NCBI GenBank assembly: GCA_963770525.1
Contig: CAVYPY010000003.1
Location: 445,129 to 509,128 of the forward strand
From: an uncultured Acidobacteriaceae bacterium
GTDB lineage: Bacteria; Acidobacteriota; Terriglobia; Terriglobales; Acidobacteriaceae
Length of the DNA: 64,000 nt
Direction: 5' to 3'
Part shown: piece after piece, positions 1 to 64,000 of the stretch
Layout of the letters: each line of letters starts with the position of its first letter
Position numbering within the stretch: the first letter of the stretch is position 1
The notes under the pieces: model-generated
Told to the model about the DNA's origin: nothing
The model's input: only the letters and a program-made list of their open reading frames with translations
The model's database searches: none
Translations under genes and position numbers: made by a program

Positions 1-758
1 GTGGCTTTCTTCGTCAGCTGGAGGCTGACGCACTCTGTATGCCCATCTTCGACCGCAACCCGATTGCAGTGCGCGCTCATCCTGGCCGGCAGCGGCTCGA
101 CGACGCGCCCGTTGAGCCGGCCCAGCAGCTTCAGGGTTTCGGCCTCCATCTTCTCTTCTTCGTTCTTGATAAACGGAACCACGTTGCCGAGAATATCCAT
201 GGATGCCACGCCGGGATAGCCGGCCCCGCTTACCGCCTGCATTGTGCTGACGAAGATGGCTTCGATGCCGAAGCGTTCGGCAATCGGCTTCAGAGCCAGC
301 ACCAGCCCGATCGCCGAGCAGTTCGGGTTGGTGACAATGTATCCGCCCGCTTCCTTGCGCCAGCTCTGGTTCTCCACCAGAGCGAGATGGTCGGCATTCA
401 CTTCAGGAATCACCAGCGGCACGGCCGGCTGCATGCGAAAAGCGCTGGAGTTGGAAATCACCGCGCATCCGGCTGCGGCAAATTGCGGTTCCAGTTCGCG
501 CGCAATATCGGCGTCGAGCGCAGCGAAAATGATGCGCGGCGCACCCTCCGGCTCCGCCGGGGAAACGGGGATCTGGGCAATCCGTTCCGGCAGCGGCGTA
601 TCCAGCTTCCAGCGCGCCGCATCGCCGTATTTCTTCCCGCTCGAGCGATCGCTGGCCGCCAGCCAGTCCACCTGGAACCACGGGTGATTCTCCAGAAGCT
701 GAATGAACCGCTGCCCGACCATTCCGGTCGCGCCCAGGATGCCAACTTTATGCCGCAT
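1..758 (-). CDS. asd: Aspartate-semialdehyde dehydrogenase, N-terminal part (3' end of the gene lies before the window start)
   Basis: Absent from the ORF track because it runs off the window. Hand translation of the reverse strand from ATG 758..756 gives MRHKVGILGATGMVGQRF...IVTNPNCSAIGLVLALKP...STMQAVSGAGYPG...CNRVAVEDGHTECVSLQL, with no stop down to position 1. Rossmann GxxGxxG start and NCS active-site motif typical of Asd. Confidence 0.85.
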   Translation of the reverse strand, partial: MRHKVGILGATGMVGQRFIQLLENHPWFQVDWLAASDRSSGKKYGDAARWKLDTPLPERIAQIPVSPAEPEGAPRIIFAALDADIARELEPQFAAAGCAVISNSSAFRMQPAVPLVIPEVNADHLALVENQSWRKEAGGYIVTNPNCSAIGLVLALKPIAERFGIEAIFVSTMQAVSGAGYPGVASMDILGNVVPFIKNEEEKMEAETLKLLGRLNGRVVEPLPARMSAHCNRVAVEDGHTECVSLQLTKKA

Positions 759-872
759 GATTGCGCCTTTGCTAAGAGAGCTCACGCCGGCATAGACAAA
801 AGATCCGGCTGCAGGAGCTTTAGCGATAGTGTAAATCGTGCCGCTGCAGCCGCCGTGGGGGAGTTGCAGTCT

Positions 873-1640
873 CTATTGCTGCACGGTTCCCGGCCCGTTG
901 CCGTAGGTGAAGTCCTGGGTCACGGTCTGCTTTGGGCCGACGGTGACAGTCGAGATCTTCTGCCCCAGGTTTTCCTGATCCGCCACCAGCGTGTAGGTGC
1001 CGGGGGGCAGACCCTTGATCACGAAGCGGCCGGATGCATCGGAGACAGCGTAAAACGGATCCGCCGCCACATTGATAAAGGCCTGCATCCAGGGGTGGTT
1101 ATTGCAGCGTACCGGAATCATCAGCTCCGGCTCGTGGAAGGTGCGCTCATCCTGGCCCGCGTTCGGCGGCTGGGAAATGTCCACAGCCTGATTGCCGGCG
1201 ACCGTGGGCGTCATGTGAATGTTATGCATGGTCGGATCGCTGTTGGTAAAGCGCACCGGCTGGCCCGCCATGACGCCGACCACATGAGGAATATACCGGC
1301 AGCCCTTCTGATCGATGTCCACCGGCTGTGTCGGCGGCGCGTAGGTGCGATTGCCCAGGCCATCCTTCACGTAGATGAAGACGTTGGCGAATCCGCCCTT
1401 GTTGACCACGTAGCCCTCGCTGTAATTCGTGGGGCCGAGGGTGCAGGCCGGATCCTGATTCATGTCGATCTCGATCGGCTTCGGCGCCGTGCCCACATAG
1501 TGCACGGTTCCCTCGATCGTTCCGGCAGTGTTCCAGTCGATCGCCGTGTAACTCGGTTTCGGAGTTGTCTCGGTCGCCTGCTTTTTGCAGCCTGCCGCCA
1601 GCAGCAGCAGAGCCGCTGCCATGAGCACTCTCGTCTTCAT
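873..1640 (-). CDS. Secreted lipoprotein with cupredoxin-like metal-ligand motifs and a carboxypeptidase-regulatory-like C-terminal beta-sandwich
   Basis: 255-aa ORF with lipobox LLLAAGC. MHNIH and C-x2-H-x2-M (CNNHPWM) resemble type-1 Cu ligands. C-terminal SGRFVIKGLPPGTYTL motif. The start overlaps the upstream stop (ATGA at 1637-1640). Confidence 0.6.
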   Translation of the reverse strand: MKTRVLMAAALLLLAAGCKKQATETTPKPSYTAIDWNTAGTIEGTVHYVGTAPKPIEIDMNQDPACTLGPTNYSEGYVVNKGGFANVFIYVKDGLGNRTYAPPTQPVDIDQKGCRYIPHVVGVMAGQPVRFTNSDPTMHNIHMTPTVAGNQAVDISQPPNAGQDERTFHEPELMIPVRCNNHPWMQAFINVAADPFYAVSDASGRFVIKGLPPGTYTLVADQENLGQKISTVTVGPKQTVTQDFTYGNGPGTVQQ

Positions 1641-2677
1641 CCCTGTGTTCCCCCTGCGTGCGTTGTCTCGTGCGCCAGCGCCTCAATCACTGCATCCGCG
1701 AAGGCCGCGGTTCCCGCTGTTCCACCCACATCGCGGGTCAGGGTCTTCTTTGCGGAATACGTTGCTTCAAGGGCCGCGTGTAAGCGATCAGCGGCTTCCG
1801 CCTCATCAATGTGGCGCAGCATCAGAACCGCCGACTGCAGCAAAGCCGTCGGATTCGCGATGTCTTTGCCGGCAATGTCGGGCGCCGAGCCATGCACCGC
1901 TTCGAATATGGCAGCTTCCGCCCCCAGGTTCGCTCCCGGCACCAGTCCCAGGCCTCCGACAAAGGCCGCGCACAGATCGCTGACGATATCGCCGTAGAGA
2001 TTCTCGAGCAGCAGCGTGTCGTACTGGTATGGATTCATCACCAGCTGCATACAGGTGTTATCGATGATGTGCTCGCCGTAGGTGATGTCCGGGTATCCTT
2101 TGGCCACATCGCGTGCACAGCGCAAGAACAGGCCGTCGGACATCTTCATGATGTTGGCTTTGTGGATGGCATGGATACGGCGCCGTCCATGCTTCGCCGC
2201 ATATTCAAAGGCGAACTTCGCAATGCGCGTTGAGGCCTTCTCGGTGATCACCTTCAGCGACTCGATGACGCCAGGCACAACCTCATGTTCCAGGCCGACG
2301 TACAGTCCCTCGGTGTTCTCACGAATGATGATCAGATCCACATTGGGGTAGCGCGTATCGAGCCCGGGCAGGTTTTTGATGGGCCGGAAGTTGGCAAACA
2401 GCTCGAACTTCTTCCGCAGCGTGACGTTGATCGAGGCGAATCCGCCGCCGACCGGTGTCGTCACCGGACCCTTCAAAGCCACGCGGTTCCGCTCGATCGA
2501 GGCGTAAAGTTCCTTCGGGATATATTCGCCGTGCTTTTCGAAAGCCCCGGCTCCGGCGGCGAAGCGCTCCCATGCGAATCGAACGCCGGTCGCTTCGAGA
2601 ATCCGGACCACCGCGTCGGTGACTTCCGGGCCGATGCCGTCACCGGGGATCAGCGTAATGGTGTGTGTCTTCCCCAC
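1637..2677 (-). CDS. NAD-dependent isocitrate/homoisocitrate dehydrogenase (beta-decarboxylating dehydrogenase family, IDH3-like)
   Basis: 346-aa ORF. Motifs: ITLIPGDGIGPEV, IIRENTEGLY, NLYGDIVSDL, FEAVHGSAPDIAGK. Confidence 0.85.
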   Translation of the reverse strand: MGKTHTITLIPGDGIGPEVTDAVVRILEATGVRFAWERFAAGAGAFEKHGEYIPKELYASIERNRVALKGPVTTPVGGGFASINVTLRKKFELFANFRPIKNLPGLDTRYPNVDLIIIRENTEGLYVGLEHEVVPGVIESLKVITEKASTRIAKFAFEYAAKHGRRRIHAIHKANIMKMSDGLFLRCARDVAKGYPDITYGEHIIDNTCMQLVMNPYQYDTLLLENLYGDIVSDLCAAFVGGLGLVPGANLGAEAAIFEAVHGSAPDIAGKDIANPTALLQSAVLMLRHIDEAEAADRLHAALEATYSAKKTLTRDVGGTAGTAAFADAVIEALAHETTHAGGTQG

Positions 2678-2707
2678 ATTTCTCCTTGGATGAGTTGTCG
2701 AGCCGGA

Positions 2708-3193
2708 TCAGGCCTGCTTCTTTTTGGGATGCTTGTCGCTGTGCTGGTTCAGCAGCTGCTCCAGCTCTTCCTTAAATTCGCGAACGTCTTTGAAATCCCG
2801 ATAGACGCTGGCGAAACGGATGTAAGCGACGGTGTCCAGCGCCTTCAGCCGCTCCATAATCAGCTCGCCGATTTCCGAGGTGGTTCGCTCGCGCTCGGTG
2901 GACTCGGTGACGAAGGCCTCTGTTTCATCGACCAGCTGTTCCAGCTTGCCGGCGGAAATCGGCCGCTTCTCGCAGGCGTGCAGCAGCCCGCTTAATACCT
3001 TCTGGCGCTCGAATTTCTCCCGGCGCCCATCCTTCTTCACCACCATGTAGGGGATTTCGTCGATTCGCTCGTAGGTGGTAAACCGGCGGTTGCACCGCTC
3101 GCATTCGCGCCGCCTGCGGATGGAGTCGGCCTCCCTGCTCTCCCGCGAATCAATGACGCGGTCCTGGGCAAACCCGCAGTAAGGACATTTCAT
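2708..3193 (-). CDS. nrdR: Transcriptional repressor NrdR
   Basis: 161 aa. N-terminal zinc ribbon MKCPYCG...CERC followed by an ATP-cone (VVKKDGRREKFERQKV...). Confidence 0.95.
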   Translation of the reverse strand: MKCPYCGFAQDRVIDSRESREADSIRRRRECERCNRRFTTYERIDEIPYMVVKKDGRREKFERQKVLSGLLHACEKRPISAGKLEQLVDETEAFVTESTERERTTSEIGELIMERLKALDTVAYIRFASVYRDFKDVREFKEELEQLLNQHSDKHPKKKQA

Positions 3194-3316
3194 CGGTCTG
3201 CTTTGATTCTAGCAGCGCCTGCATCAGAACGCGCTCCGGCGCTGATGTCCCGCTTTGTGCAATTGTCAGGGTGTTCGAATCGGGCTATCGTGATTCGCAA
3301 CGCATCTTATCCGACT

Positions 3317-3781
3317 ATGAGCAAAGATTCGACACGCAGCATCATGAAAGGCGCGCTCGCCGGATTAATCGGCGGCCTGGCCGGAGCCGCGGCGAAAATG
3401 ATCGCCGAGCAGCTCTTCCCGCCGCGCGTACAGGGACAGACGCCGCCTCCGGTGGTTCTCGCCGAACAGGTCGCCCGGCGTCCCCTCACCGAGAGCGATC
3501 GCCAAATGGCCATGCAGGGCATTCACTGGATTTTCGGCGCCCTGGCCGGAGCCGTCTACGGCGTCATGGTGGAGTACGAGCCTTCACTGGGCGCCTGGCG
3601 CGGGGCAGCGTTCGGCATTACGCTCAACCGGATCACGCATGAATCCCTGCTGCCGAAGCTGGGTCTGTCGGCTCCTCCCGGGCAACAGCCCACCCAGGAG
3701 CGCATCAGCGAGTGGGCGACGCACGCAGCCTACGGCGTAGCGACGGATGCTGTCCGGCGCGCCGTTCGACGCGCTCTCTGA
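3317..3781 (+). CDS. Small membrane protein (DUF1440-like)
   Basis: ORF 3203..3781. The internal ATG at 3317 (MSKDSTRSIMKGALAGLIGGLAGAAAKMIAEQ) is the likely start. Glycine-rich hydrophobic segments. No catalytic motif recognised. Confidence 0.45.
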   Translation: MSKDSTRSIMKGALAGLIGGLAGAAAKMIAEQLFPPRVQGQTPPPVVLAEQVARRPLTESDRQMAMQGIHWIFGALAGAVYGVMVEYEPSLGAWRGAAFGITLNRITHESLLPKLGLSAPPGQQPTQERISEWATHAAYGVATDAVRRAVRRAL

Positions 3782-3799
3782 TCCGCTCTTTGCGAGTCG

Positions 3800-4870
3800 T
3801 CAGGCTTCCTGGGTCGTCGCAGAAGAATGGCTCACGTCCTCCCCGGCGTGCCCGCTCTCGCGCGTCACGTTCTTCAGGGAGATGTGGTCGAAGCGCGCCC
3901 AGATCAGCCCAACCGGCACGATGCCCAGGAAGGTGACCAGCAGCAGCGTCGCGGCGCATCCGGTCGCCGGCTCCGGCGCCACTCCAAAGAATCCCGACAT
4001 GGCTGCGGCGACCAGGCCGATCTGCGTAAACCAGCCGAGAATGGGCAGCTGAAATCCGCTGGCCACCATGCTCGAAGCCATCAGCAGCATGCACTGAGCA
4101 ACGGTCATATGCCCCAGTTGTGGACTGGCCACAAAAGCTCGGGTCGTCTCCAGATAGGAGAGCGCAATCAGGACCCACATGGCCAGGGAAACTCCCAGCA
4201 TCGCGCCGAAGTCGGAGAAAGAGCGGAGAGTATCGAGTCCGGTGTGGAAGGTTCGAATCTTGTCTCCCACCGCTTGTCCGAGCTTGTGGGACGCCATTCC
4301 GAAGGCCTTCTCGGAAAAGGACGCCACCGCGTTGCCGGAGAGGCGCACAGCCAACAGGAAGAGACCGCCGGCGATCGTCGTCGCCAGGGCTGTGTAGCTC
4401 GCTTTCCGGATGATCTCCGGGTGCGGCAGCGATCCTGAGGGAGCCAGCAGGATCACGGAGCAGAAGATAAGCGCCATCGATCCCGCGTCAAACAGCCGTT
4501 CAACGATGTACACGGCAAGCTGCGAACTCAGCGGCAGCCCGGTCTTCTTCGCGACCAGATAGGGCCGCACCGGATCGGCCACGCGACCGATCAGAGCCAC
4601 CGCTGTGAATCCAATCACCTGCGTGCCCAGCAGCGACAGTAGAGGCACTTTCTTGTTCTGCCGGATCAAGAGCGCCCAGCGAACGGAGCGCAGGACATAG
4701 CCCAGATAAATGCATCCCAGCGCGACGAGAATCCTGCCCCACTCCGCCTGGCGCAGCTGCGCAACAAAGACGTGCCAGTCAAAGTGAATCCGATGACGGC
4801 CGTACCCGATGAGCACGGCAACCGCCGCCAGGATAATGGCCAGTACGATCCAGTTTCTCCTGGATTTCAA
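3800..4870 (-). CDS. Flippase-like / lysylphosphatidylglycerol-synthase transmembrane-domain protein (UPF0104 family)
   Basis: Multi-pass membrane ORF. The stretch RSVRWALLIRQNKKVPLLSLLGTQVIGFTAVALIGRVADPVRPYL is typical of the family. The track start (5056) overlaps the upstream gene. A TTG at 4870 preceded by GGAG (4881-4878) is a more likely start. Confidence 0.7.
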   Translation of the reverse strand: MKSRRNWIVLAIILAAVAVLIGYGRHRIHFDWHVFVAQLRQAEWGRILVALGCIYLGYVLRSVRWALLIRQNKKVPLLSLLGTQVIGFTAVALIGRVADPVRPYLVAKKTGLPLSSQLAVYIVERLFDAGSMALIFCSVILLAPSGSLPHPEIIRKASYTALATTIAGGLFLLAVRLSGNAVASFSEKAFGMASHKLGQAVGDKIRTFHTGLDTLRSFSDFGAMLGVSLAMWVLIALSYLETTRAFVASPQLGHMTVAQCMLLMASSMVASGFQLPILGWFTQIGLVAAAMSGFFGVAPEPATGCAATLLLVTFLGIVPVGLIWARFDHISLKNVTRESGHAGEDVSHSSATTQEA

Positions 4871-4904
4871 ATCAAAGCTCCGGAGGGAAAGCGCTGCGGG
4901 TCCT

Positions 4905-5666
4905 TCACTGCGCCTGCTGGGGCAGTGGAGCCGGCTGGCCGGCCGCCAATTGCTGCGCGCGCTGGCGAAGCCTGTACCGCCGGTTGTACTCGTGAATGAC
5001 CCGGGCCACATAGAGCTGCGTCTCGCGATAGGGTGGAATCCCGTGCCAACGGTCAACCGCTGCCGGACCGGCGTTGTACGCGGCCAAAGCCAGCGCCAGA
5101 TCGTTGTGGTACCGGGTCAGCAGCGCGTCAAGATAAGCCGTGCCGCCGTCAATATTCTGGCGCGGCGCAAAGCTGTTGCTCACGCCCAGCTGAGCGGCCG
5201 TTCCCGGCATCAGCTGCATCAGCCCCTGCGCACCCGCGCGGCTGACCGCTCGCGAATGCCCGCCGCTCTCCTGCCGGATGACGCTCGCCAGCAGATCGGT
5301 ATCGATATCAAACACCGCTCCGGCTTTCGCGAGCATCGGATGCAGGTCTGAATCGGAAAGCTTCTCCGGTGCGGGAGCCGGCGCAGAGGTGGCCGCAGCG
5401 GTCTTTGCTGCCGGCTTCGGCAGGTTCACGGTCTCGGCAGAGACGATGTCCGAGGCCTTCACTTCCAGATAGCTGCCGGTCGAGTCGTCGAAATAGAGCC
5501 GTACCTTGTCGCCATCCAGCACCCGGTGGTCGCAGATGAGGTTCTGGCCGTTCTTCAGGGTGACATACTCGGCTGCATGGGCCACCGTGCCGCCCAGGCA
5601 GACGACAGCCAGGACCATGAGGCCCGTTTTGGCGCACGATCGGTGCATTGCCTCCAACTCTACCAT
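4905..5666 (-). CDS. Lytic transglycosylase (SLT domain) with signal peptide
   Basis: Motifs: VIRQESGGHSRAVSRAGAQGLMQLMPGTA ... AYNAGPAAV. Confidence 0.85.
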   Translation of the reverse strand: MVELEAMHRSCAKTGLMVLAVVCLGGTVAHAAEYVTLKNGQNLICDHRVLDGDKVRLYFDDSTGSYLEVKASDIVSAETVNLPKPAAKTAAATSAPAPAPEKLSDSDLHPMLAKAGAVFDIDTDLLASVIRQESGGHSRAVSRAGAQGLMQLMPGTAAQLGVSNSFAPRQNIDGGTAYLDALLTRYHNDLALALAAYNAGPAAVDRWHGIPPYRETQLYVARVIHEYNRRYRLRQRAQQLAAGQPAPLPQQAQ

Positions 5667-5668
5667 TC

Positions 5669-6541
5669 TCAGACGCGACTTTCGGCTAAAACGCTCTCCA
5701 CGATCCGGGCAACGCCATCGTCGTCATTGGCGGGGGCAATTTCCCATCCGCGCTGGCGCGCCAGGTCCACCAGGTCCGGAGCGCCATTCCTCATGACGAC
5801 CGGCCGCCCGGCGAACTCCAGCATTTCCAGATCGTTCCAGTTATCGCCTATCGCCAGAATCGCCTCGCGTGCAATGCCCCGTTTTTCAGCGAGTTGGCGC
5901 AGCGCTGCCCCTTTGGAACACCCCGCCGGCAGGATGTCGACAATCGTCAGGTTCCGTGACGGATACTCCGTCCGGTGCACTTCAATCTGCGGGGCAAGGG
6001 GGCTCTCCATTAGCCATTCCTCTGCGCGCCTCATTTCCGCTACGCCACCGCAGACCATGCCCTGGACCGGCGCCTCTCCATTATCGAATGCCCGTTCCAG
6101 CGGCCTGACTTCGCGAATCCACGGCCGGTTCGCCTCCACCCAGAGAGAGATGCGGTCATGAAGTGACTGCAGCGACTCGAGAACCAGCTCGCCGGCCCCT
6201 TCCCGGTCGAACGTGAAGACCGTCGTCCCGAAAGGACGGAGCGCGGGACACAAGGCGCGTGCGGTTTCCACCGGCAGGAAAAAGCGATCGATGGGATCGC
6301 CCGCCATCGTGCGCGTAACCGTGCCATTGGAGGTGATCAGCACCGTCTCCGGCCTGAGGCCCAGGGGGCTGAGCAGCGGCATCGCATACGCCTGCCGCCG
6401 CCCGGTCGCAATCACGACATCCAGCCCCGCCGCCTCGGCCTCGCGCAGGATGCGACAGGTGCGCTCGCTCACGCCTGCTCCCACTGACGGCAACAGCGTG
6501 CCATCGATATCGATCACCAGCATGCGAATGGGAGCTGTCAT
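5669..6541 (-). CDS. HAD-IIB (Cof-type) phosphatase
   Basis: Motifs: MLVIDIDGTLL, ATGRR, GDNWNDLEML. There is a 4-nt overlap with tadA. Confidence 0.8.
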   Translation of the reverse strand: MTAPIRMLVIDIDGTLLPSVGAGVSERTCRILREAEAAGLDVVIATGRRQAYAMPLLSPLGLRPETVLITSNGTVTRTMAGDPIDRFFLPVETARALCPALRPFGTTVFTFDREGAGELVLESLQSLHDRISLWVEANRPWIREVRPLERAFDNGEAPVQGMVCGGVAEMRRAEEWLMESPLAPQIEVHRTEYPSRNLTIVDILPAGCSKGAALRQLAEKRGIAREAILAIGDNWNDLEMLEFAGRPVVMRNGAPDLVDLARQRGWEIAPANDDDGVARIVESVLAESRV

Positions 6542-7023
6542 CTGTTTTCAGCCCCGGAATCGCTCGACTCCTGGCGGCGCTCCCGGAAAAAACTGCGCAG
6601 AAGCTCGCCGCACTCCTCCGCCAGCACACCGGAGGTCAACGCCATTTGGTGGTTGAGCCTGGGATGATTCACCACCTCCAGAACCGATCCGGCCGCGCCC
6701 GCCTTGGGATCGGAAGCTCCGTAGATCAGCCGCCCCAGCCGTGCGTGGATCATGGCCCCGGCACACATCGCACAGGGCTCGAGGGTGACAAACAGTTCGC
6801 AATCGAGCAGCCGATAGTTGCCGATGGCGTGCGCGGCGGCGCGCAGCGCGACGATTTCGGCGTGCGCGGTTGGATCGACGTCGCGCAGCACGCGATTCTG
6901 TCCACGCGCCACAATCGTGCCGCCGATCGCGGCCACCGCCCCAATGGGAACCTCGCCTGCGTCGGCCGCGGCACGCGCCTCGACAAGCGCCGCCCGCATC
7001 AGGACCTCGTCGGCTTCTGCCAT
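6538..7023 (-). CDS. tadA: tRNA adenosine(34) deaminase
   Basis: Motifs HAEIVALR and LEPCAMCAGA. The ATG at 7023 (MAEADEVLMRAAL) is preferred over the track start 7095, which would overlap the upstream gene. Confidence 0.9.
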   Translation of the reverse strand: MAEADEVLMRAALVEARAAADAGEVPIGAVAAIGGTIVARGQNRVLRDVDPTAHAEIVALRAAAHAIGNYRLLDCELFVTLEPCAMCAGAMIHARLGRLIYGASDPKAGAAGSVLEVVNHPRLNHQMALTSGVLAEECGELLRSFFRERRQESSDSGAENR

Positions 7024-7061
7024 TCTTCTATGGTATTCGGCGCTGGAGACAAGCCTCGCGC

Positions 7062-7367
7062 TCAGGACTGCTCCTGCTGCGGCTCTTCGACCCATTTCCG
7101 GAATACGCCAATGATCTGCTCCAGCCGCCGCGGATCGCCGGCGCCTTCAAATCGCTCCTCGGAGATGGTGCAGTCGATCCACTCCTCGCCGCTGGTGCCG
7201 AAGTTGAGCCGGTTGGGAGTGACATTCTGCGCGGTGGTGCCTTCGAGGCTGATCGTCAGCCGCCACCCGCGCCCCTGGCTCTCCAGTCGAATTCCCTGCG
7301 TATGTTCCCAGTCGCCGTCGCACTGGCGTTGGTACCAGTCTTCCAGCCACTCGAGATTGTCGGGCAT
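7062..7367 (-). CDS. Imm53-like immunity-family protein (orphan)
   Basis: Sequence: MPDNLEWLEDWYQRQCDGDWEHTQGIRLES..GWRLTISLEGT...EERFEGAGDPRRLEQIIGVFRKWVE. This matches the W-x3-WY-x3-CDGDWEH ... GW ... GAG pattern I recall for Pfam Imm53. The ATG at 7367 shares one base with the aguA stop (TAATG). Confidence 0.55.
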   Translation of the reverse strand: MPDNLEWLEDWYQRQCDGDWEHTQGIRLESQGRGWRLTISLEGTTAQNVTPNRLNFGTSGEEWIDCTISEERFEGAGDPRRLEQIIGVFRKWVEEPQQEQS

Positions 7368-8500
7368 TACGGCTCCACTACTTTGGGCTGTTGTTGCGTC
7401 ATGCAGTGCAGAGCGCCCAGCCCCCAGATCAAATCTCCGCAATAGATGCCCACGACCTCGCGGGACGGAAAAGCGTCCGCGAGAATGTTGAGCGCTCGCC
7501 GATCAGCGGAACGATTTAAGGTTGGCACGAGCACCAGATCATTGGCAATGTAAAAGTTGGCGTAGCTGGCGGGCAGCCGCTGCCCATCAAAAATTACCGG
7601 TGGCGGCATCGGCAGCTCAATCACTTCGAAAGGCTTTCCTTCGCGATTTCTCGCTGATTGCAGCCGATCCAGGTTTTCGGCCAGGGGCAGATGGTTCTCG
7701 TCGTTTTTGTTCGGCTCGACCACCGTCACAATCGTATTCGGCCCCACGAAGCGCGTGATATCGTCCACGTGCCCGTGCGTATCGTCGCCGGCGATGCCCC
7801 GATTCATCCACAGGACCTGGTCAATGCCGAGAAAGTTGTGAAAGATCTGCTCCAACTGCTCACGCGTCACTCCAGGATTGCGCTGCTGCACATCACTCAG
7901 CAGACATTCTTCCGTGGTGATCAGCGTGCCCTCGCCGTTCACGTCGATTGATCCGCCCTCAAGAACAATTCTCTGCGGACCTGCGAGTGTTTCGATGGTT
8001 GGCGTCCACTGCGGCAGGCCGAGCAACTCGGCCACCTGGTCGGGGATCCGGTCATCCTTGTGCCAGTCAGAGTACTTCGCCCAGGCGTTGAACTTCCAGT
8101 TGGTAATGGCAACGGAGTCTTTGCCGGGCTCATTCCTCCGCACAAAAATTGGTCCGGCATCGCGCGTCCACACGCGATCCGTCGGCCACAGATGGAAGTG
8201 CACCCGGGCAAGGTTCGCACCGCAACGCTTCAGAATGCGCCGCGCACGTTTCTCCGCCGCGGCATCGTCGACAAGGATGTGGACATTTTCGACGCGCGCC
8301 AGGTGCCCGACGATCTCCGCGTAAACCCAGGGAATCGGCTGGAACTTGCCGGGCCAGTCTTCCGGGTTGTGCGGCCACGCCAGCCAGGTCGCCTCGTGCG
8401 GCTCCCACTCCGCGGGCATGCGATATCCGTGCTGGCGCGGCGTGCCCGTCATCGTCGACAAGGCGCCCTCGATCTCTTCCACTGCGGTGTTCTCGCTCAT
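7367..8500 (-). CDS. aguA: Agmatine deiminase
   Basis: 377 aa. Begins YRMPAEWEPHEATWLAWPH and ends with the C-terminal catalytic GALHCMTQQQP. Confidence 0.9.
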   Translation of the reverse strand: MSENTAVEEIEGALSTMTGTPRQHGYRMPAEWEPHEATWLAWPHNPEDWPGKFQPIPWVYAEIVGHLARVENVHILVDDAAAEKRARRILKRCGANLARVHFHLWPTDRVWTRDAGPIFVRRNEPGKDSVAITNWKFNAWAKYSDWHKDDRIPDQVAELLGLPQWTPTIETLAGPQRIVLEGGSIDVNGEGTLITTEECLLSDVQQRNPGVTREQLEQIFHNFLGIDQVLWMNRGIAGDDTHGHVDDITRFVGPNTIVTVVEPNKNDENHLPLAENLDRLQSARNREGKPFEVIELPMPPPVIFDGQRLPASYANFYIANDLVLVPTLNRSADRRALNILADAFPSREVVGIYCGDLIWGLGALHCMTQQQPKVVEP

Positions 8501-9414
8501 TTCTCACCGCCATCCAGGAAGCGGCTGACAATCGGGCCGTAGGCGTCGATGCGGCGATCGCGCAGAAACGGCCAGTTTCGGCGCGTGTCTTCCATCGCCT
8601 GCAAATCGATCTCGCCAATCAGGATTTCCTCCCGATCGTGCGCGGCTTTCGCAATCACGCGCCCAAAGGAATCGGCCAGGAACGACCCTCCCCAGAACTC
8701 CAGCCCCGGCCCTTCAACGCGATTGCCGCGCACATCGCCGTGCTCCATACCCACGCGGTTGACCGCCGCCACGTAGACGCCGTTGGCGATGGCATGCGCG
8801 CGCTGGATTGTCTGCCACGCCTCATACTGCGCCGTGCCGAACTCCTCCTTCTCGCGCGGATGCCACCCGATCGCGGTCGGATAAAACAATACGTTCGCGC
8901 CCTGCAGAGCAGTAATGCGCGCGCCCTCCGGATACCACTGATCCCAGCAGACGAGGGTGCCAATCCGTCCCGCCGAAGTGTCGAAGGCGCGAAATCCCAG
9001 ATCGCCAGGCGTGAAATAAAACTTCTCGTAATAGAGCGGATCATCCGGGATGTGCATTTTGCGGTAGAGCCCCGCCACCCGGCCATCTTTTTCGAGGACC
9101 GCGGCGGTGTTGTGATAAAGCCCCGGCGCGCGCCGCTCGAACAGCGATGCCACCACCACTACTTTCTCCTCGCGCGCGACCGCTCCCAGCCGCTCGGTGC
9201 TCGGCCCGGGAATGGGTTCGGCCAGATCGAAGAGGGCGATATCCTCCCGCTGGCAGAAATACTGAGCGCGGAAAAGCTCGGGCAGGCAGATCACCTCTGC
9301 GCCCTCGCGCGCCGCTTCGCGCACGCGATCCGCAGCCTTGTCCAGATTAGCGTCAGGATCCGGCCCGCAGCTCATCTGCACCAGTCCAACGCGAAAATTG
9401 CTGTCGTTTACCAT
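8497..9414 (-). CDS. aguB: N-carbamoylputrescine amidase (CN-hydrolase)
   Basis: Motifs: VGLVQM..., CLPELF, YRKMHIP, LVCWDQWYPE. The ATG at 9414 (MVNDSNFRVGLVQM) is the likely start. Confidence 0.9.
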   Translation of the reverse strand: MVNDSNFRVGLVQMSCGPDPDANLDKAADRVREAAREGAEVICLPELFRAQYFCQREDIALFDLAEPIPGPSTERLGAVAREEKVVVVASLFERRAPGLYHNTAAVLEKDGRVAGLYRKMHIPDDPLYYEKFYFTPGDLGFRAFDTSAGRIGTLVCWDQWYPEGARITALQGANVLFYPTAIGWHPREKEEFGTAQYEAWQTIQRAHAIANGVYVAAVNRVGMEHGDVRGNRVEGPGLEFWGGSFLADSFGRVIAKAAHDREEILIGEIDLQAMEDTRRNWPFLRDRRIDAYGPIVSRFLDGGEK

Positions 9415-9504
9415 ATTTGTGCTGATTCCAGTTACATAAATTACAAAAACAAGCAAAAGGCGCAGGCCATTGTGGCCCACGCCCACGTTCAGACCACTTC
9501 CGGC

Positions 9505-10062
9505 CTATTCGAAAATCAGAATCGCCGCCGCGATCGTTGTCGTCCAAAGCCCGCGCTTGTCGCCAATCGCCGACTGAGTCACGTTCGCGGTGCGCACGAT
9601 CTTGTTGGAGATGCGGTAAATCTCCTTTTTTTCGTCCCAGCTCGTGTCAGGATCGAACTCCACGTCCAGCGTGGTGGCCAGCATCTCTGCGGCCAGCTCT
9701 TCGGCGTATTCTCCTGCCTGTTCTTCGGTCTCGCCGAAGCTGTGGTGCTCGCTTAAGTAACCGTAGGTGTTACGATCACTGGGAATCGCCACCCCGATGC
9801 TGGATGCCACCAGCCGATGCGGCTCTCGTGTGGAGTTCTCGGCCACCACCGCGAAGACCACTTCGCCCGGGCTCAGATACTTCAGCCCTTCTTTGCGGGG
9901 AACCAGCTTTGCCTGGGGCGGGAAAATGGACGAGACGCGCACCAGATTCTGCGCCGCAATGCCGGCATCCCGCAGCGCCAGCTCAAACGAAGTCAGCCGT
10001 TCCTTATGTTTTCCCACGCCCTTCGTAAAGAACAGCCGTCGCGGGACCATGCTTTTTCCCAA
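9505..10062 (-). CDS. pdaD: Pyruvoyl-dependent arginine decarboxylase
   Basis: [31 protein letters not shown]...VSSIFPP is typical of the PdaD family. The start may be the ATG at 10050. Confidence 0.85.
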
Positions 10063-10292
10063 TTTTCAATCCCTCCGGATCCTGAAACTTCTACACGCTC
10101 CCTTGCTCCGAGCTCCGTTTTCACCCTCGGAGAGGAAGGTCCCCGATGAAACGTATCATGACAGAGGCTCCGGCCGAGATTCCGGGCGCGTGAAATTCAC
10201 ACTTTTTCAATCATACGGCACCATGCGAAACACTGAAACCCGCTCCGCATCGCTATATCGGGAAGCAATGCGCAACCAGCCCGCGGTCACGC

Positions 10293-11891
10293 TTAGTGCT
10301 CGCCCATCGCCGGGGCTGCGCGTCCCGCGCGCGGCGGCCGGCGCATGATGAACGGCAGCGGAATCAGGAAAAGAATAATGATGCTCAGCCCCCAGAAGGC
10401 GTTCTGATAGCTCAGCATCTGCGCCTGACGGTTGAGTGTTTGCCAGACATTTCCCTGGGCAAACTGGGCGGCGCTGCTGGCGCTCTGTCCCAGCCGCTCC
10501 AGCGCTTCGCGGGTCATGTCGACAAAGCGCGAATACTGCGGGCTTCCCGGCACCACGTGCGAGCTCAGCGCCGAAATATGGGTTTGCTGCGTCCTCTGCA
10601 GAAACGTGGTCAGCAGAGCCGTGCCTACGGATCCGCCGATGTTGCGCGCGAAGTTCGAGAAGCTGGAAATCTGATTGTTCTTGGTGCGCGGGACGCCCAG
10701 ATAGTTCAGCGTGCTGATGGGAATGAAGACGAACGACAAGCCCATTACCTGATACGCGCGCCACAGCGTGATCTGCGCGAACGAGACGTTCAGGTCCAGG
10801 CGAGTCAGGTTAAAGAGGCCGGCCGCCGTGATCGCGTACCCAATGGCCACCAGCATGCGCGGATCGAACTTGTTCGACCCGACAATTCGTCCGGCAATGG
10901 GCATCGTCAGCATAAGAACCAGCGCCCCTGGAGACAGAACCATGCCCGCGCGCTCGGCGGTGTATCCCAGCAGCACCTGCAGAAACTGCGGGATCAGGAC
11001 CGTCGTTCCGAACAGCACCATGCCCAGCACGAACTGCAAAAAAACGGCCGTGCCGAAATTGCGGTTCTTCAGCAGCTTGAGATCGACGATGGGGTCTTCG
11101 TGCCGCCATTCCCACCAGACAAACGTCACGAGCATGACCACGGCGATGATGGCAAAGGCGGTGATGTTCGGATCTCCGAACCAGTCTTTCTCCTGGCCCT
11201 TGTCCAGCACGAACTCCAGACAGCCCACGCCAATGGAGATGAGCCCCAGTCCCATGAAATCGACCCGTCCGCCGCGGCCCTTTTCTTCCTGCAGGTACGG
11301 CGGATCTTCGACCATGCGATGAGTCAGAAACAGCGACAACAGCCCTACCGGCACATTGATAAAGAAGATCCAGTGCCAGTTGAAATTGTCAGTGATCCAG
11401 CCGCCGAGAGTAGGACCGATCGCCGGAGCCACGACCACCGCCATTCCGTAAAGCGCAAAAGCCTGTCCGCGCTTGCTGACCGGAAATGTATCCGCCAGGA
11501 TGGCCTGCTCGCTGGGCGCCAGCCCACCACCGCCTATCCCCTGCAATATGCGGAAGAAGACCAGCATCGGCAGAGAAGTCGCGAGGCCGCACAACATGGA
11601 GCAGATCGTAAACAGCGTCACGCAGGTCATGTAGAAGCGTTTGCGGCCCATGCGCGCCATCAGCCAGCCAGAGATCGGCAGAATAACGGCACTCGACACC
11701 AGATAGCTGGTCAGAACCCAGGTGGCTTCGTCCTGGCTGGCGCCGAGGGTTCCGGCCATATGGGGCAGGGCCACGTTGGCGATGGAGGTGTCGAGCACCT
11801 CCATAAAGGTCGCCAGCGTGACCGTGAGCGCCACAAGCCACGGATTATGGCTCGGGGTCCAGTTCGCCTCGTCATAATGCAGTTCTGCCAA
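10293..11891 (-). CDS. MFS drug:H+ antiporter, DHA2 (EmrB/QacA) family
   Basis: 532 aa with 14-TMS architecture. Motifs: LDTSIANVALPHM, RMGRKRF, FRILQGIGGG. Confidence 0.85.
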   Translation of the reverse strand: MAELHYDEANWTPSHNPWLVALTVTLATFMEVLDTSIANVALPHMAGTLGASQDEATWVLTSYLVSSAVILPISGWLMARMGRKRFYMTCVTLFTICSMLCGLATSLPMLVFFRILQGIGGGGLAPSEQAILADTFPVSKRGQAFALYGMAVVVAPAIGPTLGGWITDNFNWHWIFFINVPVGLLSLFLTHRMVEDPPYLQEEKGRGGRVDFMGLGLISIGVGCLEFVLDKGQEKDWFGDPNITAFAIIAVVMLVTFVWWEWRHEDPIVDLKLLKNRNFGTAVFLQFVLGMVLFGTTVLIPQFLQVLLGYTAERAGMVLSPGALVLMLTMPIAGRIVGSNKFDPRMLVAIGYAITAAGLFNLTRLDLNVSFAQITLWRAYQVMGLSFVFIPISTLNYLGVPRTKNNQISSFSNFARNIGGSVGTALLTTFLQRTQQTHISALSSHVVPGSPQYSRFVDMTREALERLGQSASSAAQFAQGNVWQTLNRQAQMLSYQNAFWGLSIIILFLIPLPFIMRRPPRAGRAAPAMGEH

Positions 11892-12136
11892 TCGCTTGTC
11901 CGTGCCGCTCGGTGTTTTCGACTGCTGCGCAGATCACGCGCTCTCCGGAATGCGCAGGCATTTCCTGAGGAGCGCCCCAAATCGGCGGACGCCAGAGCGG
12001 ATCAATGAGAATGGAACAGGTTTTAGATTAGCAGCAGCGGATTGGGGACTCTTTTTGGTGTCCGCCACCCTCAGGCGTGGCCTGAGGCGGCCGGTTCCGG
12101 CTGAGGACTGGTTCCGGCGGAGGACTCGTCCACGCG

Positions 12137-13285
12137 CTACTGTGCGCCTTTAAAGACATCTTCCGCGTAGTAGTTCACCACCCGCGCCTGGTCGCGCAGC
12201 ATTTCCAGATAAGCATTTTTCAGCAGCTGCTCGCGGCTGTCCCGCAACTGCTGGCGAATGTCCTGCTGCACGCGAGGATCGTTCAGTTCCCGCTGCCCCG
12301 CCGCCAGGCGATCGATGAGCTTAAAAATCTGATAGCCCACGGGCTGTTTGGAATTGGGCGACGGGTAGATGGGCATAATGTCGGTGATCTGTCCCGGCTT
12401 CAGCTTCGTGATCGCGGCATAGAGAGCCGGATCCTGGCGCAACTGGGAGTCCTGCACAAAGCCCATGTCACCGCCATTGCCCGCCGTGTTCGGATTCTCC
12501 GAGAAGTTCATGGCCAGCGCGCCGAAATCGTCGCCACTCTCCAGCCGGTTATACAGCGTCTCGATCTTCCGTTTGGCTTCCGCCTCATTCATCGCCTTAC
12601 TGTTCTGCAGATTGCCCACCTGCTGCGGCGGCATCGGCTGCGCGGTCACCACAATCTGCGCCAGGTGATAACGGGGTTCGATGAGATTGAAATCTGCCTT
12701 GTGCTCGTTGTAGTAGTTCGTGATGTCGGCGTCGGTGATGTTGATCCGGGAGGTGATTTCCTTGTTGAAGAGTTTCTCTTCGGTCCGATTCCGGCGGATC
12801 TCCCGCTTCAGATCGTCCAGGGTCATATGTTGCGAATCCAGTTTCTTCTGAAACTCCTCTTTCGTGAACGGCGCCTTGAACTCGTTCAGCTGATCGTTCA
12901 CTTCCTCATCGGTCGCCACCAGATTCTGTTTTTCCGCCCGCTGCATCACGATCTCCTGATCGATCAGCTGACGCAGAATATTCAGGCGCATGATGTCCGC
13001 CTGCACCTTCGAGGGCTGCTGGTGCGAGTCTCCCAGGTTGTTCTGGAAGATGGTTTCCACTTCCGCTCGCTCGATCGGCTTTCCGTTCACGGTGGCCAGC
13101 GTGTTGGGGTCGTGAGCGCGCTGGCAGCCACCCAGCAGCGCCAGGGCGACCCCCAGAACAGCAACCTTCAGGATCCGAGGTGGGAATGGGGAATCCAGGA
13201 CAGCCAATGAAACCGATCGAGATGGCAAAAATCTTCTCCCTGCTGGCGCGCCGCGAATCGGGGTACGGCGCTTATGATTCAGCAT
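12137..13285 (-). CDS. SurA-like periplasmic chaperone / PpiC-type peptidyl-prolyl isomerase (lipoprotein signal)
   Basis: LALLGGCQ lipobox, SurA_N-like region, and parvulin-like C-terminal part (MGFVQDSQL...LKPGQITDIMP). The true start is uncertain and may be internal, near 13207. Confidence 0.75.
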   Translation of the reverse strand: MLNHKRRTPIRGAPAGRRFLPSRSVSLAVLDSPFPPRILKVAVLGVALALLGGCQRAHDPNTLATVNGKPIERAEVETIFQNNLGDSHQQPSKVQADIMRLNILRQLIDQEIVMQRAEKQNLVATDEEVNDQLNEFKAPFTKEEFQKKLDSQHMTLDDLKREIRRNRTEEKLFNKEITSRINITDADITNYYNEHKADFNLIEPRYHLAQIVVTAQPMPPQQVGNLQNSKAMNEAEAKRKIETLYNRLESGDDFGALAMNFSENPNTAGNGGDMGFVQDSQLRQDPALYAAITKLKPGQITDIMPIYPSPNSKQPVGYQIFKLIDRLAAGQRELNDPRVQQDIRQQLRDSREQLLKNAYLEMLRDQARVVNYYAEDVFKGAQ

Positions 13286-13312
13286 AATGCGGTCCCCGAG
13301 CCCTGCAAAGAC

Positions 13313-14326
13313 TCATTTCGCCGCGGCCGGGCTCGCCGGACTCGGGCTCTCCGCCGGCGGCGCGATTCCCTGCTCCCGCAGGGCCCGGTCGATCATGATC
13401 CACAACTCGTGCTCGTCCAGCTGCCCCGCCCAGCGCTCCCCGTTCACGAAGAAGGTCGGCGTGGCGTTCACGCCCGCCCGGTCTCCCGCCTTCATTTCGG
13501 CGATGATCCCGTGGTCGTCCTGCTTCGCCACGCAGGCGTTCAGCTGCGTCCCGTCCAGATGTTCCCGCGTACCTTCCTGGCTGGCCAGCTTGTCCAGCAT
13601 GGCCGCTGATTTGGCCGTATCGTGAGACGGGCCGCTCACATCCTCGCCATGGGTGTGCAGATAATCGACGTAATTCCAGTAGGCCGTTTGGTTCTGGACT
13701 GCCAGGCAGTTCGCATCTACCGCCGCGTGCATCGCCCAGGGATGGATCTCGACCAGCGGGTAATCCAGATAGATGAAATTCACCAGGCCCTTGTAGTGTT
13801 CCAGCGTGTCGGGAAAGAACTCCGCGTTCATCCGCGCGCAGTAGGGGCACTCCAGGTCGTCGAAGTTGACGATCGTCACCTTCGCCTGCGAATTGCCGCG
13901 AACGGGCCGGCCCTCGGTCGGCAGCGTCGTCGCGGGATCCTTTCCCAGATCCCATCTGGACAGACGGGCCAGCGTGTTGCCGTCTTTCGAGAGCAGGAAG
14001 TTCACCGTCTGCGACCGGCTCGGCTCGCTGGGCAGTGAAAATGTCACCGGGATGGTGTCAAAGCCCACCAGGTCGCTCTTCTCACGCGCCCCGATGGTCA
14101 CCTGGTATTCCGGCGGCACGCTCAGCTCCGACCGGATCATGATTTCAATCTTCCGATTCAACGATGCAGGCGCCGGCAGAACTGGGGTATCCGTCTGCTG
14201 CGCGACGCACCCGGCTGCCAGAATCAAGGCGCCGCAAAAAAGCAAAAACCTGCTCAACAAGAAAAACCGCCTTCTCGGCTCAAAGCCAACATTACTGGGA
14301 TCACTTCCTTCATTATCGCAGTTCAC
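13313..14326 (-). CDS. DsbA-family thiol:disulfide oxidoreductase (lipoprotein)
   Basis: Lipobox LAAGC. Thioredoxin-fold CPYC motif (VNFDDLECPYCARM). Confidence 0.75.
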   Translation of the reverse strand: MNCDNEGSDPSNVGFEPRRRFFLLSRFLLFCGALILAAGCVAQQTDTPVLPAPASLNRKIEIMIRSELSVPPEYQVTIGAREKSDLVGFDTIPVTFSLPSEPSRSQTVNFLLSKDGNTLARLSRWDLGKDPATTLPTEGRPVRGNSQAKVTIVNFDDLECPYCARMNAEFFPDTLEHYKGLVNFIYLDYPLVEIHPWAMHAAVDANCLAVQNQTAYWNYVDYLHTHGEDVSGPSHDTAKSAAMLDKLASQEGTREHLDGTQLNACVAKQDDHGIIAEMKAGDRAGVNATPTFFVNGERWAGQLDEHELWIMIDRALREQGIAPPAESPSPASPAAAK

Positions 14327-14349
14327 CCGACGTCAGGCTTCCAAACCCG

Positions 14350-16839
14350 TCAAAACAGGCTGATCCGGTGAGTCAGATCGCCCACATTCGACATGCCGGC
14401 AAAATTGAAGGTCCAGAAATACTCGGTGTCGTCACGGATCGAGCCCAGCGAAAACCGGCGATACTGGAAATCGATACCGCAGCAATCCCAGTTGTACTGT
14501 ACCTGGGCCGCTCCAAATTGCAGCTGCTGGTGCACCAGATCGTACGTCGTATTCAGCCCCTCGCTCAGCCCCAGATGATTCGCTGCCCCGTGCGTCGCCA
14601 GCAGATGGATCTGGTTGTACTGAGTCGGCGCATTCGGCGATTGCGGCGGCGACTTGGCGGTGGTCAGCGGCGTGTATCCCAGGGGCACATTCATGTACGC
14701 ATCCCCAAACTGCAGCTTCCACAGGCCCGTCCGATATCCCGCAAACAGATTGCTCGAAGTGATCTTCCCTTCCTTCACGTCGTAGTCCAGATCCCACTCC
14801 CCATCCGTGGTCCCACTGGTCCGCAGCCGCAGCCGCGAAATCACCGGAGTGGTGTGCCGCGGCTCCGTCAGGAAGTCGATTCCTGTGAAATCGAGCGTTG
14901 TATCGAGCGGGTTCGGCGTACCCCGCGTGATCGCATGATCGAAATCCGGCTCGAAATAGTACTTCTGCGCGACCCGCCAGGTGAGCCAGTCCCTCGATCC
15001 CCCGCCGCACAGCACATCCGGGCCGAGCGCTTCGTCACCCTTGCACGGATGTGGAGGCAGATGCCGCAGAAACAGCCGTTGCGTCAATCCGTACTCCAGC
15101 TCGTTGGTGTTGCTCGCCACATCCGTCTGGTCGAATCGCAGAATCTGCCGGAAGTTATTGATCCCGGTGACGTACCGATAGGACACAGCCGGCTCAATCG
15201 TGTGGCGCACGTCACCGCCCAGCAGATGCACAAGCCATGGCGGAGAGAAATCTCGTTCCAGCGCTGGCGGCCGCAGCTCAAACCCCATCTCCACGTCGCT
15301 GCGCGCGACGTCTTCCGTGCGCACCGTCGGGATCTGCTCCAGATCCGCAGGATCCTGGCTCTTCCCATACCAGGTCTCGCGGAACGCCGCTTCCGGCCGA
15401 AAGGTCCAGCCATCGAAATGCAGCGGCAGAGAAGCGCGGGGGTAAAAGTCCACACGGGGCACCCCCGCCGTCGTCCGGAAACTCGGGTAGTCGTACCGGG
15501 ATATTGCACCCGCCGACCCGTCGAACCCCCACATGACACCCGACACGCTCTGCGGCCCACCCAGCCGCCGGTCCGCCGTGGCCACATCGACCTCCGGGAG
15601 ATGCAGGATTCGCACTTCGTCGCCCGTGATCGCCGCGCTCTGGAAATCCTGGTACCGATTCATGCGCAGGCTCTCCCACATGTCGTGGTTCTCGTGGGTC
15701 ACAAAGAGCTGCGATTTCACCTCGGAGTTGATCGCGATTGCGTAATCTTCCTCCCACACCAGCCGATAGATGTAGGAACTCAGATACTCCGCATCCACTA
15801 CCCCTGTCGTATGTGGCGTGAAATCGTAGCGGCCGTCGGCCGCGACATCCACCCCTCCCTGGTTCGCTCCGCGCTGTCCGTTTGGCAACAGAACGCCTTC
15901 ATCCAGGAGGCTGTGAAAGCGGACGTTCGCGAAATTCCGCTCCAGTCCCCGGTACCGGAACAACCCGTTGGGCGCGAATCCCCGGTTCGACCACCATTGC
16001 GACGCCACCATCAGGTCCGCGCTCCGCCCCAGCGTCAGGTAGACACCCTCCCCGATCATGAATCCCCTCGTCGTGTCATCTCCGAAATAGGGAATCAGAA
16101 TCCCCGACGACCGCTGCACATCCACTGCGTGCGTCATGTAGGGGAGGAAAAGCAATGGCAGGTGGAACCACTGAAACGTGGCGTTTTTTGCGCGTGCGAC
16201 GCCGTTGTCGAGCGCGATATTCCGCGACAGAATCCGCCAGTCCGGCTTCGGCAGCCGACACGAAGTCATCGTTCCGTGAATAACCCGATAGTGCCCCTTG
16301 CCCAGTTGCAAAACCTCGCGGCCGGTAAGGGCAAAGGGATTCGGCGCGGTAAACACCATCCGGCCGCGCGGCGTGCGCTCCACCCCCAGCGTGCCCACGA
16401 CATCAAAGAAGTCGCCCGTATCCTGCTGCACGTTGGTGGTTCCGTGGCTGGCTTCGAAATGCTCATCGTCCGGGCCGCCATCCACCATCAGGTGCCCCTG
16501 CGCCACCACTTCGCCGGTTGTGGCGTTGTAGGTCGCGTGGTCGGTGTGGATGATATAGAGCCGGTAATACAGGACCACATTGCCGTCCAGGGTATAAACG
16601 GTCCCGTTCTTCGTCTCTTCCCGCGTCTGCGTATCGGCAATGATTTTTACCGGTACCCCGGGGCTCGGTTGCGGCACAACATGCGCCTGTGGAATCGAGC
16701 TGTGCAGGCTGGGATCGTCAGGCAGGCTTGCTGCAGGACGACCTTGTGCGGGGGGAAGCTGCGTGGTTACCGCCTGCGCTCGGAGTCGCGGATGACACAG
16801 CAGATACAGCGTGATACACCAAAACAAGCGGGTTCTCAT
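14350..16839 (-). CDS. lptD: LPS-assembly outer-membrane protein LptD (OstA)
   Basis: About 830 aa. Signal peptide MRTRLFWCITLYLLCHPRLRAQ, OstA-like N-terminal domain and a large beta-barrel that ends with an aromatic residue (..HRISLF). Confidence 0.8.
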   Translation of the reverse strand: MRTRLFWCITLYLLCHPRLRAQAVTTQLPPAQGRPAASLPDDPSLHSSIPQAHVVPQPSPGVPVKIIADTQTREETKNGTVYTLDGNVVLYYRLYIIHTDHATYNATTGEVVAQGHLMVDGGPDDEHFEASHGTTNVQQDTGDFFDVVGTLGVERTPRGRMVFTAPNPFALTGREVLQLGKGHYRVIHGTMTSCRLPKPDWRILSRNIALDNGVARAKNATFQWFHLPLLFLPYMTHAVDVQRSSGILIPYFGDDTTRGFMIGEGVYLTLGRSADLMVASQWWSNRGFAPNGLFRYRGLERNFANVRFHSLLDEGVLLPNGQRGANQGGVDVAADGRYDFTPHTTGVVDAEYLSSYIYRLVWEEDYAIAINSEVKSQLFVTHENHDMWESLRMNRYQDFQSAAITGDEVRILHLPEVDVATADRRLGGPQSVSGVMWGFDGSAGAISRYDYPSFRTTAGVPRVDFYPRASLPLHFDGWTFRPEAAFRETWYGKSQDPADLEQIPTVRTEDVARSDVEMGFELRPPALERDFSPPWLVHLLGGDVRHTIEPAVSYRYVTGINNFRQILRFDQTDVASNTNELEYGLTQRLFLRHLPPHPCKGDEALGPDVLCGGGSRDWLTWRVAQKYYFEPDFDHAITRGTPNPLDTTLDFTGIDFLTEPRHTTPVISRLRLRTSGTTDGEWDLDYDVKEGKITSSNLFAGYRTGLWKLQFGDAYMNVPLGYTPLTTAKSPPQSPNAPTQYNQIHLLATHGAANHLGLSEGLNTTYDLVHQQLQFGAAQVQYNWDCCGIDFQYRRFSLGSIRDDTEYFWTFNFAGMSNVGDLTHRISLF

Positions 16840-16956
16840 CGCGCGCGGCAACTCCAGCATAGCAAAGCAGAATGCGGATTCTCCGGCGCGACACGTGCCT
16901 GCCGCCCGATTTGGGAGTCTTTGACACCCCGGTTATCACCGGGTACCACCCCGGGG

Positions 16957-18261
16957 ATGATCCCTGCTGCAGTTTTCAACCCGACGAGGATTGATTTGAC
17001 GCCGCTCACGACCGACCTTCCCCCTTCGACCTCCACGGCGCCCATCCCCGTTCCTCCCACGCCGTCCTGGAAGAATGAAGTCACGGCGCGAGTCCGTGCG
17101 CATCGCACGCGACGCTCCCCGTCCTCCGAAGACCAGCCCGCCCTCCCGGGACTGGAGAACGCGCTCGGCCCCTCGACCATTGCCGCTCGCGTAGCCGAAC
17201 GCTACGCCCGCGTGCCTTCCTATAGAGACGTTCTCGCGGCCCAGGCTGCCGCAGCCGAAGCCGAAGCGGCCGCCGAGGCGAGGGCCGCCGCTCGCGCCGC
17301 CATCTCCCCGACTGTCACGCCGACCCTTGAGCCTTCCCAGGAACCGCTCCTCCCGGATGAGCCGGTCGAACAGCCCTGGCAGCCCGATCTGCTTCGCTAT
17401 TTCGTCAGCACGGATTCGCTGCCCCCTGCGCCATCCACCCCGGCGGAAGCCCGCGTTTCGGCACATCGCTCGGTGGACATGCCCGAAACTGGAGCCGATC
17501 CTCTCGAGGATGCGGTTGTGGAGCCCGCGCATCCCCTGCCGGCGCGCGTGCTGGCCTTCCCGCGCGAGCTGATCGCGCCCCGCAAAGCGCGCCCTCGCCG
17601 GGCTGAAGGCCCCCTTCGCGAGGATTCCTCGCCTCAGGTCGATCCCGCAGAGGCCCGGCAGGAGCTCCCGACCCGCTCCGACTCTGACCCCGGCGAACTT
17701 CGCATTTTTGAAGCCGAGCCTGCCCGGCCGCCCTTATCGCCGGCGCAGGACCCGCCGGAATGGCTTTCCATTCACCTGGACGCGGAGACCTCCATGCCCC
17801 CGACGAAGCAATCCGCGCGGAACACCTCTCTGGACGACCTGCCCCTGCATGTCGCGCCCCTCGGGCACCGGGCCATGGCCGGTCTGGTGGACTTTTCCCT
17901 CACGCTGGCCGCTTTTCTTCTCTTCATTGTGGTCTTCGCGGCCTCGACCACCCATCTGCCCTCCGGCCGCGTGGCCCTCATTGGTTCCGGCGCTATCCTG
18001 CTGATCATGTGGGTGTTGTACCAGTTCCTCTTCTTCACCCTTACGGATGCGACCCCGGGAATGCGCTACGCGAAGATCGCGCTCTGCACCTTTGACGACG
18101 AAAATCCCGCCCGCTCCGCCATGCGCGGTCGGATCGTCGCGATGCTCCTGTCGGCCCTGCCCCTGGGTCTCGGTTTTCTGTGGGCACTCTTCGACGAGGA
18201 CACTCTCGGCTGGCACGACCGCATCACGAGAACGTATCAGCGGAGCTATCGCCCGGAATAG
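16957..18261 (+). CDS. RDD-family membrane protein with a long Pro/Ala-rich N-terminal region
   Basis: Only the 3' third of the 1365-aa track ORF is credible. ATG at 16957. The C-terminal RDD domain reads GHRAMAGLVDFSL...TPGMRYAKI...LGWHDRITRT. Confidence 0.75.
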   Translation: MIPAAVFNPTRIDLTPLTTDLPPSTSTAPIPVPPTPSWKNEVTARVRAHRTRRSPSSEDQPALPGLENALGPSTIAARVAERYARVPSYRDVLAAQAAAAEAEAAAEARAAARAAISPTVTPTLEPSQEPLLPDEPVEQPWQPDLLRYFVSTDSLPPAPSTPAEARVSAHRSVDMPETGADPLEDAVVEPAHPLPARVLAFPRELIAPRKARPRRAEGPLREDSSPQVDPAEARQELPTRSDSDPGELRIFEAEPARPPLSPAQDPPEWLSIHLDAETSMPPTKQSARNTSLDDLPLHVAPLGHRAMAGLVDFSLTLAAFLLFIVVFAASTTHLPSGRVALIGSGAILLIMWVLYQFLFFTLTDATPGMRYAKIALCTFDDENPARSAMRGRIVAMLLSALPLGLGFLWALFDEDTLGWHDRITRTYQRSYRPE

Positions 18262-18322
18262 TCGTGTGCATGGCAACCGACTTGTACGACTTTTAACGCA
18301 AAATTAGCATCACAATAATGCT

Positions 18323-18724
18323 GTGAACAGCTTTGCCTCCACACCGCATTCTGCCCCAGCTGCAAAGTTCGGGCCCTATCATGGCCAATATGAAGGACAT
18401 GCTCGGGTCTCGATGGTTCTCTCCCTGGCCGAGACTATCTGCCTGATCGTCCTTCCGTGGATCCTCGGATGGACTGAGATGATCCGAAATCCCGATATGG
18501 CTTATCTGAAGGATCTGCCCATGTCACCGGGCTGGCTGGCGGTCGTCGACTTCATCGGCATCTTTGCCGCGTACGCTTACTACTCGCTGTATAAGCGCAT
18601 CAGTGCCAGAATTGCCGAGGGAATGCCAGGCTACGCTTTTCTCGACCGAGTCCGGCTCCGCCTCACCCTGCTGTCCCATACGGTCCTCATCCTGGTCATT
18701 TTCCTCGTTCTCAAGATTCGCTGA
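18323..18724 (+). CDS. Hypothetical small membrane protein
   Basis: 133-aa ORF with a GTG start and 3 predicted hydrophobic helices. No family recognised. Confidence 0.4.
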   Translation: MNSFASTPHSAPAAKFGPYHGQYEGHARVSMVLSLAETICLIVLPWILGWTEMIRNPDMAYLKDLPMSPGWLAVVDFIGIFAAYAYYSLYKRISARIAEGMPGYAFLDRVRLRLTLLSHTVLILVIFLVLKIR

Positions 18725-18756
18725 ACCCACTCGAGGCTCAGTGAATCCCTCGCCGT

Positions 18757-21700
18757 CTACTGAATCGGTTTCTCCTGCGCCGGCTGATAGTTGAAATCCC
18801 ACCGCTGATCGCGCCGACCGGACTCATACCGCGTATCCCACGTCAGCCAGTAGCGGTCGGCCGCAGCGCCCTCCGGATAATGCTCGCTCGCCGGATACGG
18901 ATACCGCGTCATCGCCTGGAACGGCATCGGCCCCACCGTAAAGGGCGAAGCCTCCCAGAAGTCCATGTCCTTCACAAAGCCGTTGGCATAGAAGAAATAA
19001 TCCCGCTTCCAGCCACGCGGCAGCGGCGGCAGAGCCCCGGCCCGGAACTCGGCATCGATCTCCTCGCCCGTCCCAAAGATCACATAGCGGTTGTCCACCC
19101 GCTCCAGCAGCGGTGTCACATCCCCGTAGCGCGTGTACACACCCCGAGCCCAGAAAAACGGCCCCGTCTGGCTGATCCGCTCGTAGTTGTACGTGAGGTC
19201 GCCCGGCGTCTTTCCCTCAATCTGCTGCGGATACCCGCGAAACGCCAGATGCGCCTCGGCCAGCGGTACCTCGATCCGCCGCACCTGGTTTACTGCTTCG
19301 GGCCCGTTGTCCACCAGCGCCTGATCCCAATAGATCTGCAGATTCGTGGTGATCCGGATCTTCCGCGCGCCCGGCGGCAGCTTGCCTGTCAGGTCCACGA
19401 CGATCGTCCGCGGAAGCCCCGCCGGGAACCCCATGTCCTGAATCACCCGTTTCCAGCGTCCATCGGGCATCTGCACGTCCAGCTGCGGCGGCATCGGATG
19501 CAGCCCCGCCTGCCAGGCCGCATGCATCGAACTCGCGCTGAAATATTCGATATATCCGTGCAGCAGCAGCCGCAGCGGATTTCCGGGCGTCCACGCACCC
19601 AAATCCAGGGTCAGCGTGTGCGGGTTCGCGAATCCGGCATAGCTGAGGTTCGTGAAGTCCCGCACGTACTGGTGGTCGATCTTAGCCAGCTGCGGACGCA
19701 CATCGCGTCCATGGTCGTCCCACGCGCCGGCTACCGGCCGCGGCGCCACCACCGCAACCGTCTTTCCCGAAGCAAACGGCCGCTCGCTCAGGAACCGCTC
19801 ATCGGGATAAACCTCCACGCCCGCCGGATGGTCGACCGCCACCAGCCGCAGCTGGTCGATGTAATTGACCTCCTCCATCGGCTCCCCAAAGCGCAGGCTC
19901 AGCAGACCATTCCGCGCGCGCAGCAGGTTGCCGTCCACCTTGATCCACTCATCCGGATCGTTCTCGTTGGTCGCTGTCGGCGAAACCCAGTGTCCGACGA
20001 CAGCCGCACCGATCACGTCCGACACAAACCGATACTCCTTTCCATCCCAGGCAAAGAGTGTCGGACACGAACTTCCCCGCCGATCCAGCTCCTTCAAGGC
20101 CAGGGTCCTGTTGGCGGCGATGTTGATCTCGTCCTGCGGAACCCCTGTCGGCCACAGCAGCCGCACCACATCCACCTTGTCTGCCGAACCGAGCCCGGCT
20201 AGAACGTCCATCGATCCCTGGCTCAGGTACCCGGATCCGCCGGCCACCTCAAACTTCTGCCAGTGTCCCCCCGCCAGCACTTCAACCTTGGTCCCGATTC
20301 CCGACTTGTTATCCGCCAGCCCCGCCAGAGCAATCCGCAGCGAATGGTTTTTGTTCCCGCCGACATTTCTCAGCACCACGGGCGCTCCGTTCAGACGGGT
20401 CACGATGAGATCCGCCGCCCCGTCACCGTCCACGTCCGCGGCAATCACCGACCGCGCGTCTTTGATCGTGACTTTGTCCAGTCCGAGGGGCGCGCTCACG
20501 TCCTCAAACCCTTGCGGCCCCAGGTTCCGGAAAACATGCAGTTCGGTCCCATGCGCCGTTTCCAGCACGGCAGCCAGATCGATCCATCCATCGTTGTCGA
20601 AGTCGATCGGCGTCACACCCCATCCGCCCGTCACTCCCGCCGGCAGCGGCAAATGGACGCGCTCAAACCGCTTTCCCTCGACGTTCTTCCACAGGGTCAG
20701 GCCCGGCGCTCCCGCATGGGTGACTGCGACATCCATCCAGCCGTCTTTGTCGAAATCGAAGACGCTCACTCCGCGCGTCGCCGGCAGGCTCGCATCCGCG
20801 TACAGCGGCATCGGCTGGAAAGCTCCCTCACGCCGGTTGAAATAGATCGTCGGCGCGCCACTGTCGCCCGTGATCAGCAGATCCACCGCGCGGTCGTTGT
20901 TGATGTCCGACAGCGTCGCCTGCACCGTTCTCCCGTGTCCGCCCAGCGCGGTTGGCCCGGTCCGCTCGGTAAACGTCGAGTTCCCGTTGTTCCGCCACAG
21001 CACGTTCGGCCCGGACTTGCCTCCCTCAGTCGCCGCTCCCGTGATCAGCAGATCCAGATCTCCGTCATGGTCGAAATCCACAAACGTCAGGCCCGCCGGC
21101 CGGTTCAGCTGCTGAATTCCCACTTTCGCCGTCACATCCTCAAACTTCCCGCCCCCGAGATTCCGATAGAGAATCACTCGGTCCCGAAGCGCCACCGCCA
21201 GATCGGGCAGGCCGTCATTGTCGAAATCCCCCACCGCGCAGGCAACGCCCACCCCGCTTGCGTCCAGACCCGTTTCGCTCGCCGGAATCGGTTCAAATGA
21301 TCCATTCTTCAGGTTCCGATACGCCTCGATGGCCTCCGGACCCTGCGTCATCACGACCAGGTCCTGCGATCCCGCACCCTCCAGATCCGCAACACACGCT
21401 CCCCCGCCCAAAGAGCCGTCTGCCGCCGCTCCAGCGTCCTGCCGGTAATGCGACGGCGCAAACTGCATCACCCGCTGTGGCTCGAAGTGCACCGGGATCA
21501 TCGCGCCCACCGGCGCCTCCGGCAGTTCCATCTCTTCCATCGTCGAATAGTGGCCGCGCTCTCCGTAGCCAACGCTCAGCGGCGAAGCGATCTTCGCCTG
21601 CGTCAGGTGCTGAAAAATCTTCAGGTGCTCGTGCGCCTCCTGCGTCCGCCCTACCCGCTGCAGAGCTCGCGCCAGCCCAAACTGCGCCGAGCAATGAATG

Positions 21701-22221
21701 GGATTCATCTCCAGCGCCTTCTCGAACTCGGCAATCGCGTCGTTGAAGTTCCCCACCGTCAGGTCCAGCTGTGCCACGAAATAATGCGCATCGGCGTCCT
21801 GCGGATCGATCGCCAGAACCCTCCGCATGTCCTCGATCGCCCCCTTCTGATTCGCCTCGTCCATCTGCGTCAGGCCCAGGTTGTACCAGACCCGCGGATT
21901 ATCGGGCGCCATCCGCGCTGCCTGCTGCAGTTCCTGCTCCGCCTCCGGCAGCTTTTCCAGGTACAGCAGCGCAATGCCCCGGTTCAGCACCGGAATCGCC
22001 GACTGCGGATCCGCCTTCTCTGCCTCGGCGAACTGCGCCGCCGCCTTTTCTGTCAGCTGCTGATTCATCAGCGCCACGCCGATGCTGTTCAGCCGCGCCG
22101 CCTCGGTTGCATCGTTCGGCTCCGCGGAAGGACGAGCCGTGAGCGCGGTCATTCCCCCGATCAGAACGACCGCGGGCACAAAAAAGCTCACAAACTGGAG
22201 AGGAGTTTTCCTGGATGGCAT
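18757..22221 (-). CDS. CRTAC1-family protein: TPR repeats + FG-GAP/VCBS repeats + ASPIC/UnbV domain
   Basis: N-terminal signal and TPR repeats. Repeated DxDxDGxxD FG-GAP motifs (DFDNDGLPDL, DFDHDGDLDL, DFDKDGWMDV, DVDGDGAADL). UnbV-like region GSGYLSQGS. The ATG at 22221 is preferred, because 22222-22296 is repeat DNA. Confidence 0.8.
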   Translation of the reverse strand: MPSRKTPLQFVSFFVPAVVLIGGMTALTARPSAEPNDATEAARLNSIGVALMNQQLTEKAAAQFAEAEKADPQSAIPVLNRGIALLYLEKLPEAEQELQQAARMAPDNPRVWYNLGLTQMDEANQKGAIEDMRRVLAIDPQDADAHYFVAQLDLTVGNFNDAIAEFEKALEMNPIHCSAQFGLARALQRVGRTQEAHEHLKIFQHLTQAKIASPLSVGYGERGHYSTMEEMELPEAPVGAMIPVHFEPQRVMQFAPSHYRQDAGAAADGSLGGGACVADLEGAGSQDLVVMTQGPEAIEAYRNLKNGSFEPIPASETGLDASGVGVACAVGDFDNDGLPDLAVALRDRVILYRNLGGGKFEDVTAKVGIQQLNRPAGLTFVDFDHDGDLDLLITGAATEGGKSGPNVLWRNNGNSTFTERTGPTALGGHGRTVQATLSDINNDRAVDLLITGDSGAPTIYFNRREGAFQPMPLYADASLPATRGVSVFDFDKDGWMDVAVTHAGAPGLTLWKNVEGKRFERVHLPLPAGVTGGWGVTPIDFDNDGWIDLAAVLETAHGTELHVFRNLGPQGFEDVSAPLGLDKVTIKDARSVIAADVDGDGAADLIVTRLNGAPVVLRNVGGNKNHSLRIALAGLADNKSGIGTKVEVLAGGHWQKFEVAGGSGYLSQGSMDVLAGLGSADKVDVVRLLWPTGVPQDEINIAANRTLALKELDRRGSSCPTLFAWDGKEYRFVSDVIGAAVVGHWVSPTATNENDPDEWIKVDGNLLRARNGLLSLRFGEPMEEVNYIDQLRLVAVDHPAGVEVYPDERFLSERPFASGKTVAVVAPRPVAGAWDDHGRDVRPQLAKIDHQYVRDFTNLSYAGFANPHTLTLDLGAWTPGNPLRLLLHGYIEYFSASSMHAAWQAGLHPMPPQLDVQMPDGRWKRVIQDMGFPAGLPRTIVVDLTGKLPPGARKIRITTNLQIYWDQALVDNGPEAVNQVRRIEVPLAEAHLAFRGYPQQIEGKTPGDLTYNYERISQTGPFFWARGVYTRYGDVTPLLERVDNRYVIFGTGEEIDAEFRAGALPPLPRGWKRDYFFYANGFVKDMDFWEASPFTVGPMPFQAMTRYPYPASEHYPEGAAADRYWLTWDTRYESGRRDQRWDFNYQPAQEKPIQ

Positions 22222-22276
22222 GATTCGCCGTCCATTATAGGGATCAGCGCAGACGTCTCGCCAAATAAACGGCGCT

Positions 22277-22423
22277 AACCGTCGGAGCCTGCACACATCT
22301 TAAACGCGCAAACGCGCGCGACCAGCCCCGTTCCTGCATTCAAAGGGCGCGTAGCGCCGCCCGCCTGGACGGCCAGTCCCGCGAACCGTTGGAGCCTGCA
22401 CAGATCCTAAGCGCGCAAGCGCG
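22277..22423. repeat. Two direct copies of a roughly 40-bp intergenic element (22277-22318 and 22384-22423), with a copy of the CGCCTGGACGGCCAGTCC element (22362-22379) between them
   Basis: AACCGTCGGAGCCTGCACACATCTTAAACGCGCAAACGCGCG versus AACCGTTGGAGCCTGCACAGATCCTAAGCGCGCAAGCGCG, aligned by eye. Confidence 0.7.
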
Positions 22424-22436
22424 TACGCCCGGGTGG

Positions 22437-23483
22437 CTAACCGCCGATGTGGACCATGCTCCGCGATGGCTTCAGAAAGTCCGGCTCCCCGATATGGTGC
22501 CGCGCTTCTTTCTGATCCACGGTCCTGCGGATGAACGCAATCATCTCGTCATCGCTGCCGCCTCGCTGCATCACTCCGTACAGGTCATGATCCGATTGCG
22601 AAAACAGGCAGGTTCGGATCTTCCCGTCCGACGTCAGCCGGACACGGCTGCAGGCCCCGCAGAATGCCTGGGTTACCGGGGCGATGATGCCCATCTCGCC
22701 GACCCCGTCGTCGAAGGTGTACCGCACCGCCGTCTCGCTGGCCACGTTCGGCGTCAGACGGCGCACCGGCCGGAAGCTCTCCAGCGCCGACACGATCTCC
22801 TTCAGCGACACCACCGACTCCGGCGTCCACAACCGGTCCTCTTCGAGGGGCATAAATTCGATGAACCGCACGATCACATCCTCATCCCGGGAAAACCGCG
22901 CGAACGGCACAATCTGATCTTCATTGAAGCCGCGCAGCAGCACGCAGTTCACCTTCACCGGAGCCAGCCCGGCGCGCTTCGCTGCCCGAATCCCGGCCAG
23001 CACCCGCTCATAACTCCCCGGCACCCGCGTAATGCGTGCAAACTTCTCCGCATCCACGGCGTCCATGCTCACGGTGATCCGGCTCAAGCCTGCCTCGCGC
23101 AGCGGCTTCGCCATCTCTTCCAGCAGGTGCCCGTTCGTCGTAATCGCCAGATCCAGCGGCTCTCCATCCAGCGTCTTCAGCCGGCTCAGCTCTCGCAGCA
23201 GATCGAGAAGGCCGCGGCGCAGCAGCGGTTCTCCACCCGTCAGCCGGATCTTTTCGATCCCCAGCGAAACAAACACCCGCGCGATCCGCAGGTAATGCTC
23301 GATCGGCAACTCCGCGTAGATGGCGCCTTCGTTGCCTGTCCGGCAATAGACGCACTTGTAGTTGCACCGGTCTGTAATCGAGATGCGCAGGTCGGTGATC
23401 GCCCGCCCGTGCTTGTCCCGCAGCCGCTCGGACACGTCTCCCGCGGACGGGAAATTCGGGGGTGGGGCCAAGGCGATCGCCAT
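22437..23483 (-). CDS. moaA: GTP 3',8-cyclase (molybdenum cofactor biosynthesis protein A)
   Basis: Radical-SAM motif CNYKCVYC. C-terminal CGACSRVRLTSDGKIRTCLF cluster motif. Confidence 0.95.
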   Translation of the reverse strand: MAIALAPPPNFPSAGDVSERLRDKHGRAITDLRISITDRCNYKCVYCRTGNEGAIYAELPIEHYLRIARVFVSLGIEKIRLTGGEPLLRRGLLDLLRELSRLKTLDGEPLDLAITTNGHLLEEMAKPLREAGLSRITVSMDAVDAEKFARITRVPGSYERVLAGIRAAKRAGLAPVKVNCVLLRGFNEDQIVPFARFSRDEDVIVRFIEFMPLEEDRLWTPESVVSLKEIVSALESFRPVRRLTPNVASETAVRYTFDDGVGEMGIIAPVTQAFCGACSRVRLTSDGKIRTCLFSQSDHDLYGVMQRGGSDDEMIAFIRRTVDQKEARHHIGEPDFLKPSRSMVHIGG

Positions 23484-23524
23484 GAGCTAATACTTTACTT
23501 GGATGCGCGCCGCCCACGCCAGTT

Positions 23525-23716
23525 TCAACCCGCGGCTATCCGCGTAACATGTTCGGACGGCCTACGCCTCCAGCGATGAAAGCGCCGGTTGCAGTTCAGG
23601 CAGCGCCAGGTCTTCATTCCCACCATCCAAAATACCCAGTCATTGGCACGATGGTGGGAGCGGCGAATCGCATTCGCCTCTCCGCAACCCGGGCAGCGAA
23701 ACAGTTTGCTGGTCAT
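23525..23716 (-). CDS. Hypothetical small zinc-ribbon protein
   Basis: 63 aa with CPGC...CLNC (two CxxC pairs). Basic C-terminus. No clear Shine-Dalgarno sequence. Confidence 0.4.
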   Translation of the reverse strand: MTSKLFRCPGCGEANAIRRSHHRANDWVFWMVGMKTWRCLNCNRRFHRWRRRPSEHVTRIAAG

Positions 23717-23862
23717 CGGAACTCACTTGTCGTTCCCCATCCTGTGACCCGATGGTCCGTCATGTTATGTCGCGGGGAATCTGTGTCCCCTTTGACACCG
23801 GCCGTGCCTCGGAAGTTGCCCAGTCACCCCTCCGCGATCATTCCGGATTGGATTCACAGCAC

Positions 23863-25662
23863 TTACATCCCGTCGTAGTTCGGACCGCCTCCGCCCTCCG
23901 GGGGCACCCAGTTGATGATCTGGTAGGGATCCATGATGTCGCAGGTCTTGCAGTGCACACAGTTGGTGAAGTTGATCTTCAGCTCTTTCTTCGCCCCTTG
24001 TGCGGCTTCGTGTCCGACGCCGTCCGACGCGTGTCTGACATTGTCCGACGCCCCCGATGCCATGTCCGGCACGTCCACCATCTCGTACACCGCCGCCGGG
24101 CAGAAGTACTGGCAGGGATTGCCATACTCCTGCGTGCACCGGTCGCTGCAGAGGTTCAGATCCTTCACCACCAGGTGCACCGGCTGGTCCTCGTCGTGCC
24201 GCGTGCCGGAATGAAACACATCCGTCAGCCGGTCGAAGGTCAGCTTCCCGTCCCCGCGGGCGTTGCCGACCATCGGCCCCCGGTTCAGGTCCGGAGGCCC
24301 CAGCTCGTCCACGCGAGCCATTTGCCGGTAATCCGCTACACTCTCCGCGTCCGGACCCAGGCGCGCTCCAAACATCACCTGCTGGACCGCCGCGCTGGCC
24401 AGGCCCTCCAGCAAACCATGCTCAAATCCCTGATGGAAATTCCGCACCCGCCACATCTCATCGCGGATCCAGCTCGCGTCCACCAGCGCCTTATACTGCC
24501 GCAACGTCTTTTCCGAGCTGTCCCCGGTCAGCAGCGCGTCGAAAACCGCCTCCGCCGCCAGCATGCCGCTCTTGATCGCCAGATGAATCCCCTTCAGCCT
24601 CTGCGAATTCAGGAAGCTCGCCGAATCCCCAAGCAGCACCCAGCCATTCCCGTAAATCTGCGGCATCGTCAGCCATCCGCCATAGGGCAGGCTCTTCGCG
24701 CCATAGCGGATCATCTTCCCGCCTTCCAGAATCCGCCGCGCCCAGGGATGCTCCTTAAAGCTCTGGAACACATGGTGCGGGTCCGTCCGCGGATCCTCGT
24801 AGTCCAGCCCCGTCACATACCCAATAGAAATCAGCGTGTCGCTGATCCCGTAAATCCACGCGCCGCCGTACTCCCGGGTCGTCAGCGGATATCCCAGCGT
24901 GTACCGCACCTCGCCTTTCGCGATCCGCCCCGCGGGAATCTCCCACAGCTCCTTGACCCCCAACCCGTAGGTCTGCGCATGCTCCGGATCCTCGAGGCCC
25001 AGCCGCCCAATCAGCTCCTTCGCACAGTTCCCACGCGTGCCCTCGGCCAGCACCGTCACCTTCGCCCGCAGATCGTACCCCGGTTCAAAATTCCCTTTCG
25101 GATGCCCTTCCTTATCCACGCCCTTGTCATCCGTCTGGACGCCCGCCACGCGTGCATCCTCGCCCCACAGCAGCTGCGACCCCGCGAACCCCGTGAAGAT
25201 GGTGATGCCGGCTTCTTCAACCTTCTGCCCCATCCACTTCACGAACTTGTTCAGCGAGATGATGTAGTTCCCGTGATCCCGCAGCGGAGGCGGCACAATC
25301 GGAAATTTCCTCTGCCCCGTCGGCGTCAGGTACCACAACGACTCCTTCGTCACCTCGGCGTCCAGCGGCGCTTCCTTCTCAAACCCCGGCAGCAGCTCCC
25401 GCATCGATTCCGGATCGAGCAGCGCCCCGGACAGGCAGTGCTGACCCACCTCCCGCGCCTTCTCCAGCACGTAAATGTTCTCTTTGGTCAGCGGCGAATC
25501 CGGATGTTCCGCCTTGTGCGCATCGATCAGCTGCGCCAGTCGCAAAGCGCACGCCATCCCCGCCGGGCCGCCGCCGACGATCACCACGTCCGCCTCCATC
25601 TGCGGCCGCTCCACACCTTCTACTGGTTTTCGAAAGACAATCATGGGTTCCGGGGTCAGCAA
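23863..25662 (-). CDS. Electron-transfer flavoprotein:ubiquinone oxidoreductase (ETF-QO)
   Basis: FAD motif VVIVGGGPAGMACA. C-terminal CVHCKTCDIMDP...PEGGGGPNY 4Fe-4S/ETF-QO signature. Confidence 0.9.
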   Translation of the reverse strand: MLTPEPMIVFRKPVEGVERPQMEADVVIVGGGPAGMACALRLAQLIDAHKAEHPDSPLTKENIYVLEKAREVGQHCLSGALLDPESMRELLPGFEKEAPLDAEVTKESLWYLTPTGQRKFPIVPPPLRDHGNYIISLNKFVKWMGQKVEEAGITIFTGFAGSQLLWGEDARVAGVQTDDKGVDKEGHPKGNFEPGYDLRAKVTVLAEGTRGNCAKELIGRLGLEDPEHAQTYGLGVKELWEIPAGRIAKGEVRYTLGYPLTTREYGGAWIYGISDTLISIGYVTGLDYEDPRTDPHHVFQSFKEHPWARRILEGGKMIRYGAKSLPYGGWLTMPQIYGNGWVLLGDSASFLNSQRLKGIHLAIKSGMLAAEAVFDALLTGDSSEKTLRQYKALVDASWIRDEMWRVRNFHQGFEHGLLEGLASAAVQQVMFGARLGPDAESVADYRQMARVDELGPPDLNRGPMVGNARGDGKLTFDRLTDVFHSGTRHDEDQPVHLVVKDLNLCSDRCTQEYGNPCQYFCPAAVYEMVDVPDMASGASDNVRHASDGVGHEAAQGAKKELKINFTNCVHCKTCDIMDPYQIINWVPPEGGGGPNYDGM

Positions 25663-25743
25663 CGACCGACCATCTTACCAGTGAGAGGATGCGCCCGTTG
25701 CGCTCGCCCCCGCCGATTCCGCTATTTGTATAACCGATTCAGA

Positions 25744-27129
25744 TCAGTCTCCGGTATCCGATGCCGCAGCCACCTCGCGCAGAGGGATCGCCGCCTTACG
25801 CGTTCCATACCGATGCACCATCGTGATCAGCACTGCCGCCACCAGAGTCGGGAACGCCAGCGTGACCAGGCCTCTCTGATAGCCGCCCATCCAGCCTGCC
25901 GAGAGCCCCATCCAGTACGGCCCCACGAAACCGCCCAGAATCGCGATCGAATTCACTGTGGCGATCCCGGCAGCGGCTGACCGGCCCCGCAGAAAGCTCG
26001 TGGGGATCGTCCACAGCGGCCCCTGAAAGGCATTGAACCCCATCATCACCACGACCAGAGCCGCAATCACCACCCCCGCCCGGCTCGACAGCGCGGCCGC
26101 AACAAAAGCAGGCGCCATCACCACGACCGGCAGGAGAATGTGCCAGTAGCGTTCGCCGTTCCGGTCGGAATGCCAGCCGTTCAGCAGCATCGCCGCGGCG
26201 CCCAGAAGCCCAAGACACGCAATGATCATGCCCACGCCGGTGGCGTGCAGTCCCGTTACGTCGCGGACCAGGGACGGCGCGATGAAGGTGTAACCATAGG
26301 TGCCAACGTAGAGACAAAACAAAAACATCCCCACCAGCCAGACCCGCGGATCGCGAAAGGCTCCCGTAGTGCTGTGCGTCTGCTCTTCGTCCCGCACGCC
26401 CTGCTCTCCCAGCTCGCGCTGAATCCAGCTGCGTTCGGCCTCCGTCAGCCAGGCCGCCTGCCTCGGACCGTCAGGCAGCGCCGCCAGAAACACCACGCTC
26501 ATCAGCACCGCGGGCAGACCTTCCATCAGCAGCAGCCACTGCCATCCCGCCAGATGACCTCGGCCATTCAGGTGCAGCAGACCGCCCGCCAGCCCTCCCA
26601 TCACTGTGGAGGCGAGCGGAAACGCAATATAGAACCGGCTGACAGCTTTCGCCCGTTCCCTGGCGGGAAACCATCGGGACAAATAAAAGATGATCCCCGG
26701 GAAAAACCCCGCCTCCGCGGCGCCCAGCAGCAGCCGTCCCGTGTAAAACTCCAGCGGAGTCCGCACGAAGATCATCCCCATCGACAGCAGACCCCAGGTG
26801 AACATGATCCGCGCCAGCCACCGTTTCGCGCCGAACCTCAACAGCATCAGGTTCGACGGAATTTCCAGCGCCGCATAGGGAAGAAAGAACAGCCCCGCGC
26901 CCAAACCAAACACCGCGGCAGAAAAATGCAGCTGCTGGTTCATCTGGAGCGCGGCAAAGCTCACATTCACGCGATCCATATAGGCGATCCCGTAGCCGAC
27001 GCCGATCAGCGGCAACAGCCGTACGCTCGCCTTGCGCAGCGCCGAGCGTCCAATCGCCTCGTCGCCGCGCGGAGGCACCACCGCCAGCCCGTTTCGATCG
27101 GGTTGCTCCACTGCCTGGTTTGTCTGCAT
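25744..27129 (-). CDS. MFS transporter, anion:cation symporter (ACS)-like
   Basis: 12-TMS ORF with YMDRVNVSFAAL...FFLPYAALEIPSNLMLLRFGAKRW. The ATG at 27129 (MQTNQ) is the likely start. Confidence 0.8.
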   Translation of the reverse strand: MQTNQAVEQPDRNGLAVVPPRGDEAIGRSALRKASVRLLPLIGVGYGIAYMDRVNVSFAALQMNQQLHFSAAVFGLGAGLFFLPYAALEIPSNLMLLRFGAKRWLARIMFTWGLLSMGMIFVRTPLEFYTGRLLLGAAEAGFFPGIIFYLSRWFPARERAKAVSRFYIAFPLASTVMGGLAGGLLHLNGRGHLAGWQWLLLMEGLPAVLMSVVFLAALPDGPRQAAWLTEAERSWIQRELGEQGVRDEEQTHSTTGAFRDPRVWLVGMFLFCLYVGTYGYTFIAPSLVRDVTGLHATGVGMIIACLGLLGAAAMLLNGWHSDRNGERYWHILLPVVVMAPAFVAAALSSRAGVVIAALVVVMMGFNAFQGPLWTIPTSFLRGRSAAAGIATVNSIAILGGFVGPYWMGLSAGWMGGYQRGLVTLAFPTLVAAVLITMVHRYGTRKAAIPLREVAAASDTGD

Positions 27130-27206
27130 GGGGAGCGAATGAGTTGGCCGAGTATAGCACCGGCCACGCGGGCTCGCTGACCGCGTCATCCGCGAACCGA
27201 AACTGA

Positions 27207-27266
27207 GCTGACCGGCCCTTAGCTGACCGGTTTTGAGCTGACCGGTTCTGAGCTAACCGCTCCTCA
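27207..27266. repeat. 15-bp tandem repeat x4 (GCTGACCGGYYYTRA)
   Basis: The four units are GCTGACCGGCCCTTA, GCTGACCGGTTTTGA, GCTGACCGGTTCTGA and GCTAACCGCTCCTCA. The last unit contains the etfA stop codon. Confidence 0.85.
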
Positions 27267-28250
27267 GCTGCTTTTCGCCTTCTTCACTTCTTCCGTCAGC
27301 GCCGGCACGATCTGGAAAAGATCCCCCACCACCGCGACATCGGCAATCTCAAAAATCGGCGCCTCCGGATCCTTATTGATCGCAACAATCGTCCGCGCGC
27401 CCTTCATCCCCACAATGTGCTGGATCGCACCGCTCACGCCCAGCCCGATATACAGCTTCGGCGCTACCGTCTGCCCCGACGACCCAATCTGCCGCTCCAG
27501 AGGCAGCCATCCGTTGTCGCAGATCGGCCGCGACGCCCCGACCTCGCCGCCCAGCGCCGCCGCGAGATTCTCGACCAGCGCCATGTTCTTCTGCTCTTTG
27601 ATCCCGCGCCCGACGGCGACGATCACCTCCGCTTGCGACAGGTCCACCGTCTGCTTCGCCTCCTGGAAGACCTCATGCGGTGTCACCCGCGGCGCGCTCG
27701 CAGCGACCGCCGCCGCTACGGTCTCCACCGCCGCCGATCCACCCTCTGCCTGATCCCCGCGAAACGCCCCGATCTGAATCGTCGCCATCCACGGCGCGTC
27801 TCCGCCAAACGACACGTCTGCGGCAAATTTCCCCTGGAACATCTGCCGCGTGAACAGCAGCTTTCCTCCCTCGTACTTGTAGCCGGTCGAGTCGGAAATC
27901 AGCGTCCGGTCCAGAGCCAGTGCCAGCCGCGGCGCAAAATCCCGCACCTGATACGTGTGCGGAAACAGCACCAGCTTCGGCTGCTTCTCAGCAATGAATG
28001 CCTTCAGCGCATAAACGTACGCATCGGAGGTGTACTTCGCCAGCGAATCAGCCTCCAGAGCCACGACCTTCGCCACAGCTTTTGCTGCCAGTTCCTGTGC
28101 CAGCGCCGCCACGTCATGGCCCGCCAGCACCACTTCGGCGCTCCAACCCGTCTGCTTAGCGATCGCCTGCGCCGCCGCAATCGTCTCGAAGGAAACCCGA
28201 TTCAGTTTTCCTTCCCGCTGCTCCGCCACCACCAGAATCAAATCGGCCAT
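27264..28250 (-). CDS. etfA: Electron transfer flavoprotein alpha subunit
   Basis: Begins MADLILVVAEQREGKL. C-terminal FAD-binding region reads LYIGLGVSGAIQHIVGMKGARTIVAINKDPEAPIF. The track start is 28277. Confidence 0.9.
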   Translation of the reverse strand: MADLILVVAEQREGKLNRVSFETIAAAQAIAKQTGWSAEVVLAGHDVAALAQELAAKAVAKVVALEADSLAKYTSDAYVYALKAFIAEKQPKLVLFPHTYQVRDFAPRLALALDRTLISDSTGYKYEGGKLLFTRQMFQGKFAADVSFGGDAPWMATIQIGAFRGDQAEGGSAAVETVAAAVAASAPRVTPHEVFQEAKQTVDLSQAEVIVAVGRGIKEQKNMALVENLAAALGGEVGASRPICDNGWLPLERQIGSSGQTVAPKLYIGLGVSGAIQHIVGMKGARTIVAINKDPEAPIFEIADVAVVGDLFQIVPALTEEVKKAKSS

Positions 28251-28346
28251 AACACGCCTTGTCTCAGTCATCCGCACCGTGGGCGCTCAGGAAAAAGCGC
28301 GGCCCTGGAGCCGCGCCTAAACCCTAATCCCCTAATCCCTGCTTCT

Positions 28347-28625
28347 CTAGTATTCGTGGACCCGTCCGCGCCGCAGATACGTGCCATAGATCCCAAAGAT
28401 CACCGCCAGCACGCCCGCCAGCACGTTGTAGTAGAACATCGGATGAATCCAGCCCGGATCGTATTGCAGGTCCTGCCCCGTCCACAACAGCAGCAGCACC
28501 GCGAAGAACGCGCACTGCCCCGAGACCACCTGAAACATCAGCCCCCGCTGCCGCCGCTTCTCCAGCGCGCCCACCTGCGCCGGCGTCAGATTGCGTTCGC
28601 TCTCGGGGATCGTCATGTTCGGCAT
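28347..28625 (-). CDS. Hypothetical two-helix membrane protein lying between etfB and etfA
   Basis: 92-aa ORF with two hydrophobic segments (CAFFAVLLLLW, VLAGVLAVIFGIYG). Same strand as etfBA. Confidence 0.45.
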   Translation of the reverse strand: MPNMTIPESERNLTPAQVGALEKRRQRGLMFQVVSGQCAFFAVLLLLWTGQDLQYDPGWIHPMFYYNVLAGVLAVIFGIYGTYLRRGRVHEY

Positions 28626-28745
28626 CGTCTGTCCTTCTCCTTCGTCGTGTTGCGCACCATTATATCCGGGGATCGCGGTGATTTTCCCTCTCGTCAGGGC
28701 CTCTGCGTTTCTAAAATCTAATCCCTAAACTCTAAACTCCGCCTC

Positions 28746-29528
28746 TCACAGCGCCCGCGCCTCGTTCTTCAGATACTCCACCAGTTCCTTTGCCACCTGC
28801 GCCGCCGGACCCTCGATCTTCCGCGTCTGCTTCTGGCTGCCCGGGACGTAGAGCTTCTCGATCTTCTGCACATGCGGCGACAGCTTGCCTTCCACGTCTG
28901 CCCACATCACCTTGCGCATCGGCTTCATCTTCGCCTGCTTGATGCCGATCAGCGTCGCGTACCGCAGCTTGTTGATCCCGCTCTGGATCGTCAGCACCGC
29001 CGGCATGGCCATCTCAATATTCTGATAATGCCCCGCCTCCAGCTCCCGCTTCAGCTTCAGCCCCGTTTCGGTCTTCTCGATACCGATAATGATCGTCGCG
29101 TGGGGAATCCCCAGGATCTCCGCCAGCAGCACGCCTGTCTGCGCCGCGCCAAAATCGTCCGACTGCAGCCCAGTCACGATCAGGTCGAACCCCTCGCCCC
29201 CATTTTCGGATGCGATCGCCGCCGCTATCGCCCTGGCCGTGTTCGCCGCGTCCATCTGCGCAAAGCGGTCGTCTTCCAGATGAATCGCCCGGTCGGCGCC
29301 CTTGGCCAACGCCTCGCGCAACACCTGCTGCGACCGCGCCGGGCCGGCCGTGATCACCGCCACCTCGCCGCCGTGCTTCTCCTTCTGCCGCAGCGCCTCT
29401 TCCAGCGCATACGCATCGGGCTCGTTCGTCTCCCATGAGACATCGTCGCGGATCCACGTCCCCGACTCGTTCAGCCGCAGTGGCGCATCCTTCTGCGGCA
29501 CCTGCTTGATGCAAACCAGAATCTTCAT
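28746..29528 (-). CDS. etfB: Electron transfer flavoprotein beta subunit
   Basis: Motifs: MKILVCIKQVPQKD ... VITAGP ... LIVTGLQSDD. Confidence 0.9.
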   Translation of the reverse strand: MKILVCIKQVPQKDAPLRLNESGTWIRDDVSWETNEPDAYALEEALRQKEKHGGEVAVITAGPARSQQVLREALAKGADRAIHLEDDRFAQMDAANTARAIAAAIASENGGEGFDLIVTGLQSDDFGAAQTGVLLAEILGIPHATIIIGIEKTETGLKLKRELEAGHYQNIEMAMPAVLTIQSGINKLRYATLIGIKQAKMKPMRKVMWADVEGKLSPHVQKIEKLYVPGSQKQTRKIEGPAAQVAKELVEYLKNEARAL

Positions 29529-29567
29529 AGCAACCGGCAAGTATAAATGCTCCGCATGACGGTTGCC

Positions 29568-29598
29568 GCGAAGCGGCGTACGCCTGGACGGCCAGTCC
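29568..29598. repeat. Dispersed intergenic element copy (contains CGCCTGGACGGCCAGTCC)
   Basis: The 18-mer at 29581-29598 is identical to 22362-22379. A degenerate copy, CGTCTGGACAGCCAGTC, lies at 30654-30670. Confidence 0.7.
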
Positions 29599-29607
29599 TT
29601 CGGACGG

Positions 29608-30465
29608 CTAGTTCTGCGGCGGGACCGTAAGCTTCTTCCTCGTCGCCTGCGTGTCAGCGGCCGGAGTGGTTCCCGCGCTGGCCGCCTCCTCCATCGAAGT
29701 CAGCTCCGACTTCCGGTACACCGGCGCACTCACATAGCCGTGAACGTGATCCTTCGTGATGGTGTTGATCACCACCTCAATCGGCTGCTCGCTGTCCGAC
29801 TCGTAGTACATCACCGGCTGATCCAGATTCACGTGCTTCTGCACCAGGTCACGGTCGTCCACCATCAGCTGCAGGTCGACATACTGATGTTTCACATTCG
29901 CCTTCCGCAGGCTCACGCCCACCGGCCCCTCGTGCGCGAACTGCTTCGACTTCTCCAGATCGAATTCAAAGTAGCTCCGCTGTCCGCGCCTCTCCAGCAC
30001 CACCAGCTCGTCGTGCGTATGCGCGATCGATCCGCCCAGCTCGGTTTTCGCGCTGGCCAGATCCCCGCGCGCCTCCTCGATCTCTTTGCCCTGCGCATCC
30101 AGCTGCGCCTGCATCTTTTTCCAGCGCGCCTCGACCGGCCGCCCGGCGTGCGGTTTCCCGATCCGGCGCACAATCGGATGTTGCGCCTCCTGGGCCGCCT
30201 GCTGCTGTGCAGCCTGTTGTGCCGCCTGCTGTTCCGCGGCACGCGTCGTCAGCTCGCTCACCTTCGTCGTCAGGTCATTCAGCTGGCTGCGGGTCCGCGC
30301 CAGTTGCGTGTTGACCTGCTGATTCTCTGCCGCCAGCTTCTGCGCGGCATGGTGCTCGTGCATCGCATAGCTAAATCCGGCAATGCCTACCGCCAGCGCC
30401 GCCACAGCCACAGCCACCCGCCGCACCAGCGGCGTCGAACCTTCAATCGAGGAGTCGTCCATCAT
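29608..30465 (-). CDS. Hypothetical membrane-anchored coiled-coil protein
   Basis: ATG at 30465 preceded by GGAGG. One N-terminal TM helix (VAVAVAALAVGIAGF). Q/A-rich coiled coil (AAEQQAAQQAAQQQAAQEAQ). Conserved-looking C-terminal beta-rich domain. Confidence 0.55.
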   Translation of the reverse strand: MMDDSSIEGSTPLVRRVAVAVAALAVGIAGFSYAMHEHHAAQKLAAENQQVNTQLARTRSQLNDLTTKVSELTTRAAEQQAAQQAAQQQAAQEAQHPIVRRIGKPHAGRPVEARWKKMQAQLDAQGKEIEEARGDLASAKTELGGSIAHTHDELVVLERRGQRSYFEFDLEKSKQFAHEGPVGVSLRKANVKHQYVDLQLMVDDRDLVQKHVNLDQPVMYYESDSEQPIEVVINTITKDHVHGYVSAPVYRKSELTSMEEAASAGTTPAADTQATRKKLTVPPQN

Positions 30466-30730
30466 CTGTATGCCTCCGGACACACGAAGACTGTGCCCCT
30501 GTCGCAAGCACGCAGGTTTCCATCTTTCCCAATGAGCAAGTGTCTGATTTTCCATTGGTTCCAGTCGTCATGGCACTGCCGTAACCGGCAGAAAAATACA
30601 CGTCTTTTGGAAATTCTTGCCCGTCGGCAGAAGCTCCGGCGCCCAAGCGCGTCCGTCTGGACAGCCAGTCGCCGGCGGCGACGAGCCCCATCCTATATTC
30701 TGAAGAAGACCCCAATTTATTGAGAGCTGC

Positions 30731-32338
30731 ATGATCTCCGTTAGCAACGTCACCATGCGCTACGGCGCCAAAGTTCTGTTCGAAGAAGTCTCCACCACCT
30801 TCACGCCCGGCCGGCGCTATGGCCTTACCGGCCCCAACGGCGCCGGCAAATCCACCTTCATGAAGATCCTCTCCGGCGATCTCGACCCGCAAAAGGGCGC
30901 CGTCGTCCGCCCCAGGAAGCTTTCCGTCCTCAGCCAGGACCAGTACGCCTTTGACGCCTTCCGCGTCATCGACACGGTCGTTATGGGCAACAAAGGCCTG
31001 TGGGCTGCCCTCGCCGAGCGCGACAAAATCTACGAAAAGTCCGACCTCACGGATGACGACGGCATGCGCCTGGCGGAGCTGGAAGGAGTGGTTGGCGAAG
31101 AAGACGGCTACACCGCCGAATCCGACGCCGCCATCCTCCTCCAGGGCCTCGATATCGCCGACGAGCTCCACGAGCGCAAAATGTCCGAGCTCCAGGGCGG
31201 CCAGAAGGTCCGCGTCCTCCTCGCTCAGGCTCTCTTCGGTAAGCCCCAGGCACTGCTCCTCGACGAGCCCACCAACTACCTCGATCTCGACTCCATCCAC
31301 TGGCTCCAGGATTTCCTCGGCCGTTTCGAAGGCACCCTGATCACCATCTCCCACGACCGCCACTTCCTCAACTCGGTCTGCACCCACATCGCCGACATCG
31401 ATTACCAGACGATCATCACTTACACCGGCGGCTACGACGACATGGTGCTCGCCAAGACGCAGATCCGTTCGCGTCTCGAATCCGAAAACGCCCAGCGCGA
31501 GAAAAAGATCGCTCAACTGAACGAATTCATCGCCCGCTTCTCCGCCGGCACCCGCTCCTCGCAGGTCACCAGCCGCAAAAAGGAAGTGGAACGGTTACAA
31601 ACCACTGACCTCGCCCGCTCCAACATCGCCCGTCCCTACATTCGCTTCGACCAAAACCGTCCTTCCGGCAAATACGTGCTCGAGATCGAAGGTCTCCGCA
31701 AGACCTACGGCGACCTCACCGTCATCGATGGCTTCTCGACCGGCATCAGGCGTGGCGAAAAAATCGGCCTCATGGGCCGCAACGCCCAGGGCAAGACCAC
31801 CATGCTTAAATCCCTGCTCGCGAATCAAAAGGACCTCGCCGAAAAAGACTTCATCCTCGACGCGGGCAACGTGAAGTGGGGACACGAAGTCCAGATCGGA
31901 TACTTCCCTCAGGACAATACCGGCGTCATCGAGCCTGGCGTGACCATCGTCGACTGGCTCCGCCAGTTCGACGCCAAGGCCACCACCGAAGACATCCGAG
32001 GCATCCTCGGCCAGATGCTCTTCCGCGGCGAAGAAGGCCTCAAACCCACCGCTGCGCTCTCCGGAGGCGAAGCCGCGCGTCTGCTCTTCTGCAAGCTCAT
32101 GCTGCAGAAGCCCAACCTGCTCATCCTCGACGAGCCGACGAACCACCTCGACCTCGAAGCCATCAACGCCCTGAACATCGCACTCCAGAAATACGAGGGC
32201 ACCGTCCTGCTCGTCACTCACGACCACGACCTCATCGACGAAGTGGCCACCCGCATCTGGCACTTTGACAAGGGTGTCATCGAGGACTTCAAGGGCCCGT
32301 ACGAGGAATACCAGCAGGCCGCTGCCGCCGCCCGCTAA
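30731..32338 (+). CDS. ABC-F family ATPase (two ABC domains, no transmembrane domain; YbiT-like)
   Basis: Two Walker A motifs (GPNGAGKST, GRNAQGKTT). Two signature motifs (LQGGQK, LSGGEA). Confidence 0.9.
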   Translation: MISVSNVTMRYGAKVLFEEVSTTFTPGRRYGLTGPNGAGKSTFMKILSGDLDPQKGAVVRPRKLSVLSQDQYAFDAFRVIDTVVMGNKGLWAALAERDKIYEKSDLTDDDGMRLAELEGVVGEEDGYTAESDAAILLQGLDIADELHERKMSELQGGQKVRVLLAQALFGKPQALLLDEPTNYLDLDSIHWLQDFLGRFEGTLITISHDRHFLNSVCTHIADIDYQTIITYTGGYDDMVLAKTQIRSRLESENAQREKKIAQLNEFIARFSAGTRSSQVTSRKKEVERLQTTDLARSNIARPYIRFDQNRPSGKYVLEIEGLRKTYGDLTVIDGFSTGIRRGEKIGLMGRNAQGKTTMLKSLLANQKDLAEKDFILDAGNVKWGHEVQIGYFPQDNTGVIEPGVTIVDWLRQFDAKATTEDIRGILGQMLFRGEEGLKPTAALSGGEAARLLFCKLMLQKPNLLILDEPTNHLDLEAINALNIALQKYEGTVLLVTHDHDLIDEVATRIWHFDKGVIEDFKGPYEEYQQAAAAAR

Positions 32339-32386
32339 TCCCTGGTCCCAGCCGTCCGCCATCCGGGGCCACCTCCAGGCCCCGGC

Positions 32387-33667
32387 ATGACGGATTCTTC
32401 ATGCGCGCCGCGAGCCAACCTTGCATCTAAGGCTCCGGAGTCGTACGTGCACGCCCGTCACCTGTCGATATTCGCCCTGGCCCTCCTTCTCGCGATACCC
32501 CTCGCCTGCGGCAGCCACAGCACCAGCAGCAACACCCCCACGGCGCCATCGCCCACGCCGCCCGCTCCGCCTACTCCCCCCGCCTCGCCCACCATAACGT
32601 CTGTCTCCGTCACCTGCAGTCCGTCCACCCTCGACGTCAGCACGACCGCCCAATGCAACGCCACCGTCAGCGGAACCGGCAGCTTTAGTTCCACCGTCAC
32701 GTGGTCCGCCAGCACCGGCACCATCGACAGCAACGGACTCTTCACAGCTCCGGCGTCTGCCACCACCGCCACCGTCACCGCCACCAGCACCCAGGACACG
32801 ACAAAGTCCGGCAACGCCTCCGTCACCGTCCAGGCGATAACCCCGCCTCCCGTCCTGACGCCCCGCAGCAATCACGTGGTCCTGGTGATGGAAGAGAATC
32901 AGAGTTACTCCACCGTCGTCGGCAGCAGCGCCTGGCCCAATCTCAACCACCTCATCGCCACCGGTGCGCTGCCGACAAACTACTACGCCGACACTCACCC
33001 CTCCATCGGCAATTACTTCATGCTCACTACCGGCCAGATCCTGACCAACGACGACAACTCCACCACCGTCTATTCCGTCGACAACATCGCCCGACGCATG
33101 CTCTCCTCCAGCGTCTCCTTCCGCGTCTACGCTGAGGGCATCACCCGCGGCTACCTCGGCGGCAATACAGGCCTCTACCTCATCCGCCACAACCCCTTCG
33201 CCATGCTCTCCGACGTCGCCGACAGTACGACCGTCGCTAACGATGTCCTCTGGCCGTTTACGCAGTTCGCCACCGACCTCACCGCAAACGCCCAGCCCGC
33301 CTTCTCGTACATCGTTCCCGACGTCAATGACGACGCTCACAACGGTACTCCGCAGGAAGCCGACACCTGGCTCCAGACCAACGTCGTCGCTCCCTTGTCC
33401 CAAACCGCGGCTTTCCAGCCAGGCGGCGACGGCGTCCTCATCGTCGACTTCGACGAAGCCGCCACCACCGACACCACCCACGGTGGTGGCCACGTCGCCC
33501 CCGTGCTCTGGGGACCCGGCGTCCGCTCCGGCTACGAGCAAACCTCCTCCACCGTCTATCAGCACGAAAGCATGCTGGCCACCATGATGGAGTTGCTCAA
33601 GCTCCCCAACCCTCCCGGGAACGCCGCTAACGCCCCCCTTATGAATGAGTTCTTCGTCCAGCAATAG
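32387..33667 (+). CDS. Secreted Big_2-domain protein with phosphoesterase (AcpA/PLC-family) domain
   Basis: Lipoprotein-like signal (LAIPLACGS). Ig-like region VTCSPSTLDV...VTATSTQD. Phosphoesterase region NHVVLVMEENQSYS...HPSIGNYFMLTTGQ. Confidence 0.7.
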   Translation: MTDSSCAPRANLASKAPESYVHARHLSIFALALLLAIPLACGSHSTSSNTPTAPSPTPPAPPTPPASPTITSVSVTCSPSTLDVSTTAQCNATVSGTGSFSSTVTWSASTGTIDSNGLFTAPASATTATVTATSTQDTTKSGNASVTVQAITPPPVLTPRSNHVVLVMEENQSYSTVVGSSAWPNLNHLIATGALPTNYYADTHPSIGNYFMLTTGQILTNDDNSTTVYSVDNIARRMLSSSVSFRVYAEGITRGYLGGNTGLYLIRHNPFAMLSDVADSTTVANDVLWPFTQFATDLTANAQPAFSYIVPDVNDDAHNGTPQEADTWLQTNVVAPLSQTAAFQPGGDGVLIVDFDEAATTDTTHGGGHVAPVLWGPGVRSGYEQTSSTVYQHESMLATMMELLKLPNPPGNAANAPLMNEFFVQQ

Positions 33668-33815
33668 GGCCTTCCCGCCCGCCGTCCCGCCTCTTTCCTC
33701 CCTCCGCACTGGTTAACCAGAAAGTAACTCCAGGCATCCGACTCCATTAGCGCGCTGGATTTCGTTCGCCGGGCCCCGGCGCCCGGAACCTCAATTTCTC
33801 AAGGAGTCCCCACAC

Positions 33816-34415
33816 ATGAAACGCATTGCCATGATCCTGGCTCTGGGCACGCTGGTTGCACTGCCAGCGGCCTTGTTCGCCCAGAGCGATCACGGAGAAG
33901 TCGGTGCTTACGCGGATTATCTCCGCCTCAATCCAGGAAATACCGCGACCAATTACGTCGGTGTCGGCGGCCGTGTCGCCTTCAATATCCGTCCCACCTT
34001 TGCCATGGAGGCGGAGATGAACTATGACTTCGCCCGCAACTACACCACCACCTACACCACCGGCGCTGGCGCCGGGGCCACCACTTCTTTTGTCACTTCC
34101 AGCGTGCGCCCTCTCACTGGCCTCTTCGGCCCCAAACTTGAAACCCCGGGCCCCTTCAAGGCGTTTGTCACCGGTAAGGTCGGGTTCGTCGATTTCAGCG
34201 TCAATAACAGCGGCAATGTCACCACCACGAGCGCCACCAATGCGGTCGCGGGTGTCGGCGGCTCCGGGACTCACCTCGCGGTTTATCCCGGCGGCGGCAT
34301 CGAAGGTTTTGTGGGACCCATCGGCCTGCGTGCAGAGGTCGGCGACGAAATCTATCTCGACAACGGCACTTACAACAATCTCCGTGTCACCTTCGGCCCG
34401 ACGCTCCGCTTCTAA
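33816..34415 (+). CDS. Outer-membrane beta-barrel protein (OMP_b-brl family)
   Basis: Signal peptide MKRIAMILALGTLVALPAALFAQ. Alternating beta-strand pattern. C-terminal ...TLRF. Confidence 0.7.
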   Translation: MKRIAMILALGTLVALPAALFAQSDHGEVGAYADYLRLNPGNTATNYVGVGGRVAFNIRPTFAMEAEMNYDFARNYTTTYTTGAGAGATTSFVTSSVRPLTGLFGPKLETPGPFKAFVTGKVGFVDFSVNNSGNVTTTSATNAVAGVGGSGTHLAVYPGGGIEGFVGPIGLRAEVGDEIYLDNGTYNNLRVTFGPTLRF

Positions 34416-34459
34416 GTCCCGGCGCTGCGCTCGCACCTCACCTTACTCTTGCCTTAACC

Positions 34460-34490
34460 GACGCTCCCCTCACGGGGAGCGTCTTCTCCT
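34460..34490 (+). terminator. Rho-independent terminator after the OMP gene
   Basis: Hairpin GACGCTCCCC-TCAC-GGGGAGCGTC followed by TTCTCCT. Confidence 0.7.
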
Positions 34491-34687
34491 GCGCCTTATC
34501 TTGTCGGTCTCGCCAGGAAGTGACTGGATGGAAATTCCAGTCAGCCCCAAATACCTCTGTGCTCTCTGCGTCTCTTGTGGTGGACCCCTCTTCATCAGGT
34601 GACCCCCCCTTGCAGTGCGCACCCGCCACTAAAACGCTTCATCTTGACTCCATCCTGCGCCCCCGCGTAGCATGACGCTCGTTCGAG

Positions 34688-36961
34688 GTGCTTATGTTTC
34701 TGCTCGCTTCCTGTTTGCGCCGCACCTTGTCGTGCGCCGCCGCTGTCCTCTTCGTAGCCCTGTTTAGCTTCGCGCCTTCTGCCTCTGCTCAGAGCCAGCC
34801 GCCCGATCGACCCTGGATGAACAAATCGCTCTCACCCGATGAGCGCGCCGATCTCCTCATCAAACAAATGACCCTCGACGAAAAAATGAACTTCGTCCAC
34901 GGCACCGGCTGGAACGGCCTCCGCGAAAAAGCTGAAATCCCCAAAGGCTCCCTCGGCAACGCCGGCTACATGGAAGGCGTTCCCCGCCTCGGCATTCCCG
35001 GCGTCAATATGGCCGACTCCGCGGTTGGCGTCCGTCTCGCCGCTCAGGGCTCGCACTACGCCACTCTGCTGCCCTCCGTCCTCGGCGCCGCCAGCAGCTG
35101 GGATAAGCAGGCCCTCTTCCTCTTCGGCGACGTCATCGGCCGTGAGCTGCGCGAATCCGGCTACAACATGTCCATCGGGGGCGGCGTCGACATTGCCCGC
35201 GACCCGCGCAATGGCCGCAACTTCGAATACGCCGGAGAAGACCCGATCCTCGCCGGCACCATGGTTGGCGAACTCGCCCGCGGCGTCCAGTCCAACCAGG
35301 TCATGGGCGACATCAAGCACTACGCCTTCAACGATCAGGAAACCGGCCGCACCATCGTCAACGCCGAAATCAGCCAGCGCGCGGCTCGCGAAAGCGATCT
35401 CCTCGCCTTTCAGATCGCCATCAGCCTCGCCCATCCCGCCGGCGTCATGTGCTCCTATAACAAGGACACGATCACGCCTCCCGGCGGCACCGACTGGTCC
35501 TGCGAAAACGACTACCTCCTCAACCAGGTCCTCAAAAAGGACTGGGACTTCAAAGGCTTCGTCCTCTCCGACTGGGGTGGAACCCACTCCACCGTTCACG
35601 CCGCGCTCGCCGGCCTCGATCAGGAGGAGCCCGGCAGTCAGTACTTTGGCGATGCTCTCAAGCAGGCCGTCCAGAACGGCCAGGTCCCCATGTCTCGCCT
35701 CGATGACATGGTGCACCGCATCCTCCGCGAGATGTTCGCCAACGGCGTCATCGATAATCCCCCCGTCGGCGAGGTCGTCAATCCCTTCCGCGGCCGCGAA
35801 GACGCCGAGCACATCGCCGACGAAAGCATCGTCCTCCTCAAAAACGACGACATCCTCCCCCTCAAAGCCGACGACGTGAAGTCCATCGCCATCATCGGCT
35901 CTCACGCCGATGTCGGGGTGCCCTCCGGCGGCGGCTCCGCCCAGGTCGATGCACCCGGCGGCAACGCCGTCAATCCGCATCCCGGCCCCTCCTACTGGGG
36001 TGAGGTCGTCTACTTCCCGTCTTCTCCGCTGCGGCAAATCCGCAAGCACGCTCCCAACGCGCAGGTTGAATTCAACGAAGGCACGGACACCGCCGCTGCC
36101 GCGCAGCTTGCCGCGCAATCCCAGATCGCCATCGTCTTCGTCAATCAGCCCATGCGCGAAGGCATGGATGCCGCCACCATTGAGCTCCCCAACAACCAGG
36201 ACGCGCTCGTTGAGGCCGTCGCCGCCGCCAACCCCCGCACCATCGTCGTCGTTGAATCCGGTGGGCCCGTCGCTATGCCCTGGGTCGACAAAGTGCAGGG
36301 CATCCTCGAAGCCTGGTATCCCGGCATCGGTGGCGCCCAGTCCCTCGCCAACATCCTCTTCGGCGAAGTCGATCCCTCCGCTCGCCTCGCCATCACCTTC
36401 CCGAAGAGCGACGATCAGCTCCCGCATCCCGAAGTCCCGGGCATGAACCTCCTTAAGCCCGTCAGCGGCGGCATGCCTGAGGCGCACCATCACCACATGG
36501 GCGAGCTGCCGCCCTTCGACGCCGACTACAACGTCGAAGGTGTCCGTGTCGGTTACAAATGGTTTGAGTCAAAAGACCTCAAGCCGCTCTTCCCCTTCGG
36601 CTTCGGCCTCTCCTACACCTCGTACTCGTTCTCCGGCCTCCATGTGGATGCCGGTACGCACACCGTCACCCTCACCGTCCGCAACACCGGCCAGCGCGCC
36701 GGAGCCGAAGTCGCCCAGGTCTATGCTGTCCTGCCTGCGTCCACCGGCGAGTCCAGCTTCAAGCGCCTCATCGGCTGGGATCGCGTCCAGCTCGCCCCCG
36801 GCGACTCCAAAACCGTCACCGTCACCATCGATCCGCTCTATCTGTCCATCTTCAATGTGGAGAAGAACAGCTTCGAGCTCACTCCCGGCGACTACAGGAT
36901 CTTCGCCGGCTCCTCGTCCGCCGATCTGCCTCTCAGCAAGACGGTGCACTTCTCCGAATAG
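34688..36961 (+). CDS. bglX: Glycoside hydrolase family 3 beta-glucosidase
   Basis: 757 aa with a signal peptide. The GFVLSDWGG catalytic-nucleophile region and an FnIII-like C-terminus are present. Confidence 0.9.
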   Translation: MLMFLLASCLRRTLSCAAAVLFVALFSFAPSASAQSQPPDRPWMNKSLSPDERADLLIKQMTLDEKMNFVHGTGWNGLREKAEIPKGSLGNAGYMEGVPRLGIPGVNMADSAVGVRLAAQGSHYATLLPSVLGAASSWDKQALFLFGDVIGRELRESGYNMSIGGGVDIARDPRNGRNFEYAGEDPILAGTMVGELARGVQSNQVMGDIKHYAFNDQETGRTIVNAEISQRAARESDLLAFQIAISLAHPAGVMCSYNKDTITPPGGTDWSCENDYLLNQVLKKDWDFKGFVLSDWGGTHSTVHAALAGLDQEEPGSQYFGDALKQAVQNGQVPMSRLDDMVHRILREMFANGVIDNPPVGEVVNPFRGREDAEHIADESIVLLKNDDILPLKADDVKSIAIIGSHADVGVPSGGGSAQVDAPGGNAVNPHPGPSYWGEVVYFPSSPLRQIRKHAPNAQVEFNEGTDTAAAAQLAAQSQIAIVFVNQPMREGMDAATIELPNNQDALVEAVAAANPRTIVVVESGGPVAMPWVDKVQGILEAWYPGIGGAQSLANILFGEVDPSARLAITFPKSDDQLPHPEVPGMNLLKPVSGGMPEAHHHHMGELPPFDADYNVEGVRVGYKWFESKDLKPLFPFGFGLSYTSYSFSGLHVDAGTHTVTLTVRNTGQRAGAEVAQVYAVLPASTGESSFKRLIGWDRVQLAPGDSKTVTVTIDPLYLSIFNVEKNSFELTPGDYRIFAGSSSADLPLSKTVHFSE

Positions 36962-36975
36962 CGGGTTTGTGTCAA

Positions 36976-37018
36976 ACAAAAAGGCTCCGCATCGGTCAGA
37001 TGCGGAGCCTTCTTCTTT
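36976..37018. terminator. Bidirectional terminator between convergent bglX and the bactofilin gene
   Basis: Hairpin AAGGCTCCGCATC-GGTCA-GATGCGGAGCCTT, flanked by an A-run upstream and CTTCTTT downstream. Confidence 0.75.
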
Positions 37019-37030
37019 ACACTCGATCGG

Positions 37031-37444
37031 TTACTGCGCTCCAGCGACCGGACTCGGCGTGCTGGCTGGCACATGCGCCGCTGCCTTGCCGCCTTCAGCG
37101 GTCGAACCCGTCCCGTCCAGCTCGACTTTTCCCGAGTAGACTGCGTTGTCTTCCACCGACAGCCGCGCCGCACGGATATCCCCGGTAACGTGGCTGCCGG
37201 CCCGCAGTTCCACGCGTCCTGTCGCCTGCACATCGCCTTGCAGCGTGCCCAACACGATCACATCGCGTCCCACGACATTTGCCTGCACGCGCGCGTGCGG
37301 ACCCACCGTCAGGCGATTCCCGCTCAGCGTGATCGTGCCTTCCACCAAACCTTCCACCACCAGATCCTCGTTCCCCTTCACTTCCCCGCGGATCTGTACC
37401 GACTTCCCGATCACCGCCGTGGCTTCACCTGCCGCCATGCCCAT
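37031..37444 (-). CDS. Bactofilin (polymer-forming cytoskeletal protein)
   Basis: IGKSVQIRGEVKGNEDLVVEGLVEGTITL...RVELRAGSHVTGDI is a repetitive beta-helix signature. Confidence 0.9.
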   Translation of the reverse strand: MGMAAGEATAVIGKSVQIRGEVKGNEDLVVEGLVEGTITLSGNRLTVGPHARVQANVVGRDVIVLGTLQGDVQATGRVELRAGSHVTGDIRAARLSVEDNAVYSGKVELDGTGSTAEGGKAAAHVPASTPSPVAGAQ

Positions 37445-37585
37445 TCCTCTCTTCTCTCATTGACGTTTGCATCTTTGCTCGAACTATACGCAAGGCCCCG
37501 CGCCCCCGCAACCCAATTGGCGTGAATCCGCAACCGTTCGTGCCCGGCACCCGATCGCGATGCGATCTGCGCCATAATCGAGTCA

Positions 37586-39643
37586 ATGGGCAATTCCACC
37601 AGCGGCCCCACGCGCCGTACCTTCCTCCGCGGACTCACCGCCGCCGCCGCTGCCTCCACGGCACCCGCCTGGCTCGCCCGCACCGCCGCCGCCGCGCCCC
37701 TCACCAACACCCGCCCACAACCGGCCATCAAAGATCGAGCCCCGCTCACCTCCGGCGCCTTCTTCTTCCTGCCGCTCGGGTCCATCCGCCCCCGCGGCTG
37801 GCTCCTCGACCAGCTCCGCATCCAGGCCTCCGGCCTCTCCGGCCACCTCTACGAAATCTGGCCCGACGTCGGCCCCAACTCCGGCTGGCTCGGCGGCACC
37901 GGCGAAAGCTGGGAGCGCGGCCCCTACTACCTCGACGGTCTGCTGCCGCTCGCCTGGCTCGTCAACGATCCCCGCCTTCAGGCGCTCGCCCAGCGTTTCG
38001 TTGACTGGACCCTCGACCATCCCTGGCCCAGCGGCATGATCGGCCCCACGAAAAACAGCGACTGGTGGCCGCGCATCGTCATGCTCAAAGCCCTCACCCA
38101 ATACCAGGAGCTCACCGGCGACCCCCGCGTCCTTCCGCTCATGGACCGCTACTTCCGCTACCAGCTCGCCACGCTGCCCTCGCGACCGCTCCGCGACTGG
38201 GGCAAATTCCGCTGGCAGGACAACGTCCTCTCCGTCCTCTGGCTCTACAACCGCACCGGCTCGCCCTATCTCCTGGACCTCGCCCGCCTGCTCCATCAGC
38301 AGGGCTACGACTGGATCGCCGACGCCGAGCACTTCCAGTACACGCACGCCATGACCCAGGCCGAGCTGAAGCTCTCTTACGGACAGGGACTCGACGGCCT
38401 CGCCCTCGCCACCCACGGCGTCAACAACGGACAGGCCCTCAAGACCGGCGCCGTCTGGTCGCTCGTCTCCGGATCGCCGACCGATCGCGCCGCCTCCGCG
38501 CAGATGCTCGCCGACCTGACCCAATATCACGGCCTGCCCAACGGCATGTTCTCCTGCGACGAGCATCTCGCCGGACGCGATCCCTCGCACGGATCAGAAC
38601 TCTGCACCGTCGTCGAGAGCATGTTCTCGCTCGAACGCGCGCTCGCCATCACCGGCTCGGCCGCGCTCGGCGACCGGCTGGAGAAGCTGGCCTTCAACGC
38701 GCTGCCTGGCACGCTCACGGACGATATGTGGGCGCACCAATATAACCAGGAGCCCAATCAGATCGAGTGCAGCCTGCACCAGAAACCCTGGGTTTCCGAC
38801 GGCCCCGAGTCGAACCTCTTCGGCCTCGCGCCCAACTTCGGCTGCTGCACCGCGAACTTCCATCAGGGTTGGCCCAAGTTCGCCAACAGCCTCTGGATGC
38901 TCTCCGGCGCACCCGACCACGCCCGCGAAGACGGATTAGTCGCTGCCGCGTACGCGCCGTGCGAGGTCACAACGCTCGTCCGCGGAACCACCGTCACCGT
39001 GACTGAAGAAACCGGCTATCCGTTTCGCGGTGCCGTTTCATTGACGGTCAATCCGGAAAAGCCGCTGGCATTTCCGCTGCAGCTCCGTATTCCGGAGTGG
39101 GCCAGCGGAACCACGATTCGCATCAACGGCCAGAGCGTCGGCGAAATTCAGCCCGGCACTTTCCCCCGCGTCGAGCGGACGTGGAAACCTGGCGATCGCG
39201 TCGAGATCGACTTCCCGATGCACCTGCGCACTTCACGCTGGTTTAACCAGGCGGTCGCGGTCGAACGCGGGCCTCTGGTCTTCTCGCTCCAGGTTGGAGA
39301 AGACTGGGTCAAGCTGCAGCAGCACGGCGAGAAGTCCGCGGACTGGCAGGTTTTCCCGACCCACGAGTGGAATTACGCACTGGCCATCGATCCGGCACGT
39401 CCCGAAACGGATCTGGCGGTGACCGAAACCCCGATTGGCTCAGTTCCCTTTTCGGCAAAGGACACCGGAGTTCGCATCGCCGCCCGTGGACGCCAGGTCA
39501 CATCCTGGGTCGCCGACGATGGAGCAGCGAATCCGCTGCCGGAAAGCCCGGTTGCCAGCGAATCTCCGGAAGAGCGGCTGACGCTGTTGCCTTACGCGGC
39601 AGCAAAGCTGCGGATCACGGCGTTTCCGGTGCTCAAAAGCTAG
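37586..39643 (+). CDS. Glycoside hydrolase family 127 (DUF1680, beta-L-arabinofuranosidase-like) with a Tat signal
   Basis: Twin-arginine motif TRRTFLRGL. SELCTVVE and FGCCTANFHQGWPKF match the Cys/Zn site motifs of GH127. Confidence 0.8.
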   Translation: MGNSTSGPTRRTFLRGLTAAAAASTAPAWLARTAAAAPLTNTRPQPAIKDRAPLTSGAFFFLPLGSIRPRGWLLDQLRIQASGLSGHLYEIWPDVGPNSGWLGGTGESWERGPYYLDGLLPLAWLVNDPRLQALAQRFVDWTLDHPWPSGMIGPTKNSDWWPRIVMLKALTQYQELTGDPRVLPLMDRYFRYQLATLPSRPLRDWGKFRWQDNVLSVLWLYNRTGSPYLLDLARLLHQQGYDWIADAEHFQYTHAMTQAELKLSYGQGLDGLALATHGVNNGQALKTGAVWSLVSGSPTDRAASAQMLADLTQYHGLPNGMFSCDEHLAGRDPSHGSELCTVVESMFSLERALAITGSAALGDRLEKLAFNALPGTLTDDMWAHQYNQEPNQIECSLHQKPWVSDGPESNLFGLAPNFGCCTANFHQGWPKFANSLWMLSGAPDHAREDGLVAAAYAPCEVTTLVRGTTVTVTEETGYPFRGAVSLTVNPEKPLAFPLQLRIPEWASGTTIRINGQSVGEIQPGTFPRVERTWKPGDRVEIDFPMHLRTSRWFNQAVAVERGPLVFSLQVGEDWVKLQQHGEKSADWQVFPTHEWNYALAIDPARPETDLAVTETPIGSVPFSAKDTGVRIAARGRQVTSWVADDGAANPLPESPVASESPEERLTLLPYAAAKLRITAFPVLKS

Positions 39644-39664
39644 GTAGGGGTACCCCCTGGTAGT

Positions 39665-39733
39665 GCCAAATCACAAGTTGCTGATTTGGCAGCACATGGA
39701 AGGTAATACCCTGAGGGTATTACCTTCTTTTTC
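39665..39733 (+). terminator. Two tandem hairpins after GH127; the second is a rho-independent terminator
   Basis: First hairpin: GCCAAATCA-N8-TGATTTGGC (39665-39690). Second hairpin: AAGGTAATACCC-TGA-GGGTATTACCTT followed by CTTTTTCC (39700-39733). Confidence 0.75.
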
Positions 39734-39975
39734 CGGCTGGGCCTTGTTTCGGGCCGGAGCCGGTGAGCGAGAAAGCGAGCGGTCGTCTCAAAGAGCGCGG
39801 CGCTCCACCTGAGTGGAGCGGCAAAGGAAAAGCCCTGTTCGCGTTGCGGACAGGGCTTTCCCTGCTTCCAGTTTGGAATGCGGGGCGGTTGAGTGCAAGG
39901 GGAATCGCGCGGTGAGAGGGTACGAAGGTACCGCGGGGAGTGAGTCCGCTGCGCTCGTCCCGAGCTGCGCGGACG

Positions 39976-40044
39976 GCCTGCGGCAGCAAGGAAGCGCGCT
40001 GCGCGCGGTCTTTTCGGCACGACTGAAGTCATGCCCTGATACAA
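39976..40044. repeat. Left arm of a long inverted repeat flanking the tandem array (includes a REP-like hairpin)
   Basis: 39976-39994 (GCCTGCGGCAGCAAGGAAG) is the perfect reverse complement of 40421-40439. 40013-40044 matches the reverse complement of 40370-40401 at 31/32 positions. Confidence 0.85.
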
Positions 40045-40070
40045 AACCTCAGGGGCTGAAGCCAGGGACC

Positions 40071-40370
40071 TGTATCAGGGCATGGGTCTTGTATCAGGTC
40101 ATGGGTCTTGTATCAGGGCATGGGACTTGTATCAGGTCATGGGTCCTGTATCAGGGCATGGGTCTTGTATCAGGCATGGGTCCTGTATCAGGGCATGGGA
40201 CTTGTATCAGGTCATGGGTCCTGTATCAGGTCATGGGTCTTGTATCAGGCATGGGTCCTGTATCAGGGCATGGGTCCTGTATCAGGGCATGGGACTTGTA
40301 TCAGGGCATGGGACTTGTATCAGGTCATGGGTCTTGTATCAGGCATGGGTCTTGTATCAGGCATGGCTCT
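40071..40370. repeat. Tandem array of 16 units of 18-19 bp, TGTATCAGG(G/T/-)CATGG(G/C)(T/A)C(T/C)
   Basis: Units counted by hand start at 40071, 40090, 40109, 40128, 40147, 40166, 40184, 40203, 40222, 40241, 40259, 40278, 40297, 40316, 40335 and 40353. Twelve are 19 bp and four are 18 bp. Confidence 0.95.
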
Positions 40371-40439
40371 TGTATCAGGGCACGACTTCAGTCGTGCCGA
40401 ATAAGTGCGCCGACAGGTACCTTCCTTGCTGCCGCAGGC
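40370..40439. repeat. Right arm of the inverted repeat (REP-like hairpin GGCACGAC-TTCA-GTCGTGCC plus the outer 19-mer)
   Basis: See the left arm. The spacer segments between the inner and outer blocks (18 and 19 nt) are unrelated. Confidence 0.85.
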
Positions 40440-40517
40440 TCTCGGCGCAGGTGCGCAGCACCGCAGCCGAGTCGTTGAATCGGCCGATTGCCTCAAAGCA
40501 GGCCTGATCCGCTGTCG

Positions 40518-41060
40518 CTAGCGGCTGTTTTCCCCGTGCCAGTCGATGTGGACGCCGCGGGCGGAGATGGTGATGGAGGGCGGGCGCTGGCGGGTGAGGA
40601 GATGGATGGTCTGGAATCCGCCGGTGAGGGCGAGGAGGGCTCCGCTGCCGACGAGGAGGCCGAGTTTGGAGGTGGGGTCGGGGTCGAGGACGGCGGCGAT
40701 GATGAGGCCGGCGCCGAAAACCGTCATCCCCGCCGAAACGGAGACGGCGGTCCACTCGCGGCGGGAGAGGCGGCCGGAGAGGCCCATCTGCAGGAGCGAG
40801 TGGCGGGCGGGGTCGATGCCAGCGCCAGCGTCGTCGATGAGGTCGACCTGGGCGTGGTGGCGGTAGGCCTCGGTGAGGCGGGCGAGCCAGTCTTTTTCGG
40901 AGGTTCGGATGGTTAGGGGCGGGGCCGGGCTGGATTGCAAGTCGGGCTTCGACTCGTGGCGGGGGGGCAGGACGATCTCGGTTGGCCCGGTGGAGCGATA
41001 GGCCTTCATCGCATTCAGGCCGGCCTGAAAGGCCTGGCGGATCCTAGCCATGTGAAACAC
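40518..41060 (-). CDS. Hypothetical membrane protein (soluble N-terminal half, two C-terminal TM helices)
   Basis: 180-aa ORF. Either the GTG at 41060 or the ATG at 41051 could be the start. It overlaps the XRE gene's stop by 17 or 8 nt. TM segments: VSAGMTVFGAGLIIAAVL and LGLLVGSGALLALTGGF. Confidence 0.55.
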   Translation of the reverse strand: MFHMARIRQAFQAGLNAMKAYRSTGPTEIVLPPRHESKPDLQSSPAPPLTIRTSEKDWLARLTEAYRHHAQVDLIDDAGAGIDPARHSLLQMGLSGRLSRREWTAVSVSAGMTVFGAGLIIAAVLDPDPTSKLGLLVGSGALLALTGGFQTIHLLTRQRPPSITISARGVHIDWHGENSR

Positions 41061-41367
41061 GCTCCAGCCGCTGCAGGGTATCAGGGTAATGACGCACCAG
41101 CAGGATCAGCGCTGCGGCCTGGGGATTGGGTTTGGAACGGCCCTGTTCCCATTTTTCGAGTGTGCGCTCGTTAATGCGCAGGCGGCGAGCAAAGACGGCA
41201 CGGGAGCAGCGCAGCCTGGCACGCGTGTCGCGAATGAAGGCCGAATCCAGTTCGGGGAGCGGCGCGGGATCGAAGCGATACGAGCGCAGCGTGATTTTCC
41301 CCTCGCGATGTGCCTTCATCGCCTCGACGCCTTCCATGAGTTCGTTGAAGAGACTGCGCTTCGCCAT
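41044..41367 (-). CDS. XRE-family HTH protein, antitoxin-like (COG2944/HigA2-like architecture)
   Basis: 107 aa. C-terminal HTH reads SRAVFARRLRINERTLEKWEQGRSKPNPQAAALI. GGAGG lies upstream of the ATG. Confidence 0.75.
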   Translation of the reverse strand: MAKRSLFNELMEGVEAMKAHREGKITLRSYRFDPAPLPELDSAFIRDTRARLRCSRAVFARRLRINERTLEKWEQGRSKPNPQAAALILLVRHYPDTLQRLERVSHG

Positions 41368-41520
41368 AACTACCTCCTCGGCGGACGTCGTGCGACCCGC
41401 ATTGCTGTCTCCATGTCGACCGCTGCTTTCAGTGCGCTTTTTTGTGCAGGGCTCAGATCGTCCATTTCGCTCTTCCCTTACAGCGTCATCAGCCAGATTT
41501 GCCGATTCAGGAGGATTGCT

Positions 41521-42300
41521 TCATTCGCTGCTTATCACAACACGTTCCTTCCGCGACCATTCCTTATAGGTGCTATTGCAGTAAGGATGAGTAAGCACCG
41601 CGTTGTCCTCCGAGCCAAGGCCTCCATGCCTTTTGTCAACGACATGGTCCAGGTTCATGGAATTCTTGTGTAGGCGTGCTCTACATATTCCGCACCGCAT
41701 CGCCGTCTTTAGAGCTTGAGTCAAAAACACTGCCGACTTTCTCTCGGTAGTAAAGTCCGGATTCGTCCCCTTGTCGAAGTCGATGATCGGCTTTAGAAAT
41801 CCCATTGTCTCTTCTTCGACCAGTTTCGGGATGATTTCTTCCTCGTTCTTGCCTTGCCGGATTCCATCAAAAACGTGCCTGAAGAGACGGGAGACGCCAG
41901 TCAGGCTCCTTTGCCCCGCACCGAGTTTCCTGACAATTTGATTGATGAGGTACTTATGCCTGACAAGCAGTTCCTCAAAATCGTGCCGAAACTGCGTAAA
42001 AACGTTTAGTTCGTCAGACCTCTCAAGGTCCAAGGCGAGGCGAACGGCAGCTAGAAATGCGGTTGGTTGATAGTTACCTGTTGCGCTGTAGAAGTAGACC
42101 GCAGGATGCAGCCCCAGAGACTGCGGCTTTATTCCCGCGATTCTGGAGGACGCGTTGCGGACGTTTTCGAGAAACTGAATTGTCTTTGACCCATCGGTGT
42201 CCTCTTGCATTGTGGGCGCAAGAATGTCAGTCTTTCCCCTGCGCCTTTTCACAGCTGGGCCTGCCGTGGGAATGGGATTCACAAATTCGACAAAATCTAG
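41521..42300 (-). pseudogene. C-terminal fragment (HNH nuclease part) of an IS-disrupted ParB/DGQHR-fold + HNH gene
   Basis: HNH motif CGICRARLHKNSMNLDHVVDKRHGGLGSEDNAVLTHPYCN. Its frame continues in phase with the N-terminal fragment once the IS and one CTAG copy are removed. Confidence 0.8.
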
Positions 42301-43200
42301 AGGCTGTTATTAAGTTTGAGTAAGCATTTTGAAGAGGGTGGCGAGCATGAGGCAGGCGCAGGCGAGAAAGTGGAAGGCACCGAGAGTGGTAGCCAGGCGT
42401 TCGTAATCGCGGGCCAGGCGGCGGAAGCGGGCAGCCCAGGCAAAGCTTCTCTCCACCACCCAGCGGCGCGGCAGCAGAACAAAGCCTCGTTTGGCCTGAG
42501 TATGTTTCACCACTTCCAGGGCGATTCCGTGCTGTTCGGCGGCCTCGGCCGCAGCTTCGCCGGTATAGCCCTGATCCACGTAGGCGAGTTCGACGTGCTC
42601 ACCGGTGATCTGCTGCACCTGCCGGGACAGCTCGCCGACCTGGGCGCGATCCTGTTCGTTGGCCGGAGTCACATGCAGGGCCAGCAGATGCCCCAGCGTA
42701 TCCACAGCGGCGTGTACTTTGGAGCCTTTGCGCCGTTTGGCTCCGTCATAGCCGGCTCGCGCACCCGATTCCGGTGTCGACTGCAGCGTGCGGCTGTCGA
42801 GAATCATCGCTGTGGGCTGCGCTTTGCGCCCGGCAAACTCGCGCAGCAGCATGCGCAGGTCTTCCACCATCGTCTCGAAGCAACGGGCGCGGATCCAGCG
42901 CTGCACCTGCTGATACACGACCTCCCACGGCGGCAGATCGTTGGGCAGATAACGCCACTGGCAGCCGGTCCGCACCACATAGCGCAATCCGTTGAAGACG
43001 TCGCGGAGCGGGTACTCGCGCTGCTCGGCGTCCTCCCGGCAGAGGGCCAGGTAGGGCGCCACCATCGCCCACTCCTCATCCGTCACATCGCTCGGATACC
43101 CCTGTCGCTCACGCCGTCCCACAACCCCAGGATGCACGACAGAAAGCCAAATCGCTCATCTGTTTCAAAACACAGGAACAAACTTAATAACAGCCTCTAG
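42297..43200 (-). mobile_element. IS5-family insertion sequence (904 bp including both CTAG ends)
   Basis: Perfect 22-bp terminal inverted repeats: CTAGAGGCTGTTATTAAGTTTG (42297-42318) and CAAACTTAATAACAGCCTCTAG (43179-43200). CTAG at both ends can be read as a 4-bp target duplication. There is a single transposase ORF inside. Confidence 0.9.
42310..43137 (-). CDS. IS5-family DDE transposase
   Basis: 275 aa. The stretch [16 protein letters not shown]...[31 protein letters not shown] (DUF4096-type N-terminus) is followed by a DDE_Tnp_1-like region ([10 protein letters not shown]...YVDQGYTG...[10 protein letters not shown]). Confidence 0.9.
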
Positions 43201-44049
43201 AATGAGTTTCATCGTCTCTGCCGAATAGCCGCGGCCAGCTACGGGCAAATCGAGCGTCTTTATCGGGGTTTCTAACGGAGGCACAAAGAGGTCTGCGTAG
43301 ACATCCTTCGCCAACAACTTGATTTGACCGTTCGTTAGATCGGAGAAAGATGGCGGGGAGTATCGTCCGGTTCCAGCCCCAACGAGTGCGCGTGTCGCTA
43401 TTGCATTGGCACTCTTCCGGTCTCTAATTAAGCGCACTTCCAAGTCGCCAATCGGGGTTTGCTCAGTATTGATCGTGTGGAATGATCTCTCCGCGCGTGA
43501 CGCATCGCCGCGAACCCACTGCAACGTGATTCCGCCAGCCGCCAGATTGCTCGCGAATCGAGCACGTTCCGGGGTCAAATTGGCACCATGCTTGATGTCG
43601 TTATATGACCCGATTTTCGTTGCGACTAGCTTTCGCGCCTCAAGCGCGGCGGCTTTCTGTTCCGGGGGTATCGAACCTTCAAAAAATCCCAGCGAAATTC
43701 CGCCGTCTCCATAGTCATCGTGCACCCACGCAACCAGCGCACTGAGGCGATGTGCTCCATCAATTACGAATATTCCGCTTGCATCGGATTGCCAAAGAAT
43801 CAGGGCGGGGATGAGGTCGCCAGATACGAAACTCTCGATGAAGCCTGCTACCTTCGTCGGGGACCAATGCGCCGTCGTCCTCTGAAAATCAGGCTTTCTG
43901 AGCCACCTGAACATGAGACTCGTAGGCTCAATCTCTATGATTTTCATTCGATCCGCTTCATCCAGTGGATGTGACTTCTGCGGGTCAATGTTTACGGTGA
44001 AATCCTCTCTGCGGATCAGCGCGTCGAGGTTGACCATGTGCGTGGGCAC
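43197..44049 (-). pseudogene. N-terminal fragment (ParB/sulfiredoxin-fold, DGQHR-type domain) of the IS-disrupted nuclease gene
   Basis: Sequence: LRKPDFQRTTAHWSPTKVAGFIESFVSGDLIPALILWQSDASGIFVIDGAHRLSAL. The track ORF extends to 43165, but its last 10 residues (EAVIKFVPVF) are encoded by the IS end. Confidence 0.8.
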
Positions 44050-44143
44050 GGATCGAATTCCTCCTAGTGGGAAGCTTTAATCATAGCCCCCCGAATCCCT
44101 CGAATCTCTTGCCCTTGTCGCGGACCCTTATTCCTTCGCTACC

Positions 44144-45302
<1,159 letters not shown>

Positions 45303-45322
45303 TCTTAAAGTCTAGCTAAAAA

Positions 45323-45381
45323 GCGGGCAGCGGGTGAAGCGGGCAGCGGGTGAAGCGGGCAGCGGGTGAAGCGGGCAGCGG
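45323..45381. repeat. 16-bp tandem repeat GCGGGCAGCGGGTGAA x3.7 between lnt and prfB
   Basis: There are three perfect units (45323-45338, 45339-45354, 45355-45370) and a partial fourth. Confidence 0.95.
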
Positions 45382-45398
45382 AAGAACTGTCAGCGAGG

Positions 45399-47052
45399 CT
45401 ATCGGCTACCGGCTGGGCGACGCATGAATCCGGCGGCGAGAGCCGCGAGGACAATGGCGCCGCAAAGATACGCGAACAGGTCGCCGTGGCGGGTATAGAA
45501 GGTGAGGTCCGTGCGGTATCCGAAGCGGGCAACGAGCGAGGTCAGCGTATGGCGTGGGACGGAGAGGGTGACGCGTCCGCGGGGGTCGATGACGGTGGTG
45601 ACGCCGGAGTTGGTGTCGAGCAGGAGCCAGCGGTGGTTTTCGATGGCGCGCATGCGAGTCATGTTGAGGTGCTGCCAGGGGGCGGAGGTGTCGCCGTACC
45701 AGCCGTCGTCGGAGATGTTGACGAGGACCTGGGCGCCGTTGAGGGCGAAGTGGCGGATCTCGTCGGCGAAGACGGATTCGTAGCAGATGAAGAGGCCGAA
45801 GGTGTGGCCGTCGGCGTGGAAGACGGTGCGCCGGGTGCCGCGCTGGAGGTCTTCGAGCTGGTGGGTGAGCTTGGGGGCGAAGAAGAAGAGCTGACGGTAC
45901 GGGATGTATTCGCCGAAGGGGACGAGGTGGATTTTGTCGTAGCGTCCCTGGACGGAGCCGTCGGAATTGACGAAGACGCCGGAATTGTAGAAGCCCTGGG
46001 AGTCGTGGCCGAGCATGCCGACGATGAGGGGGGCATGGGCGGCGGTGGCGAGGGTCTGCCATGGCGTCGAGGGTGCGGGGCTGGTCGCTCTGGAACCAGG
46101 AGGCGGTTTCAGGCCAGAGGATGATGCCGGGGGGCGGGGTGTTTTGCGCGCATTCGGCGGGCGCAGCAGGCGGATGCGCGAGGGTGGGCAGGCCGTCGAA
46201 GGCGGGAGTGCAGGTGCGCGCATCCTGCTGGAGGATCCAGGAGAGCTGGCCGTTCCACTGGAGGCCGGGCCAGGTGGTGGCGTCTTCGGCGGCGACGTTG
46301 ATGTTGGGCTGCAGGAGGACGGCGTAATCGGAGGTAGGTGAGGGTGGGCCCTCAACGAAGGAGCCGGGCTGGAGGATGGCGACGAGGAGGACGCCTGAGA
46401 CGGCGAGGACGAGGCGCGGACGGGCGGTGGCCAAGAGGGCTCCGGTGAAGAGGGCGTTGACGCCGACCAGGACAAAGGAGAGGCCGTAGACGCCGGTCCA
46501 GGGAGCAAGGTGGGTGAGGAAGAGGTTGTCGACCTGAGCGTAGCCGAGCTGGTCCCAGGGGACGGAGGTGATGCGGGCGGCGGCGAGTTCGAGAGCGGTC
46601 CAGAGAAACGGGGCGAGGACCAGGGCGGAGATCAGGCCGAGGCGGCGGCGGATGAGAGCGAGGAGGAGTCCGAAGAGGCCGAAGTAGAGGCCGAGGATGG
46701 CGCTGAAGGCGACGACCATGAATGCGCCGCCAATGGCGGGGAGATGGCCGTAGAGGACCATCGTCTGGTAGATCCAGTAGCAATTGAGGATGTACCACAG
46801 GAGTCCGGAGAGCCAGCCGATGAAGGCGGCGCGGCGGAGGTCGTGGGGATGGGCGGCCTGGGCGGGGGCGAGCAGCGCCCAGAGCAGAGGGACGAGGGCG
46901 AACCAGGCGAGGATGCCGCGCCAGGGCGGGAGGGGTCCGGCGACCGGGAAACAGAAGTCGAGGAGGACCGAGGAGACGAAGGCGAGCAGGATGGGAAGGC
47001 GGAGCGAAGCACGCACAGGACGCGCGGAGACGGGCGGAGAGGCGGCTACCAC
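45399..47052 (-). pseudogene. lnt: Apolipoprotein N-acyltransferase with an interrupted reading frame (1-nt frameshift near 46056)
   Basis: The N-terminal membrane domain is in the frame of ORF 45406..47052, up to ...ILWPETASWFQSDQPRTLDAMA. The CN-hydrolase domain is in the frame of ORF 45399..46508, from TLATAAHAPLIVGM onward, with motifs HLVPFGEYIP, FICYESVF and ISDDGWYG. Omitting one base (G at 46056) joins them. Confidence 0.8.
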
Positions 47053-47094
47053 TGCGGGCGATCCGGTTGCGGGGAATCCGGGGAGGACATGAAT

Positions 47095-47199
47095 CTACTC
47101 CTTGCCGATGAGTTCGTTCAGGTCCTCGAAGAAGCTAATGATGATGACGAGCAGGGATCCGGCGACGCCGATGAAGAAGATCCAGACCATCCCGGTCAT
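47095..47199 (-). CDS. Candidate small single-TM peptide upstream of lnt (34 aa, or 42 aa from the GTG at 47223)
   Basis: Hand translation: MTGMVWIFFIGVAGSLLVIIISFFEDLNELIGKE. 31 of 34 codons end in G/C, matching the coding bias of neighbouring genes. No Shine-Dalgarno sequence seen. Too short for the ORF track. Confidence 0.35.
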   Translation of the reverse strand: MTGMVWIFFIGVAGSLLVIIISFFEDLNELIGKE

Positions 47200-47425
47200 G
47201 ACGGCGTGGGCAAGAGCGATCACAGGGGCATTGTAAATCAGGAACGTGGAGAGCCATGGTGGAGGGGCGAGTGCGGTCCCGTTTCGACACTGATTTCGGC
47301 GCTGCTGTTACTTCAGAATGCTGGGTCTGAGCGAAATTCTCTTGCTGTTCATGGTCCACCGCGATACTGGGCCGGAGAATGTATCTGATACGTCGGGCCT
47401 TGCAGACGGGTTTCGCGAGGATTCC

Positions 47426-48835
47426 ATGAGCCAGAGCGTTTCGATTGCAGTAGTCGGTTCCGGGTACGTGGGATTGGTGGCGGCCGCCTGCTTCGCGGAG
47501 ATCGGACACCGCGTGGTGTGCGTCGATAACGACGAGGCGAAAGTCGGTGTTCTGCAACAGGGCGGAATTCCGATCCACGAGATGTATTTGCCGGAGTTGC
47601 TGGGGCGGCATCGCGGCCAATCGCTGACGTTTACGACGGACCTGCGGGGGGCTACCCAGGAAGCCCAGGCGGTTTTTATTGCTGTCGGCACACCCCAGAG
47701 CGATTCGGGCTGCGCCGATTTGTCCTATGTAGACGCGGTGGCCAGCGAAATCGCTCGGGCGATCGATGACTACAAGGTGATCGTGGAGAAGAGCACGGTT
47801 CCCGTCTATACGAACGAGTGGATTCGGCGGGTGATTGAACGAAATGGCGTACACCGGCAACTCTTTGAAGTCACCTCCAATCCCGAGTTCCTGCGCGAAG
47901 GAACAGCGGTGGCGGATTTCCTGCATCCGGAGAGGATTGTTCTGGGCACGCAGACTGAGCGGGCAGCCGAGCTGCTGCGGAAGATCTACGAGCCGCTGAT
48001 TTCGGGCGCTTATTATCGAACCGCCGGAGCGGTGCCCGGGATGCGGCAGGAGAGCGATCCGCCGCCGCTCCTGCAGACATCCACGAAGGCGGCGGAGATC
48101 ATTAAGCACGCCTCGAATGCCTTTCTGGCGACCAAGATTTCGTTCATCAACGTTGTTGCCAATATCTGCGAGACGGCCGGAGCCGATGTGAGGGAGGTCG
48201 TACGTGGACTCGGCATGGACAGCCGTATCGGTCCGCGGTTTCTGGAGCCGGGCATCGGTTATGGCGGATCGTGCTTCCCCAAGGATGTGGCCGCCTTCCG
48301 GCATGTGGCCGAGCAGATGGGAGTGGATTTCAGCCTGCTGCGGGAGGTGGAGAAGATCAATACGGAGCAGAGGAGGCGCTTCTTTCAGAAAGTGCGCGCA
48401 GCCCTGTGGACCTTCCGCGGCAAGAAGATCGGGGTTTTGGGGCTGGCATTCAAGGGCGGGACGGACGATATCCGGGAATCACCGGCGGTTGATATCGTGC
48501 GGCAACTGCTGCTGGAGGGCGCACGCGTGACCGCATATGACCCCGCGGCGGCTGAGCGGGCGAAGGAAGTGCTGCCGGCAGGACCGCAGATGTGCTACGC
48601 CGACGACGCCTATGCCGCGGCCCAGGATGCCGATGCCCTGCTGATTCTGAACGAGTGGGAAGAATTCGGCCAGCTGGATCTGAAGCGGGTCCACCGTGTG
48701 CTGCGTTACCCCATCATCATCGACGGGCGCAATCTCTATGAGCCGGACGCGATGGCGCAGCAGGGGTTCACGTACCTGAGCGTCGGACGGCCGGGAACGT
48801 CGCACACGCGGGATGTCGGGGTGGGGCTGTCCTGA
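47426..48835 (+). CDS. ugd: UDP-glucose 6-dehydrogenase
   Basis: Motifs: IAVVGSGYVGLVAAACFAE, GGSCFPKD. The ATG at 47426 (MSQSVS) is preferred to the track start 47318. Confidence 0.9.
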   Translation: MSQSVSIAVVGSGYVGLVAAACFAEIGHRVVCVDNDEAKVGVLQQGGIPIHEMYLPELLGRHRGQSLTFTTDLRGATQEAQAVFIAVGTPQSDSGCADLSYVDAVASEIARAIDDYKVIVEKSTVPVYTNEWIRRVIERNGVHRQLFEVTSNPEFLREGTAVADFLHPERIVLGTQTERAAELLRKIYEPLISGAYYRTAGAVPGMRQESDPPPLLQTSTKAAEIIKHASNAFLATKISFINVVANICETAGADVREVVRGLGMDSRIGPRFLEPGIGYGGSCFPKDVAAFRHVAEQMGVDFSLLREVEKINTEQRRRFFQKVRAALWTFRGKKIGVLGLAFKGGTDDIRESPAVDIVRQLLLEGARVTAYDPAAAERAKEVLPAGPQMCYADDAYAAAQDADALLILNEWEEFGQLDLKRVHRVLRYPIIIDGRNLYEPDAMAQQGFTYLSVGRPGTSHTRDVGVGLS

Positions 48836-49012
48836 AGGCGTTCAAATCGCTATCGCCCGCCGAGGCTGTAAGGGGCGTGATGTGCAGGTCGGCACTCCCA
48901 CAGTGATAATTTGAATACCTGTGATCCGTCGTCCGCAAAAACCCGAGACTCGTCTAAATTCCGATCCGGGTTCAGGGCGACCCCTGCAATCCGAGCGCGC
49001 CCCGGGAGAACC

Positions 49013-50080
49013 ATGATCGAACGCGTGCTGATCTACCGTCTGGGGAGTCTGGGCGATACCGTCGTGGCCTTGCCGGCGCTGCACCTGGTGGAGCGGGCCT
49101 TCCCCGGCGCAGAACGACGTCTTCTCACGAACATGCCGACGCACTCCAAAGCACCGGCGGCATTTGCCGTTTTAGAGGGTTCGGGGCTGGTTCACGGGTT
49201 TATGGATTATCCATGGAGGACGCGCAGCTTCGGCGATTTAGCGCGACTTTGGTGGAAGATCGTGCGATTTCGTCCCCAGGTTGTGGTTTATCTGATGGGC
49301 CAGCGCAACACGGAAAGCCGGGACCGATGGTTTTTTCGCCTGTGCGGGGTGTGCGAGGTGATTGGCCTGCCGACAGGAGATCTGGCAGAGCCGTTGTATG
49401 ACCCGGCCACCGGGGTTTGGGAGCACGAGGGAGCACGGCTGGCGCGCTGCCTGCGCAGTCGCCTCGGCGAAGTGGATCTCCAGGACCCGGCCAACTGGGA
49501 TTTGCGGCTGACCGAGGCGGAAGAGCGAAAGGCTGCAGAAGTACTGATTCCCGCCGGAAATCGTCCGATCGTTACGTGCGGTCCGGGCACCAAGATGCAG
49601 GCGAAGGACTGGGGACAGGAGAATTGGCGCCAGTTGCTAAGCCGGCTGAGCCGCGAATTCCCGAACCATGCTCTGGTGCTGGTGGGCGCGAAGGAAGACG
49701 CAGCCGCGGCGGATTATGCAGCCGAAGAATGGGGTGGACCGATCATCAATGTATGTGGAAAGCTGACCCCTCGCGAGACGGCGGGAGTTCTGCGGCGAGC
49801 AGAGCTTTTTCTCGGACCGGACAGCGGGCCGATGCATCTGGCAGCCGCTTATGGGGTGCCCTGCGCCATTCCGTTTGCGGCGCTGGACAGGGCGGGACGC
49901 TGGTTCCCGATCGGCAGCCGCCACCGCCTGATTTACCACCATGTCGATTGCGAAAACTGCCGGCTGACCGTGTGTATTGAGGAGCGCAAAAAGTGCCTGA
50001 CCTCGATTACCGTGGAGGAGATGATGACAGCAGCGCTCGAGGCGTGGCGGGAAGGACAAAGGGTTCCCTGTGAGCGCTGA
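49013..50080 (+). CDS. Glycosyltransferase family 9 (heptosyltransferase-like)
   Basis: Motifs: [23 protein letters not shown] ... KDWGQENW ... [22 protein letters not shown] lies upstream of the ATG at 49013. Confidence 0.8.
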
Positions 50081-50573
50081 AGCAAGAATGGTCCCGCGCT
50101 CTCCGGAAGAGAAGATTCTGGAATGGGCAGAAGCGCGAGTTCGAGTGACCGAATGGCGGACAGCCGGACTGAAGAATGTATTCACGAACGGGTGCTTCGA
50201 TTTGCTCCACCTGGGACATGTGACACTCCTGGATCAGGCACGACGTGAGGGCGATCGGCTGATTGTGGGCATCAACAGCGACGATTCAGTCCGATCGCTG
50301 AAAGGGCCATCGCGGCCGGTGCTACGCGAGGAAGCGCGGGCGCGGGTCCTGGCAGGACTGGAGGCGGTGGATGCTGTGGTGATTTTCGATGAGCCCACCC
50401 CGCTGCAATTGATCGAAGCGCTGCGTCCGGATGTGCTGGTGAAGGGGGGGGACTATGCAGGAGAAGAGATTGTGGGTGGACCGGAAGTGCGGTTGTGGGG
50501 AGGCAAAGTCTTATTTGTGCCTTTTGTTGAAGGGTTCAGCACGACGGAGATCATTGCACGCGCGCGGGAGTAG
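50070..50573 (+). CDS. HldC/RfaE-domain-II-type sugar-1-phosphate nucleotidyltransferase (cytidylyltransferase fold)
   Basis: Sequence: [22 protein letters not shown]...[19 protein letters not shown]...VKGGDY. The start is either the GTG at 50070 or the ATG at 50088. Confidence 0.8.
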
Positions 50574-50586
50574 CCCCCGGCGCAGG

Positions 50587-50949
50587 CTACCGGGCTTGGG
50601 AGCGGCCTTGTTCCTCAAGAAAGGCCTCGATGCGTGAACAATCGGGATCGTAGAAGACGGAGCGATCATCAATGAGGAAATCGTAGCGGGGCTTACCCAT
50701 CCAGAGTTCGTGATAGCGCACGCCCCAGCCGGCGAGCTGGTCCTCGGTGAAAGCGCGTCCGATGCGCTCCGTCTCTTCACGGTTCCCCTGGGTCCGACCC
50801 ATAAAACGGCTGGTGTGCAGGACGATGGTGAAGCCGCGGTCGTAAAGTCGATTGACCAGAGCGATCATGGCGGGGTGGGGCTGTGCGTCTTCATAGTCGC
50901 CTTCCATCTGGTCGCACAAGACCCCATCGATATCGAAGCAAACCCTCAT
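50587..50949 (-). CDS. Small capless HAD-superfamily phosphatase
   Basis: Motifs: FDIDGVL (motif I), HTSR (II), GKP...LIDD (III/IV). ATGA overlap with the upstream gene. Confidence 0.7.
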   Translation of the reverse strand: MRVCFDIDGVLCDQMEGDYEDAQPHPAMIALVNRLYDRGFTIVLHTSRFMGRTQGNREETERIGRAFTEDQLAGWGVRYHELWMGKPRYDFLIDDRSVFYDPDCSRIEAFLEEQGRSQAR

Positions 50950-51617
50950 GAAGACATCCAGCCCTGGAAATCTTTGAGGAAGCCCTGGACGGATTTGTCC
51001 GTCGCTGGATGCGCGGCCATCTGCTCAAGGATTTTGGCTCCGACAGTGACGATATGGCCGCCAGCCATATGCGCCTCGAGGACGTCGGTCTGGAGGCGGA
51101 TGCTGCCGGCGATAATCTCCGCCTTGTGACCGGCCTGGTCGAAGATGCGACGCGTGTTACCGATGACCCGCACCGGATCGCCGCCGATGTCCTTGAGCCG
51201 GCAGTGAAAGACAGAGACATAGCTGGCACCGCTGTTAGCGGCGAGCACGCACTGCTCCTCGGTGAAGATGCAGGTGCAGTTGACGCGGATCCCGGCTTTG
51301 GAGAGCCCGTAGATGGCTTTCAGTTCGTCCCAGCCAATGGGGATTTTGATGTTGAGGCCGGAATAACCGATCTTGTCCATGATGTCCTTGCCCTGGGCGA
51401 TCATTTCGTCGGCTTTGGTAGCGAAGACTTCCACGCTGAGAGGCAGTTTGCGGCCATCTGCTTCGATCAGCTTCGCAATCTTTTTGATGTGCTCGTAGAA
51501 ATTGGCTTTGGGCTCCTTCGCCAGCAGAGACGGGTTGGTGGTGATGCCGGAGAGATGGCCGCGCGCCAATCCGTTTTCGACGTCCTGGAGGTTGGCCGAG
51601 TCGAGGAAAATCTTCAC
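50946..51617 (-). CDS. Transaldolase / fructose-6-phosphate aldolase family enzyme (short TalC/FSA type)
   Basis: Motifs: MKIFLDSANL...GITTNPSL...NIKIP (Schiff-base Lys region)...YVSVF. Confidence 0.85.
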   Translation of the reverse strand: MKIFLDSANLQDVENGLARGHLSGITTNPSLLAKEPKANFYEHIKKIAKLIEADGRKLPLSVEVFATKADEMIAQGKDIMDKIGYSGLNIKIPIGWDELKAIYGLSKAGIRVNCTCIFTEEQCVLAANSGASYVSVFHCRLKDIGGDPVRVIGNTRRIFDQAGHKAEIIAGSIRLQTDVLEAHMAGGHIVTVGAKILEQMAAHPATDKSVQGFLKDFQGWMSS

Positions 51618-52450
51618 GCAGGTTGCTCCTGTTTTGGGTTGAGTGGGAGGGAGTCGACGTCGATGTGGCGATAGGTCTGGCCATCTTCGACGAGATAGGA
51701 ATCGGAATCGGAGTCGCGCGTAGAGACTTCGAGGATGACGGTGTCCTCGAGGCCGATGCGCATATGCATGACGCCGGGGCGGACATCGTAGCTTTGTCCG
51801 GCCATCATGACGATGCTGCGATTCTCGGCACGGCCGATGCGCAGGCCGACCTTCAGCAGGCCGGAATGGATGTAGTAGCTCTCGCTTTTTTCCACGTGAT
51901 ATTCGAGGCTGCTTTGCCCGCCCTTCTGGACAAAAATGCGTTTGGCAGCGACGTCTTCGCTGAGGATGGTCTCGATGCGGCCCCAGTATTTTTCGCGGAC
52001 GTCGGTGGTGGGCTGGCCGATGAGGGGAATCGAAGCCGAATCCAGAGAGCGGAAGGCCGCAGCCGCGGCCTCATCGGTTTCGAGACGGATGGAGCGGAGA
52101 CCTTCGGGAGTGCGAGGGCCGAAGAGATAGATGGCGGCACCGGAGTGACTGGCGGCGGCGTGGGGGAAGAATGCGGGAATGGGCAGGAGCTGGCCGGCGC
52201 GGACGATGCCAGCCTGGGGATTGCCCGCCTGATCGATGCTGCGCAGAAGGACTTCGCCGGATTCCACAACGGCGTGGAATTTGCCGGCGGCGAGGATGTG
52301 CAGCGGCTGAGCGGCGCCGGGGAGGAGGTCGACACGATACATCGAGAACTGCGGCAGCTCGGTCAGGGAGGTGACGCCGCCCCACGAGAACGAGGCGGCC
52401 TGAGGCTGATTGATGTGGCGGACCTGATCGAGGGTCAATCCGTAAGCCAT
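51614..52450 (-). CDS. Bicupin protein whose C-terminal half resembles the type II phosphomannose-isomerase cupin
   Basis: The stretch EKYWGRIETILSEDVAAKRIFVQKGGQSSLEYHVEKSESYYIHSG...GVMHMRIG...ILEVSTRD resembles the RPWG..F.VKRI.V.PG..LSLQ.H..R.EHW pattern of PMI-type cupins. Confidence 0.6.
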   Translation of the reverse strand: MAYGLTLDQVRHINQPQAASFSWGGVTSLTELPQFSMYRVDLLPGAAQPLHILAAGKFHAVVESGEVLLRSIDQAGNPQAGIVRAGQLLPIPAFFPHAAASHSGAAIYLFGPRTPEGLRSIRLETDEAAAAAFRSLDSASIPLIGQPTTDVREKYWGRIETILSEDVAAKRIFVQKGGQSSLEYHVEKSESYYIHSGLLKVGLRIGRAENRSIVMMAGQSYDVRPGVMHMRIGLEDTVILEVSTRDSDSDSYLVEDGQTYRHIDVDSLPLNPKQEQPA

Positions 52451-52468
52451 AAGCGGCTCCTTTTGCGG

Positions 52469-53431
52469 TTACAGGCCGAGGGCCGGCGCGAGGTCGGTCT
52501 TCCTCGGCGGAATCGTACCGTGGATCTGCACGGCGAGGCCAGCCCAGGCGTTGGCCAGTTGCAGGGCTGCCTCAGGATCGTCGAGACCGGCGAGACAAAA
52601 GGCGGAAAGAAAGGCGTCGCCCGCGCCGGTTGTGTCGGTGACGGTAACGGCCCGGGCAGGGGCCTGAAAGACGGAGGAGCCATTCTGGAAGATAGCCCCG
52701 TCTTCGCCCAGCTTGACGACGATGCGGCTGGTGTCGAGTGCGCGGTTCAGGACCGCGAAGGAGCCGGGAGCTGTGGACGGGGTAAAACCCGGATCGATGC
52801 AGCGGGCTTCTCGCAGGTTAAGGACCATGACGCAGCCGCCGCGGTAGAGGGCGTGATTGCTGGCGGTCTGCGAGACCTGCGAGTCCACATAGACGGTTTT
52901 TTGTGCAGCATGCAGTCGGGGCAGGAGCGAAGTCAGGAGATCGGTGGAGAGCAGGCCGTGGCGGTAATCGGAGATGATGACGATGTCGGTGCCGGGCAGT
53001 GCAGCTTCCACCAGGGCAAGAACCTGGTCGCCGACAGTGGCGGAGATGGGGGCGTCGTCGCGCTGGTCGAGCTGGAAGAGTTTGTAGCCGTCGACCCAGA
53101 AGCGATGCTTGACGGTGGTGGGACGCGCGGGATCCTCCACAGGGAGCAGACTCAGATGCGGCGCAGCGAACTGCCGGACGTGGGCGGCTTCCTCATCGGC
53201 GCCGATCAGCGTGAGGAACTGCACGGAAGCACCGAGTTCGAGGAGGTTGCGAGCGACCAGGGCCGCACCTCCCAGCGAATGCTTTACTTCCCTGCGGCGA
53301 GCAACGATCGTAGGCGTTTCGGCGGAGAGGCCGAGCGCGGTGCCGTAAGTATAGATATCGAGGATGGTATCCCCGATCAGCAGCACTCGCCTGCGGTTCA
53401 GTCTTTGAAGAATGGTTTCCAGTGTGTTCAA
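52469..53431 (-). CDS. PfkB-family sugar kinase, HldA/RfaE-domain-I-like
   Basis: Motifs: RVLLIGDTILDIYTYG...SAETPTIV...GGAALVARNLLELG...DTTGAGDAF. By eye it is collinear with the E. coli HldE N-terminal domain. Confidence 0.8.
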   Translation of the reverse strand: MNTLETILQRLNRRRVLLIGDTILDIYTYGTALGLSAETPTIVARRREVKHSLGGAALVARNLLELGASVQFLTLIGADEEAAHVRQFAAPHLSLLPVEDPARPTTVKHRFWVDGYKLFQLDQRDDAPISATVGDQVLALVEAALPGTDIVIISDYRHGLLSTDLLTSLLPRLHAAQKTVYVDSQVSQTASNHALYRGGCVMVLNLREARCIDPGFTPSTAPGSFAVLNRALDTSRIVVKLGEDGAIFQNGSSVFQAPARAVTVTDTTGAGDAFLSAFCLAGLDDPEAALQLANAWAGLAVQIHGTIPPRKTDLAPALGL

Positions 53432-53491
53432 CCGAGAATTCCCGAGAAGCGCGGCCGGACCATCCGCGAGGGAGTCACCGGCGCCACGCGA

Positions 53492-54385
53492 TCAGTGGAT
53501 CCGAGCCGATTCATGCGACGGAGATTGTGGCGATTCGCCGCGCTTAATGCGTTGAATGACATTCGTGGAGGAGTAACCGCGAACCAGAGGGAAAATCTTG
53601 ACCTCAATGTCCTCGGGAACTTCATCCTGGGCGCGGACCTCTTCGGCGAGCCATTCGCCGCCCTTCACCACGATGGCGGGATGAAGCGATTCGATGAGCG
53701 CGGTTGGCCGCAGATCATCGAAGACGACTACCTCATCGACAAAGCGCAGTGCCTGGAGAACGGCCTTGCGGTTCTCCTGGGAGTTGACGGGGCGACCTTC
53801 GCCTTTGAGAGCGCGCACTGAGGCGTCGGAATTGATACCGACGACCAAACGGTCGCCGAGATTACGGGACCAGTTCAGAAGCTCGATGTGCCCCTGGTGC
53901 AGGATGTCGAAAACACCGTTCGTGAAGACCACCTTGCCCCGAGGATCGGGGGCGATTCGCTCGACCCGCCGCACATGGCGGCGCTCTCCGAACTTCTCCG
54001 AAAGCCAGCGGTGGCTGATCTCGATGTTCTCCTGATCGCTGCAGATCCAGGAGCCGAGGCAGAGTACATTAGCGTCATTGTGCTCGCGGCACTTGCCGGC
54101 GCTTTCGTAATTGTGCACAACAGCGGCGCGCACTTTGGGCAGCTTGTTCGCGGCAATGCTCATCCCAATCCCGGTACCACAGATGAGGATTCCACGATCG
54201 CAGTCGCCGTTCTGAATCAGCGTGCCCACCAGTTGGGCGTAGTCGACATAATCGACGGAAACCGACGAAGAAAACGGGCCAAGATCGAGGCAGCGGTGAC
54301 CGGCTTCGGTCAGGGAAGCTTTGATTCTCGACTTCAGGTCAACACCGTTGTGGTCGGCAGCGAGACAAACGATCATTTCGCTCAT
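53492..54385 (-). CDS. Fusion protein: RpiB/LacAB-type sugar-phosphate isomerase (N) + HldC-type nucleotidyltransferase (C)
   Basis: N-terminal half: IVCLAADHNGVDLK...ILICGTGIGMSIAANK...RAAVVHN...HNDANVLCLG. C-terminal half: VVFTNGVFDILHQGHIELL...VGINSDASVRALKGEGRPV...VKGGEW. ATG at 54385 preceded by AGGAGA. Confidence 0.8.
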   Translation of the reverse strand: MSEMIVCLAADHNGVDLKSRIKASLTEAGHRCLDLGPFSSSVSVDYVDYAQLVGTLIQNGDCDRGILICGTGIGMSIAANKLPKVRAAVVHNYESAGKCREHNDANVLCLGSWICSDQENIEISHRWLSEKFGERRHVRRVERIAPDPRGKVVFTNGVFDILHQGHIELLNWSRNLGDRLVVGINSDASVRALKGEGRPVNSQENRKAVLQALRFVDEVVVFDDLRPTALIESLHPAIVVKGGEWLAEEVRAQDEVPEDIEVKIFPLVRGYSSTNVIQRIKRGESPQSPSHESARIH

Positions 54386-54431
54386 GCAGGGTGTCTCCTG
54401 TCGGTGTGGAGGGACGCACTCAGACCCCTCA

Positions 54432-54467
54432 GCGGAAAAGGGCACAGCAGCAGAGCTACTGTGCCCT
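54432..54467 (-). terminator. Rho-independent terminator after the aminotransferase gene
   Basis: The reverse strand forms AGGGCACAG-N11-CTGTGCCCT followed by TTTTCC. Confidence 0.6.
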
Positions 54468-54538
54468 CAATCTACGCGATCCGGCACAGTGGGCGCAAGA
54501 GAAACAGCCTCGGCAGCACACAACTGCCGGCAGCCAGT

Positions 54539-55816
54539 TCAGCCGGCGGAAGCCGGCGCCTTTTCCTGCTGCAGCATCTGGCGGATGCCGCGCAGGGCCT
54601 GGCGGGTGCGCTCCTCGTTTTCGATCAGGGCGAAGCGAACGTGGCCGTCTCCGTACTCGCCAAAGCCGATGCCGGGACTGACGGCGACCTTCGCTTCCTG
54701 CAGCATGAGTTTGGAGAACTCGAGGGATCCCATGGAGCGCCATTGCTCCGGGATGGGCGCCCAGACGAACATGGTGGCGCGCGGCAAGGGGACGTCCCAG
54801 CCCAGCTTGTTCAGACCGCTGACCAGGCAGTCGCGGCGACGCTGATAGATGTCGCGGATTTCGCCAACGCAGTCCTGCGGACCTTCGAGAGCAAGGATGG
54901 CCGCCACCTGAATGGGCGTGAAGGTGCCGTAGTCGAAGTAGCTCTTGAGACGGGCGAGCGCGGAGACCAGCTCGGGATTGCCCACCATAAAACCCACTCG
55001 CCAGCCGGGCATGTTGTAGCTCTTCGACAGCGTGAAGAACTCAACGGCGATGTCTTTGGCGCCGGGGACTTCGAGGATGGAGGGAGCGCGGTAGCCGTCG
55101 AAAACGATATCGGCGTAGGCGAGATCGTGGACGATCCAGATGTTGTGCTGGCGACAGAGAGCGACGACCCGCTCGAAAAAAGCCAGGTCGACGCACTGGG
55201 TCGTCGGGTTGGCGGGGAAGTTGAGGATGAGCATCTTCGGACGCGGGACCATGAGCGGGATCACCTGTTCCAGCTCGGCGAGGAAGTTGTCCGCGCTGTG
55301 AATGGGGACGCTGTGAATGGTGGCGCCGGCGATCACCGGCCCGTAGATGTGGATGGGGTAGCTGGGATTGGGCACGAGAACCACGTCGCCCTGATCGAGA
55401 GTGGCCAGACAGAGATGGGCAATGCCTTCCTTGGAACCAATGGTAACGATGGATTCCGTTTCGGGATCGAGGGTGATGCCGTAACGGGAGGCATACCACT
55501 TCGTAATGGCACGACGGAGTCGCGGGATGCCTTTGGAGATGGAGTAGCGATGGGTTTCGGGGCGGCGCGCCGCCTCGATCATCTTGTCCACGATATGGCG
55601 AGGAGTGGCGCCGTCGGGATTGCCCATGCCGAAGTCGATGATGTCCTCGCCACGGCGACGGGCAGCGGCTTTGAGCTCGCCGGTAATGTTGAAGACGTAG
55701 GCGGGCAGGCGGCGAATACGCGGGAATTCGTGCACGGCGTCCTCGTGGAGAATTGTTTTGGCTAAAGGTGCAGAAGTTGCGGCCGGCGGTGGCAGCTCGA
55801 CCCCATCTTTCACCAC
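54539..55816 (-). CDS. Class I/II PLP-dependent aminotransferase (AlaC/AspC-like)
   Basis: Motifs: [40 protein letters not shown] (PLP Lys). Confidence 0.85.
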
Positions 55817-55848
55817 ATCTTAACGAGGTCCGATGAAGAGCGGGCATC

Positions 55849-56454
55849 TCAGAGAAGGTTCGCACCACTTTCGTCATGTATGGCCTGAAGGAATTGCTGC
55901 AGGATTGCAATTCGGGACGCTGCCAGCCGGCGGGCGCTCTCGAGGCGGAGTTTGCCCGGCAGATCCTCGACATTGCGTCGCAGAACGGCGACCGCATCGG
56001 TAAAGCGAGGAAAACGGGTATCGCGGCCGACTTTGCTGACCGCGCGCAGAATGCCAATGGCGCCGAGCTGCTCGAGGATGTCGGCGTCGCGGAGGATGGT
56101 GGCCTCGATCGTCTGCGGCTCGTCGCCGGGCTGATGTTGCCGGAAGCAGGTGAGGACGCCGGGGATTTTCCCTTCGGGGAACTCCATTTGGCGGAGGATG
56201 CCGGGGACATGGGAACAGGCGTAAGCCACGTGATCCCAATGGGCGAGTTCTTCCGGATTATCGGGGCGATGACCGACAAAGACGCCGAGATCGTGCAACC
56301 AGGCAGCGGCAGCGACAATTTCGCAGTCATGGGGGATGTCGGCGCCGATCAGCCGGGTCAATTCGATCAGCCGGGGCTGATGCCCGAATTTATCCACAGG
56401 GCGGGCCTGGGTTTCGACGAAATGGGCCAGCCGATCAAGGACAGGGGAACTCAT
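55849..56454 (-). CDS. HD-domain phosphohydrolase
   Basis: Motifs: AAWLHDLG ... RDADILEQLGAIG. Confidence 0.75.
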   Translation of the reverse strand: MSSPVLDRLAHFVETQARPVDKFGHQPRLIELTRLIGADIPHDCEIVAAAAWLHDLGVFVGHRPDNPEELAHWDHVAYACSHVPGILRQMEFPEGKIPGVLTCFRQHQPGDEPQTIEATILRDADILEQLGAIGILRAVSKVGRDTRFPRFTDAVAVLRRNVEDLPGKLRLESARRLAASRIAILQQFLQAIHDESGANLL

Positions 56455-56876
56455 GATACCTTTGTAATCTTCCGCAAGCCATTTTGCAGGGGCAGAATAC
56501 CGGGGGATGCAGAGGCTTCTCTCTTTTGGTTATCGGTTTGTGACATTTTTCTCTGGAAAGAGTTCACGCACTACTTTATTTTGCTACTGCCGCGGTTCGC
56601 GGAGGTGGCAGGAACCTCCGAAAACGGCAAAGTTGTTGTATCGTGCTTAAAAGACCAAAAATCCTTAGTCGTCGGGGCCGATTTGTTTTCCGCGGAGTTG
56701 CACAGAAGTTTGGATTCGCCGGAAATTCCGTCGCCAGGAAGAAACTGTAGCCGCTCTTGAATGCTGCAATCGTTAGCAGGAGACGGATTTCCAGACCGGG
56801 CCGAGACAGAAACGGCACAATCAACCCGCAGCCGAAGACCTGACCGGGCCGGATAAGGCCGGCCAACCAGAAGGAT

Positions 56877-58394
56877 ATGGCGACCTCAGAGTATCTGCGG
56901 AACCGACAGGACAGAGACCGACCTCAGGGTCCGGTGCTGCAACTGCCAGCCAGCCCACGGCGATCGGGGATTGGACCCTCGACCGTAGCCTCTGCGCTGG
57001 TGATGCTCAACGATGTTTTGGCGATCGTGGTGGCGTTTGGCCTGGCTGTCCTGCTGCGGATGCTCGTGACAAGGTGGGATCTGATTCCCGGAGCCGGCCT
57101 GGGATCGGTGCCGAACACGCCGCTGGACCTGTTCTATCTCGGATGGTTCCTGCTGGCGTATGTGCTGGTGGCGCGACGCTACGGGCTGTACGCCACCATT
57201 CCGTCAGGAACCGGAATGCACGAGCTGCGCCTGGTATTGCAGGGGTGCATGAACGCAGGGCTGTTGCTTTGCGGCGCGCTGTTCATGTTCCACGGTCTGG
57301 CAATCTCGCGCATTCTGGTGCTGCTTCTGGTGATAACCGCATCCCTGACGCTGTGCGTGCGCCGCTCGGTGCGGCGGTATGCGTTGTACCGGCAATTCGC
57401 GCAGGGGATCGAGCTGCGCAACATCCTGATCCTGGGAACGAATCAGCTCAGCTATGCGATGAGCCGGCATATCCGGATGCACAGCCGGCTGGGATACCGG
57501 TTCGCAGGATTCGTCGCTGCTCCGGGGTCGGCGGTCAGCCGGGAAATCGCCCCACAAGAGATTCTGGGCAGCACCGACAGGATGCGGCAGCTGGTGCGGC
57601 AGAATTTCATCGACGAAGTGGTGATCGCCGAATATTACCCTACAGAAAGTGCGATTCGGCTGGTGCAGGAGGCGCGGGAAATGGACGTGGATGTGCGCGC
57701 GATCTCCGGCTATTACAGCGATTTGTCAACGAATGCACCGGTGGAATTCCTGGGCATCTTTCCGCTATGCCCGCTGCACCGGCGCACACCGCGCATGATC
57801 GGGCTGCTCGGCAAGCGAGGCGTGGATATTCTTCTCTCTCTGGGGGCCCTGCTGGTCGCTGCGCCGCTGATGCTCCTCATTGCGCTGGCGGTGAAGCTGG
57901 AATCGCAGGGGCCGGTCTTCTATATTTCGGAGCGCATCGGCAAGCGGGGGCGGGTATTTCCCTGCTTTAAATTTCGCACCATGGTGAATGAAGCGGAAAA
58001 GATGAAGCAGGATCTGACCGCCCTGAACGAGAGGGACGGAGTCCTGTTCAAGGTGAAGAACGACCCGCGGGTGACGCGGCTGGGCAGGATCCTTCGGAAA
58101 TACAGCCTGGATGAGCTTCCGCAGTTCCTGAATGTGCTGCGCGGCGAGATGAGTATTGTGGGGCCGCGGCCGCCGATTGCCAGCGAGGTGGAGAAGTACG
58201 AACTGGAGCACATGCGCCGGCTCGAAGTGCTGCCTGGACTGACAGGCCTCTGGCAGGTGCAGGCCCGGCACGATCCCTCCTTCGCCAAGTACATCGCCCT
58301 GGATACGGCTTACGTGGAGAACTGGAGTTTCTGGCTCGATCTGCGCATCCTGGCGCAAACGGCCAATGTCGTCCTGCGCGGAACCGGTTCCTGA
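56877..58394 (+). CDS. Polyprenyl-phosphate glycosylphosphotransferase (exopolysaccharide priming sugar transferase, WbaP/EpsB-like)
   Basis: N-terminal TM helices. C-terminal Bac_transf motifs: KFRTM, DELPQFLNVLRGEMSIVGPRPP. Confidence 0.9.
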   Translation: MATSEYLRNRQDRDRPQGPVLQLPASPRRSGIGPSTVASALVMLNDVLAIVVAFGLAVLLRMLVTRWDLIPGAGLGSVPNTPLDLFYLGWFLLAYVLVARRYGLYATIPSGTGMHELRLVLQGCMNAGLLLCGALFMFHGLAISRILVLLLVITASLTLCVRRSVRRYALYRQFAQGIELRNILILGTNQLSYAMSRHIRMHSRLGYRFAGFVAAPGSAVSREIAPQEILGSTDRMRQLVRQNFIDEVVIAEYYPTESAIRLVQEAREMDVDVRAISGYYSDLSTNAPVEFLGIFPLCPLHRRTPRMIGLLGKRGVDILLSLGALLVAAPLMLLIALAVKLESQGPVFYISERIGKRGRVFPCFKFRTMVNEAEKMKQDLTALNERDGVLFKVKNDPRVTRLGRILRKYSLDELPQFLNVLRGEMSIVGPRPPIASEVEKYELEHMRRLEVLPGLTGLWQVQARHDPSFAKYIALDTAYVENWSFWLDLRILAQTANVVLRGTGS

Positions 58395-58560
58395 AGCTGG
58401 CGATTGCCGCCTCGGCTTGCGGCCAGATACCTCTTCCTGTTACAAGTTTTGCCGATAGGGTTGAGACTTTCCGCGAGCCCGGATCGTCCCTGTCGGCAGG
58501 CCGTCCCTTCGCTTCTTTCCCGGAAAATTTTCAAAGAATCAGTCTCTTCGGAGGTCAAAA

Positions 58561-60126
58561 TTGAGCCAGTTGCTGCGCAGATCCTGCGTTCTCATGCTGG
58601 GAACGCTGTTGGTTACAGGCACGATGCAATCGCTCCGCGCACAGGAGCAGCGGCGTCCGGAAGAACCGCACCCAGCCGACGCGAATAAGCAGGAACCGAT
58701 ACCGCCGGAAAAGAGCTCGGTCACGCAGCACGATCTGAATCTGGACGGCAAAACCCTGCACTATACGGCCACGGCCGGTACGCTGCTGATCCGGGATGGA
58801 GAAGACGACCATCCCTACGGCAGCATCTTCTACGTGGCTTATACGCTGGATGGAGCGGATGCGAGTTCGCGTCCGGTCACGTTCCTGTATAACGGCGGCC
58901 CGGGATCGGCGACTCTGTGGCTGCACATGGGCTCCTTTGGGCCGATGCGTATCGAAACGGCCAGCCCGGACGCGACCGGCCCGGCGCCCTACCATCTTGT
59001 TCCGAACCAGTACAGCCTGCTGGACAAATCGGACCTGGTCTTCATCGACGCTCCGCTGACCGGCTTCTCGAAGGCCGTGGGCAAGGGCACCGATAAGGAC
59101 TTTCGCGGCGTCGATCAGGACATCAAGGCGTTCGACAAGTTCATCGTTCGTTACATCACGGTGAACGATCGCTGGAATTCGCCGAAGTATCTGTTCGGCG
59201 AGTCGTATGGTACGCCTCGTTCGGCGGGCCTGTCGGATTCGCTGGAAGAGGACGGGGTTTACGTGAACGGTGTGGTGCTGCTGTCGTCGATCCTGAACTT
59301 CGCCGACGGCTCGCCGGGGCTGGACGAGGAATACATCGGAACACTGCCCTCGTATGCGGCGATTGCGTGGTACCACAACAAAGTGCAGGACAAGCCGGCG
59401 GACATCAAGACGTGGGTGGCCCAGGCGCGGACCTTTGCAGATGGAGAATTGGCCGCGGCTCTGCGGGCCGGCGACCAGATCTCACCCGAACAGCTGAACG
59501 AGGTGGCGACGAAGATGTCGCACTTTACCGGGCTGAGCGTGCAGTACCTGAAGGACGCCAACCTGCGCGTGAATCCGTCGCGGTTCCGCAAGGAGCTGAT
59601 GCGGGAGGACGGCGACATTCTGGGACGCTACGACGCGCGCTTTGAAGCAACGGACGTGGACAATGCAGGTGAGTTTCCTGGCTTCGACCCGTCAGATACA
59701 GGCATCACGGGTGCGTTTGTCGCGGCCTTCCACAACTACCTGGTGAACGACCTGAAGTACGAGACGACCGACACGTATCACACCCAGTCGATCTCCGAAG
59801 TGCCGTGGGACGAGCACCACCGTATGCCGGGGATGCGCTTCTTCGGCGGCGGGCGGAGCGGAGCGCCTTACCTGGCCGGCGACCTGGCAGATGCCATGCG
59901 GAAGGATCCGAAGATGAAGGTCTTTTCGGCCAACGGATACTTCGACCTGGCGACGCCGTTCCACATCACGGAGTACGACCTGTCGCAGGTGATGCTCTCG
60001 CCGGCGCTGGCGAAGAACATCGAGTTCGGCTACTACCCGTCCGGGCACATGGTGTATCTGAACGTGGAGGCGCTGAAGGAGTTCAAGCACGATCTGGCCG
60101 GCTTCTACACCGAAACCGGGCACTGA
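58561..60126 (+). CDS. Peptidase S10 (serine carboxypeptidase) with signal peptide
   Basis: Motifs: LYNGGPGSATLW, GESYGTPR (catalytic Ser), YPSGHMVY (His region). Confidence 0.8.
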   Translation: MSQLLRRSCVLMLGTLLVTGTMQSLRAQEQRRPEEPHPADANKQEPIPPEKSSVTQHDLNLDGKTLHYTATAGTLLIRDGEDDHPYGSIFYVAYTLDGADASSRPVTFLYNGGPGSATLWLHMGSFGPMRIETASPDATGPAPYHLVPNQYSLLDKSDLVFIDAPLTGFSKAVGKGTDKDFRGVDQDIKAFDKFIVRYITVNDRWNSPKYLFGESYGTPRSAGLSDSLEEDGVYVNGVVLLSSILNFADGSPGLDEEYIGTLPSYAAIAWYHNKVQDKPADIKTWVAQARTFADGELAAALRAGDQISPEQLNEVATKMSHFTGLSVQYLKDANLRVNPSRFRKELMREDGDILGRYDARFEATDVDNAGEFPGFDPSDTGITGAFVAAFHNYLVNDLKYETTDTYHTQSISEVPWDEHHRMPGMRFFGGGRSGAPYLAGDLADAMRKDPKMKVFSANGYFDLATPFHITEYDLSQVMLSPALAKNIEFGYYPSGHMVYLNVEALKEFKHDLAGFYTETGH

Positions 60127-60168
60127 GCGGGCGGTTGAGCGACGCGTTCAGCCTGAGCGCATTGCGTT

Positions 60169-60204
60169 CAAAAGGGAAGGGCGACTGCCCTTCCCTTTTT
60201 GTTT
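60169..60204. terminator. Bidirectional rho-independent terminator
   Basis: Sequence: CAAAA-GGGAAGGGC-GACT-GCCCTTCCC-TTTTTGTTT. Confidence 0.8.
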
Positions 60205-60217
60205 CTCCGCAAACAAG

Positions 60218-61012
60218 TCACACCTCGGCGCGCCGCAGGAACAACTGCGCAATCAGCGGGAGGAACGGAAGAACGGCGAGCCGCTCGAGGATGGCGGAGG
60301 CCAGGTCGGGCCGCAGAACGAGCGGAGAGCCGTGTTCGACAGAGGGATCAAGAAAGAGGTCGGGCAGACGTGGCATCCAGGCCGGACCGTATTGCGCAAC
60401 CTCATGAGTGAGGATGGCATAGACGATCAGGAATCCCAGACAGAAGAGCAGCCCGCGGGTGGAGTTGCGCAGCGCGACGGTACCGCAGTGGGTGACGCTG
60501 AAGATCAGCGCGAGGAAGACAAAGACGCAGAGCGTGGTAGCTGTCGCCAGCCCGGATGGAAAAACGGGCGCGAGCAGAAGCGGCGCGGCCGTCGAGTTCG
60601 GCGACTCGATGACGAAGTGGAAGATGTCCAGGCGCATCCCCAGCCACCACAGGCAATCGGCAAGCGCGAGCAGCAGTGCCAGTGCGGTCAGGCCGGAGGC
60701 CCACTCGGTCCAGACGAAACGTCCGCGGGGTGCGGGACGAGTCAGCATAAAGGAGCCCGCGCCATGGCCGAGATCGCGGCCAATGCCGACCGTGCCCATC
60801 GCCCAGGCGAGAAGGACAAACGCCATCTGGACGAAGGTAAGGCCAGCCACGAATTCCGGCATAACCCGCCCTGCATGGCTGGTGGTCGTGATGTGCGCTT
60901 CGGCAGAACCGCGCAGGTGGGCGTACACAATAACCGCAGCGACTATAGCGAGCCACGTGAGGCCAATCCAGACGAAGAGACGGAGATCACGCCAGCACTT
61001 CCACAGCATCAT
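60218..61012 (-). CDS. ABC-2-type transporter permease
   Basis: 264-aa polytopic membrane ORF immediately downstream of the ATPase, overlapping it. Confidence 0.6.
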   Translation of the reverse strand: MMLWKCWRDLRLFVWIGLTWLAIVAAVIVYAHLRGSAEAHITTTSHAGRVMPEFVAGLTFVQMAFVLLAWAMGTVGIGRDLGHGAGSFMLTRPAPRGRFVWTEWASGLTALALLLALADCLWWLGMRLDIFHFVIESPNSTAAPLLLAPVFPSGLATATTLCVFVFLALIFSVTHCGTVALRNSTRGLLFCLGFLIVYAILTHEVAQYGPAWMPRLPDLFLDPSVEHGSPLVLRPDLASAILERLAVLPFLPLIAQLFLRRAEV

Positions 61013-61886
61013 GGTTCTCCTTTCCGACCAGCTCGAGGAAGATTTCGGACAGGTTCATGGGAGAGGCATCGAGGATCACCGCGCCCTGGCGGCTGAGTCC
61101 GGAGGTAAATTCGGCCGCGCCGGAACGAAGGACGTACTCGCTGACGCCTCCGGTCTCGGCAACGGTGAGAATGGCCGGACCCTCTCGCGGCAGATCTCGG
61201 CCGGAAACGCGAAGCCGCGCATAGCTGCTGCGGATGTCGTCGAGCTGGGCCTCGAGCAGAAGGCGGCCTCGGTCGATGATGCCGACCCAGTCGGCGATCT
61301 TCTCCACCTCGGAAAGATGGTGCGAGGACATGAGGATGGTGCGGCCGGAGGCGGCGACATCGTCTACCAGGATGCGCAGCAGCTGATCGGTGATGACGGG
61401 GTCGAGTCCCAGGGTGGGCTCGTCGAGGATGAGCAGTTCCGCGCCCTGGGCCAGAGCGAGCAACAGGCAGAGCTTGGTGCGGCTGCCCTGGGAGAGCTTG
61501 CGGAACTTGCGGTCCATGGGGACTTCGAGAGCTTTGGTGTACTTGCTGACGAGTGCGTCGGACCAGCCAGGGAAGAAGCCGCGGTTGAAGCGAACGAGCT
61601 CGTTGCCGGTGAGGGAGGGGAGCAGTGTCTTCTCGATGACAAAGCCGGTGCGCGCGAGGAGGGCGACGCGGTCGCGCCGGGGATCGAGGCCGAGGACGGC
61701 GGCTTCGCCGGAAGCGGGACGGGCCAGGCCGGCAAGGACGCGAATGGCGGTGGTCTTCCCCGCTCCGTTGCGGCCGAGAAAACCGTAAATGGAGCCGCGC
61801 GGCACGCTGAGAGAGAGACCGTCGAGCGCGGCAATATTGCCGTAGTGCTTGAGCAGCGATCGCGTAAGGATGACGGGATCACTCAT
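60987..61886 (-). CDS. ABC transporter ATP-binding protein
   Basis: The ATG at 61886 (MSDPVILTRSLLKHYG) is the likely start. Motifs: Walker A GRNGAGKTT, signature LSQGSRTK, Walker B LLILDEPT. Confidence 0.9.
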   Translation of the reverse strand: MSDPVILTRSLLKHYGNIAALDGLSLSVPRGSIYGFLGRNGAGKTTAIRVLAGLARPASGEAAVLGLDPRRDRVALLARTGFVIEKTLLPSLTGNELVRFNRGFFPGWSDALVSKYTKALEVPMDRKFRKLSQGSRTKLCLLLALAQGAELLILDEPTLGLDPVITDQLLRILVDDVAASGRTILMSSHHLSEVEKIADWVGIIDRGRLLLEAQLDDIRSSYARLRVSGRDLPREGPAILTVAETGGVSEYVLRSGAAEFTSGLSRQGAVILDASPMNLSEIFLELVGKENHDAVEVLA

Positions 61887-62265
61887 GGCTGTCTCCGAGT
61901 TCCTGGAAGGATTGGTCAAGCAGGCGCAGGGCTTCTTCGCGGGAGAAGCGGAGCTGGCTGGCTTCCACCGCAAGCTGGGTAGCCAGCGGCCTGAGCCGGC
62001 GGACCTTTTCCGAGCGAAGCAGCCCCGGGGACTGCTGATTGACATAGCAGCCGCCACCGGGAACGGTGCGCAGGACTCCTTAGCCGAGATTCTGGAAGGC
62101 GCGGGCGACGGTGTTGGGATTCACGCGGAGCTCAGCGGCGAGCTTGCGTACCGAAGGGAGCGGGTCGTCGTGGCGGAGGACGCCGGCGGCGACGGCGTGG
62201 CGCACCTGGTTCTCAATCTGGAGATAGATGGGAACGCCGGAAGCGGGATGGACGCGAAAAAGCAT
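61879..62265 (-). pseudogene. GntR/YtrA-family transcriptional regulator interrupted by an in-frame TAA (62082..62080)
   Basis: The ATG at 62265 gives MLFRVHPASGVPIYLQIENQVRHAVAAGVLRHDDPLPSVRKLAAELRVNPNTVARAFQNLG, then a stop. The same frame continues GVLRTVPGGGCYV...LRLLDQSFQELGDSHE, and its TGA overlaps the ABC ATPase ATG (ATGAGTGA). Confidence 0.8.
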
Positions 62266-62304
62266 GGAGATCGGGGAGCGGGCACTCAGGGCTGCCTCGC
62301 CTTC

Positions 62305-62343
62305 ACTGTATTCATACAGTAGTACAGTTATGTGAATTGTCAA
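62305..62343 (-). promoter_or_regulatory. Candidate operator/promoter of the GntR-ABC operon
   Basis: Palindrome ACTGTATTCATACAGT (62305-62320), a third TACAGT half-site (62323-62328), and a TTGACA on the reverse strand (62343..62338). This AT-rich patch lies about 40-80 nt upstream of the ATG at 62265. Confidence 0.45.
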
Positions 62344-62486
62344 GAGTATTAATTTGGGAGCGGACGGAGAGCCGGTCTCCCGATTTGAACCCGCGCCCCT
62401 GGAAGTTTCTGACGAGGCTGATTGTGAAAAGCCATTCTTAACGATGATCCAGGTATCGGCTCCTTCGGCCGTTTGCGAGGTGCACA

Positions 62487-62867
62487 GTGCGCTGGCGCGG
62501 TATTTCCCCTCGGGCGTATTTCGAGCTTCTGCTGGTAGCCTCGTGGGCCGGGTTTGGGGTGTGGACGGTGTGGGGGCAGGCCACGCCGGATACGAGCCAG
62601 GAGGCGAAGAAGCCGTCAGCCGTTGTGGGGTACTACTCCCTGGTGACAACCGTGGTTGAGCCAACCGGAGAGGCGCACTGGCTGAATCCGGCGCCGACGA
62701 TCGCCGTTCAGGCAGGTTCGCAATATACGGCTGCAGAGACGGCGGGCAATCTCGATCGTTCCGGCCTCAGTGCGCGATTGAGGAGTTTGGGGTGCCGCGC
62801 TATGAATGCGCGGAGACGGCGGCGAAGCAGCACGGATGCGCGGCGCTGGATCAGACGGATGTCCTGA
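62487..62867 (+). CDS. Hypothetical secreted/membrane-anchored protein; only the part up to about 62790 looks genuine
   Basis: GTG start and hydrophobic N-terminus (YFELLLVASWAGFGVWTVW). Strong G/C third-position bias up to ...LSARLRSLG. The Arg-rich tail CRAMNARRRRRSSTDARRWIRRMS looks out of frame. Confidence 0.45.
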   Translation: MRWRGISPRAYFELLLVASWAGFGVWTVWGQATPDTSQEAKKPSAVVGYYSLVTTVVEPTGEAHWLNPAPTIAVQAGSQYTAAETAGNLDRSGLSARLRSLGCRAMNARRRRRSSTDARRWIRRMS

Positions 62868-63217
62868 TTCGGGACGCGAACACCGTGGGCTATCGCATTG
62901 TGACGCACGGGGCCGCTGTACAGCTGACCGTCAATCTGAAGGTACGCGACCTGTTGCCGGTTTCGCATGGGGGGCCAGCGACGGACTGGCATGCGGGCGA
63001 GGTGATTTTTGTTCCGCTGCCGAAGGCGACGGCCGCCTGCGCATTCGTCTCAGAGACGCTGGTCGGCACGTGGCAGGATGAAGCGATCGTTTTTGAAGTC
63101 GGCAAGCCTCTGCCGGCCGACGCAAAGAAGGGCCTGGAAGATTTGGGGCTCAAACAGGATCTGGGCGATCGCGTGCTGTACGCGTTTCGCGTAAAGGAGC
63201 CGGAAAAGAAGAAATAA
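62792..63217 (+). CDS. Hypothetical protein: either an independent gene or the continuation of the preceding ORF
   Basis: GTG at 62792, six nt after GAGGAG (62780-62785). Coding-like codon bias throughout. Lys-rich C-terminus. No family recognised. Confidence 0.55.
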   Translation: MPRYECAETAAKQHGCAALDQTDVLIRDANTVGYRIVTHGAAVQLTVNLKVRDLLPVSHGGPATDWHAGEVIFVPLPKATAACAFVSETLVGTWQDEAIVFEVGKPLPADAKKGLEDLGLKQDLGDRVLYAFRVKEPEKKK

Positions 63218-63285
63218 ACGGAGGGGGAGCCCCCGGTCCTGCCGGAAAGAAGAGACTCTCTTCCGCGCCGCGACAACGACTCAGC

Positions 63286-64000
63286 TCAGTACACGTCGCG
63301 CAGGTAGCGCTTCTGCTTCTTCATGGCGGCGAGATACTCGTTCGCGTACTCAGTTCCGCGGCCGCTGTGGGTGCCGATCGATTCCAGCAGCGCCGCTTCG
63401 ACATCGGGAGCCATGCGTTTGGAGTCGCCGCAGACGTAGAAGTAGCCGCCCTGGTCGAGCCAGCGCCAGATTTCGGCGGAATTCTCGCGGATACGGTCCT
63501 GGACGTAGATCTTGAAGGACTGATCGCGAGAGAAGGCGGTGTCGAGCCGGTTGAGCAGGCCCGACTTCTGCCAGGCGAGGAGTTCCTCCTCGTAGAGGAA
63601 GTCCTGTTTGGCGCGCTGATCGCCGAAGAAGAGCCACATGGGCCAGCGTCCGCACCCGGCCTCTTTGTGCTCAAGATAAGCGCGGAAGGGTGCAACGCCG
63701 GTACCGGGGCCAACCATAATCACAGGGACATCGGGATCGGCAGGCATGCGGAAGAGCTGGTTCGAATGGATGAAGACGGGCAGCTTGCCGCCGGGAGGGG
63801 TGCGCTCGCCGATGTAGCCGGAACACACGCCAAGGCGTTCGCGTCCATAGCTCTGGTACTTCACGACGCGGACCGAGAGGTGCACGGAGTCCGAGTGCAG
63901 CGCCTGGCTGGATGAGATGGAATAGAGGCGCGGCGCGAGACGAGGCAGGAGCTTGAAGAGCTGCTGCGGGTCTTCGACTTTGCAGGGCGAGTGCTCGATG
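63286..64000 (-). CDS. Diflavin-reductase / sulfite-reductase-flavoprotein (CysJ)-like FAD/NADPH module, C-terminal part (5' end lies beyond the window)
   Basis: The frame stays open to position 64000; hand translation above 63885 gives ...LAPRLYSISSSQALHSDSVHLSV (the R-x-Y-S FAD motif). Further motifs: GPGTGVAPFR, YVCGD, C-terminal ...RYLRDVY. Confidence 0.85.
   Translation of the reverse strand, partial: IEHSPCKVEDPQQLFKLLPRLAPRLYSISSSQALHSDSVHLSVRVVKYQSYGRERLGVCSGYIGERTPPGGKLPVFIHSNQLFRMPADPDVPVIMVGPGTGVAPFRAYLEHKEAGCGRWPMWLFFGDQRAKQDFLYEEELLAWQKSGLLNRLDTAFSRDQSFKIYVQDRIRENSAEIWRWLDQGGYFYVCGDSKRMAPDVEAALLESIGTHSGRGTEYANEYLAAMKKQKRYLRDVY

Follow-up and report, generated by a model that had tools for sequence, protein, structure and literature searches.

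What do seven adjacent genes with the look of a heptose nucleotide-sugar cluster make, and do they replace the canonical ADP-heptose route? The genes lie in the window, the whole 64-kb stretch of an Acidobacteriaceae contig that was analyzed, as two convergent units.

Layout and conservation of the locus

All seven open reading frames read earlier from the letters were recovered at the same positions (Table 1). The public annotation of identical MAG contigs agrees on the products, with lengths of 355 (GT9), 161 (HldC), 120 (HAD), 223 (transaldolase), 278 (bicupin), 320 (PfkB), and 297 (RpiB-nucleotidyltransferase) residues. Profile domain matches confirmed the predicted families of all seven proteins. 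The start of the HldC gene is ambiguous: GTG at 50070 gives an 11-nt overlap with the GT9 gene, whereas ATG at 50088 leaves a 7-nt gap and fits the 161-residue public call. The earlier note joined the last three minus-strand genes by ATGA overlaps. This holds for the transaldolase/HAD junction, but the cupin/transaldolase junction is GTGA, because the transaldolase starts with GTG, overlapping the stop codon of the cupin.

Table 1. Features of the locus, numbered by position in the window
Feature	Position	Strand	Match or motif
GT9-family glycosyltransferase, divergent heptosyltransferase-like	49013..50080	+	PF01075, 81.8 bits
Stand-alone canonical HldC-type heptose-1-P adenylyltransferase	50070..50573	+	TIGR02199, 200.5 bits
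Small capless HAD phosphatase; candidate GmhB analogue for the distal phosphate	50587..50949	-	DxDG, T-S-R, GKP, DD motifs
Short Tal-type transaldolase (GTG start)	50946..51617	-	PF00923, 152 bits
Bicupin; proposed metal-dependent ketose-phosphate/aldose-phosphate isomerase, functional GmhA analogue	51614..52450	-	Cupin_1, 37 bits
PfkB kinase of the module's own HldA-like lineage; sugar-phosphate (anomeric) kinase	52469..53431	-	TIGR02198, 181.7 bits
HldC-like nucleotidyltransferase domain of the module's own type (NTf); C-terminal half of fusion	53492..53941	-	PF01467, 70 bits
RpiB-type sugar-phosphate isomerase domain, N-terminal half of 297-aa fusion	53942..54385	-	PF02502, 163 bits

The minus-strand unit (RpiB-nucleotidyltransferase, PfkB kinase, bicupin, transaldolase, and HAD phosphatase) was found around the bicupin gene in about 100 public loci, whose hosts range from 29 to 67% GC. 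On contigs with room, the bicupin is accompanied by the kinase in 75/75, the HAD phosphatase in 77/77, the transaldolase in 83/84, and the RpiB fusion in 55/56 cases. This means that co-occurrence in related genomes is near-obligate and holds across lineages. The arrangement is kept in all 19 species-representative carrier genomes, detected by a close-relative scan for the cupin, as well as in 80 metagenome loci; these do not count as independent samples throughout, since several metagenome loci duplicate genome loci (L009 = L062, L008 = L032, L066 = L068 = L069). Gene order differs among these hosts with the linkage kept, and the catalytic residues of the RpiB, transaldolase, nucleotidyltransferase, and HAD proteins are invariant across the family. 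The parts list drawn up in the earlier note thus stands for the seven genes, but the fuller module also includes an AraD-like homologue of L-ribulose-5-P 4-epimerase, which occurs in 16/56 loci, in many non-acidobacterial versions, and is absent here.

In the 64-kb window, none of GmhA, GmhB, an HldE-type kinase, HldD, or the AraD-like gene was found. The absence of GmhA therefore holds for this locus and window only: in close relatives, the module is directly adjoined by canonical gmhA (L009), gmhB (L005, L008, L009, L066, L076), and bifunctional hldE (L005, L066), and the distant lineages L088, L097, and L100 likewise carry canonical heptose genes beside it. Because the two gene sets co-exist within the same loci, the module is a parallel pathway beside the canonical route, which it does not replace.

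Families of the encoded enzymes

The kinase and both nucleotidyltransferases are nearest to HldA and HldC and not to ribokinase or TagD, which bears out their heptose-like character. The best model for the kinase is TIGR02198 (HldA), matched over the full length at 181.7 bits (cut-off 345). The next kinase model reaches 59 bits and the ribose(-phosphate) kinase models only 47-54 bits, and the sole strong PDB relative is HldA of B. cenocepacia (4e84, E = 6.8e-29). The module kinase forms a clade distinct from canonical HldE/HldA, with basic residues at different positions.

The stand-alone HldC passes TIGR02199 (cut-off 181.5 bits), is 69% identical to the nucleotidyltransferase domain of the bifunctional HldE of L005, and falls within the HldC clade. 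Its motif FVEGFSTT lacks the Arg of the NTP-promiscuity motif. The RpiB-fused domain reaches 159.5 bits with TIGR02199, under the cut-off. It has the HxGH motif, carries an invariant KGGEW in place of the KGGDY of HldC, and forms its own clade, apart from HldC and the HldE domains. The two nucleotidyltransferases noted earlier are thus both present but not equivalent: the stand-alone enzyme is a canonical HldC, a true member of the heptose route, and is dispensable (present in 33/40 loci and missing from, for example, L029), whereas the fused one belongs to the module's own lineage. The separate clades of kinase and nucleotidyltransferase, together with the presence of both sets in one operon or locus (L088, L005, L066), imply a different substrate.

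In the fusion protein, the LacAB_rpiB and CTP_transf_like domains lie on one chain, and the two are physically joined in 55/56 loci. The RpiB domain passes NF004051 (161.8 bits; cut-off 135). Its catalytic D11-H12-N13-G14, C-G-T-G, and E101-H-N-D104 motifs and the phosphate-binding R/H residues are invariant in 55 module copies. This architecture is absent from the mono-, di-, and tri-domain types of NDP-heptose synthetase (PMC11573728).

The transaldolase resembles the short TalC/MipB-like enzymes: it is about 220 residues long and retains all Tal-type catalytic residues (Asp6, the Schiff-base Lys, N-x-T, and Arg, with Glu and Phe at the positions of the FSA Gln and Tyr), and its best PDB matches are transaldolases of B. 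subtilis, T. maritima, and T. acidophilum (E = 3.5e-44 to 7e-38). The FSA structures match at about 1e-19 only, and FSA-type identity was rejected on this ground and on the Glu and Phe residues. Unlike the TalC/MipB-like enzymes, it is under the TIGR00875 cut-off (182.6 vs 246 bits), always embedded in the module, and fused to the bicupin in one lineage. An odd "HC" motif in the window's protein is not conserved. The HAD motifs are kept in 66 copies; the profile matches, TIGR01689 (39 bits) and HAD-IIIA (21.9 bits), are both under the cut-off. HAD-IA or Cof-type phosphatases replace the small HAD in some module variants.

The GT9 protein scores only 42-58 bits with the LPS heptosyltransferase I/II/III equivalogs (cut-offs 135-185). 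Of 34 loci with room, 31 have a GT9 gene no more than 3 kb from the module, among them the distant L029, L043, L059, L097, L100, and L025. Genes near the module encode Wzx flippases, Wzy/O-antigen-ligase-like proteins, GT2/GT4 enzymes, and methyltransferases in distant loci; those in the window encode a UDP-glucose dehydrogenase and an EPS priming transferase.

The bicupin as candidate isomerase

The AF2 model of the bicupin shows two β-barrels (pLDDT 86.7). A Foldseek search with this model returned generic bicupins only, and neither it nor the profile search gave a specific functional relative. The family is small: of 1.84e9 representatives searched, 61 clusters reach E ≤ 1e-30. The C-terminal domain carries the invariant residues KYWGxIE, E183-x-H185...E190, and P225-G-x-x-H229, with many Arg/Lys, and gives weak signals for phosphomannose isomerase (PMI, PF01050) and D-lyxose isomerase (PF07385), the weak match scoring 17.1 bits against a Pfam gathering threshold of 23.6. 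Both families are manno/lyxo-type aldose-ketose isomerases. The bicupin shares with the type II PMI and D-lyxose isomerase cupins a WG-containing N-terminal motif of this domain and a His/Glu metal-type site. Unlike them, it has a two-barrel architecture with a degenerate N-terminal barrel and Glu in place of the first metal-site His, and it belongs to a small separate family.

In other lineages, the cupin C-domain is fused to the transaldolase (bicupin-TAL, P0286), the HAD phosphatase (bicupin-HAD, P0289), HldE (P0347), or HldA (P0349, P0370). In addition, locus L107 pairs an HldE-cupin with a GmhB-like HAD, and a SIS isomerase was not found on its contig. These fusions and L107 put the cupin at the isomerase step, beside the transaldolase, and point to a GmhA-like ketose-phosphate isomerase role. 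The kinase parts of the fused HldA/HldE are near-canonical (TIGR02198, 304-328 bits), which suggests sedoheptulose-7-P as the substrate of at least these cupins; a heptose product therefore stays plausible for the module.

Candidate pathway and alternatives

The module shares with the canonical heptose route a four-step logic (ketose-phosphate isomerase, anomeric kinase, distal phosphatase, nucleotidyltransferase), a homologous PfkB/HldA-like kinase and HldC-like nucleotidyltransferase, a HAD phosphatase, and a GT9 transferase. It differs in having the bicupin instead of a SIS isomerase, no SDR epimerase, an extra RpiB and transaldolase, the AraD-like gene in many lineages, and a kinase, fused nucleotidyltransferase, and HAD that form their own clades under the curated equivalog cut-offs. 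By homology, the HldA-like kinase would phosphorylate O-1 of an aldose ω-phosphate, the small HAD would strip the distal phosphate, and the RpiB-fused domain would form the ADP- (or other NDP-) sugar, which GT9 would transfer in a surface-polysaccharide or LPS cluster. HldA/HldC-type enzymes give β-anomeric ADP-sugars in the heptose pathway. At the front end, GmhA chemistry seems to be replaced: the transaldolase might take a dihydroxyacetone (C3) unit off fructose-6-P or sedoheptulose-7-P and pass it to an aldose phosphate, and the bicupin, as a metal-dependent isomerase of the PMI/lyxose-isomerase kind, might convert the resulting ketose phosphate, which resembles fructose at C3/C4, to an aldose phosphate of the manno type.

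Only the lincomycin/celesticetin GDP-octose pathway is characterized with the same enzyme order: LmbR transaldolase, LmbN C8 isomerase, LmbP kinase, LmbK phosphatase, and LmbO guanylyltransferase. LmbR moves C3 from fructose-6-P or sedoheptulose-7-P onto ribose-5-P to give octulose-8-P. The likeness is one of logic and not of compared sequences. The lincomycin pathway belongs to Streptomyces secondary metabolism, uses GDP, and is without RpiB, cupin, and GT9, all of which the module has along with HldA/HldC-type enzymes and a place in polysaccharide clusters. The claim that no characterized pathway has such a composition is thus qualified by this shared logic, but otherwise upheld: no paper was found in the literature tying a cupin, RpiB, or transaldolase to an ADP-heptose-type pathway.

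RpiB stereochemical preference suits pentulose-5-P and not transaldolase products, and RpiB was therefore placed upstream of the transaldolase. In the favored version, the RpiB domain would supply ribose-5-P as acceptor, the transaldolase would form D-glycero-D-altro-octulose-8-P as LmbR does, and this would be converted via a manno-octose phosphate to ADP-octose, a one-carbon-longer homologue of ADP-heptose. It is likely that the module is a route dedicated to a non-standard NDP-activated C7/C8 sugar, which GT9 uses. The whole scheme, with octulose-8-P preferred and GT9 transfer in a surface-polysaccharide or LPS cluster, is moderately probable, and an octose made specifically from ribose-5-P is a tentative proposal by analogy. 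Against the octose, a dedicated RpiB looks redundant, ribose-5-P being a central metabolite, and the lincomycin cluster has none; to our knowledge, Kdo/Ko are the only octoses established as components of bacterial envelope glycans. The favored scheme gives no role to the AraD-like gene, which also counts against it.

The main rival, a GmhA-independent heptose pathway that seems rather unlikely, would start from sedoheptulose-7-P made by the transaldolase from fructose-6-P and erythrose-4-P. The bicupin would convert it to D-glycero-D-manno-heptose-7-P or its C2 (gluco) epimer, and the kinase, HAD, and nucleotidyltransferase would yield ADP-heptose or an isomer for GT9, with RpiB serving only pentose-phosphate flux. 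The heptose-type back end and GT9, the single cupins fused to near-canonical HldA/HldE, and L107 agree with it; sedoheptulose-7-P is the textbook transaldolase product, and the bicupin-TAL fusion fits equally well. However, RpiB, fused and catalytically intact almost throughout, would have no module-specific job, the module lies beside complete canonical genes (L005, L009, L066, L088), and the separate, sub-cut-off clades of kinase and nucleotidyltransferase argue for a different substrate. Sedoheptulose-7-P is present in any cell, and canonical and L107-type heptose clusters do without RpiB and transaldolase, so that these two look like an add-on changing the ketose substrate.

It is improbable that RpiB and the transaldolase are housekeeping pentose-phosphate enzymes in a glycan operon whose real unit is cupin, kinase, HAD, and nucleotidyltransferase (plus GT9). 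They show the highest conservation in the module (73-95% identity within Acidobacteriaceae, similar to the flanking housekeeping genes AlaAT and PrfB), RpiB exceeds its subfamily cut-off, and the transaldolase catalytic set is fully canonical, the "HC" motif not being conserved. However, this reading does not suit the linkage across diverse hosts and gene orders, the fusions, the sub-cut-off transaldolase, or the restriction to the 19 species-representative genomes of the close-relative scan, since Rpi is needed by every cell and Tal by most. Very improbable is a pentofuranose nucleotide, formed when ribose-5-P is phosphorylated at the anomeric position, dephosphorylated at the 5-position, and nucleotidylated, or a soluble nucleotide-sugar metabolite or signal. 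The RpiB-nucleotidyltransferase fusion would fit, ribose-phosphate kinases occur among PfkB kinases, and the only named HAD relative is the capsule phosphatase family TIGR01689, which is known from ribose/ribitol-phosphate capsule systems. Such a product would give the universal transaldolase and bicupin nothing to do; the kinase stands much nearer to HldA than to ribose(-phosphate) kinases, and GT9 and polysaccharide-cluster neighbors recur.

The stand-alone HldC and the gmhA, gmhB, and hldE of relatives would constitute an ordinary ADP-heptose route running in parallel, probably toward the same glycan. The seven genes are a conserved, uncharacterized bacterial pathway module, probably for a nucleotide-activated C7/C8 sugar that is attached to a surface polysaccharide.

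Locus organisation and flanking genes

Seven genes make up the locus (table). A minus-strand module encodes an RpiB–nucleotidyltransferase (NT) fusion, an HldA-like PfkB kinase, a bicupin, a transaldolase (TAL) and a small HAD phosphatase, and it converges on the plus-strand genes for a GT9 glycosyltransferase and a stand-alone HldC-type NT. All seven open reading frames reported in the earlier note were confirmed in the sequence, and profile searches recovered every domain that had been assigned to them. The same genes are called, with identical sequences, on public MAG contigs of an Acidobacteriaceae bacterium (GCA_049679845, GCA_049680205); the public call for HldC starts at the ATG at 50088, which may be the true start. 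The ATGA overlaps described for the minus-strand genes hold except at the cupin/TAL junction, where the overlap is GTGA. Just 13 nt separate the HldC stop codon from that of HAD; both lie within a 6-bp inverted repeat (GTAGCC ... GGCTAC) at 50571-50589, and separate terminators have almost no room between the two convergent genes. A scan for transcription signals gave no sigma-70-like promoter and no terminator enrichment.

Features of the window and of related public loci (L-numbers; loci carrying the bicupin or a related cupin)
Sequence	Feature	Position	Strand	Evidence or remark
Window	GT9 glycosyltransferase	49013-50080	+	PF01075, 81.8 bits (threshold 22)
Window	Stand-alone HldC-type NT	50070-50573	+	TIGR02199, 200.5 bits (cut-off 181.5)
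Window	HAD, 120 aa	50587-50949	-	All four HAD motifs
Window	Short transaldolase	50946-51617	-	PF00923, 152 bits
Window	Bicupin, 278 aa	51614-52450	-	Profile search
Window	PfkB kinase	52469-53431	-	TIGR02198 (HldA domain), 181.7 bits; next kinase model 59
Window	RpiB + HldC-like NT fusion	53492-54385	-	Profile search
Window	ORF next to prfB	43165-44049	-	GmrSD_N/DUF262-type domain (Pfam record of identical public contig)
Window	prfB (RF2), region around the frameshift site	45139-45310	-	Frameshift site at 45236
Window	Lnt (apolipoprotein N-acyltransferase)	45399-47052	-	Frameshifted
L024	HldC-RpiB-NT, 469 aa	10001-11410
L025	RpiB-NT-NT, 464 aa	7623-9017		Fused-type NT duplicated in tandem
L088	298-aa protein between cupin and TAL	2666-3562		Low-GC lineage; no Pfam or NCBIfam match
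L106	Bicupin-TAL fusion, 483 aa	138-1589
L107	HldE-cupin gene, then GSU2086-family protein and GmhB-like phosphatase	4144-7397

None of GmhA (by tblastn), GmhB, an HldE-type kinase, HldD or an AraD-like gene was found in the 64-kb window, and an approximate E. coli HldD probe matched no SDR 6-epimerase there. The earlier statement that the locus has no GmhA and no HldD therefore stands within the window. A few of the public loci gave SDR matches, all weak and generic.

The genes flanking the locus encode a UDP-glucose dehydrogenase, Lnt and PrfB (these two on one side) and, on the opposite side, an alanine transaminase, an HD protein and an EPS priming phosphoglycosyl transferase. In prfB, the sequence TAT CTT TGA C is a classic site of programmed +1 frameshifting. 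A short frame upstream, MLSDLEFAYAPVREKVRGLREYL followed by a stop codon, goes on in the +1 frame as DAPRLRTQLAVLEQ. The ORF next to prfB could have a defence role of the type IV restriction-like kind. Compared with the intact 549-aa orthologue of L010, the Lnt gene loses its frame after ...SDQPRTLDA, and the CN_hydrolase domain is carried on by ORF 45399-46508, which is in a different frame; in the public annotation the gene runs on past this point in an incorrect frame. This is either an assembly indel in a long-contig MAG or a pseudogene. In the region of about 38000-41000, the GC skew turns from negative to positive near 40 kb, at a gap of about 870 bp in which ORFs are scarce (39644-40517). 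A search for a replication origin at this switch found no DnaA-box cluster and no Rfam family, and the sign change may be no more than a consequence of genes switching orientation.

Conservation of the module and canonical heptose genes in relatives

A bicupin scan with one genome per species gave 19 loci, almost all from Acidobacteriaceae, Terracidiphilus or strain AB60. Gene order is the same in all 19, namely RpiB-NT, PfkB, bicupin, TAL, HAD; the convergent HldC is present in 17, and the GT9 gene too in 16. A metagenome scan with the cupin alignment added 80 further loci, and the hosts of module loci range in GC from 0.29 to 0.67. When the counts were restricted to loci with enough contig for the gene in question, the bicupin was accompanied by PfkB in 75/75, the small HAD in 77/77, TAL in 83/84, RpiB in 55/56, the fused NT in 55/56, HldC in 33/40 and an AraD-like gene in 16/56. 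Of the 34 loci with 2.5 kb on either side of the module, 31 have a GT9 gene (GT9 HMM) no more than 3 kb away from it; this gene directly follows the HAD gene in the distant loci L029, L043 and L059, and precedes the fusion gene in L100, L025 and L097. It should be mentioned that these loci are not independent, several metagenome contigs being duplicates of genome contigs; despite this, the pattern is common to clearly different lineages and gene orders. The comparison of about 100 loci bears out the co-occurrence of the genes. The distant loci are polysaccharide clusters, since their neighbours encode Wzx-type flippases, Wzy/O-antigen-ligase-like proteins, GT2/GT4 enzymes and methyltransferases. 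In L025, GT9 is fused to GT2, and the small HAD is replaced by two different HAD phosphatases.

The AraD-like gene belongs to the L-ribulose-5-P 4-epimerase family, and its product scores above the cut-offs of that subfamily. In many non-acidobacterial lineages its usual place is between the fusion gene and the kinase gene (carriers L018, L020, L029, L040, L041, L043, L045, L047, L049, L050, L058, L089, L093, L097 and L100). The idea, suggested by L024 and L025, that an AraD-like class II aldolase takes the place of TAL was discarded because many loci carry both.

Canonical heptose genes lie beside the module in several relatives. In L005, the cupin of which is 93% identical to that of the window, the space between the transaminase and the fusion gene holds genes for a bifunctional HldE and for a GmhB that shows the Zn-loop motif. 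The same place in L009 (duplicated by L062) is occupied by GmhB and a GmhA 43% identical to an approximate E. coli GmhA probe. In addition, GmhB is found beside the module in L008 and L076, and HldE with GmhB in L066; among the low-GC lineages, L088 and L097 have HldE, and L100 has GmhA upstream of the module. This means that GmhA chemistry exists in the lineage, and that the seven genes form a second pathway, running beside the canonical heptose route. The module can no longer be regarded as a replacement for that route, as had been supposed. The recurring second, HldC-type NT may be explained by a co-located canonical ADP-heptose supply; variants of this second NT include an HldC type fused N-terminally in L024 and a duplicated fused type in L025.

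Sequence features of the encoded enzymes

The predicted structure of the bicupin is confident (pLDDT 86.7). A Foldseek search of the PDB returned generic bicupins only (oxalate decarboxylase, vicilins; TM about 0.6), and comparing profiles with PDB sequences yielded no specific match. The score against type II PMI (PF01050) was 17.1 bits, which does not reach the gathering score of 23.6. The invariant residues are mostly in the C-terminal barrel and comprise a KYWGxIE motif, a Glu/His/Glu/His metal-type site and many Arg and Lys residues. At E<=1e-30 the family comprises 61 clusters among 1.84 billion representatives, which is a small number. Its cupin domain is also found fused to TAL (protein P0286), to HAD phosphatases (P0289, P0308), to HldA-like kinases (P0349, P0370) and to an HldE-like kinase/NT (P0347). 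The L107 contig, with its HldE-cupin gene, has no SIS isomerase, and its cluster looks like a separate GmhA-less heptose-type cluster, also undescribed. The only family signals of the cupin are those of PMI and D-lyxose isomerase, both manno-type aldose-ketose isomerases. Since the isomerase is the sole one of the four NDP-heptose-relay activities missing from the fusion clusters, the cupin would most simply be a ketose-phosphate isomerase.

The published architectures of NDP-heptose synthetases are monodomain NT, kinase/NT and isomerase/kinase/NT (PMC11573728); RpiB-NT, HldE-cupin and bicupin-TAL fall outside these. A literature search found no paper linking a cupin to ADP-heptose synthesis, and nothing relevant combining RpiB, transaldolase or cupin with heptose pathways.

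By its residues, TAL is a transaldolase rather than a fructose-6-P aldolase (FSA). It aligns best with the transaldolases of B. subtilis (3r8r), T. maritima (1vpx) and T. acidophilum (TacTal, 3s0c), and carries D6, the Glu of svEvf, the Schiff-base Lys of niKip, N-C-T, the Phe of svFhcR and Arg. Glu and Phe occupy positions where FSA has Gln and Tyr. All these residues are conserved in 68 family members. The score is below the TIGR00875 equivalog cut-off (182.6 against 246). SVFHCR was rejected as a family signature, because its H and C vary across the family. The RpiB domain is of the canonical type: it passes NF004051 (161.8 against 135) and TIGR00689 (153 against 88) and is just under the TIGR01120 equivalog (127.8 against 138.65), and none of its catalytic (Asp/His, Cys-Gly-Thr, His-Asn-Asp) or phosphate-binding (Arg/His) residues varies among 55 copies.

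Among the models matched by the kinase, that of the HldA domain was by far the best, at a score below its equivalog cut-off of 345. In neighbour-joining trees the module kinases split from canonical HldE/HldA, including the HldE of L005, L066 and L088, and the fused NTs split from HldC and HldE NT domains; L005 and L088 encode both the module and the canonical kinase/NT sets. Between the window PfkB and the L005 HldE kinase domain, identity is no higher than about 30%. The canonical R34, R120, K158 and K185 are replaced by G, Q, H and Q, and the module clade gains K117 and R157. This shift of basic residues is compatible with a differently placed distal phosphate.

The stand-alone HldC reaches the TIGR02199 equivalog score, and the fused NT, with 159.5, is below it; their identities to the L005 HldE NT domain are 69% and 48%, respectively. 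The fused NT keeps HxGH and has an invariant KGGEW in place of the KGGDY of HldC. The Arg of (F/L)xxGRSTT marks NTP promiscuity in NDP-heptose NTs (PMC11573728). It is absent from both window enzymes (FVEGFSTT in HldC, LVRGYSST in the fused NT) and present in the N-terminal NT of L024 (FLEGRSTT). The HAD protein does not match the GmhB model and hits only TIGR01689 (39 bits) and TIGR01662 (21.9 bits). GT9 is below the cut-offs of heptosyltransferase I, II and III equivalogs (57.8/185, 54.4/135 and 42.2/170).

A candidate route to a nucleotide-activated octose

By homology, the back end of the pathway would consist of the kinase, the phosphatase and the NT, followed by GT9. The module probably supplies GT9 with a dedicated, non-standard NDP-activated C7/C8 sugar. 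The reading of the earlier note, a route to a nucleotide-activated heptose or other higher sugar, is partly supported, and is refined here into a new form of nucleotide-activated heptose/octose pathway. Transaldolase products have the fructose-like 3S,4R configuration, which is accepted by PMI/PGI/GmhA-type isomerases. RpiB needs the ribulose/psicose-type configuration and does not accept the fructose-like one; for this reason it most plausibly acts upstream of TAL, where it would supply the aldose-phosphate acceptor ribose-5-P. TAL would then extend ribose-5-P to D-glycero-D-altro-octulose-8-P, the reaction of LmbR. The cupin, as a new type of isomerase and a non-homologous replacement for GmhA, would convert octulose-8-P to a manno-octose phosphate, from which the dedicated HldA/HldC paralogues would lead to ADP-octose. 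GT9 enzymes would install the octose in polysaccharides of the Acidobacteriaceae abundant in soil, and in those of uncultured bacteria, including marine ones. Where present, the AraD-like enzyme would set an alternative stereochemistry; speculatively, this could be an optional tailoring of the transaldolase product by epimerisation at C4.

In the lincomycin route, LmbR makes octulose-8-P from ribose-5-P, and an isomerase, a kinase, a phosphatase and an NT then give GDP-octose. The functions proposed for the module are analogous; its families are cupin, PfkB, small HAD and HldC-like. The module has a Tal-type enzyme with an intact catalytic set, for which ribose-5-P is a putative acceptor.

RpiB and TAL look like a substrate-changing add-on, since heptose-type clusters without both exist (canonical and L107-type). 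Together with the presumed upstream position of RpiB and the precedent of the LmbR reaction, this favours ADP-octose with a manno-type head group, though only as a tentative assignment. Ribose-5-P being a central metabolite, a dedicated RpiB is unexpected in the module. The main competing product, a heptose derived from sedoheptulose-7-P, seems somewhat less likely. That RpiB and TAL are simply housekeeping genes is improbable, being contradicted by their fusions and by their linkage across phyla. The octose reading would make this module, with TAL, cupin, HldA/HldC, GT9 and an optional AraD-like enzyme, the first nucleotide-activated octose pathway of primary (cell-envelope) metabolism, a possibility that we hold with considerable reserve.

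This uncharacterised module occurs widely, and its coherent pathway is masked by the current automatic names ("RpiB/LacA/LacB family isomerase", "rfaE domain II", "mannose-6-phosphate isomerase-like"). With it, the range of architectures known for NDP-heptose-type biosynthetic enzymes grows; the products of such enzymes are innate-immune agonists sensed by ALPK1. Its compact set of transaldolase, isomerase, kinase, phosphatase and NT offers a route to rare C7/C8 sugar nucleotides. If the proposal is true, the function of GmhA, an antibiotic-adjuvant target, can be taken over by a cupin-type isomerase. Bacterial envelope glycans would then also contain a sugar derived from a new sugar nucleotide, probably a new higher-carbon sugar, in carriers that include the Acidobacteriaceae, a family abundant in soil and peat, and uncultured bacteria, some of them marine.

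What the first reader, a model, noticed from the sequence alone, without database searches (positions are those of the whole stretch)
53492..54385. RpiB/LacAB isomerase fused to an HldC-type nucleotidyltransferase in one polypeptide
One uninterrupted 297-aa reading frame has two halves.
- Residues about 1-150 carry the RpiB/LacAB signature (HNGVDLK, ILICGTGIGMSIAANK, HNDANVLCLG).
- Residues about 155-297 carry the cytidylyltransferase-fold signature (FTNGVFDILHQGHIELL, GINSDASVRALKG, VKGGEW).

In a heptose-type pathway these would be the first step (isomerase) and the fourth step (nucleotidyl transfer). The known bifunctional enzyme, HldE, fuses the kinase with the nucleotidyltransferase instead. 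A paralogous stand-alone nucleotidyltransferase sits 3 kb away at 50070-50573; by eye the two are about half identical over the core. That leaves open whether the fused copy is catalytic or a regulatory/scaffolding domain.
Basis: seen in the sequence. Interest (0 to 1): 0.6.

Follow-up and report, generated by a model that had tools for sequence, protein, structure and literature searches.

The report
RpiB–nucleotidyltransferase fusion in sugar-activation cassette
A real, conserved gene joins a ribose-phosphate-isomerase-type domain to a heptose-type nucleotidyltransferase, and it heads a mobile five-gene cassette in scattered bacteria and archaea that probably makes an uncharacterised activated seven- or eight-carbon sugar.

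Summary
One uninterrupted 297-codon frame lies on the minus strand (54385..53492). It holds a full RpiB/LacAB domain and a full HldC-like nucleotidyltransferase (NT) domain.

It is not an assembly artefact. The same architecture appears in over 100 protein clusters and about 45 species, including Acidobacteriota, Pseudomonadota, Verrucomicrobiota, Chloroflexota, CPR bacteria and DPANN archaea. All catalytic residues of both domains are invariant.

The fusion nearly always heads the same cassette:
- an HldA-like kinase;
- a metal-binding bicupin of mannose-6-P/lyxose-isomerase type;
- a true transaldolase;
- a small HAD phosphatase.

A GT9 glycosyltransferase is nearby in 32 of 45 loci.

This genome also has a housekeeping RpiB and a complete canonical hldD-gmhA-hldE operon, so the cassette is a second pathway.

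All 44 fused RpiB domains replace a phosphate-clamp arginine with tryptophan. They coexist with a separate ribose-5-phosphate isomerase even in 0.5-1.4 Mb genomes.

Best reading: the RpiB domain is a specialised isomerase standing in for GmhA, and the NT makes the final NDP-sugar. Whether the product is a heptose or an octose is unresolved, as is the bicupin's step. I found no paper on it; another first-stage note in this scan flagged the same cluster in this genome.

The parts
53492..54385 (-). Fusion gene: 297-aa RpiB-fold isomerase plus HldC-like nucleotidyltransferase (P0001)
   Evidence: One open frame with two full-length Pfam domains. The same architecture occurs in over 100 clusters and about 45 species.
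53948..54385 (-). RpiB/LacAB domain (residues 1-146). Catalytic Cys69 is encoded at 54179-54181; the family-specific Trp113 at 54047-54049.
   Evidence: - PF02502 E = 3.8e-48.
- NF004051 scores 161.8 bits, above its 135-bit cutoff.
- Best solved structure is C. thermocellum RpiB 3HE8/3PH3, E about 1e-32.
- D11, H12, C69, T71, H102, N103, R136, H137 and R140 are invariant.
- W113 and E134 are fusion-specific.
53540..53935 (-). HldC-like nucleotidyltransferase domain (residues 151-282)
   Evidence: - TIGR02199 scores 159.5 bits, below its 181.5-bit cutoff.
- Best solved structure is 5X9Q, deposited as 'putative cytidylyltransferase', E = 2.3e-29.
- H163-x-G-H166, N185-S-D187, K241-G242 and S272 are conserved.
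- The domain lies outside the canonical HldC/HldE clade.
52469..53431 (-). HldA-like PfkB kinase (320 aa, TTG start)
   Evidence: - TIGR02198 scores 181.7 bits, below its 345-bit cutoff.
- Best solved structure is HldA 4E84, E = 6.8e-29.
- It follows the fusion in nearly all loci.
51614..52450 (-). Bicupin (278 aa). The C-terminal cupin carries a conserved metal motif and is of mannose-6-P/lyxose-isomerase type.
   Evidence: - Motif (E/H)183-x-H185-x4-E190...H229.
- Weak Pfam hits to PF01050 in 14 of 22 members and PF07385 in 13 of 22.
- AF2 model pLDDT 88.5, bicupin fold.
- JGI names relatives 'mannose-6-phosphate isomerase-like'.
- It is fused to the HAD phosphatase in five other loci.
50946..51617 (-). 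Short transaldolase (223 aa, GTG start overlapping the bicupin stop)
   Evidence: - PF00923 E = 2.8e-44.
- Closest to true transaldolases: 3R8R scores 154 bits, against about 75 bits for FSA.
- Glu, Lys and Phe of the transaldolase type are present.
- The genome has three other Tal genes.
50587..50949 (-). Small HAD phosphatase (120 aa, DxDGV motif)
   Evidence: TIGR01689 E = 6.7e-10 and HAD-IIIA E = 1.5e-4. Conserved as the last cassette gene.
50070..50573 (+). Stand-alone canonical HldC, convergent with the cassette; its start overlaps the GT9 stop
   Evidence: - TIGR02199 scores 200.5 bits, above its cutoff.
- It clusters with the genome's own HldE NT at 99% support.
- It is 51% identical to the fused NT.
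48911..50080 (+). Divergent GT9 (heptosyltransferase-family) glycosyltransferase, the probable consumer of the product
   Evidence: - PF01075 E = 7.6e-23.
- GT9 genes lie next to the cassette in 32 of 45 loci across phyla.
- The genome's other GT9 scores higher (143 against 82 bits) and lies elsewhere.

Best explanation
The gene encodes a genuine bifunctional enzyme, and both halves are catalytic. It is the first gene of a self-contained, horizontally mobile five-gene cassette: fusion, HldA-like kinase, metal-binding bicupin, transaldolase and small HAD phosphatase. The cassette builds an ADP-heptose-like activated sugar of seven or eight carbons from central sugar phosphates.

Proposed order of steps (inferred, not shown):
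1. The transaldolase makes the ketose phosphate. This is either sedoheptulose-7-P from fructose-6-P plus erythrose-4-P, or octulose-8-P from fructose-6-P plus ribose-5-P.
2. The RpiB-fold domain, whose phosphate pocket is remodelled (Arg113 to Trp, Gly134 to Glu), converts the ketose phosphate to the aldose phosphate. It takes the place of the SIS-fold isomerases GmhA and LmbN.
3. The HldA-like kinase phosphorylates O-1.
4. The HAD phosphatase removes the distal phosphate.
5. The fused HldC-like domain joins the sugar-1-phosphate to a nucleotide.
6. An adjacent GT9 transferase uses the product.

The bicupin is a metal-dependent isomerase or epimerase that sets stereochemistry at a step not yet placed. 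Joining step 1 to the last step mirrors the known HldE (kinase-NT) and GmhA-HldE fusions.
For: **The fusion is real and under selection**
- It is a single frame with two full-length domains.
- More than 100 clusters at 90% identity share the architecture, as do about a dozen clusters at 50% identity and about 45 species in at least eight phyla, including archaea.
- Mean column identity is 62%, and every catalytic residue of both domains is invariant.

**A dedicated pathway**
- The order fusion, kinase, bicupin, transaldolase, HAD is kept across phyla.
- Rosetta-stone fusions link the parts: bicupin-HAD, RpiB-NT-NT and NT-RpiB-NT.
- GT9 is adjacent in 32 of 45 loci.

**A second pathway in this genome**
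- The genome also has a stand-alone RpiB, hldD-gmhA-hldE on contig C4, three other Tal genes and a higher-scoring GT9 elsewhere.
- The cassette kinase and NT score below the equivalog cutoffs, whereas the canonical copies score above them.
- The fused NTs lie outside the canonical HldC/HldE clade.

**The RpiB domain is specialised**
- Trp113 is present in 44 of 44 fused domains. Stand-alone RpiBs have Arg there in 27 of 36.
- That Arg is a phosphate-stabilising residue in T. cruzi RpiB (PMC4882579).
- A separate ribose-5-phosphate isomerase was found in 9 of 10 small cassette-bearing genomes of 0.5-1.4 Mb: a second stand-alone RpiB in 5 of 5 CPR genomes and 3 of 5 archaeal genomes, and RpiA in one more archaeal genome.
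- No GmhA-type SIS domain was found in 4 of 5 CPR genomes that carry the cassette.

**Precedent**
- NT enzymes fused with kinase, or with isomerase plus kinase, are known (Tang 2024, as summarised in PMC11461863).
Against: - No biochemistry exists for any member.
- The RpiB domain keeps Cys69 and two of the three clamp arginines. It is 45-50% identical to bona fide RpiBs and passes the NCBIfam RpiB subfamily cutoff. It could still be a plain ribose-5-P isomerase.
- The cassette holds a second candidate aldose-ketose isomerase, the bicupin. That could do the committed step and leaves the bicupin's role unexplained in this model.
- RpiB-family enzymes are known (from my own knowledge) for ribulose-5-P, allulose-6-P, tagatose-6-P and erythrulose-4-P, not for seven- or eight-carbon ketoses.
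- The tree is a quick tree on 139 columns with modest support (92% SH-aLRT).
- The MAGs used for the presence/absence counts are incomplete.
Confidence: 0.55

Rival explanations
1. Octose route with RpiB as precursor supplier. The RpiB domain simply makes ribose-5-P. The transaldolase condenses it with a dihydroxyacetone unit from fructose-6-P to give D-glycero-D-altro-octulose-8-P, as LmbR does in lincomycin biosynthesis. The PMI-like bicupin is then the octulose-to-octose isomerase. Kinase, phosphatase and the fused NT follow, giving an NDP-octose.
For: - Every one of the six catalytic domains gets a distinct, chemically sensible job.
- The enzyme logic matches the demonstrated LmbR/LmbN/LmbP/LmbK/LmbO pathway to GDP-octose (PMC5854111 and PMC4351081, citing Sasaki 2012 and Lin 2014).
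- The cassette enzyme is a true transaldolase, not an FSA.
- The only specific families the bicupin touches are aldose-ketose isomerases.
- The RpiB domain keeps the core RpiB active site.
- Two of five archaeal carriers showed no transketolase, so erythrose-4-P and sedoheptulose-7-P may be scarce there.
Against: - The invariant loss of clamp Arg113 and the gain of Glu134 are unexplained if the substrate is still ribose-5-P.
- Ribose-5-P is made in every cell, and 9 of 10 minimal carrier genomes already have another Rpi. A supplier domain kept invariant across phyla is hard to justify.
- The bicupin's links to isomerase families are weak (best E-values 1e-5 to 1e-6).
Confidence: 0.27
2. The fused NT domain is a non-catalytic regulatory or scaffolding copy, and the neighbouring stand-alone HldC does the chemistry.
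For: - A stand-alone, canonical-scoring HldC lies 3 kb away.
- Some relatives carry two NT domains in one protein.
- The fused NT scores below the TIGR02199 cutoff.
Against: - HxGH, NSD, KGG and the SST serine are conserved in 46 to 50 of the 50 fused NT domains compared, and invariant among the 26 full-length orthologues.
- Most cassettes outside Acidobacteriaceae have no second NT at all, so the fused NT must be the working one there.
- The stand-alone copy is a recent duplicate of the HldE NT and is confined to Acidobacteriaceae.
Confidence: 0.05
3. Assembly or annotation artefact: two adjacent genes merged by a missed stop or a frameshift.
For: None beyond the general possibility. Raw reads could not be consulted.
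Against: The same continuous frame, with an equally short linker, occurs in about 45 independently assembled genomes and in over 100 protein clusters.
Confidence: 0.01
4. A catabolic rare-sugar operon, allose- or ribose-type, in which RpiB acts as in the als regulon.
For: RpiB, a PfkB kinase and a cupin co-occur in some sugar-utilisation clusters (earlier scan notes listed).
Against: - The loci examined show no transporter or regulator typical of catabolic operons.
- A nucleotidyltransferase is fused to RpiB.
- The kinase is specifically HldA-like.
- GT9, GT4, flippase and Wzz genes surround the cassette.
Confidence: 0.03

Closest known systems
ADP-L-glycero-β-D-manno-heptose pathway (GmhA, HldA/HldE kinase, GmhB, HldC/HldE nucleotidyltransferase, HldD)
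   Same: - Same logic: isomerase, then anomeric kinase, then distal phosphatase, then nucleotidyltransferase.
- The kinase and NT are homologues of HldA and HldC.
- A GT9 transferase is the likely consumer.
- Non-consecutive steps are fused in one protein, as in HldE.
   Different: - The isomerase has the RpiB fold, not the SIS fold.
- The phosphatase is a 120-aa HAD that was not recognised as GmhB.
- A transaldolase and a metal-binding bicupin are obligatory extras, and there is no HldD.
- The kinase and NT score below the equivalog cutoffs, and the NT falls outside the canonical clade.
- The genome has the canonical operon separately.
Fused heptose nucleotidyltransferases ('HENases': NT alone, kinase-NT, isomerase/kinase/NT), Tang et al. 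Science 2024, as summarised in PMC11461863
   Same: An NT of the same superfamily is fused to another pathway enzyme. The group is widely distributed, including in archaea.
   Different: The three described subgroups do not include an RpiB-NT architecture. Here the fused isomerase belongs to an unrelated fold and the kinase is a separate gene.
Lincomycin GDP-D-erythro-α-D-gluco-octose pathway (LmbR transaldolase, LmbN isomerase, LmbP kinase, LmbK phosphatase, LmbO guanylyltransferase)
   Same: It is the only characterised nucleotide-sugar route that begins with a dedicated transaldolase and then follows the isomerase, kinase, phosphatase, NT logic (PMC5854111, PMC4351081).
   Different: - From my own knowledge, LmbN is a SIS-type isomerase and LmbO a different NT fold.
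- Homology of the cassette enzymes to LmbP, LmbK and LmbO was not tested.
- The Lmb pathway is an actinomycete antibiotic cluster. This cassette sits in cell-surface glycan loci of diverse bacteria and archaea.
Ribose-5-phosphate isomerase B (for example C. thermocellum RpiB, PDB 3HE8/3PH3; T. cruzi RpiB)
   Same: Same fold. The catalytic Cys/Thr/Asp/His set and two clamp arginines are kept. Identity is about 45-50%.
   Different: - Clamp Arg113 is an invariant Trp, and the Gly before the RH motif is an invariant Glu.
- The domain is C-terminally fused to an NT.
- It is always accompanied by a separate housekeeping Rpi where this was checked.

Membership tests
RpiB/LacA/LacB sugar-phosphate isomerase superfamily (PF02502 / TIGR00689) | Full-length domain match above the curated cutoffs | tested here: met
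   PF02502 scores 163.4 bits against a 24.7-bit cutoff. TIGR00689 scores 153.2 against 88.3, and NF004051 scores 161.8 against 135.
RpiB/LacA/LacB sugar-phosphate isomerase superfamily (PF02502 / TIGR00689) | Catalytic residues Asp, His, Cys(base), Thr, His and Asn | tested here: met
   D11, H12, C69, T71, H102 and N103 are invariant in 26 and in 44 fused sequences.
Ribose-5-phosphate isomerase B proper (equivalog TIGR01120, EC 5.3.1.6) | Score above the equivalog cutoff | tested here: not met
   127.8 bits against a cutoff of 138.65.
Ribose-5-phosphate isomerase B proper (equivalog TIGR01120, EC 5.3.1.6) | Complete phosphate clamp (Arg113, Arg137, Arg141 in T. cruzi numbering; PMC4882579) | tested here: not met
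   R136 and R140 are kept, but position 113 is Trp in 44 of 44 fused domains. Stand-alone RpiBs have Arg there in 27 of 36.
Ribose-5-phosphate isomerase B proper (equivalog TIGR01120, EC 5.3.1.6) | Interconverts ribose-5-P and ribulose-5-P | not testable with these tools
   Needs an enzyme assay or complementation of a laboratory E. coli rpiA rpiB double mutant.
HldC / RfaE domain II heptose-1-phosphate adenylyltransferase (TIGR02199) | Score above the equivalog-domain cutoff | tested here: not met
   159.5 bits against 181.5. The stand-alone HldC (200.5 bits) and the HldE NT (197.6 bits) of the same genome pass.
HldC / RfaE domain II heptose-1-phosphate adenylyltransferase (TIGR02199) | HxGH and C-terminal (F/L)xxGxSTT-type nucleotide-binding motifs | tested here: met
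   H163-Q-G-H166 and L-V-R-G-Y-S-S-T (S272) are present, and they are conserved in both the fused and the canonical groups.
HldC / RfaE domain II heptose-1-phosphate adenylyltransferase (TIGR02199) | Falls inside the canonical HldC/HldE clade | tested here: not met
   Quick ML tree. The 131 rows holding all HldE NTs and the Acidobacteriaceae stand-alone HldCs are separated from 49 of the 50 fused NTs by a branch with 92% SH-aLRT support. The careful search did not finish.
HldC / RfaE domain II heptose-1-phosphate adenylyltransferase (TIGR02199) | Uses D-glycero-β-D-manno-heptose-1-P and ATP | not testable with these tools
   Needs an enzyme assay.
HldE bifunctional kinase/adenylyltransferase (NF008454) | PfkB kinase domain fused N-terminal to the NT | tested here: not met
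   Only the NT part of the model matches (model positions 337-473; 147.9 bits against a 521-bit cutoff). The kinase is a separate gene.
Lincomycin-type NDP-octose pathway | Dedicated transaldolase plus isomerase, kinase, phosphatase and NT in one cluster | tested here: met
   All five activities are encoded in the cassette. This shows analogy of logic only.
Lincomycin-type NDP-octose pathway | Transaldolase uses ribose-5-P as acceptor to give octulose-8-P; the product is an octose nucleotide | not testable with these tools
   Needs in vitro reconstitution and mass spectrometry. Sequence homology to the Lmb proteins was not tested.

The most novel reading that the evidence does not exclude
The cassette is a primary-metabolism counterpart of the lincomycin octose route. 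It would make an ADP/NDP-activated eight-carbon aldose, or a heptose of non-manno configuration, using an RpiB-fold isomerase retuned for long-chain ketose phosphates. GT9-family transferases would then install this sugar in surface glycans of Acidobacteria, CPR bacteria and DPANN archaea. That would be a new nucleotide sugar and a new substrate class for both the RpiB and GT9 families.
Probability: 0.3. Interest if true: 0.8.

Novelty: new variant of a known kind. Interest (0 to 1): 0.6.

Why it matters
- **A new route to an activated higher sugar.** It would be a case of non-orthologous displacement in a textbook pathway, with an RpiB-fold isomerase replacing the SIS-fold GmhA, and possibly a new activated sugar.
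- **Relevance to innate immunity.** NDP-heptoses are innate-immune agonists and building blocks of LPS and glycoproteins (PMC11461863). A divergent pathway spread by horizontal transfer into CPR bacteria and DPANN archaea widens the range of organisms and structures to consider.
- **Better annotation.** Databases currently label these proteins inconsistently: 'RpiB/LacA/LacB isomerase', 'rfaE domain', 'ribose 5-phosphate isomerase B', 'hypothetical'. That hides the pathway.
- **Directly testable.** The cassette is small and self-contained, so it can be reconstituted in vitro or expressed in E. coli.

Tried and rejected
- **Primary LmbR/LmbN paper.** PMC3486926 is not held. I cited secondary accounts instead.
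- **Literature.** Searches for RpiB + heptose + nucleotidyltransferase, RpiB + sedoheptulose isomerase, and octose + nucleotide sugar found nothing on this fusion.
- **Bicupin fold.** Foldseek on the bicupin model returned only generic bicupins such as oxalate decarboxylase and vicilins, so fold alone did not assign a function. Only weak profile hits point to PMI or lyxose isomerase.
- **Tree.** The careful ML tree of NT domains did not finish within the time limit, so the quick tree was used.
- **Family sample.** A sample of 150 genomes from the same GTDB family found no other carrier. Only 1 of 18 congeners has the fusion. It is an accessory trait, and genus- or family-level synteny was uninformative.
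- **Transketolase census.** The census in archaeal carriers (3 of 5 have it) did not discriminate heptose from octose.
- **STTR5 rule.** I considered using the 'STTR5' arginine rule for NTP promiscuity (PMC11461863). The commentary's numbering was ambiguous, so I draw no conclusion about which nucleotide is used.
- **Rejected readings.** I rejected the frameshift artefact, an inactive NT domain and a catabolic allose-type operon (see rivals).
Full report
**1.

The frame lies on the minus strand, from ATG 54385 to the stop at 53492-53494, and encodes 297 aa. A GGAGA box sits 8 nt upstream of the ATG (read).

Pfam finds two full-length domains:
- LacAB_rpiB at residues 6-144, E = 3.8e-48;
- CTP_transf_like at residues 154-279, E = 2.7e-19.

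NCBIfam places the N-terminal half in the RpiB subfamily, 161.8 bits against a 135-bit cutoff. The C-terminal half is nearest rfaE domain II (HldC), 159.5 bits against a 181.5-bit cutoff, so it falls below the equivalog threshold.

The best solved structures are C. thermocellum RpiB (3HE8/3PH3) and 5X9Q, deposited as a 'putative cytidylyltransferase'. The stand-alone NT at 50070-50573 is 51% identical to the fused NT over 132 residues.

**2. It is not an artefact**

- The same two-domain protein heads more than 100 clusters at 90% identity. Sources name it inconsistently.
- About a dozen clusters at 50% identity cover both domains.
- A scan of one genome per species returned about 45 species with the full-length fusion. 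They include Acidobacteriaceae, Terracidiphilus, strain AB60, Bryobacterales, Stellaceae, Acetobacteraceae, Gammaproteobacteria, Longimicrobiales, Lacunisphaera, Dehalococcoidaceae, several CPR phyla, Woesearchaeota and a Methanosarcinales MAG.
- An alignment of 26 of these has 62% mean column identity, a short gap-free linker, and every catalytic residue of both domains invariant.
- An AlphaFold model gives two confident domains joined by a low-confidence linker (pLDDT 85.5, pTM 0.50). They are independent folding units with no predicted fixed interface.
- Raw reads could not be consulted.

**3. The context is a conserved, mobile cassette**

In the window the fusion is followed on the same strand by four genes:
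- an HldA-like PfkB kinase (53431..52469);
- a bicupin (52450..51614);
- a short transaldolase (51617..50946);
- a 120-aa HAD phosphatase (50949..50587).

The last three junctions are gaps of at most 18 nt or 4-nt overlaps.

tblastn of these proteins against the 45 fusion loci shows the same five genes, usually in the same order, across phyla. The 35 RpiB-only loci have none of them.

Variants tie the parts together:
- Bicupin-HAD fusions occur in five loci.
- RpiB-NT-NT and NT-RpiB-NT proteins exist.
- An extra class II aldolase/epimerase gene is present in 15 of 45 loci. It is absent from the window.
- A GT9 glycosyltransferase lies beside the cassette in 32 of 45 loci, with GT4, FkbM methyltransferase, MurJ-like flippase and Wzz genes nearby. 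These are surface-glycan loci.

The trait is accessory. It was found in 0 of 150 sampled genomes of the same family and in 1 of 18 congeners. Acidobacteriaceae carry two distinct cassette types, one 80-91% and the other about 53% identical to the window protein. This points to horizontal transfer.

**4. It is a second pathway in this genome**

- Contig C4 (3.8 kb) carries a complete canonical hldD-gmhA-hldE operon. HldD scores 349 bits, GmhA 205, the kinase 377 and the NT 198.
- A stand-alone RpiB lies 58 kb upstream of the window.
- There are three other Tal genes.
- A higher-scoring GT9 lies on another contig.
- The cassette's kinase (181.7 bits against a 345-bit cutoff) and NT fall below their equivalog cutoffs.

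In a quick ML tree, the 131 rows holding all HldE NTs and the Acidobacteriaceae stand-alone HldCs are split from 49 of the 50 fused NTs by a branch with 92% support. The window's stand-alone HldC groups at 99% support with the genome's own HldE NT, so it is a recent lineage-specific duplicate.

**5. What each domain probably does**

*NT domain.* The nucleotide-binding residues are conserved in both the fused and the canonical groups. Only E244 (canonical Asp), R251 (canonical Val/Ile) and P257 are fusion-specific. Most cassettes outside Acidobacteriaceae have no other NT. The fused NT is therefore the working enzyme.

*RpiB domain.* The catalytic set and two clamp arginines are kept. Position 113 is Trp in 44 of 44 fused domains, while stand-alone RpiBs have Arg in 27 of 36. 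The Gly before the RH motif is Glu in 41 of 44. Arg113 is one of three phosphate-stabilising arginines in T. cruzi RpiB (PMC4882579; see also PMC4783025).

In ten small carrier genomes of 0.5-1.4 Mb, nine also have a separate ribose-5-phosphate isomerase:
- a second stand-alone RpiB in 5 of 5 CPR genomes;
- a second stand-alone RpiB in 3 of 5 archaeal genomes;
- RpiA in one more archaeal genome.

Four of five CPR carriers show no GmhA-type SIS domain.

I infer that the fused domain is not a housekeeping or precursor-supply enzyme. It is more likely a retuned isomerase for a different, probably longer, ketose phosphate that fills the GmhA/LmbN role.

*Transaldolase.* It is of the true transaldolase type. 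It scores 154 bits to B. subtilis Tal against about 75 bits to FSA, and has Glu and Phe where FSA has Gln and Tyr (the residue rule is from my own knowledge).

*Bicupin.* It has a weakly conserved N-terminal cupin and a strongly conserved C-terminal cupin with a standard metal motif, (E/H)183-x-H185-x4-E190...H229. The only specific families it touches are mannose-6-P isomerase, D-lyxose isomerase and, marginally, cupin PGI. JGI names relatives accordingly. Fold search gives only generic bicupins. Its step is not placed.

**6. Mechanism and alternatives**

The well-supported core is that a bifunctional, doubly catalytic protein works in a dedicated NDP-sugar pathway analogous to ADP-heptose synthesis. 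I put this at about 0.85.

Within it I favour the RpiB domain as the committed isomerase (0.55). The main rival (0.27) follows the lincomycin logic:
1. RpiB supplies ribose-5-P.
2. The transaldolase makes octulose-8-P, as LmbR does (PMC5854111, PMC4351081).
3. The bicupin is the octulose isomerase.

This rival gives every domain a role but leaves R113W and the redundancy with housekeeping Rpi unexplained. Whether the product has seven or eight carbons, and which nucleotide is used, cannot be decided from sequence.

**7. Novelty**

Known NT fusions in this pathway are kinase-NT and isomerase(SIS)/kinase-NT (Tang 2024, as summarised in PMC11461863). I found no paper on an RpiB-NT fusion or on this cassette. 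It is a new variant of a known kind of pathway, with a fair chance of producing a new nucleotide sugar.

Another first-stage note in this scan flagged the same cluster in this genome (e1-2963978). It said the cluster has 'no GmhA, no HldD'. That is true of the cluster, but both genes exist elsewhere in the genome.

Noticed in passing
Own genome contig C4 (3843 bp): 51-1019, 1821-2267, 2363-3769: A complete canonical hldD-gmhA-hldE operon sits alone on a 3.8-kb contig. In the closest relative (L018, 91% identical fusion) an HldE gene lies on the opposite strand between the aminotransferase gene and the fusion gene. In the window those two genes are only about 150 bp apart.
   Followed up: partly
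L046:9797-10885, L051:4454-5551, L058:9828-10937; also L052 and L053 (376-380 aa ORFs): In Saccharibacteria, Doudnabacteria, an Acetobacteraceae MAG and some Acidobacteriaceae, the bicupin and the small HAD phosphatase are fused into one protein of about 365 aa. This is a second Rosetta-stone link within the cassette.
   Followed up: partly
P0086, P0091 (L042:7698-9014), P0102: Three-domain relatives exist. RpiB-NT-NT occurs in Woesearchaeota, where the extra NT is a duplicate of the fused NT. NT-RpiB-NT also occurs, where the N-terminal NT is of the canonical HldC type.
   Followed up: partly
for example L034, L036, L037, L043, L045, L051, L059, L061: A class II aldolase / L-ribulose-5-P-4-epimerase-family gene (PF00596) is inserted in the cassette in 15 of 45 loci. 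It is absent from the window. It may alter the stereochemistry of the sugar in those lineages.
   Followed up: no
window 50070-50080: The GTG start of the stand-alone HldC overlaps the end of the GT9 gene by 11 nt. This suggests translational coupling of the divergent GT9 with a canonical-type NT.
   Followed up: no
L052 (Acetobacteraceae MAG) versus L053/L058 (Acidobacteriaceae MAGs): The fused NT domains are almost identical across MAGs assigned to two phyla (terminal branch lengths 0 to 0.16 within one 100%-supported clade). The flanking genes (Wzz, GT9, MurJ) are also the same. This indicates either very recent inter-phylum transfer or a binning error.
   Followed up: no
window 54539-58394 and 47318-48835: The aminotransferase, HD-domain protein, WbaP-like sugar transferase and UDP-glucose dehydrogenase flanking the cassette are syntenic in about eight Acidobacteriaceae relatives. 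The cassette is embedded in a larger conserved surface-polysaccharide locus.
   Followed up: partly
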